Assembly: GCF_051133435.1 (NCBI RefSeq)
Contig: NZ_JBPGNY010000001.1
Span: 294,338 to 318,337, forward strand
Length of the DNA stretch: 24,000 bases
Direction of reading: 5' to 3'
From: Enemella sp. A6
GTDB taxonomy: Bacteria > Actinomycetota > Actinomycetes > Propionibacteriales > Propionibacteriaceae
Of the stretch, positions 1-24,000 are shown piece by piece. How positions within the stretch are numbered: position 1 is the first letter of the stretch; every line of letters begins with the position of its first letter. Both the position numbers and the translations under genes were made by a program. Below the pieces are notes generated by a model, which saw only the letters and a program-made list of their open reading frames with translations, was not told the DNA's origin and searched no databases.

Positions 1-369
1 CGAGTACCCGGAGGCTTCCTCGGCCAACGCGACATGGCGGGCCCCGTCGGGCAGGTTGGCGTCGATGGCCCGAATCAGCGACTGTTCCTCGAGCATCAGG
101 TAGTTCGAGAAGGCCAGCCGGGCATGCACGATATCGCGCACATCACGCAGCGTCGGTTCGTAGGTGTGCGGGTCGGCCCCCGGCGGTACGAGCCCGACCA
201 CATGGGCGGCATCGCCGGCCACCCGACGGGTCAGGTCCGCCACGATCCCGGTGGTGGCCACCACGGTGACCCGGTCGTCGGTGGCGGCGGGGGTACTGCG
301 TCCGGGCAGCACGATGGTGGCGGCCAGCGCGAGGCCGACCGCCACCACCTTGATCGGAACTCGGCTCAC
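1..369 (-). CDS. Metal (Zn/Mn-type) ABC transporter substrate-binding protein, ZnuA/TroA cluster-9 family. This is the N-terminal part only; the gene runs off the left edge.
   Basis: The gene is absent from the ORF track because it is truncated by the window edge. The minus-strand frame starts at GTG 369..367, a GTGA overlap with the stop of the upstream gene. It reads VSRVPIKVVAVGLALAATIVLPGRSTPAATDDRVTVVATTGIVADLTRRVAGDAAHVVGLVPPGADPHTYEPTLRDVRDIVHARLAFSNYLMLEEQSL... A hydrophobic signal-like N-terminus is followed by the classic V.TT..I.D....V.G....V..L.P.G.DPH.YEP signature of ZnuA/TroA/MntC binding proteins. Third codon positions are strongly G/C in this frame. Confidence 0.8.
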   Translation of the reverse strand, partial: MSRVPIKVVAVGLALAATIVLPGRSTPAATDDRVTVVATTGIVADLTRRVAGDAAHVVGLVPPGADPHTYEPTLRDVRDIVHARLAFSNYLMLEEQSLIRAIDANLPDGARHVALAEEASGYS

Positions 370-2300
370 GCGCCGGACCGACGCAGTGCGGCCGCCCCGA
401 AGGCGACGACGGCCAGGGCCGCCAGAGCCGCACCCGAACCACCGGTTGCTTCGCTGCCGGTCATGGCGCCGGTATCAGCACCGGTACGGGGCAGCCCCTT
501 GGGCGGGGTGCAGGGCTGACCATCGGGGTATTGCCACTTCTTCTCGATGACCATCTGCTTGCCACCGACGGTGGTGATCTTCGGCTTGGCAGCTGCGGGA
601 GCATCGGCTGCGGGCGCATCCTTGGCTCCGGCCGCACCGGGAGTGTAGGTGAACCACTTCTCGCCGACGATCTGGCCGAGGCTGCCCGAGGTGAAGACGC
701 CCACCTTGCCCGGCCCGGTTGCCGACTCCAGGGTGAAAGTCACCTCACCGGTGCTTCCGGCCAGCAACGACTCATGCTGAGTGTTGGCACCCAGCCACGG
801 CACGCCGTTGACCTGCGCCGAGGCGATCATCCACACCTGCGACCCGGCCGGGGCCAGGAACTCCAGACCTGCGGGGATGGTGGTTTTGGCCGTGTCCCCC
901 AAGGCGAAGGTGAGCGAGTTCGGCTCGACCCACGTCGCGGGTGACTGCCGGTCGTCCTTGATCTTGGCCGCCAGCTTGCCGTCCACGATCTGGGCACCGA
1001 AGTCGAAGTGTCCGTTGTTCGCTCCGGAAGCTCCCGGCCCGACCTGGAAGATCAAGGTTCCGGTGGCCGACAGGGCTTCGCCCGACTTCGACTTCGTCGT
1101 TTGCCGCACGGTCAGCGTGTAGGTGCCCGGTTTGGTGAAGACCCAGTTCGGGTGGACGTGGGTGTTGGCGGGCACGGTGTGGCTGCCCTCGGTGGCGCCG
1201 GCACTCGGCGCTGTACCTTCCTTCGGTGCCGCGCCTTCCTTCGGTGCTGTGCCTTCCTTCGGTGCCGCGCCGGAGCCGGAGGCGTCGCGGGGTTGCTCGC
1301 CGGCAGCCTTGATCTCCTCCGGCGTGGCCGGACGCTTCACCTCGACCGGCTTGCACACCCGGGCAGCAGCCGGCGGCGCCGGGGTACCCGGCTCACCGAG
1401 CGGAGCAGGTGCCGATGAACTCGGTACGGGGTCGGGGGTGGGGTCCGGGTTCTGCGTCGGCTCCGGCGTGGGATCCGGGGCCTGTGTGGGATCCGACGTG
1501 GGCTCCGGATCCGAAGTCGGCGTGGGCTCCGGGTCCGCAGTCGGGGTGGGATCCGGCGTGGGGTCCGGGGTCGGATCCGGGGTGGGGTCCGGGGTCGGCT
1601 CCGGAGCCGGATCCGCAGCGGGCTCATACCCCTTCCCGCGGAATTCGTCGCCCACGGTGAAGGTGTAGGTGGCATCGTTACTGCGCACTTCCTGCCCGTC
1701 CTTCACCCCTGTCGCGTGCAGGGTGATCCGGTACACGCCGGGCTGACCGAAGACCCAGTTCGCGTGGGTGTGGGCCGGAATGCTCTGGTCGCGCACGGCA
1801 CCGGCGGTGAGTTGGGTGGCACCGCCTTCCAGCAAGGGCTCCGTTCCACCGAATGTTCCCTGGCCGAACAGGTGGATGGTTCCCGGTCCGGTGACCTCGG
1901 TGAAGTGGAGTTTGATACCGGGCTCGAAGCCGGAACCCTGGATGGGCAGCGTGTCCCAGCCCGGCCAGAGCAGGTCGTGATCCTGGACCAACGGAAGCAC
2001 ATATCCCTCGGGGCTGCCCGGAATGGTGTCGGGAAGCCCGGTCCGGAAGGCGGCGGACTTGACGTTCAGCTCGACCCGACCGGGGTCTTGCCGCACGTGG
2101 GACCCGGTGACGTCTTCCTTGAGGTCCAGGGTCAGCCCGTCATTCTCGGCGACGACGTTGAATGCATCCACATGCCCCTTGTCGATCACCAGGATGTCAT
2201 TGGCATGGCCCGGAATCGGTATCGCCGCAACCGCGAGGGCGGCGGCGACGCCGACCGCGAACGCTCGCCAGCGTCCCCGGGTCTTCGTTGCTGTGCTCAT
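366..2300 (-). CDS. LPXTG-anchored surface protein carrying the repeat domains associated with 'anchored repeat' ABC transporters (choice-of-anchor-M / actinobacterial surface-anchored domain type)
   Basis: ATG at 2300 is preceded by GGAG. The signal peptide is MSTATKTRGRWRAFAVGVAAALAVAAIPIPGHA. The C-terminal sortase signal is LPRTGADTG, followed by a hydrophobic stretch and RRSGA. Two internally repeated modules are present: GHVDAF...LWPGWDT...PAHTHANWVFGQPGVYRITLHATG and PANTHVHPNWVFTKPGTYTLTVRQT...GHFDFG...VPWLGANT. They are separated by a Pro/Thr/Asp-rich linker. The gene is translationally coupled to the downstream metal-binding-protein gene. Confidence 0.85.
   Translation of the reverse strand: MSTATKTRGRWRAFAVGVAAALAVAAIPIPGHANDILVIDKGHVDAFNVVAENDGLTLDLKEDVTGSHVRQDPGRVELNVKSAAFRTGLPDTIPGSPEGYVLPLVQDHDLLWPGWDTLPIQGSGFEPGIKLHFTEVTGPGTIHLFGQGTFGGTEPLLEGGATQLTAGAVRDQSIPAHTHANWVFGQPGVYRITLHATGVKDGQEVRSNDATYTFTVGDEFRGKGYEPAADPAPEPTPDPTPDPTPDPTPDPTPTADPEPTPTSDPEPTSDPTQAPDPTPEPTQNPDPTPDPVPSSSAPAPLGEPGTPAPPAAARVCKPVEVKRPATPEEIKAAGEQPRDASGSGAAPKEGTAPKEGAAPKEGTAPSAGATEGSHTVPANTHVHPNWVFTKPGTYTLTVRQTTKSKSGEALSATGTLIFQVGPGASGANNGHFDFGAQIVDGKLAAKIKDDRQSPATWVEPNSLTFALGDTAKTTIPAGLEFLAPAGSQVWMIASAQVNGVPWLGANTQHESLLAGSTGEVTFTLESATGPGKVGVFTSGSLGQIVGEKWFTYTPGAAGAKDAPAADAPAAAKPKITTVGGKQMVIEKKWQYPDGQPCTPPKGLPRTGADTGAMTGSEATGGSGAALAALAVVAFGAAALRRSGA
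1212..1265 (-). repeat. In-frame tandem repeat, 3 x 18 nt, encoding (APKEGT/A)x3 inside the surface protein
   Basis: The plus strand reads tgtaccttccttcggtgc / cgcgccttccttcggtgc / tgtgccttccttcggtgc. The protein reads AAPKEGTAPKEGAAPKEGTAP. Confidence 0.9.
1425..1620 (-). repeat. Degenerate short-period coding repeat (PDPT/PEPT units) forming the Pro-rich linker of the surface protein
   Basis: The protein tract is PAPEPTPDPTPDPTPDPTPDPTPTADPEPTPTSDPEPTSDPTQAPDPTPEPTQNPDPTPDP. The DNA shows reiterated ggggtgggatccgg / ggggtcggatccgg / ggggtcggctccgg units. Confidence 0.85.
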
Positions 2301-2323
2301 CTTCAGCGCTCCAGTTCCTTATC

Positions 2324-2342
2324 GAGAGTCATAATCATTATC
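2324..2342. promoter_or_regulatory. Fur-family (Fur/Zur-type) operator-like box upstream of the anchored-repeat metal transporter operon
   Basis: GAGAGTCATAATCATTATC matches the classical 19-bp Fur-box consensus GATAATGATAATCATTATC at 16 of 19 positions, with the last 12 nt identical. The core ATAAT-C-ATTAT is a perfect 5-1-5 palindrome. The 7-1-7 form TCATAAT-C-ATTATCA (2329..2343) also resembles actinobacterial Zur boxes (TGAAAAT-N-ATTTTCA). This is the only AT-rich patch in an intergenic region that is otherwise about 70% GC. It lies 24-42 nt upstream of the ATG at 2300. Confidence 0.6.
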
Positions 2343-2572
2343 ATTTAGGCCCCTGTGGAGCAACTCGACGGGCCCCCTGGACGAGCCCGGTTTCCCGGTG
2401 ACCGGAGCAGGCGGGAAAACCGCTCTCGACGGGCTCGCCGGAGACCTACAACGCAGCGCGATTGCCCGGCCGGTGATGGTGTTGGCGACGATGTCCGCCC
2501 CGATCTGAAGTGCCCGGCCTCCGACAGTCGGCCGATGAGCCGCCCGTCGCCGAGTACACTGGTTCGTCTGTA

Positions 2573-4801
2573 ATGCCAGGTCGCCGTGATCGGAGTAGTT
2601 TGCCCGCACCACCCAGCACCGGTTCCGTCGAGCGTGAACTCGCCATCGAGCAGGCTCATGTCGACGCCGTATACGCCAGACTCAACGAAGCCACTCGTGC
2701 CGCCCAGCAGGTCGCCACCGAGGGGCGCGCATTGTTCCAGTCCGACCGGGCCAACTTCGTGCGCGACGAGGACGGCACCGGCCTGCTCGAACGCGACGTC
2801 TTCGCCTTCCAGGCCGCCCGCCGACTGGCCACCCTGGACGCCGAGCACGAGGGGCTGGTCTTCGGCCGGCTCGACCGCACCGACTCCGAGGTGCGCTACA
2901 TCGGCCGGATCGGGGTGCGCGACGAGGATTACGAACCGCTGGTGATCGACTGGCGGGCCCGGGCCGCCGAACCCTTCTACCGGGCCACCCCGTCCGACCC
3001 GATGGAGGTGGTGCGCCGCCGGGTGCTGCGCTGCCGCGGGGAACGGGTGATCGGCATCGAGGACGACCTGCTGGACGGGTCCGGTGACCATTCCGACCTG
3101 GTGGTGGTCGGTGAGGGTGCCCTGATGGCCGCGCTGGCGCGGGCCCGGGGCCACCAGATGCGCGACATCGTCGCGACCATCCAGGCCGAACAGGACGAGG
3201 CGATCCGCGCCCCCTACCAGGGTGTGACGATCATCAACGGTGGGCCCGGCACCGGCAAGACCGTGGTGGCCCTGCACCGGGCCGCCTACCTGCTGTACTC
3301 GCATCGCAAGCGCTTCGAGAACGGTGGGGTGCTGGTGGTCGGCCCCTCGCGCACCTTCATGAACTACATCGAGCGGGTGCTGCCCTCCCTGGGTGAGGAT
3401 TCGGTGAACCTGCGCTCCATCGGCCAGGTGCCCAGCGATGTGATCACCCTGGAGGGGGAACGTCTCGACGACCCCCCGGTCGGCACCATCAAGGGCAGCC
3501 TGCGGATGGTGACCGTGTTGCGCAAGCTGGCCGCTCTACCGATGTCGCCCGGCACCGAACTGCGGGTCAGCGTGAAGGGCCTGGTGCTCACCCTGCGCAG
3601 CGACGAGCTGGAGCGGATCCGCAGCGCGGTGTGGCGGGTACACCGTCCCAACGGTGCCCGGGAACAGGCCGAACGCGCCCTGTTGGACGCGCTGTGGGAG
3701 CAGGCGGACGAGACCGGGGACCTGCAGGTCGACGACCGCGATCAGTTCGACGATCTGATCACCGATCAGGCCGCCTTCCGGATGTTCTGCAATGCCTGGT
3801 GGCCGGTGCTGGAGGCCCCGGCGGTGCTGGCCCGGCTGGCCGACCCGGCCGTGGTCGCCGCGGTCGGTGAGGGCACCTTGAACCGTCGCGACCAGTTGTT
3901 GCTGGCCGAGTCCTACCGCGACCGGAGGTCCTGGTCGGTGGCCGACGCGGCCCTGCTGGACGAGTTGGTGCACATTCTCGGCCCCGTCCCGCCCCCCGAT
4001 GACGAGGGGGTGCTGCCGGTGTTCCTGCCGGACGGTTCGGAGGTCACCGAGGTGGTCACCACCGCCGACCGGTTGCGCAACCAGACCGATCACGAGCAGA
4101 CCGGCGAACCGCACAGCACCTACGCCCACGTGTTGGTCGACGAGGCCCAGGACATCACCCCGATGCAGTGGCGGATGCTGCGCCGACGCGGGCCACAGGC
4201 ATCCTGGACGATCGTCGGTGACCCGGCCCAGTCGTCCTGGCCCGACCCGGACGAAACCCAACGCGCGATCCAGGAGCTGATCGGCACCGCCCCGACCCGG
4301 CGCTTCCGGATGAGCACCAACTACCGTTCCCCGGCCGAGGTCTTCGATCTGGCCGCGACCGTGGTGACCGCGGCGTGGCCGGAGGCCGACCTGCCGCGAG
4401 CGGTGCGTTCCACCGGGGTGGAACCGTTGCTGCTCACCAGCACCCCCGAACGGGCCGACCGCACCGTGATCGAGTCGGTGAAGGAACTGGCCGCCGAGGT
4501 CGAGGGCACGATCGGGGTGATCGGCCCCTCGGCCCGCCTCGGGGCGATCGAGGCCCTGATCACCCACGACTCCGGTTTGGACGCGATCCGCGACCGGCTG
4601 GTGGTGATCACCCCGCTGGAGGCCAAGGGTCTGGAGTACGACGCGGTGGTGGTGGTCGACCCCGACGCGATCGTCGCCGAGTTCCCCGGCGGGGTGCGGA
4701 TTCTCTACGTGGCGCTGACCCGTCCGACCCAGCAGTTGGTGGTGCTCGACGTCAACCCGAAGGCGCTGCCCGGTAAGTGGCGCGCCCCGCTGAACGCCTG
4801 A
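2573..4801 (+). CDS. helD: HelD-like RNA polymerase-associated UvrD-family helicase/ATPase (actinobacterial class)
   Basis: The N-terminal region ELAIEQAHVDAVYARLNEATRAAQQVATEGRALF looks like a coiled coil. Walker A is GGPGTGKTVVALHRAAYL and Walker B is HVLVDEAQDITPMQWRML. Further motifs are VGDPAQSS, NYRSPAEV, GLEYDAVVVVDP and ILYVALTRPTQQLVVL. The start is uncertain: the track ORF begins at GTG 2510, there is an in-frame ATG at 2573, and a TTG at 2600 is preceded by GGAG. Confidence 0.85.
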   Translation: MPGRRDRSSLPAPPSTGSVERELAIEQAHVDAVYARLNEATRAAQQVATEGRALFQSDRANFVRDEDGTGLLERDVFAFQAARRLATLDAEHEGLVFGRLDRTDSEVRYIGRIGVRDEDYEPLVIDWRARAAEPFYRATPSDPMEVVRRRVLRCRGERVIGIEDDLLDGSGDHSDLVVVGEGALMAALARARGHQMRDIVATIQAEQDEAIRAPYQGVTIINGGPGTGKTVVALHRAAYLLYSHRKRFENGGVLVVGPSRTFMNYIERVLPSLGEDSVNLRSIGQVPSDVITLEGERLDDPPVGTIKGSLRMVTVLRKLAALPMSPGTELRVSVKGLVLTLRSDELERIRSAVWRVHRPNGAREQAERALLDALWEQADETGDLQVDDRDQFDDLITDQAAFRMFCNAWWPVLEAPAVLARLADPAVVAAVGEGTLNRRDQLLLAESYRDRRSWSVADAALLDELVHILGPVPPPDDEGVLPVFLPDGSEVTEVVTTADRLRNQTDHEQTGEPHSTYAHVLVDEAQDITPMQWRMLRRRGPQASWTIVGDPAQSSWPDPDETQRAIQELIGTAPTRRFRMSTNYRSPAEVFDLAATVVTAAWPEADLPRAVRSTGVEPLLLTSTPERADRTVIESVKELAAEVEGTIGVIGPSARLGAIEALITHDSGLDAIRDRLVVITPLEAKGLEYDAVVVVDPDAIVAEFPGGVRILYVALTRPTQQLVVLDVNPKALPGKWRAPLNA

Positions 4802-4861
4802 GACACGGCACGCGACACGGCCCCGTTGGGGCGCACTGCCAGCGCGGCCCCCAGTTGGAGC

Positions 4862-5755
4862 TCAGCGCGAACGCAGCCGCCGGTGGATCCGCATCGTGGC
4901 CCGGGAGCGGTTCTGGGTGAAGAAGTGCAGGCCGGGGGCTCCCCCGTCGAGCAGTTCCTGGGACAGTTCGGTACCGATGTCGACCCCGACCTGCCGCACC
5001 GCCTCGGGGTCGTCGGCCACCGCACGCAACCGGCGCACCACCGCATCGGGCAGGGCCGCGCCGGACAGTTCGGCGAAGCGTTCGATCTGGGAGATCGTGG
5101 TCACCGGCATGATGCCGGGAATGATCGGAATATCGCAGCCCAGGGCCCGCACCCGGTCAACCAGTTCAAAGTAGGTGTGCGCCTCGAAGAACAACTGGGT
5201 GATCGCGAACGACGCCCCGGCCTCGACCTTGTCGACCAGGATTCGGGCGTCCAGATCGAGATCCATCTTGTCGGGGTGGGGATCGCAGAAGGCGGCCACA
5301 CCGACACAGAAGTCCCCCACCTCGCGCACCAGCCGCACCAACTCGGTGGCATTGGCCAGTCCCTCGGGATGCTGCTGCCAGGGAGCGGTCGGCCCACCGG
5401 GCGGGTCACCGCGCACCGCCAGGATGTGGGTCAGCCCGGCTGCGGCATAGGCCTCGATCACCTCGATCAGTTGCCGACGCGACTGGCTGACACAGGTCAG
5501 GTGTGCCATCACCCGGTGCTGGGTGTGGGCCAGCTTCTCGGTGATCTCGATGGTGCGTTCCCGGGTCGACCCGCTGGCCCCGTAGGTCACCGACACGAAA
5601 TCGGGCTGTACATCGGCCAGTTCGTCCATGGTGCGGAACAGCAACTCGGCCGCCTCGGCGTCCTTGGGCGGGAAGAACTCGAAGGAATACAGCGGTCGAT
5701 CGGCCGTGGCGAGCAGCTCGGCGATCGTGGCGGTCGGGTCGGACATGGCGGCCAC
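4862..5755 (-). CDS. metF: 5,10-methylenetetrahydrofolate reductase
   Basis: 297 aa. Motifs are YSFEFFPPK, DFVSVTYGASGSTRERT, HLTC, AVRGDPP and a C-terminal GAPGLHFFTQNRS, all typical of MetF. Confidence 0.9.
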   Translation of the reverse strand: MAAMSDPTATIAELLATADRPLYSFEFFPPKDAEAAELLFRTMDELADVQPDFVSVTYGASGSTRERTIEITEKLAHTQHRVMAHLTCVSQSRRQLIEVIEAYAAAGLTHILAVRGDPPGGPTAPWQQHPEGLANATELVRLVREVGDFCVGVAAFCDPHPDKMDLDLDARILVDKVEAGASFAITQLFFEAHTYFELVDRVRALGCDIPIIPGIMPVTTISQIERFAELSGAALPDAVVRRLRAVADDPEAVRQVGVDIGTELSQELLDGGAPGLHFFTQNRSRATMRIHRRLRSR

Positions 5756-5856
5756 CCTAGGGGTTCGGATACCACCGCAGCATCCGCTGCCACCACGTGA
5801 ACAACCTTGACCGGACGCCCGGGCGGGGTTGCGGTGCTGCTGGGTAGGCTCCAGGG

Positions 5857-6972
5857 GTGCCCATCGAACTACACCTCGACCCCCGTCAGCCCCTGTCCGA
5901 GGACTTCCGTCGCGCGGTCGGGGAGGCGATCGACGAGTTCATCGCCGCCCGCCGCCCCGAGTTGGCCGCGATCGGCCCCGAGGTGGCGGCCCTGGCCGAC
6001 CGGGCCTCGGAGTTCACCGCCGGGGGCAAGCGGGTGCGTCCGGCCTTCTGTGTCTGGGGAAATGTCGCGGTGCGCGGTGTCCCGGCCGATCCGTCCGCGC
6101 TGCTGTGGGCGGCGGCCAGTCTGGACGTGCTGCACGTCAGCGCCCTGGTGCACGACGATGTGATGGACGCCTCCGACACCCGCCGTGGGGTGCCGGCCGC
6201 GCACCGGCAGTTCGAGGCGCTGCACCGGGATTCGGACTGGCTGGGGGAACCGCTCACCTTCGGCCGGGCCGGGGCGATTCTGCTCGGTGATCTGCTGACC
6301 ATGTGGTCGGTACAGATGGTCGACCAGAGCCCGCTGCGCGGGGGGCTGTCGGTGTCCGATCTGGCCCGGGCGCTGCCGTTCATCGAGTCGATGCGTACCG
6401 AGGTGACCGCCGGACAGTTCCTGGACATCGTGGCCCAGGCCCAACCCTTCGGTGACCCCGACCGGGCGAAGGATGAGGCGCACCGGGTGGTGGAGTACAA
6501 GACCGCCCGCTACACCGTGCAGCGTCCCCTGCAGTTCGGTGCCGCCCTGGCCGACGGTGACGAGGCCCAACTGACCGCGCTGGCGGCCTACGGCTCACCG
6601 CTGGGCCGGGCCTTCCAGTTCCGCGACGACGTGATGGGAATCTTCGGCGACAGCGCGGTGACCGGCAAGCCGGCCGGGGACGATCTGCGCGAGGGCAAAC
6701 GCACCCTGTTGTTGGCCCACGCCTTCGCCGGCACCACCGAGGCCGGCGCCCGGCGGTTGACCGAACTGGTCGGCAATCCGGCCCTGGCCGGGGACGAACT
6801 GGCCGAAGCCCGCGACATCATCGCCGGCTCGGGGGCGCGCGAACAGGTCGAGCAGATGATCGAGGACTGCCTGGCCGAGGCACTCAATGCCCTCGACACC
6901 GCGGAATTCTCCGAGGTGGGCCGTGAAGGTCTGACCGCCTTGGCCCACGCCGCGGTGAACCGCAGCCACTGA
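5857..6972 (+). CDS. idsA: Polyprenyl diphosphate synthase (geranylgeranyl/farnesyl diphosphate synthase family, IdsA-like)
   Basis: 371 aa with a GTG start. The first Asp-rich motif is LVHDDVMDASDTRRG and the second Asp-rich region is FQFRDDVMGIFGD. KRTLL and GKPAGDDLREGK are also present. The gene is divergent from metF, as idsA2 (Rv2173) is from Rv2172c in M. tuberculosis (recalled, not checked). Confidence 0.85.
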   Translation: MPIELHLDPRQPLSEDFRRAVGEAIDEFIAARRPELAAIGPEVAALADRASEFTAGGKRVRPAFCVWGNVAVRGVPADPSALLWAAASLDVLHVSALVHDDVMDASDTRRGVPAAHRQFEALHRDSDWLGEPLTFGRAGAILLGDLLTMWSVQMVDQSPLRGGLSVSDLARALPFIESMRTEVTAGQFLDIVAQAQPFGDPDRAKDEAHRVVEYKTARYTVQRPLQFGAALADGDEAQLTALAAYGSPLGRAFQFRDDVMGIFGDSAVTGKPAGDDLREGKRTLLLAHAFAGTTEAGARRLTELVGNPALAGDELAEARDIIAGSGAREQVEQMIEDCLAEALNALDTAEFSEVGREGLTALAHAAVNRSH

Positions 6973-7000
6973 ACCAGCGCTCTTCGCAGTAAGGACGCGC

Positions 7001-8215
7001 TCAGATGAGCTTGACCGGCTGTCCGTGCACCAGTTCGTCCACGTCCAGACCCAACGCAACGCATGCTCCCCCGGCGATGTCAGCGAGCGTGGCCAGATCT
7101 ACGTCCAAGCTGTGTCCACGGCCGGTGGATGCCGCAAGCACAGGCACATACTCGCGCGTGTGAAAAGCATGCTCAATGCAGGGGTCGTTCCCGTGGTCAG
7201 CAGTCACGACGAGCCCCGCGTCCCCAAGCCCGGGGAGCCATTCACCAACAGCGGCGTCCACCTGTTCGATCAGGGACACATAACGCCCAACATCTTGCTG
7301 ATGGCCGGCCAAATCGGTCTGCTGGACGTTGACCACGCTCAGTCCTGGTTCGCCGATCAGGTCGGTGGTGATGTCCAGCAGCTTTTCTGTTTCCACTCCG
7401 GGGAAGCGCCTCACCTCAGACTCTGTGATCAGGATGTCGGAGGCTTTCCCCACGAGGGTCACCGGCAATCCTGCCCGTGCCGCCACCTCGGGCAGTTGGT
7501 GACGATAGTCGATCTCGGCACCCAGATGGTTCACCTTCAAACCACCCTTGGTGTAGAAACCGGAAGCAGGCGTGTCCAGTCCCACCGTGCCGACTTCACC
7601 TTCGCGCACCGACTCGATCAACGCGTTGTCCGAGTAGCCACCCACGGCAATAACCCGGGCCACCGGGGCGATCGACCTGACGAGTCGCGCGATTCCTTCG
7701 ATCTGGCCCCACTCGAATTCCGATAGCCGACCCGAGACATTCCAGTTCAGACGCGGGTCCGCTTCCAGATTGTCATGAACAAGCACACCGCCGTCGACAA
7801 TCAGCATCCGATTTCCGCAAGCAAGGTCGACGCGATGCCCGGCTCGTAATAGCACCGCTGACAGCTGATCCACGTAGTCCCCCACAGCCGCCAAAGTCAC
7901 TTGGGACATGTCAGCACCCATCATGGTTTGATGCCCGGCGAAGGAGTCCGCGCCGGGATATCCCAAGGCTGCTCGACGGAATGTGGTGGCGGCCGTGATC
8001 GAAGTAGTTGCGAGTTCGAGATCCGGCCGCAGATCACTCAATCCGAGCGCAGCCAGGTGTGGAATGTGCAACTGTTGACCGCGCTCGCTTCGAGACCAGG
8101 CAACAAGCGACCCCAAGGTGTCGGCTCGGGCATCTTCCGGACGCAGTTCTCCGGCATCCGGCATCGCACCGATACCAAACCCATCAATGACCAGGACCAC
8201 CAGTCCGTTCAGCAT
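7001..8215 (-). CDS. yhfW: YhfW-like phosphopentomutase-family metalloenzyme (alkaline-phosphatase superfamily mutase)
   Basis: 404 aa. The N-terminus MLNGLVVLVIDGFGIGAMPDAGELRPEDARADTLG is the DeoB/YhfW type (V.DSFGIGA..DA). The C-terminal metal-site motifs are QQTDLAGHQQD, VVTADHGNDP and HTREYVPVL. An SD-like GAAGGTGA precedes the ATG, which lies 4 nt after the yhfX-like stop. Confidence 0.8.
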   Translation of the reverse strand: MLNGLVVLVIDGFGIGAMPDAGELRPEDARADTLGSLVAWSRSERGQQLHIPHLAALGLSDLRPDLELATTSITAATTFRRAALGYPGADSFAGHQTMMGADMSQVTLAAVGDYVDQLSAVLLRAGHRVDLACGNRMLIVDGGVLVHDNLEADPRLNWNVSGRLSEFEWGQIEGIARLVRSIAPVARVIAVGGYSDNALIESVREGEVGTVGLDTPASGFYTKGGLKVNHLGAEIDYRHQLPEVAARAGLPVTLVGKASDILITESEVRRFPGVETEKLLDITTDLIGEPGLSVVNVQQTDLAGHQQDVGRYVSLIEQVDAAVGEWLPGLGDAGLVVTADHGNDPCIEHAFHTREYVPVLAASTGRGHSLDVDLATLADIAGGACVALGLDVDELVHGQPVKLI

Positions 8216-8219
8216 CCGC

Positions 8220-9368
8220 TCACCTTCCCGACTCGACTACACGACCTTGACCGTCGAACAGGCCGAGCACCTCCGGGTGTCCTGTTGAGATTCCGGAGAC
8301 AACCGCCACCAATGACCGCACCACAAAGAGCTGAGTTCGAAATGCCATCACTGCCGTGGACCCGACCGTTGGACTTGTCCCTGGGCAATCGAACCTGCGG
8401 TAGTAGTCGATGTTCTCCGCGGAGCCCTTGTGCAGGCGCACCAGTTTGCGCTCGGCCTTGTCCACGATCAGAGCTTTCTCGGCATGACCGCGCGGATAGA
8501 ATCCCCCGCCGAAAACCGCTGCCACTGGCGAACCCAGGGCGACCTCGGACACATACACAATGGCCGGCTGCTCGGGCAGTTCGTAGTTCACAGCATGCTC
8601 AGGTGTTGTGCCGGTCAAGGCATGACCGGGTTCGCCGACAGTTGCCCCCAGGGAGGACAACAACTCCAACGACCCGGCGCTGGTGTGACTGGGAAGGTTG
8701 ATCACCGGGTCCTCAAGCACACTGGCAGCGCGTAGCACTCTGTCTGCGGTGGCCGTTGCTCGGGGAACACCACTCGCATCGTCGAAAAGCACACACGGAA
8801 AACCCGTCACGCCCGCAATTCGAATGCCTGGCAGGCCGAGATCCCGCATTCGTTCCACGTCTTCCGGATCGAATCCGCCGTCCTGACCCGGATACAGGTC
8901 TTCGGCAGCAGCAGTGACCCGCAACAGCACGTTCTGGGTGATACCAACCTGCACCGCAGCGTCCGACACAGCGCGCAGGTTCTGCTCATCGATGACCGTC
9001 ACATGTGCCGGGCGATGCGCCAGCACGGTCGGCAATTGGCGAACCGGGATCTGCACAAGATGTCCCACGTTCGCCAGTTGGACGCCGGCGGCCAGGATCG
9101 GAGCAATTTCACGGGTATCGATCACCGCCGCCCTGGGAATGGCCGCGCCGATGGCAGCGTAGACGAGTGGGTTGCGACCGAACTGTTTCCCGACCTGCCA
9201 CAGCTCAACTCCATACCGCTTTCCGGCTTCGGCGATGCTGCGCGCATTCACTGTAATGGCATCCAGATCGAGTAGATACGTGTCCGGCGGTATCTGTCCG
9301 CCGGCGTGGAGTTCAACCGCGGTATCGACCAACGCCGGATTGCGCTGGAGCGTCACATCAAGGAACAT
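8220..9368 (-). CDS. yhfX: YhfX-like fold-type-III PLP enzyme (alanine-racemase N-terminal domain family)
   Basis: I trimmed the 444-aa track ORF to the ATG at 9368, giving 382 aa. The N-terminus is MFLDVTLQRNPALVDTAVELHAGGQIPPDTYLLDLDAI. VGKQFGRNP carries the candidate PLP lysine. GHLVQIP, LYPGQDGGF, GFPCVLFD, EPGHALTGTTP, GGGFYPRGHA and VVSGISTGHPEVLG all match my recollection of E. coli YhfX. The gene overlaps the upstream gene by 11 nt. Confidence 0.8.
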   Translation of the reverse strand: MFLDVTLQRNPALVDTAVELHAGGQIPPDTYLLDLDAITVNARSIAEAGKRYGVELWQVGKQFGRNPLVYAAIGAAIPRAAVIDTREIAPILAAGVQLANVGHLVQIPVRQLPTVLAHRPAHVTVIDEQNLRAVSDAAVQVGITQNVLLRVTAAAEDLYPGQDGGFDPEDVERMRDLGLPGIRIAGVTGFPCVLFDDASGVPRATATADRVLRAASVLEDPVINLPSHTSAGSLELLSSLGATVGEPGHALTGTTPEHAVNYELPEQPAIVYVSEVALGSPVAAVFGGGFYPRGHAEKALIVDKAERKLVRLHKGSAENIDYYRRFDCPGTSPTVGSTAVMAFRTQLFVVRSLVAVVSGISTGHPEVLGLFDGQGRVVESGR

Positions 9369-10461
9369 CGATTTCCCCCTCTGCCCGTTGCAGGATGCGC
9401 ACACACAACTCGGCGTCGGCACGCATGGGATTGATCCGCAAGGTGCGATCACGCAGTTCCGGGTGTGTCTCCAAGTTGCTGCCGGACAGTCGGTAGACCA
9501 TCGGCAGAATTTCGTACCGCGAGTTCGAACCAACCGGATGAGTGGCCGCACCACAGCGCGCAGCTGCTCGCATCAGATCTGGCGCAACCGGGCGATCCAA
9601 CAACGCGATCACACACAGATCTTGAGCATTGGCCAGTTGTGCTTCGACGATTCCCGGCACCTCCCCCGCAGCGAGTCGCTGGGCGAGTTCCACACTCGCC
9701 TGGGCTTGCAGAGCCCAGTTCACCGGCACCATCACGAGCTGCTGTAGGGCCATCAGCGCCTGGTGGCCCTGCACCTGCCCTCCCCCGGAATAGTTGGCCC
9801 GATGGGCACGCTCAATGACGTCCGCGTCGCCGACCACTACCCCGACACCTTCGGGGCCGTGCAGCTTGAACAGCGAGAACGCCGATGCCGAGGCGCCGAG
9901 TTGCGAACCCATCAGCGGAGTTCGATAGACCGCGTAGTTGTCATCGACGATGGTCCGCACCCCCGCAGCCCGAGCTGCCGCAATCACGTCAGCCGGGGAG
10001 TAGGAGTCAGTCAGCCGTTGCCGAGTGTGCTGGAGATACAACCACTGGACGTTGCCGCCGGCCAGTTCTCGGGCCAGGGCCTCGGCGTCGTTGAAGTCGA
10101 CTCTGACCGGTTGGATCGCGGTGTCGTGGAAGGTTGTAGCGGTGGTCGCGTAATCGGCTGCGTCATGAACAATGGGTCGTCGGTCTCCCTCCGACAGCGG
10201 CCCGGCCGAGAGCGCGGTCCGGATCGCACCGGTGCCGGCTCCCTGCACCAAGCAGGCTGCCTCGGCATCGAATGCCATCGCCAATGCGGCTTCAACTCGT
10301 GCCGTTGTGTCCGGCCGGCCCAGCGGTGGGTTGACCCCCACGTCCGTACTGAAGATCGCGTTGCCGGCAAAGTGTTCACTGGCGGCTGCGACCAGCTTCC
10401 GTTGAGCCTCCCGGGCTTGGGACATCGTCGGTATCGGCAATGGCGTGGTGGGCGGAAGCAT
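9358..10461 (-). CDS. yhfS: YhfS-like fold-type-I PLP-dependent enzyme
   Basis: I trimmed the ORF to the ATG at 10461, giving 367 aa. GGAGG lies about 9 nt upstream of it, 4 nt after the php stop. Motifs are CLVQGAGTGAIR, VDDNYAV, FSLFKLHGPEGVGVVVGDADVI (candidate PLP lysine), YSGGGQVQGHQAL and RINPMRADAELCVRIL, matching remembered E. coli YhfS. Confidence 0.8.
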   Translation of the reverse strand: MLPPTTPLPIPTMSQAREAQRKLVAAASEHFAGNAIFSTDVGVNPPLGRPDTTARVEAALAMAFDAEAACLVQGAGTGAIRTALSAGPLSEGDRRPIVHDAADYATTATTFHDTAIQPVRVDFNDAEALARELAGGNVQWLYLQHTRQRLTDSYSPADVIAAARAAGVRTIVDDNYAVYRTPLMGSQLGASASAFSLFKLHGPEGVGVVVGDADVIERAHRANYSGGGQVQGHQALMALQQLVMVPVNWALQAQASVELAQRLAAGEVPGIVEAQLANAQDLCVIALLDRPVAPDLMRAAARCGAATHPVGSNSRYEILPMVYRLSGSNLETHPELRDRTLRINPMRADAELCVRILQRAEGEIDVP

Positions 10462-10465
10462 GGCG

Positions 10466-11386
10466 CTATACCTCCACTCCCGACAACCAGCGCAACGGAT
10501 TACGCCGATAGAGCAGATCCAGTGTGTCGGCATCGACACCCCGCGAACGGAGTTGGGCCTTGAACGCTTGCAATACGTGGCCATACCCGTGTGCGCCATT
10601 CGCGGTCAGGTATCCGAACCGAGAGATGTCGTTGCTGAGCAAGACACGATCGGCATACCCCGCGTCCATCAGCGTGATGATTCGGCTCAGTCTGGCTTCA
10701 TCACTTTCGTAAGAGGCTTTCCCGATGGTGTCGAATGCGACGTAGGCACCTTCACGTGCAATGGACACATGCTGATCGGAGCCGGCCCACAGGTCCTGAT
10801 GCCCAATCGCGACGCGTGCCGGGTCGACGCCTTCGGATAAGAGCAGTTCAAGTTGCCCCAGGCCACCTCGTCCAAGATGTGCGTGCGTAGCAAGCGGGGT
10901 CCCAGTCCGAGCGGATGCTCTGGCCGAGGCACGCAGGCTGATCTCCTCTGCCGGCGAAGGCGCGTCACCATGTGAACCGACCTCACCGATCACGCCTGTC
11001 CGGATACCAGTGTCATCCACACCTTCAGTGATCTCGGCCAAAATCCTCTGTTCGACCGACTCCACGGAACTGATCTCGCCCACGGGGTGGAAGCGTTCGT
11101 AGTAGTAGCCCGTGCCCGCCACGACGGGCACTCCGGTGGCTTCGGAGATGCGTCGGAGTGCCACGACGTCTCGCCCCATCCCACGACAGGACAACTCGAC
11201 GACCAGACCCAAACCGGTTTGTCGTGCCACGTCGGCCAACTCGGGCTGGACTTGTGCGGCGTCGAGGAAGCCCACCGAATCCGTGTCGGTGCGCAAGTCG
11301 ACCACGAGATGCTCATGGGCAAGCACCGGCCCGGTTACTGTCCGAGGGTCGAGCTCCCCAGTTACGGTTTGCAACATTGTTGTCAT
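10466..11386 (-). CDS. php: Phosphotriesterase-homology protein (amidohydrolase superfamily, PTE family)
   Basis: 306 aa. VLAHEHLVVDL is the HxH metal site. Further motifs are AGTGYYY, GVIGEVG, LATHAHLG, VAIGHQDL, VAFDTIGKASYESDEARL, LLSNDISR and GAHGYGHVL. The start is either ATG 11386 (ATGA overlap with the yhfT-like stop) or ATG 11377, which lies 9 nt after GGAGG. Confidence 0.9.
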   Translation of the reverse strand: MTTMLQTVTGELDPRTVTGPVLAHEHLVVDLRTDTDSVGFLDAAQVQPELADVARQTGLGLVVELSCRGMGRDVVALRRISEATGVPVVAGTGYYYERFHPVGEISSVESVEQRILAEITEGVDDTGIRTGVIGEVGSHGDAPSPAEEISLRASARASARTGTPLATHAHLGRGGLGQLELLLSEGVDPARVAIGHQDLWAGSDQHVSIAREGAYVAFDTIGKASYESDEARLSRIITLMDAGYADRVLLSNDISRFGYLTANGAHGYGHVLQAFKAQLRSRGVDADTLDLLYRRNPLRWLSGVEV

Positions 11387-12786
11387 CCTCCGATGGGCGC
11401 GAAGAGCCCCAGTGGCACGAGCAGGTTCAGCAAGATGCCACCCACAATGACCGCTGTCGGTCCTGCAGCCATTCGGACGATCGGCCTACCCAGCGCCTCA
11501 TTGAGGAGGTAGAGGCCGCCCACGATGGCCATCGCGATGCCGCCGCCCATCGCATTGGCCGCCATGATCGAGCCGACCAGAATCGCCAAGCTCAGTGACT
11601 CGGTGATGGCATTACGGATGTGGTCGGCAGAGTCCCGAATTGAGGGCCAGCGCTGGAGCCAACTGCCGAGCGCGGATAGGGCGAAGACTTCCACTGCCAT
11701 GATCGCTGCGCCGGCCACGAAGGCGATACCGAGCGCCAACGGCCAGTTTTCGATCCCGGAACCGATGAGGTAGCCGGCGGAGTAGACGAACGTGAAACCG
11801 GCCATTGCATAGGCGCCGGACGCCAGGGCCGTGGTGGCAATGAGTGGAATGAACCCGAACGCTCGCGGCAAGTCGATCTGCGCTGCTTCGGCGAACTTGC
11901 CGTCAGCGACCATGAAGCTGGTTGCCTCCCCACCAGCGAAGATCCCCGATGCGGCCAACATCGCGACTGCCCCACCGAGAATCGCGAACCACACCACGTT
12001 CTTGCGCAGCCGCGCTGCGTTCGGACCAAAGAGCTGGTCAACCACTTCTGCTTCGGCCCGCTTGGACTCGGCGATTTGTTCTTGCTCTTCGGCAGAAAGC
12101 TTCGCGTGTTCGAGTTTCTCGGACTTCTTGGCTGCCAAGTCTCTTGCCAACGCGAACGCAACGAGCATGATGACACCGACGGCCATCGCGATCGCGCCGC
12201 CGAACACATCGGGCCAGACCTTGGCCATGACCAGCACAGTCACGACCTCCAACACGAACGTGACGACACCCTTCAACCTGCCGAACTGGCGCGCGACGGC
12301 GATCACGGGGAAGATGGCGAACAGCCACAGGATGGGACCTGAAATCTGTTGCAAGGCGGTGACGAAGTCGACCGGCAACTGATGAGCCAAGTTGTTGGCA
12401 GCGGCGAGACCGTAGGCACATACGGCTCCCCATGCGCCACCCGCGATCAGAGCTGCCCACCACCAAGGAGCGAGCAGACCCAGGATCTCCACCGGCAGGA
12501 AGATCAGCCAAGGGTTCAGCACACCCGTTGACAGGGCCATCGGGGCGCCGAGGCCGAAAATGAAGCCGGCACTCAGACCGAACACGATGGTCGCCGTAGC
12601 ACCTCGCGAAGACCGCCCCTGGATGAAATCCAGCATGAAGGGACGGGCACCGTCGTTGAACACGGCAAGCGCCTTATGTGCGATGAGGGCGGCAAAAGCC
12701 GAGACCGCAATGACGAGAAACGATTGCCACGTCGCGAAGTGGATACCCACCTCAGGCGTGGTTTCCAGAACTACTGAGTGAAGCAT
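11383..12786 (-). CDS. yhfT: YhfT-like polytopic inner-membrane protein (putative permease)
   Basis: I trimmed the 505-aa track ORF to the ATG at 12786, giving 467 aa. It begins MLHSVVLETTPEVGIHFATWQSFLVIAVSAF. Many hydrophobic spans are present, and a central highly charged loop reads AAKKSEKLEHAKLSAEEQEQIAESKRAEAEVVDQ. Its position directly after the DUF2620/YhfU-like gene matches the E. coli yhfU-yhfT pair. Confidence 0.7.
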   Translation of the reverse strand: MLHSVVLETTPEVGIHFATWQSFLVIAVSAFAALIAHKALAVFNDGARPFMLDFIQGRSSRGATATIVFGLSAGFIFGLGAPMALSTGVLNPWLIFLPVEILGLLAPWWWAALIAGGAWGAVCAYGLAAANNLAHQLPVDFVTALQQISGPILWLFAIFPVIAVARQFGRLKGVVTFVLEVVTVLVMAKVWPDVFGGAIAMAVGVIMLVAFALARDLAAKKSEKLEHAKLSAEEQEQIAESKRAEAEVVDQLFGPNAARLRKNVVWFAILGGAVAMLAASGIFAGGEATSFMVADGKFAEAAQIDLPRAFGFIPLIATTALASGAYAMAGFTFVYSAGYLIGSGIENWPLALGIAFVAGAAIMAVEVFALSALGSWLQRWPSIRDSADHIRNAITESLSLAILVGSIMAANAMGGGIAMAIVGGLYLLNEALGRPIVRMAAGPTAVIVGGILLNLLVPLGLFAPIGG

Positions 12787-12805
12787 GGGGCCATACCTTT
12801 CTGGT

Positions 12806-13162
12806 TCATGCCCGAGAAGATGCGATCTCGGACCAGAGCACCGGGACGACGTCCTGGATCTGGTCCATGGCGAAGCCGAAAGCGACCTTGCCGCTGGCAA
12901 CTTCCTTGGCGATCACCTCACGGGGCGGCACGGTGCGCCCGAAAGTGTGAGTCTTGGCTCCCCCGAGGAGCCCGAGGAGGACACCGAGGCTTGCGCCGGC
13001 CCCGGTGTGACAGGTACCGAAGTAGTAGTCGATAGCACCGGAGCGAAGTTTCATCGCGGCATCCATGTCGGTGCCAATGATGACTTCGTCGTCGGGGCCA
13101 ACCAGCTTCTTCAGCGCATCGGCAACTTCTGCCTTGGCAACGCCACCAGTCATGATTTTCAT
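12806..13162 (-). CDS. yhfU: YhfU-like small protein (DUF2620 family)
   Basis: 118 aa. AAGGAG lies about 5 nt upstream of the ATG, which forms an ATGA overlap with the yhfY-like stop. MKIMTGGVAKAEV...IIGTDMDAAMKLRSGAIDYYFGTCHTGAGASLGVLLG...ASGKVAFGF closely parallels remembered E. coli YhfU (..NDMEAAMKVKSGQLDYYIGACNTGAGAALS..EGKVAFGL). Confidence 0.8.
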   Translation of the reverse strand: MKIMTGGVAKAEVADALKKLVGPDDEVIIGTDMDAAMKLRSGAIDYYFGTCHTGAGASLGVLLGLLGGAKTHTFGRTVPPREVIAKEVASGKVAFGFAMDQIQDVVPVLWSEIASSRA

Positions 13163-13539
13163 CGGTTCTCCTTACGGTGTGCGACATACAAGGTCGCGAG
13201 GTGGATGGTGAGGAAGTCGATTTCTCCCTTGGGGAGGGTGAGGCCCAGTTCGGCGGCTGCCCGGTCGGCGATTGCCCGGGCCCGGGCGGGGGAACTCGGG
13301 CTGGCGGTGCGGGCTTCGGCGACGTGAGCCACGTTGGGTTCGCCCACCGATGTGTCCCCGGTCCGAACTCGCTCCAGGGCAGCCATGAGATGCGCAGCGA
13401 ACATGCCGGCCGTCTGCTCGGTAACCACATACTCCGAGTCGAGCTCCGCGAGCAGCTGCGACACGAAGGCCACGATCTCGGGCGTCGCCATCCCCGTTTC
13501 GGCCGTGATTCTGAGCCTGTCTTCCAGCAGTTGGTCCAT
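13159..13539 (-). CDS. yhfY: YhfY-like PRD-domain-type small regulatory protein
   Basis: 126 aa. AGGAA lies 5 nt upstream of the ATG, 9 nt after the yhfZ-like stop. The sequence looks all-helical (MDQLLEDRLRITAETGMATPEIVAFVSQLLAELD...AAHLMAALERVRTG...TIHLATLY). Size and operon position match E. coli YhfY. The sequence evidence itself is weaker than for the neighbouring genes. Confidence 0.6.
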   Translation of the reverse strand: MDQLLEDRLRITAETGMATPEIVAFVSQLLAELDSEYVVTEQTAGMFAAHLMAALERVRTGDTSVGEPNVAHVAEARTASPSSPARARAIADRAAAELGLTLPKGEIDFLTIHLATLYVAHRKENR

Positions 13540-13547
13540 CGGGGTTC

Positions 13548-14468
13548 CTAATAGGTTGGGGGGCGCTTTCCAGCAAGCACCTCAGCGAATACGGTCATCG
13601 CGAGTGGCGAATCAATGGCCCGCCGAACCGGCCACGGAATCACGTTCGAGTGGTGGTGCACCAGAACGGCATTGGTGTTCCCTTCGATCTCGGGAAGCGG
13701 ATAAATGTCGATGGGCACCCGCAGATGGTCGGAGACTTCATCGAGATTCCAGACAGTGGCGTCGATCAGGCCGGAGTCGAAGTGACCTGCAAGTTGGTGG
13801 TAAGAGACATCGACCAACCGCTCGTCGTCCAAGTCGGGGAAGTAGCGTGCAGTCAGGGTCACCTGGTCGGTCGATTTGGAGTCGACCCCCACTCGCAGCG
13901 TCGGATCGTGACGATCCCTGCCCCGAGTAATGATCAAGCCGTGACTGCCGACGTACGTGTTGGGCCCGAAGTCCCGGATCGTGTTGAGCTCGGAGCTTTC
14001 TGCAGCAAGGCGTGACATGAGTGCGAAGTCGGTGTGCCCATCCATGACCGAACGGGCTCGTTCCGTGGATCCACGCTGGAACATGAGCGACAGCGGGATG
14101 CCTGCGTCGGCGAAGCTCGCCTGCAGTGCCGACGCCATCGCCTCGTAGCGCAGGGAGTACGGCATCGGTGTACCGATCGATATCGAGCGTCCACCACTGG
14201 CTTCCCACAGAAGCGGGTAATCCAGTGCCTCGATGAACGTGCCCAATCGGCCACGAGGTTTCAGTTGGACTGCACCCAAATCGGTCAACTGTGTCAGCGC
14301 ACCCTGAATCGTTCCGTTCGAAGCTTCCAGTTCGGCTGCAACTTGCTTCACTGCCGGCAGTCGTTCGCCGACACGCATCGTGGACAGCAAGGCAGCAAGA
14401 CGGACGGCAATGCGTCCCTCTTTGGACATGAACTGCTCTTGGAGTCCCACGATCGAAAGAATATCCAC
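13548..14468 (-). CDS. yhfZ: YhfZ-like transcriptional regulator (N-terminal winged HTH plus a YhfZ C-terminal, binding-protein-like domain)
   Basis: 306 aa from GTG 14468. Alternative starts are GTG 14450 and ATG 14429. The HTH is RLPAVKQVAAELEASNGTIQGALTQLTDLGAV. The C-terminal part has binding-protein-like character. It is the first gene of the operon, as in E. coli. Confidence 0.7.
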   Translation of the reverse strand: MDILSIVGLQEQFMSKEGRIAVRLAALLSTMRVGERLPAVKQVAAELEASNGTIQGALTQLTDLGAVQLKPRGRLGTFIEALDYPLLWEASGGRSISIGTPMPYSLRYEAMASALQASFADAGIPLSLMFQRGSTERARSVMDGHTDFALMSRLAAESSELNTIRDFGPNTYVGSHGLIITRGRDRHDPTLRVGVDSKSTDQVTLTARYFPDLDDERLVDVSYHQLAGHFDSGLIDATVWNLDEVSDHLRVPIDIYPLPEIEGNTNAVLVHHHSNVIPWPVRRAIDSPLAMTVFAEVLAGKRPPTY

Positions 14469-14644
14469 TATTTCGGATATTTACAAGACCTCGACACCTG
14501 CGATGTTCAGCCGGTATGCGCCGACAGCGGAGATGCCCACCACGGGAATCGGAAGGCAGCCTGAAACGACTTTGCCCACGGGGGAGGATCCCGGTGGGGC
14601 GAAATGTGCGGCCGGGTGTGATGTGCTGAACTCCGGAACAGGCC

Positions 14645-14677
14645 GAAGGGCCGGCCATCGTGAGTGGCCGGCCCTTC
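14645..14677 (-). terminator. Perfect 13-bp-stem hairpin downstream of the VOC gene
   Basis: GAAGGGCCGGCCA-tcgtgag-TGGCCGGCCCTTC lies 34 nt past the VOC stop on the minus strand. There is no U-tract, which is common in Actinobacteria. The hairpin would also insulate the yhfZ promoter region from read-through. Confidence 0.65.
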
Positions 14678-14710
14678 TAGATCGAGCATGGTGGACGGGG
14701 TACGTGCAGG

Positions 14711-15079
14711 TCAGTCCACCGGGGAGACCCGAATGAGGTTGCCGTCGGGGTCGGCGATCACGAACGTGCGGCCGAAGACATCGTCGTGAGGCTCCTCCAC
14801 GACGTGGACTCCTTTCGAGACCCAGCTCGTGAAGGTCTCATCAACTGCGGATACCGGCCCCGGCACCATGAGCCCGACCTCGCACGTGCGAGGGGTGCTC
14901 GGGTCCGCGTGCTCGCTTCGTCCTGTCCACAGCGCGAACAGAACGCCGGGGGCCACCTCGAAAGCCACGTAACGGGGACTGATGAAGGCCGGTGTGATTT
15001 CGAACAGGTCGCTGTAGAAAGCCGTGGCGTTCTCAGCATCGCGGACGTAGACCAGGAACAGGTTGGGTGCGGGCATCAA
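14711..15079 (-). CDS. VOC-family protein (glyoxalase / bleomycin-resistance / dioxygenase fold)
   Basis: 122 aa. The pattern LFLVYVRDAENATAFYSDLFEI...FEV...FALW...GRTFVIADPDGNLIRV is typical of single-domain VOC proteins. Confidence 0.8.
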   Translation of the reverse strand: MMPAPNLFLVYVRDAENATAFYSDLFEITPAFISPRYVAFEVAPGVLFALWTGRSEHADPSTPRTCEVGLMVPGPVSAVDETFTSWVSKGVHVVEEPHDDVFGRTFVIADPDGNLIRVSPVD

Positions 15080-15170
15080 GCACTCCTCGGGTTGTTGGGT
15101 TCTCTTACCGCACCAGTTGACCGTCCAATCACGACAAGACCTGTCACCTTTTCTGCGAAAGTTGGTCAGT

Positions 15171-16136
15171 ATGAAGGCGTCGAGACTGCTGCACCTCTTG
15201 CTGCTCCTGCAGACACGTCAGCGCATCACCACTACCGAACTCGCCGGCCGCCTGGAGGTGTCCAGGCGGACTGTGCTGCGGGATGTCGAGGCGCTGTCGA
15301 CAGCAGGTGTGCCTGTATATGCCGAACGGGGACGGAGCGGTGGGATCGTCCTGCTCCCCGGTGCACGGCTCAACGCATCCCATCTGGATCCTCGGGAACT
15401 GGAAGCCCTCTCGGTTGCCGGTCTGGACGACGCACAACTTGAGAGTCTGGGACTGTCTGCGGTGCGTGAGTCGGCCGCACGCAAGATCGCTGCCCGCCAG
15501 AACGCAGCGGTCGAGTCCCCGAGCCTGCCACGCCTGTCGGACCTGGTCCTGGTGGACAGCAATGCGTGGCTCGCCGACCCGAACGCGGAAGTGGACGTAG
15601 CGGATCTGGCAGCAGTGCTGCGACACCGACGCCGGATGCGCATCCAGTACCGGCGCAGCGCCGAGGGTCGGGCCTCGGTGCTGGTCGTTGACCCGTACGG
15701 GATCGTCGCGAAATCGGGCCGCTGGTACCTCATCGCCGATCACCAGGGAGCCGGCCGGCTGTTTGCTCTGGAACGGCTCTCGGCCTACGAGACACTCGAG
15801 GCTCCGGTTGCCCTCCGTCCGGGTCAGACCCTCCGCACCATGTGGGCGGCGCTGAAGGAACGCACCGAGACGCCCGGTCGCGTCAGCGTGACCGTCCGTC
15901 TCCGAGAAAACCGCCTCGATCTGGCACGGCGCATCCTCGGCGCCCGCATCCACGAAATCTCCGACAGGGAGAACGGCTGGTGCTCGGTCGTCATCCGCTA
16001 CCCCAGCATCGAGTCAGTGCGTCAGCTCCTCCAGTTCGGTGACCACATCGAGATATTGACCCCACCCACAGCCCGCGAACGCGTCAGGCTGCTCGCCAGG
16101 GATCTCGCCGACAGGCACTCGCGTCCCGCCGGATAG
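15171..16136 (+). CDS. YafY-family transcriptional regulator (N-terminal HTH plus WYL domain)
   Basis: I trimmed the ORF to the ATG at 15171, giving 321 aa. The HTH region is MKASRLLHLLLLLQTRQRITTTELAGRLEVSRRTVLRDVEALSTAGVPVYAERGRSGGIVLL. The WYL-domain core is MRIQYRR...VVDPYGIVAKSGRWYLIADH. The gene is divergent from the VOC gene. Confidence 0.85.
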   Translation: MKASRLLHLLLLLQTRQRITTTELAGRLEVSRRTVLRDVEALSTAGVPVYAERGRSGGIVLLPGARLNASHLDPRELEALSVAGLDDAQLESLGLSAVRESAARKIAARQNAAVESPSLPRLSDLVLVDSNAWLADPNAEVDVADLAAVLRHRRRMRIQYRRSAEGRASVLVVDPYGIVAKSGRWYLIADHQGAGRLFALERLSAYETLEAPVALRPGQTLRTMWAALKERTETPGRVSVTVRLRENRLDLARRILGARIHEISDRENGWCSVVIRYPSIESVRQLLQFGDHIEILTPPTARERVRLLARDLADRHSRPAG

Positions 16137-16192
16137 CGGTGGGCGACAAGCCCGCAGTCGATCGATGTCCCCGATCGATACAGCTGGTGACC

Positions 16193-16894
16193 TCAGTTGC
16201 GGTTACCGCCCCGGAAGAAGTACCCCTCCATCGCCGGGTCGGCGTCCCAGGCGGCGTCGATCCGCTCCCGAATCGCCCGGGCGGCGTCCTCGAAGCCGGC
16301 CGCATCGCGGATCTCGGAGCCGACCACGATCCGGCGGGCACCGGCGGCCAGAACCTGATCGACGTCCTGCAGGCTGGTGCCACCGGTGGCGAACCAGGGC
16401 TTGGTCTCCGCCGCCCCGGGGGGCGCGAGGTCGGCCATCGTCCGCACCAGGTCGGGGGCGGTGGCGGTCGGATGTTCCGGGCCGATGGTGATGAAGTCGA
16501 CCAGGTCGTCGGCGATCGCGGCACGGGCCTGCTGGTCGGTGTGGGCCCCCCGGCCCACCAGAGCCCACTTGTGCAGGATCTTCTTCGCCTCGGCCGGAGT
16601 GGTGTCGTTCTCGTCCAGATGCAGCAGGTCGGCGGTGAAGGCCTCGGCCAGCCCCGGATCGTCCTGCACCACGACCAGCCCTTGGGTCCGGTAGCTCAGG
16701 GTGCGCAGCAGGGCGAGCTGTTCGAGGGCTTCCACGCGGCTGAGGTTCTCGTCGCGAAAGCCGATCATGTCGACCCCCGCACCGAAGGCGGCATCGGCGA
16801 AGGGGCCCAGATCATCGGAGGCAACCCGAGCATCGGTGATCAGGTAGAGCTTGGCGCCGTAGAGCCGCTGGCGCAATCCGAACAGAACGGTCAT
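16193..16894 (-). CDS. thiE: Thiamine-phosphate synthase family protein (ThiE-like)
   Basis: I trimmed the ORF to the ATG at 16894, giving 233 aa. KLYLITDA, VDMIGFRDE, VVVQDDPGLA...ADLLHLDEND, VGRGAHT, VDFITIGP, PWFATGG and AGARRIVVGSEI align motif by motif with ThiE (QFREK, VNDD..ADGIHIGQED, GVSAHT, DYVGLGP, VGIGG). Several normally conserved positions differ (see findings). Confidence 0.65.
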   Translation of the reverse strand: MTVLFGLRQRLYGAKLYLITDARVASDDLGPFADAAFGAGVDMIGFRDENLSRVEALEQLALLRTLSYRTQGLVVVQDDPGLAEAFTADLLHLDENDTTPAEAKKILHKWALVGRGAHTDQQARAAIADDLVDFITIGPEHPTATAPDLVRTMADLAPPGAAETKPWFATGGTSLQDVDQVLAAGARRIVVGSEIRDAAGFEDAARAIRERIDAAWDADPAMEGYFFRGGNRN

Positions 16895-17046
16895 GGCCGC
16901 AACTTTACTGACCGGCACCGACAAGTACCGAAGACCCCAGTTCGACGCCACGCCGACCGCTAGCTCACCGGAATGCCCCAAGCCTCCCTACACTCGACAG
17001 CAGGCCAACACGGCCCACTTCCCCAGACCGTGTATGGAGCAGATTC

Positions 17047-19056
17047 GTGACGTTGACAAGCATGCGCGACCCGTTGGTCGGCCATGCCTTGGAGGGTCGC
17101 TACGAGATCACCGATCGACTCGCCCGAGGTGGTATGGCCACCGTCTATCGGGCGCACGACAACCGGTTGGGCCGGATCGTCGCGGTCAAGGTGATGCACG
17201 AAGGTCTCGGGGACGATCAGGACTTCGGCCGCAAGTTCGACCGGGAGGCCCGGGCCGCCGCCCGGCTGTCACACCCCAACGTGGTGTCGGTGTTCGATCA
17301 GGGACGCGACCACGGCCGTCCCTACATCGTGATGGAGTACGTGCCGGGCAGCACGCTGCGCTCGATGATCGTGCGCGACGCCCCCCTGGAGGCACCCCGT
17401 GCGCTGGACATCATCGAACCGGTGCTCGCCGCCCTGGCCGCCGCCCACGAGGCCGGCCTGGTGCACCGCGATGTGAAGCCCGAGAATGTGCTGATCTCCG
17501 ATCGCGGACAACTGAAGGTCGCCGATTTCGGCCTGGCCAAGGCGATCAGCGGCCAAACCGCCACCGCCACCCAGGGCCTGCTGATCGGCACCGTGTCGTA
17601 CCTGCCGCCCGAACTGGTCACCATCGGCAAGGCCGACACCCGCTCCGACGTCTACAGCGCCGGAGTGGTGCTGTGGGAGATGCTCACCGGCCGCAAGCCG
17701 CACACCGGCGACACCCCGATCCAGGTCGCCTATGCCCATGTGCACAACGACATTCCGCCGGTCTCGGATTTCCTGCCCGGAAGCGAACGGGCTCTATTCC
17801 CCGACTATCTGGACGCCCTGGTCGCCGGCGCGGTGCGGCGTGACCCGGCCCGCCGTCCGGTCGACGCGGCACACTTCCTGACCAACGTGCGCCTGGCCCG
17901 CAGCGCGCTGGCCGACGGGGTCACCAGCAGCCCGACCCTGGTGCGCAAGTTCACCAGCGACACCCCGAGCCACAACCATCTCGCGCTGGTCGGCGACGAC
18001 GATCACGCCGGGCCGGACGACGAGGCGACGATCACCACCGTGACCCGGCTCCCGGTGCACCAACCGGCCCCGGTGATGCCTTCGGCACCGAGTGCGGGTT
18101 CCAGCCCCTCACCGCAGGAGTATTCCGAGTACACCCCGACCGATCTGCGTCCGGTGCCACCCCAGGTCTACCGGCGCCGCCGCGGCCTGCTGCTGTTGAT
18201 CCTGTTGCTGGTGCTCGGCCTGGTCGGTGGCGTCGGGGGGTGGTGGCTGATGGCCGGACGCTGGACCGACACCCCGGCCCTGGCCGGGCTGACCCGCGAG
18301 GACGCGATCTCGGCGGCAACCGCGGCCGATCTGGAAGTGACCTTCGACGAGGCGCACTCCGAAACCGTCGCGGCCGGTCGGGTGATCGACACCGATCCGG
18401 CAGCCGGTGCACGGGTGACCCGGGGCAGCTCGATGGAGGTCGCGCTGTCGTTGGGTCCGGAACGTTTCGAGGTCCCGAAGCTCGTCGGGATGAGCGTCGG
18501 CGAGGCCACCGAGGCGCTGCGCCGGGTCAATCTGGTGGTCGGCGAGACCAAGGAGGTCTGGCACGAGGAGGTGCCGGCCGGTGTGGTGGTCGGCGCCTCG
18601 ATGGATGCCGGCAGCCAGGCCAAACGCGGCGACAAGGTCGATCTGACCGTCTCGAAGGGTCGTCAACCGATCACCGTGCCGAAGGTGGCCGGTAAATCCC
18701 AAGCCGATGCGCAGGCCGCGATCAAGAAGGCGGGGTTGACCGCCGAGGTGAAACAGGCGCACTCCGCCTCGGTGCCCAAGGGTGTGGTGATCAGCCAGGC
18801 TCCGGCCGACGGCACCCTGTACCGGGGTGATCGGGTGTCGATCACGGTGTCCAAGGGGCCGGTGATGGTGCAGGTGCCCAATGTGAAGTCGATGGGCGTC
18901 CAGGCCGCCACCAAGGTGCTGCAGGACAAGGGCTTCAAGGTGACCACCCGTCCGGTCGAGGAGAACTACCTGGGGCTGGGCTACGTCGCCTACACCGATC
19001 CCGGCATCGGGTCGTCGGCCCCGAAGGGGTCCACGATCACCCTCTACCTGGTCTGA
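17047..19056 (+). CDS. pknL: Transmembrane Ser/Thr protein kinase with four extracellular PASTA domains (PknL/PknB class)
   Basis: 669 aa from GTG 17047; an alternative ATG is at 17062. Kinase motifs are GGMATVYRA, VAVKVM, HRDVKPENVLI, DFGLAK and GTVSYLPPE. A Pro-rich juxtamembrane region precedes the TM helix LLLLILLLVLGLVGGVGGWWL. Four repeats of about 65 aa of the PASTA type follow (..VPKLVGMSVGEATEALRRVNL.., ..VPKVAGKSQADAQAAIKKAGL.., ..VPNVKSMGVQAATKVLQDKGF..). Its position near aroG matches corynebacterial pknL as I recall it. Confidence 0.9.
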   Translation: MTLTSMRDPLVGHALEGRYEITDRLARGGMATVYRAHDNRLGRIVAVKVMHEGLGDDQDFGRKFDREARAAARLSHPNVVSVFDQGRDHGRPYIVMEYVPGSTLRSMIVRDAPLEAPRALDIIEPVLAALAAAHEAGLVHRDVKPENVLISDRGQLKVADFGLAKAISGQTATATQGLLIGTVSYLPPELVTIGKADTRSDVYSAGVVLWEMLTGRKPHTGDTPIQVAYAHVHNDIPPVSDFLPGSERALFPDYLDALVAGAVRRDPARRPVDAAHFLTNVRLARSALADGVTSSPTLVRKFTSDTPSHNHLALVGDDDHAGPDDEATITTVTRLPVHQPAPVMPSAPSAGSSPSPQEYSEYTPTDLRPVPPQVYRRRRGLLLLILLLVLGLVGGVGGWWLMAGRWTDTPALAGLTREDAISAATAADLEVTFDEAHSETVAAGRVIDTDPAAGARVTRGSSMEVALSLGPERFEVPKLVGMSVGEATEALRRVNLVVGETKEVWHEEVPAGVVVGASMDAGSQAKRGDKVDLTVSKGRQPITVPKVAGKSQADAQAAIKKAGLTAEVKQAHSASVPKGVVISQAPADGTLYRGDRVSITVSKGPVMVQVPNVKSMGVQAATKVLQDKGFKVTTRPVEENYLGLGYVAYTDPGIGSSAPKGSTITLYLV

Positions 19057-19112
19057 CCCGGGCTGTTCGCCCCACCGGGCACTACCGTGATCGCCATATC
19101 TGGGAGGTACCG

Positions 19113-20384
19113 GTGTTGGAGTTTCTGCTGATCGGCCTTGCGCTGCTGGTGCTGGCGTTGCTGGTCGTACCGGTGACCGTACTGGCGGTTCGGGCCGGCA
19201 TCCGCCGCCGCTATGTCGCGTCCCTGACCTCGCGTGGCTGGACGTTTCTGGACGACCCGGCCATGTGGGAGGTCGCGATGCTGCACTGCCCGCCCTTCGG
19301 CCGACAATTCGACCGGCAAGTCGACGACCTCACCCGCGGCCGCACCTCGGACGGCTACTGGTTCCAGGCGTTCGACTACCGCACCACCGAGTTCGACAAC
19401 CGGGTGCTGACGATTCGGCTGCCCCGGGCCCTGCCCGAGTTGTACGTGTTGGCCGGCGGCCGGCCCCGTCCGGGGGTGGAGGCACCGAGGATCGAGGGCT
19501 TCGCTCCCCTGCTGGTCAACTGCGAGGACGAGCGCTACGCCCGGGCGGTGCTCACCGAGCCGGTGATGTCGGCGATCTTCGCCTACGGGCAGCACCATCC
19601 GCTCGACCTGAGCATCGACGGCAACCACCTGGTCGCGGTCAGTGTCTCGGAGGATCCCGATCTGCTGGCCCGAGCCGTCGATGCCCTCGCAGCGGTGGCC
19701 CGCGCGATCGACGAGCGGGTCTTCACCGAGTGGGCGCGCCCCGAACCCGAACGTGGCCACACCTTCCACCGACGTCCCGACTGGGATTACCTGGGCCAAC
19801 ACGACGCCCTGCTGAACACCGTGGAGGTCACCCGGGCCGGGCAGCGGCACCGCACCGAGGAAGTGGTCACCAGCCGCAACGACGGGTTGCCGTTCGTCGC
19901 CTTCCGGCACCACTGGGTAACGACCCACACCACCACGTACACCGACAGCCAGGGCAATACCCAAACCCAGACCCACACCCAACACCATGTCGAGCATGTG
20001 ATGGAGTTCGCGCTGCCGTTCCGCAGCCCGCGGTTGGCGGTGTCCTACGACCGCACCAAGTTCATCAACGGCTGGATCACCGGCCTGCGCGAGATCGACT
20101 TCGAGCACGCCGACTTCAACCGGATCTTCGACATCCGGTGTGTGTCGCACAAGTTCGCCTACGACGTGGTGCATCCGCGCCAGATGGAATACCTGGCCCG
20201 CACCCAGCCCCCACCCTTCGTCTGGGGTGACGGACGGGCCCTGTTCCGGCTCGAGGCCTACAACCAGGAAACCATCGAGTGGATCTGTGATTTCTTCGCC
20301 GGGTTCATCTCGCGGGTGCCCAGTTTCGTCTGGAAGGACCTCCACGCCGCACCCCCGGTGCCCCTGACCGCACAAGGTCGATAA
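19113..20384 (+). CDS. Hypothetical membrane-anchored protein built from two tandem copies of one module (possibly DUF3137-like)
   Basis: 423 aa from GTG 19113, with GGGAGG 5 nt upstream. The N-terminal TM helix is LEFLLIGLALLVLALLVVPVTVLAV. Third codon positions are strongly G/C in this frame, and residue composition is balanced (W, F, Y, D, E). The 554-aa ORF on the opposite strand is Gly/Val/Arg/Pro-biased and overlaps the recognisable csbD-like gene. Confidence 0.7.
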   Translation: MLEFLLIGLALLVLALLVVPVTVLAVRAGIRRRYVASLTSRGWTFLDDPAMWEVAMLHCPPFGRQFDRQVDDLTRGRTSDGYWFQAFDYRTTEFDNRVLTIRLPRALPELYVLAGGRPRPGVEAPRIEGFAPLLVNCEDERYARAVLTEPVMSAIFAYGQHHPLDLSIDGNHLVAVSVSEDPDLLARAVDALAAVARAIDERVFTEWARPEPERGHTFHRRPDWDYLGQHDALLNTVEVTRAGQRHRTEEVVTSRNDGLPFVAFRHHWVTTHTTTYTDSQGNTQTQTHTQHHVEHVMEFALPFRSPRLAVSYDRTKFINGWITGLREIDFEHADFNRIFDIRCVSHKFAYDVVHPRQMEYLARTQPPPFVWGDGRALFRLEAYNQETIEWICDFFAGFISRVPSFVWKDLHAAPPVPLTAQGR

Positions 20385-20477
20385 AGAGACCGAAAGGGTG
20401 TTGTCCCCGGCATCCGGCCCCCATAGGTTGGAGATGAGCACACTTCGGTGCTCAAGAGACGCAGTGGAGGGATGAGT

Positions 20478-20663
20478 ATGGGTATCGGAGACAAGATTTC
20501 GAACAAGGCCGAGGAGATTGGCGGCAAGCTCAAGGAAGGCGTCGGTGACGCCACCGACAACGAGCGTCTCGAGACCGAGGGCAAGGGTGACCAGGCCTCC
20601 GGCCGCACCAAGCAGGCGGGCGAGAACATCAAGGACGCCGCCAAGAACATCACCGGCAACTGA
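20478..20663 (+). CDS. csbD: CsbD-family small stress-response protein
   Basis: 61 aa from ATG 20478, with GGAGG 7 nt upstream. MGIGDKISNKAEEIGGKLKEGVGDATDNERLETEGKGDQASGRTKQAGENIKDAAKNITGN shows the typical CsbD K..E..GK.KE..G.....L..EGK.DQ..GK.Q......KDA pattern. Confidence 0.85.
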   Translation: MGIGDKISNKAEEIGGKLKEGVGDATDNERLETEGKGDQASGRTKQAGENIKDAAKNITGN

Positions 20664-20688
20664 CCGGAAAACCACCACCAACGAACAC

Positions 20689-20722
20689 GAAGCCCGGCCG
20701 GGGATCACCCCCGCCGGGCTTC
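20689..20722. terminator. Bidirectional intrinsic-terminator-like hairpin between the convergent csbD and aroG genes
   Basis: GAAGCCCGGC-c-GGGG-atca-CCCC-c-GCCGGGCTTC has a 10-bp outer stem plus a 4-bp inner stem and a 4-nt loop. It lies 25 nt after the csbD stop and 11 nt after the aroG stop. Confidence 0.7.
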
Positions 20723-20733
20723 GTCGTGTCGGC

Positions 20734-22131
20734 TCAGAAGTTGATCGGCACGAAATCCTGCACCGGGTTGGTGCGGTTGATCCGGCCGTCGGTGAGGCGC
20801 TCGGCCACGGTGAAGGCCAGCTCCAGCGACTGATTGCGGTTCAGGCGCGGGTCGCACAGGGTTTCGTAGCGGTTGACCAGGTGCTCCTCACGCAGATCGT
20901 CGACCCCGCCGACACATTCGGTGACGTCGTCGCCGGTCAGCTCCACGTGCACCCCGCCGGGCCAGGTGCCCAGGTCGTCGTGCACATCGAAGAAGCCGTT
21001 GACCTCATCGACCACATCGGCGAAGGCCCGGGTCTTGTAGCCGTTGGAGGTCGAGAAGGTGTTGCCGTGCATCGGGTCGCACATCCACACCGGATTGCGT
21101 CCGGCCTTGGTGACGCCGTCGATGATCGGCGGCAGGTTCTCACGGATCTTGCCCGCCCCCATCCGGGTGATGAAGGTCAACCGGCCCGGCTCGTGATCCG
21201 GGTCGAGCAGGTCGGCCAGCGCCAGGGCGTCCTCCACCGTCGTGCTCGGGCCCAGCTTGACCCCGATCGGGTTGCGCAGATGCCGCATGAACTCGACGTG
21301 GGCACCGTCCAACTGGCGGGTGCGCTCCCCGATCCACAGGAAGTGGCCGGAAACGTCGTAGGGCGTGCCGGTACGCGAATCGATCCGGGTCAGGGCGTGC
21401 TCGTAGTCGAGCAGCAGGGCCTCGTGGCTGGCGTAGAACTCGACGGTGCGGAAGACGTCGTCGTCGATCCCGCAGGCCACCATGAACGCCAACGCCCGTT
21501 CGATCTCCTGCACCAGCGCGGCGTAGCGCTCATTCACCCCGGCCGCGCTGCGCACGAAATCGGAGTTCCAGGAATGGGCGCTGCGCAGGTGGGCGAATCC
21601 ACCGGTCAACAGGGCCCGGGAAAGGTTCATCGTCGCCGAGGAGGCGTTGTAGGTCTGCAGCAACCGGTCGGGGTCGTGACCGCGGGCCGCTTCGGTGAAC
21701 TCGAACCCGTTCACCGAGTCACCCCGGTAGCTGGGCAGGGTGATTCCGTCGCGGGTTTCGGTGTCGCTGCTGCGCGGCTTGGCGTACTGGCCGGCCATCC
21801 GGCCCACCTTCACCACCGGCACCTGGGCGGCATAGGTGAGTACCACCGCCATCGACAGCAGGGTGCGCAGCTTGTTCTGAATATTGGCCGCGGTCACCCC
21901 GGCGAAGGTCTCGGCACAATCGCCGCCCTGCAGTACGAAGGCCTCACCGCGGGCGACGCTGGCCAGCTTGTCGCGCAGGTCGTCGCATTCGCCGGCGAAC
22001 ACCAGCGGCGGACGGGTGCGCAACTCGCTGACCACGGCTTCGACCGCCGCGGCGTCGGCATAGCTCGGCTGCTGCACCGGCTTCAGAGCGTGCAGGTCGG
22101 CCAAACTGGGAAGCTTCACGGAGTCAGACAC
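20734..22131 (-). CDS. aroG: 3-deoxy-7-phosphoheptulonate (DAHP) synthase, class II
   Basis: Motifs are AFVLQGGDCAETF, VKVGRMAGQYAKPRSS, YRGDSVNG, FLWIGERTRQLDGAHVEF, NPIGVKLGP, CDPMHGNT and GGVHVELTGDDVTECVGG. The track ORF starts at GTG 22179 (481 aa). I prefer GTG 22131 (VSDSVKLPSL..., 465 aa) by N-terminal length comparison with the mycobacterial enzyme. The start remains uncertain. Confidence 0.9.
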   Translation of the reverse strand: MSDSVKLPSLADLHALKPVQQPSYADAAAVEAVVSELRTRPPLVFAGECDDLRDKLASVARGEAFVLQGGDCAETFAGVTAANIQNKLRTLLSMAVVLTYAAQVPVVKVGRMAGQYAKPRSSDTETRDGITLPSYRGDSVNGFEFTEAARGHDPDRLLQTYNASSATMNLSRALLTGGFAHLRSAHSWNSDFVRSAAGVNERYAALVQEIERALAFMVACGIDDDVFRTVEFYASHEALLLDYEHALTRIDSRTGTPYDVSGHFLWIGERTRQLDGAHVEFMRHLRNPIGVKLGPSTTVEDALALADLLDPDHEPGRLTFITRMGAGKIRENLPPIIDGVTKAGRNPVWMCDPMHGNTFSTSNGYKTRAFADVVDEVNGFFDVHDDLGTWPGGVHVELTGDDVTECVGGVDDLREEHLVNRYETLCDPRLNRNQSLELAFTVAERLTDGRINRTNPVQDFVPINF

Positions 22132-22212
22132 GGATAGAGGGTAGCCCGCCGGGCCGAATCTCGCTCGTCGGTTTCGCACACCGAGCCGTCCCGGCGGTGT
22201 CAGTCCTCCGAG

Positions 22213-22917
22213 TCAGTCCTCCGAATGGATGCCCTGTTCGATGGCGTACAACACCAATTCGACCCGGTTGTGCAGTTGCAGTTTGCGCAACACGTTCTGG
22301 ACGTGGTTCTGCACGGTGCGGTGCGCCACGTGCAGTTCCTCGGCGATCTCGCGGTAGGCCTTGCCCTTGGCGACCTGCCGCAGCACCTCCACCTCACGGG
22401 TGGTCAACACCGGGCCGGTGCTGTTGTGTTCCTCGGCGCGGGTCACCATCCGGCGGAACTCGCCGAGCACCAGACCGGCCAACCCCGGGGTGAACACCGC
22501 GTCCCCCTGGGCGGTGCGACGCACCCCGTCGACCAGTTCCTCGGGGGTGGCCGATTTCACCAGGTAGCCGCGGGCCCCGGCCTTGACCGCACGCAACACG
22601 TCCCCACGTTCGCCGCTGGCCGAGATCACCAGCACCTGCATCTGCGGGAATTCCTTCAACAGGATTTCGGTGCAGGTGGCCCCGTCGGGGTCGGGAATGT
22701 TCAGGTCCATCACCAGCACATCGGGCCGGATCGCGCGAGCCCGGTTGAGGGCTTCGGACCCCGAACGGGCGGTCGCGACGATGTCGAAGCCGTCGTCCTC
22801 CAGGTCACCGCTGAGGGCTTCGATCCACATCGGATGGTCGTCGACCAGCATCACCCGGCGGGGAAACGCGTCCGCGTCCCCGTTGTTGTTCCAGCCGGGC
22901 ATCGACATGTCATTCAT
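22213..22917 (-). CDS. NarL/LuxR-family two-component response regulator
   Basis: The REC domain shows RVMLVDDHPMW, VLVMDLNIPDPDG, VLVISASGE and GARGYLVK. The LuxR HTH is LTTREVEVLRQVAKGKAYREIAEELHVAHRTVQNHVQNVLRKLQLHNRVELV. I chose the ATG at 22917, which overlaps the kinase stop by 8 nt. ATG 22908 and the track start 22986 are alternatives. Confidence 0.85.
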   Translation of the reverse strand: MNDMSMPGWNNNGDADAFPRRVMLVDDHPMWIEALSGDLEDDGFDIVATARSGSEALNRARAIRPDVLVMDLNIPDPDGATCTEILLKEFPQMQVLVISASGERGDVLRAVKAGARGYLVKSATPEELVDGVRRTAQGDAVFTPGLAGLVLGEFRRMVTRAEEHNSTGPVLTTREVEVLRQVAKGKAYREIAEELHVAHRTVQNHVQNVLRKLQLHNRVELVLYAIEQGIHSED

Positions 22918-24000
22918 GTTGCATCGGAATCCTGAACTCCCATTCCACTCCCCGACCGGGGGCGGTGCGCAGTTTGGCATATCCACCCAGTTCGGCGATC
23001 CGGCCGTGAATCGAGTGTTTCATGCCCATCCGGCCACGCTCGACGGCGCTGTCGAAATCCTGCTGTTGCGCGCCCCGTCCGTTGTCGCGGATACCGATCA
23101 CCAGTTCGTCGCCCTCGCGTTCCAGCAGCACCCAGGCCTGGGCGTCGGTGCCGGCGTGCTTGTTGACATTGTTCAGGGCCTCCTGCACCGCGGCTTCGAT
23201 TTCCTGGGCCCGGGTCGCCTCCACCAGCACTGTTTCGGCCGGGGTGGAGATCGTCACCCCCGGCCCGGCATGCCGGTCGAGCAAGGACGAGAGGTTGCGC
23301 CGGGTGACGTCGATCAGGGCCTCGTCGGGTTCGGCGGCCTGTTCCTGCAACAGGGCGCGCAGGGCCGATTCCTGTTCGTGGGCGGCCTTGGCCAGCCACT
23401 GGCCCCGGGGCCCGAGATTGCGACCCTCGCGTTCCACCAGGGCCAACACCTGCAACACGCCGTCGTGCACGATCCGGGCCAGACGTTGGCGTTCGGCCAT
23501 CGCGGCCCGCTGAGCGGTCATGACGCGCAGTTCGGCGGCATGGCAGCGCAACTGTTCGACCAGGTAGCCCAGGCAGGCGCAGCCGATCACCGTCATCATC
23601 GAGGCGACGATGTCGTCGGTGCTGGGGCCGGCCACCACGGATGCCACCACGGCCAGTGAGCCGGCCGCGATGGTTCCGGGTACCCAGCCGCGCCACAGCG
23701 CGATCGCCATCGGGGCCCCGGCAATCCACAGGTCCGGAACCGTCGAGTGCGGGCCGACCACCCAGGGCGAACACAGCACCAGAGCCAGCGTGACCCCGAA
23801 GTCGGCGGCCAGGAGCCAGGTCGGACGGGTTCGGGCATAGGCGATCGCGGTGGCCAGGGTCCAGGCCACCATGAAGGCGAAGCAGGCGATCAGCAACAGC
23901 CGGTGGCCGTCGACCAGCCACAGGTTGCGCGCGGCGAGCATCAGCATCCCGCTGCGCAAGGCGGTGTGCGCCTTGAAAACAGGGGTTTCCTCGAACTCCC
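22910..24000 (-). CDS. Sensor histidine kinase (HisKA_3 / NarX-DesK type). The N-terminus probably lies beyond the right edge.
   Basis: Multiple TM segments are present. The H-box is ERQRLARIVHDGVLQVLA, the N-box is QEALNNVNKHAG and the G-box region is IGIRDNGRG...GMKHSIHGRIAELGG. The reading frame stays open from 23959 to position 24000 (..EFEETPVFKAHTA-LRSG..), so the TTG at 23959 need not be the start. Confidence 0.85.
   Translation of the reverse strand, partial: EFEETPVFKAHTALRSGMLMLAARNLWLVDGHRLLLIACFAFMVAWTLATAIAYARTRPTWLLAADFGVTLALVLCSPWVVGPHSTVPDLWIAGAPMAIALWRGWVPGTIAAGSLAVVASVVAGPSTDDIVASMMTVIGCACLGYLVEQLRCHAAELRVMTAQRAAMAERQRLARIVHDGVLQVLALVEREGRNLGPRGQWLAKAAHEQESALRALLQEQAAEPDEALIDVTRRNLSSLLDRHAGPGVTISTPAETVLVEATRAQEIEAAVQEALNNVNKHAGTDAQAWVLLEREGDELVIGIRDNGRGAQQQDFDSAVERGRMGMKHSIHGRIAELGGYAKLRTAPGRGVEWEFRIPMQHE

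What the first reader, a model, noticed from the sequence alone, without database searches (positions are those of the whole stretch)
7001..14468. A complete eight-gene yhfZ-yhfY-yhfU-yhfT-php-yhfS-yhfX-yhfW operon, an uncharacterised pathway, in an actinobacterium
All eight members of the E. coli yhfZYXW-php-yhfUTS cluster are recognisable here on one strand. They are a regulator (YhfZ-like), a PRD-type protein (YhfY-like), a DUF2620 protein (YhfU-like) and a polytopic membrane protein (YhfT-like). They also include the phosphotriesterase-homology protein Php, a fold-type-I PLP enzyme (YhfS-like), an alanine-racemase-fold PLP enzyme (YhfX-like) and a phosphopentomutase-family enzyme (YhfW-like). 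The junctions are very tight: ATGA overlaps at 13159-13162 and 11383-11386, an 11-nt overlap at 9358-9368, and gaps of 4-19 nt elsewhere. This argues for one co-translated unit. The transcription order here is Z-Y-U-T-php-S-X-W. As I recall it, the E. coli order is Z-Y-X-W-php-U-T-S. Gene content is therefore conserved across phyla while gene order is shuffled, which is a strong sign of a functional module. To my knowledge no substrate or physiological role has been established for Php or any of its partners. The enzyme set is a hydrolase of esters, lactones or phosphoesters, a phosphomutase or phosphatase, and two PLP enzymes. Together with the transporter it suggests uptake and breakdown of a phosphorylated or esterified amino compound, such as an amino-sugar or amino-acid conjugate. 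That suggestion is inference only.
Basis: partly seen in the sequence, partly recalled or inferred. Interest (0 to 1): 0.75.

Follow-up and report, generated by a model that had tools for sequence, protein, structure and literature searches.

The report
Conserved yhf operon, function still unknown
This is an intact copy, probably acquired by horizontal transfer, of the eight-gene yhfZ-yhfY-yhfU-yhfT-php-yhfS-yhfX-yhfW operon in Enemella sp. A6; the operon is widespread in bacteria, already annotated, and its substrate is still unknown.

Summary
Eight contiguous minus-strand genes at 7001-14468 match the YhfZ, PRD, DUF2620, YhfT, PTE, YhfS, YhfX and YhfW families. Seven are full-length reciprocal best hits of the E. 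coli K-12 proteins; YhfY matches only by profile.

The window comes from Enemella sp. A6 (Propionibacteriaceae). The gene order is not special to it. It is the same in 69 of 80 actinobacterial loci and in Clostridium, and it is kept with one inserted gene in Fusobacteriota, Spirochaetota and Caloramator. The E. coli order is probably the derived one.

In this genome the operon lies in a low-GC island (0.62 against 0.68), which suggests recent transfer.

New leads:
- YhfU has an RpiB/LacAB-like predicted fold and an invariant C-x-T-G-x-G motif.
- YhfT has no solved-structure analogue and belongs to a very small family.
- In one spirochaete, ptsH and ptsI directly follow yhfW.
- Several lineages carry an extra amidase-like gene.

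No paper found assigns a function. The most likely role is inducible uptake and breakdown of a phosphorylated amino compound. That is inference. It is a new member of a known but uncharacterised cluster, of moderate interest.

The parts
13548..14468 (-). yhfZ: GntR-type HTH fused to a YhfZ_C sensor domain; presumed regulator of the operon. The start codon is ambiguous (GTG 14468 or ATG 14429).
   Evidence: Pfam HTH_41 + YhfZ_C, E 3e-45. NF041241 YhfZ_full scores 249.6 bits, just under its cut-off of 260. Reciprocal best hit of E. coli YhfZ, 32% identity. The C-terminal domain matches PDB 2OZZ, E 1e-26.
13159..13539 (-). yhfY: stand-alone PRD-domain protein of 126 aa, with invariant R8, H50, R57 and E106.
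   Evidence: Pfam PRD 23.3 bits against a cut-off of 23. The profile hits LicT PRD at E 1.5e-8 and GlcT at 5e-6. The actinobacterial profile hits E. coli YhfY at 18.1 bits. Invariant residues across phyla.
12806..13162 (-). yhfU: DUF2620 protein of 118 aa with an RpiB/LacAB-like predicted fold and the invariant motif G-x-C51-x-T53-G-x-G.
   Evidence: Pfam DUF2620, E 7e-37. AlphaFold2 model pLDDT 92.9. The top Foldseek PDB hits are RpiB and LacAB structures (5ifz, 3he8, 4lfk, 1o1x), TM 0.61-0.67. hhalign places C51 and T53 on RpiB C66 and T68, weakly (E 0.084). The motif is invariant in five phyla.
11383..12786 (-). yhfT: polytopic membrane protein of 467 aa; presumed permease.
   Evidence: Pfam YhfT 452 bits. 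100% identical to 'YhfT family protein [Enemella sp. A6]'. The AlphaFold2 model is all-helical, pLDDT 77.6. No PDB fold match, TM below 0.2. Only 249 representatives at 50% identity among 1.84 billion proteins.
10466..11386 (-). php: binuclear-metal amidohydrolase of the phosphotriesterase family.
   Evidence: Pfam PTE 210 bits. 39% identical reciprocal best hit of E. coli Php. PDB 1BF6 and 4LEF at E 1e-54. H24, H26, E135, H168, H196 and D253 are at least 97% conserved; these are the positions I recall as the E. coli Php metal ligands.
9358..10461 (-). yhfS: fold-type-I PLP enzyme; K187 and D161 are invariant (inferred PLP lysine and cofactor-binding Asp).
   Evidence: Pfam YhfS-like_C + Aminotran_5. 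45% identical reciprocal best hit. PDB 4J8L. By profile, the nearest characterised relatives are methionine gamma-lyase / CGS-family enzymes and cysteine desulfurases. Invariant residues.
8220..9368 (-). yhfX: fold-type-III (alanine-racemase fold) PLP enzyme; K61 is invariant (inferred PLP lysine).
   Evidence: Pfam Ala_racemase_N + YhfX-like_C. 38% identical reciprocal best hit. PDB 4KBX. By profile, the nearest characterised relatives are D-threonine aldolase, D-3-hydroxyaspartate aldolase and dehydratase, and alanine racemase. Invariant residues.
7001..8215 (-). yhfW: metal-dependent phosphomutase or phosphatase of the phosphopentomutase family, in a subfamily distinct from DeoB.
   Evidence: NF009049 (PRK12383) 342 bits, above its cut-off of 254. 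The true DeoB models score far below theirs: 112.7 against 256, and 83.9 against 341. PDB phosphopentomutases match at E 1e-15 over the C-terminal part only. D11, D90, D301, H305, D340, H341 and H352 are at least 97% conserved. Residue 91 is Ser here and Thr in E. coli, at the position I take to be the nucleophile.
14469..14644 (-). Presumed promoter and operator region of the operon. It includes an AT-rich stretch (TTGTAAATATCCGAAATA) directly 5' of position 14468.
   Evidence: Read directly from the sequence. It lies between the upstream hairpin and yhfZ. The sigma-70 scan found no site there, so this is inferred.
14645..14677 (-). GC-rich hairpin with a 13-bp stem, 33 nt after the stop of the upstream glyoxalase-family gene; it marks the 5' limit of the operon.
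   Evidence: Exact palindromic match. MFE -32.5 kcal/mol for the 86-nt segment that contains it. There is no T-run, so a terminator function is inferred.

Best explanation
The locus is an intact copy of the conserved yhf module in Enemella sp. A6. It was probably acquired by horizontal transfer.

Shown here: eight tightly packed genes in the order Z-Y-U-T-php-S-X-W, orthologous to E. coli yhfZ, yhfY, yhfU, yhfT, php, yhfS, yhfX and yhfW. The positions expected to be catalytic or cofactor-binding are conserved.

Inferred: the module is a substrate-inducible catabolic operon.
- YhfZ (GntR-type HTH plus a ligand-binding domain) senses the substrate or an intermediate. The stand-alone PRD protein YhfY adds control by phosphorylation through its invariant His50.
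- YhfT imports the compound. YhfU, an RpiB/LacAB-like protein with a conserved Cys-x-Thr motif, either isomerises a sugar-phosphate moiety or acts as the soluble partner of YhfT.
- Php opens a lactone, ester or cyclic bond.
- YhfW moves or removes a phosphate.
- YhfX (relatives act on D-amino acids or are racemases and aldolases) and YhfS (gamma-lyase / desulfurase-like) process an alpha-amino-acid moiety.

The cluster encodes no kinase. The phosphate must therefore already be on the imported compound, or be added during uptake by a PTS-type phosphorelay.

The most likely substrate class is a phosphorylated sugar or sugar acid that carries an amino-acid function. In some lineages it may be amide-linked. 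The compound itself is unknown.
For: Orthology and integrity.

Conservation as a module:
- 463 species genomes encode a YhfT relative.
- 69 of 80 actinobacterial loci carry all eight genes in this order.
- Clostridium has the same order, and Fusobacteriota, Spirochaetota and Caloramator keep it with one inserted gene.
- No other conserved neighbour was found in Actinomycetota.

Link to phospho-sugar chemistry:
- YhfW belongs to the phosphopentomutase family.
- Php has a weak match to the phospho-furanose lactonase model NF045706 (64.6 bits, far below its cut-off of 630).
- YhfU has an RpiB/LacAB-like fold and a C-x-T-G-x-G motif.

Link to amino-acid chemistry:
- YhfX is nearest to D-threonine aldolase, D-3-hydroxyaspartate aldolase and dehydratase, and alanine racemase.
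- YhfS is nearest to methionine gamma-lyase and cysteine desulfurase.
- The putative PLP lysines are invariant.

Link to the PTS:
- A PRD protein is found in nearly every cluster sampled, with an invariant His.
- ptsH starts at the yhfW stop, followed by ptsI, in Alkalispirochaeta americana.
- PTS genes lie next to the cluster in Brachyspira and Streptobacillus.

Accessory hydrolases: an amidase-signature-like gene or a beta-lactamase-family gene is inserted in several lineages.

Horizontal transfer:
- Cluster GC is 0.619 against 0.681 in the flanks.
- GC3 is 0.67-0.79 against 0.86-0.89 in the flanking genes.
- In 76 other actinobacterial loci the cluster-minus-flank GC difference is +0.010 +/- 0.013.
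Against: - No substrate, inducer or phenotype is known. Nothing here tests activity or transcription.
- The RpiB-like assignment of YhfU rests on borderline scores: Foldseek E 1e-3, hhalign E 0.084, HMM E 0.23.
- YhfT is called a permease only because it is polytopic and sits in this context. It resembles no solved transporter.
- The PTS link is strong in one genome only. No HPr or Enzyme I gene lies within 10 kb in the window or in the 80 actinobacterial loci.
- The B. thuringiensis plasmid copy appears to lack Z and W and sits next to ATP-grasp ligase genes. That would fit a biosynthetic setting better.
- The Vibrio copy lacks YhfS within the cluster, so not all eight genes are obligatory.
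- The low-GC island has no tRNA, integrase or boundary repeats.
Confidence: 0.55

Rival explanations
1. YhfT and YhfU form a previously unrecognised PTS-type permease. HPr and Enzyme I pass phosphate, directly or through YhfY His50 or YhfU Cys51, to the substrate during uptake. This variant would explain why the cluster has no kinase yet encodes a phosphomutase.
For: - ptsH and ptsI are fused to the 3' end of the cluster in Alkalispirochaeta.
- A PRD protein with an invariant His is found in nearly every cluster sampled.
- YhfU has an invariant Cys and always sits beside YhfT.
- PTS operons lie next to the cluster in Brachyspira and Streptobacillus.
Against: - No protein of the cluster matches a Pfam EIIA, EIIB or EIIC family.
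- The YhfT model matches no solved structure, PTS EIIC or otherwise.
- The Cys of YhfU follows strand 3, as in RpiB. In cysteine-type EIIB proteins it follows strand 1 (from memory).
- No PTS gene lies near the 80 actinobacterial loci or in the window.
Confidence: 0.2
2. The module is biosynthetic, or modifies and exports a compound such as an unusual amino acid or antimetabolite, rather than being catabolic.
For: In the B. thuringiensis plasmid the Y-U-T-php-S-X block is followed by three genes that are annotated as ATP-grasp or match ATP-grasp families, one of them with a weak match to an L-amino-acid-ligase C-terminal domain. PLP enzymes and racemase-like enzymes are common in such pathways.
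Against: - A GntR-type regulator with a ligand-binding domain, a permease, and hydrolase, mutase and lyase enzymes make a typical catabolic layout.
- In Streptomyces the cluster is flanked by what look like housekeeping genes (for example proS, ffh, glnD, amtB; identified from ORF translations, no family search run). In Clostridium it is flanked by genes with housekeeping-type Pfam domains. No biosynthetic genes lie beside it.
- It is widespread in gut and soil heterotrophs across five phyla.
Confidence: 0.08
3. The module salvages or repairs a small phosphorylated hydroxy- or amino-acid metabolite. One candidate class is four-carbon phospho-acids related to vitamin B6 precursors.
For: - Overexpressing E. 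coli php rescues a delta-pdxB strain.
- It does so without 4-phosphoerythronate dehydrogenase activity.
- The genetics place its effect at or before 2-oxo-3-hydroxy-4-phosphobutanoate (PMC3010111).
- YhfX relatives act on beta-hydroxy-D-amino acids.
Against: The suppression needs multicopy expression, and its authors attribute it to a promiscuous (serendipitous) activity. A dedicated permease and an inducible regulator argue for an external substrate. No other gene of the cluster appeared in that screen.
Confidence: 0.07
4. The copy in this genome is a recently transferred passenger that is silent or decaying.
For: It lies in a low-GC island. The E. coli cluster has no known inducing condition (from memory).
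Against: All eight reading frames are intact, with no internal stops. The positions expected to be catalytic are conserved. Translational coupling and Shine-Dalgarno-like sequences are preserved.
Confidence: 0.05

Closest known systems
E. coli K-12 yhfZ-yhfY-yhfX-yhfW-php-yhfU-yhfT-yhfS cluster (b3376-b3383)
   Same: The same eight protein families on one strand. Seven are reciprocal best hits at 32-45% identity, and YhfY matches by profile. The residues at the positions expected to be catalytic are the same. The function is equally unknown.
   Different: The gene order here is Z-Y-U-T-php-S-X-W, against Z-Y-X-W-php-U-T-S in E. coli. The host belongs to another phylum and has a high-GC genome. 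There is no neighbouring frl operon. The copy lies in a low-GC island.
Actinobacterial, clostridial, fusobacterial and spirochaetal yhf clusters (for example Aeromicrobium, Streptomyces, Clostridium sp. MSJ-4, Cetobacterium somerae)
   Same: The order Z-Y-U-T-php-S-X-W is identical in Actinomycetota and Clostridium, and it is kept with one inserted gene in Cetobacterium and other lineages. Overall amino-acid identity to the closest actinobacterial loci reaches 59%.
   Different: Several non-actinobacterial clusters carry a ninth gene. It is amidase-signature-like and lies between yhfT and php, or belongs to the beta-lactamase family and lies between php and yhfS. One cluster carries ptsH-ptsI at its end. 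The window has none of these.
Phospho-sugar lactonases of the phosphotriesterase family (NCBIfam NF045706; Lmo2620 and MS53_0025 type, from memory)
   Same: The same amidohydrolase fold and binuclear metal site. They act on phosphorylated furanose lactones, which would fit the mutase-like and isomerase-like partners in this cluster.
   Different: The window Php scores only 64.6 bits against a cut-off of 630 for that model. It belongs to the E. coli Php subfamily, which has no known substrate.
RpiB/LacAB sugar-phosphate isomerases
   Same: YhfU has a similar predicted fold, TM 0.61-0.67. Its C-x-T-G-x-G motif aligns with the catalytic Cys66 and Thr68 of E. coli RpiB (the catalytic roles are from memory).
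   Different: YhfU is about 30 residues shorter. It lacks the N-terminal Asp-His motif and the C-terminal Arg residues of RpiB (from memory). Sequence similarity is not significant. It is always paired with the membrane protein YhfT.
PTS carbohydrate uptake systems with PRD-containing regulators
   Same: A PRD domain with a conserved His. A membrane protein paired with a small soluble Cys-containing protein. ptsH-ptsI attached to the cluster in one genome.
   Different: No EIIA, EIIB or EIIC family match. The PRD protein has no RNA-binding or DNA-binding domain. There is no structural similarity to any solved structure, PTS EIIC or otherwise.

Membership tests
yhf cluster (E. coli yhfZYXW-php-yhfUTS type) | All eight protein families present, contiguous and on one strand | tested here: met
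   Pfam and NCBIfam assignments; coordinates and junctions.
yhf cluster (E. coli yhfZYXW-php-yhfUTS type) | Each protein is the reciprocal best hit of its E. coli K-12 counterpart | tested here: met
   Seven of eight by BLASTP in both directions. YhfY only by profile: 18.1 bits, specific to E. coli YhfY.
yhf cluster (E. coli yhfZYXW-php-yhfUTS type) | Scores above NCBI's equivalog cut-offs for YhfZ (NF041241) and Php (NF007373) | tested here: not met
   YhfZ 249.6 bits against 260; Php 209.3 against 486. These cut-offs appear tuned to close (enterobacterial) relatives. Synteny and reciprocal best hits still support orthology.
yhf cluster (E. coli yhfZYXW-php-yhfUTS type) | Same gene order as E. 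coli | tested here: not met
   Z-Y-U-T-php-S-X-W here, against Z-Y-X-W-php-U-T-S in E. coli. The order here is the common one across phyla.
Phosphotriesterase / amidohydrolase family (Php) | Binuclear metal ligands: two N-terminal His, a bridging Glu in the Php subfamily, two further His and an Asp | tested here: met
   H24, H26, E135, H168, H196 and D253 are at least 97% conserved and align with E. coli H12, H14, E125, H158, H186 and D243. The ligand roles are from memory of PDB 1BF6.
Phosphotriesterase / amidohydrolase family (Php) | Hydrolytic activity on a defined substrate | not testable with these tools
   This needs an enzyme assay. No physiological substrate was found in the papers searched.
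Phosphopentomutase (DeoB) equivalog | Score above the cut-offs of the DeoB models (NF003766, TIGR01696) | tested here: not met
   112.7 bits against 256, and 83.9 against 341. Only the YhfW-type model NF009049 passes. The name 'phosphopentomutase' given by that model is therefore probably an over-annotation.
Phosphopentomutase / alkaline-phosphatase superfamily | Metal-binding Asp and His residues and a Ser or Thr nucleophile | tested here: met
   D11, D301, H305, D340, H341 and H352 are conserved. D90-S91 here corresponds to D-T in E. coli. The roles are inferred from phosphopentomutase structures, from memory.
PRD domain proteins | Match to the PRD profile, and a conserved phosphorylatable His | tested here: met
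   Pfam 23.3 bits against 23. The profile hits LicT PRD at E 1.5e-8. H50 is invariant across phyla. The second His (H113) is kept in most clusters sampled but is Asn in E. coli, Vibrio, Cetobacterium and Brachyspira.
PRD domain proteins | Phosphorylation by HPr or EIIB | not testable with these tools
   This needs an in vitro phosphotransfer assay.
PTS Enzyme II permease | Recognisable EIIC, EIIB or EIIA domains | tested here: not met
   No PTS family match for any of the eight proteins. The YhfT model matches no solved structure, TM below 0.2.
RpiB/LacAB isomerase family (for YhfU) | Significant sequence or profile match to the family | tested here: not met
   hhalign E 0.084, 26 columns only. 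Best PDB profile hits at E 0.23 and 1.7. Pfam assigns only DUF2620.
RpiB/LacAB isomerase family (for YhfU) | Fold similarity, with the catalytic Cys-x-Thr motif in the equivalent place | tested here: inconclusive
   [not shown]
Fold-type III PLP enzymes (YhfX) and fold-type I PLP enzymes (YhfS) | Family match and a conserved Schiff-base lysine | tested here: met
   Pfam. PDB 4KBX and 4J8L. K61 in YhfX and K187 in YhfS are invariant. Their identity as the Schiff-base lysine is inferred from motif position.

The most novel reading that the evidence does not exclude
The yhf module encodes a new kind of uptake system fed by the phosphotransferase phosphorelay. The orphan-fold membrane protein YhfT and the RpiB-like Cys protein YhfU would replace the classical Enzyme II. 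The stand-alone PRD protein YhfY would be the phosphorylation-sensing switch. The system would deliver a phosphorylated amino-acid-sugar (or sugar-acid) conjugate to Php, YhfW, YhfX and YhfS.
Probability: 0.15. Interest if true: 0.8.

Novelty: new member of a known kind. Interest (0 to 1): 0.4.

Why it matters
The yhf cluster is one of the larger blocks of E. coli genes that still lack a function. Crystal structures of four of its proteins have been deposited (Php 1BF6 and 4LEF, YhfX 4KBX, YhfS 4J8L, YhfZ 2OZZ), all under uncharacterised names. No substrate has been assigned in the papers I could search.

This window adds one more host and does not solve the problem. The comparison it prompted narrows the search in six ways:
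- The module is self-contained. The core is Y-U-T-php-S-X, usually with Z and W.
- It spans at least five phyla.
- It has a consensus gene order.
- It encodes no kinase.
- It is linked to PTS genes in some genomes.
- Some lineages add an amidase-like or beta-lactamase-family hydrolase.

These points give concrete experiments: ligand screening of YhfZ, phosphotransfer to YhfY and YhfU, and isomerase assays of YhfU. If YhfT and YhfU proved to be a new transporter type, that would be of wider interest.

Tried and rejected
- **Exact-sequence look-ups.** Looking up the window's Php and YhfT on assembled contigs found nothing on record. The source organism was identified instead from 100%-identical NCBI proteins.
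- **RNA and regulatory elements.**
  - Rfam found no RNA family in the window.
  - The promoter and terminator scan found nothing above chance inside the operon.
- **Signs of a mobile element.** There is no tRNA gene and there are no convincing boundary repeats around the low-GC island.
- **Conserved extra neighbours.** None was found in 80 actinobacterial loci. The Streptomyces flanks look like housekeeping genes.
- **PTS genes near the actinobacterial loci.** tblastn found no HPr or Enzyme I gene in those loci or in the window.
- **Plasmid carriage.**
  - Six records in the plasmid collection matched.
  - Three of them are E. coli records of chromosome size.
  - The other three are large non-mobilizable plasmids.
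  - The module is therefore not typically plasmid-borne.
- **Fold of YhfT.**
  - It gave no fold match in the PDB by Foldseek.
- **Literature.**
  - Searches on all gene names, DUF2620, 'phosphotriesterase homology protein', COG3457 and Lmo2620 found no functional assignment.
  - The only physiological datum found is multicopy suppression of delta-pdxB by php.
- **Alternative ORF.** I rejected the overlapping 306-aa minus-strand ORF at 13738-14658 as an alternative to yhfZ. It is in another frame, and the YhfZ family matches were obtained in the 13548-14468 frame. I ran no family search on the alternative frame itself.

Full report
**1. Observation**

The minus strand of 7001-14468 carries eight consecutive ORFs. 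Pfam and NCBIfam assign them as follows, in order of transcription:
- YhfZ: HTH_41 + YhfZ_C.
- A PRD protein.
- DUF2620.
- YhfT: PF10797, 452 bits.
- PTE family.
- YhfS-like: Aminotran_5 + YhfS-like_C.
- YhfX-like: Ala_racemase_N + YhfX-like_C.
- A Metalloenzyme-family protein that passes the YhfW-type model NF009049 (342 bits, cut-off 254).

I fetched the E. coli K-12 locus, whose annotated order is yhfZ-Y-X-W-php-U-T-S on one strand. BLASTP in both directions makes seven proteins full-length reciprocal best hits at 32-45% identity.

YhfY is the exception:
- It has no pairwise similarity to E. coli YhfY.
- A profile of 73 actinobacterial homologues picks out E. coli YhfY and nothing else.
- A cross-phylum YhfY profile hits the PRD domains of LicT and GlcT.

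Shine-Dalgarno-like sequences precede seven of the eight starts. The only uncertainty is the yhfZ start, GTG 14468 or ATG 14429.

**2. Source and surroundings**

YhfT and DUF2620 are 100% identical to proteins of Enemella sp. A6, family Propionibacteriaceae, phylum Actinomycetota.

Flanking genes:
- On one side: a methylenetetrahydrofolate reductase gene and a polyprenyl synthase gene. The polyprenyl synthase gene converges on yhfW with 28 nt between the two stop codons.
- On the other side, in order:
  - a glyoxalase-family gene
  - a WYL-domain regulator
  - a TMP-TENI (thiamine-phosphate-synthase-like) gene
  - a PASTA Ser/Thr kinase
  - a class-II DAHP synthase
  - a two-component pair

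A 13-bp GC-rich hairpin at 14645-14677 follows the glyoxalase-family gene and precedes yhfZ. No promoter-like or terminator-like site above chance lies inside the operon, and there is no Rfam match. A single transcription unit is therefore well supported by spacing, but it is still inferred.

**3. Composition**

- The eight genes have GC 0.59-0.66 and GC3 0.67-0.79.
- The core genes on either side have GC3 0.86-0.89.
- The glyoxalase-family and WYL genes are intermediate.
- In 76 other actinobacterial loci the cluster is on average 1.0 +/- 1.3 points richer in GC than its flanks. The -6.2 points seen here is a clear outlier.
- The nearest sampled clusters reach only about 59% overall amino-acid identity, and they are all actinobacterial.

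I read this as a fairly recent acquisition of a roughly 9-kb island (7001 to about 16136) from an actinobacterial donor of lower GC. No tRNA, integrase or boundary repeat marks the island.

**4. Distribution and gene order**

A scan of one genome per species found 463 genomes that encode a YhfT relative. The 80 best are all Actinomycetota, and most are Streptomyces. In 69 of those 80 all eight genes are present in the order Z-Y-U-T-php-S-X-W. The remaining loci lack one or more genes in the census: some contigs end near the cluster, and in five only YhfY falls below the detection threshold. No further conserved neighbour gene exists.

Outside the phylum:

| Organism | Order |
|---|---|
| Brachyspira aalborgi | Y-U-T-[extra gene]-php-S-X-W |
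| B. thuringiensis plasmid | Y-U-T-php-S-X |

The window therefore shows the consensus arrangement across phyla, and the E. coli order is probably derived. The blocks Z-Y, U-T and X-W stay together wherever both of their genes are present.

The YhfT family is small. It has 249 representatives at 50% identity among 1.84 billion proteins.

**5. Accessory genes elsewhere**

- Four non-actinobacterial clusters carry a ninth gene between yhfT and php. The four proteins are 36-52% identical to one another.
- They contain the motifs GSSSGTA and DGGGSV, which resemble the amidase signature (the signature is from memory). They give weak amidase hits.
- Streptobacillus instead has a beta-lactamase-family (PF00144) gene between php and yhfS.
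- In Alkalispirochaeta, ptsH begins at the stop codon of yhfW and ptsI follows.
- In Brachyspira a complete PTS operon, a PRD/EIIA regulator and HPr lie immediately upstream.
- None of these genes lies within 10 kb of the actinobacterial clusters or in the window.

**6. The individual proteins**

The positions expected to be catalytic are conserved in about 80 homologues plus E. coli:
- Php: H24, H26, E135, H168, H196, D253.
- YhfW: D11, D90-S91 (Thr in E. coli), D301, H305, D340, H341, H352.
- YhfX: K61.
- YhfS: K187 and D161.

YhfW fails the DeoB equivalog models, so the product name 'phosphopentomutase' carried by its NCBIfam model is probably too specific.

By profile, the nearest characterised relatives of YhfX are D-threonine aldolase, D-3-hydroxyaspartate aldolase and dehydratase, and alanine racemase. 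Those of YhfS are methionine gamma-lyase / CGS-family enzymes and cysteine desulfurases. YhfS may therefore be a lyase rather than an aminotransferase.

YhfU:
- It models with high confidence, pLDDT 92.9.
- Its best structural neighbours are RpiB and LacAB sugar-phosphate isomerases, TM 0.61-0.67.
- hhalign puts its invariant C51-x-T53-G-x-G on the C66-G-T68-G-x-G of E. coli RpiB.
- That motif is invariant in five phyla.
- All of these scores are borderline, so I treat the relationship as a lead.

YhfT models as an all-helical membrane protein, pLDDT 77.6. It has no Foldseek match in the PDB.

YhfY keeps R8, H50, R57 and E106 across phyla.

**7. Mechanism**

Shown: orthology, integrity, tight coupling of the genes, and conservation as a module.

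Inferred: an inducible catabolic operon. Three proteins point to phospho-sugar chemistry:
- YhfW is phosphopentomutase-like.
- YhfU is RpiB-like.
- Php has a weak match (far below cut-off) to the phospho-furanose lactonase model.

Two PLP enzymes point to an alpha-amino-acid moiety, possibly of D configuration. The optional amidase-like or beta-lactamase-family hydrolases point to an amide-linked form of the substrate in some lineages.

There is no kinase. The substrate must therefore arrive already phosphorylated or be phosphorylated during uptake. The PRD protein found in nearly every cluster sampled, and the ptsH-ptsI fusion in one spirochaete, make a PTS-fed route a serious possibility. 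No classical Enzyme II domain is present, however.

I put the general catabolic reading at about 0.55 and the PTS-type variant at about 0.2. The biosynthetic, salvage and silent-passenger readings are each below 0.1.

**8. Literature**

- Full-text searches on every gene name and family name found no functional assignment.
- Php is called a protein of unknown function in the study that found it as a multicopy suppressor of delta-pdxB (PMC3010111).
- A January 2026 paper lists YhfW among uncharacterised or less-studied genes and calls it a putative mutase (PMC12924614).
- A March 2025 paper calls YhfZ a putative transcription factor (PMC12147183).
- The PDB entries 1BF6, 4LEF, 4KBX, 4J8L and 2OZZ carry uncharacterised names.
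- The library does not cover most subscription journals, so a missed paper cannot be excluded.

**9. Verdict**

- The finding is real and correctly interpreted.
- It is one more member of a known, already annotated and widespread cluster whose function is unknown. Its presence in an actinobacterium is the rule for this cluster type, not an exception.
- Its value lies in the comparative leads listed above.
- Interest is 0.4, and novelty is 'new member of a known kind'.

Noticed in passing
window 7001-16136: A low-GC island. GC is 0.59-0.66 and GC3 0.67-0.80, against GC3 0.86-0.89 in the flanking core genes. It covers the operon plus a glyoxalase-family gene (14711-15079, minus strand) and a WYL-domain regulator (15063-16136, plus strand). 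In 76 other actinobacterial loci the cluster is not poorer in GC than its flanks. This suggests recent horizontal acquisition. No tRNA, integrase or boundary repeats were found.
   Followed up: partly
L088 8702-10601 (Alkalispirochaeta americana): ptsH (HPr) starts at the stop codon of yhfW (TAATG), and ptsI (Enzyme I) follows. The general PTS proteins appear to be part of the yhf operon in this spirochaete.
   Followed up: partly
L083 10279-11310; L086 10299-11333; L088 3238-4296; L090 10364-11494: A ninth conserved gene (343-376 aa) lies between yhfT and php in Cetobacterium, Brachyspira, Alkalispirochaeta and Caloramator. The four proteins are 36-52% identical to one another and carry the amidase-signature-like motifs GSSSGTA and DGGGSV. 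The gene is absent from the actinobacterial and E. coli clusters.
   Followed up: partly
L089 9371-10591 (Streptobacillus felis): A beta-lactamase-family (PF00144) gene is inserted between php and yhfS. It is a different accessory hydrolase from the amidase-like gene, in a different slot.
   Followed up: no
[not shown]
   Followed up: partly
window 7001-8215 (YhfW): The NCBIfam model that this protein passes (NF009049) is named 'phosphopentomutase'. The genuine DeoB models score far below their cut-offs: 112.7 against 256, and 83.9 against 341. The product name is therefore probably an over-annotation.
   Followed up: yes
L084 14136-18696 (B. thuringiensis plasmid): A Y-U-T-php-S-X block with no Z or W detected is followed by three genes that are annotated as ATP-grasp or match ATP-grasp families. 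One of them has a weak match to an L-amino-acid-ligase C-terminal domain. This context could be biosynthetic. The PLSDB gene table is incomplete.
   Followed up: no
window 14429-14468: The yhfZ start codon is ambiguous. GTG 14468 has no Shine-Dalgarno sequence and lies just after an AT-rich stretch (TTGTAAATATCCGAAATA) that looks like a -10 or operator element. ATG 14429 would give a protein of 293 aa.
   Followed up: partly
window 366-2300 (-), 2345-3304 (-), 16893-17843 (+), 19044-20708 (-): Long ORFs in the flanks have no Pfam match at E 0.001. Some may be spurious frames in high-GC DNA. For example, 19113-20384 (plus strand) has a weak DUF3137 hit opposite the 19044-20708 ORF.
   Followed up: no
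L085 4065-4955 (Vibrio halioticoli plasmid): A DUF7916 gene and a porin-like gene lie directly upstream of the Vibrio yhf cluster. That cluster has the order Z-Y-php-U-T-X-W and no detectable yhfS.
   Followed up: no
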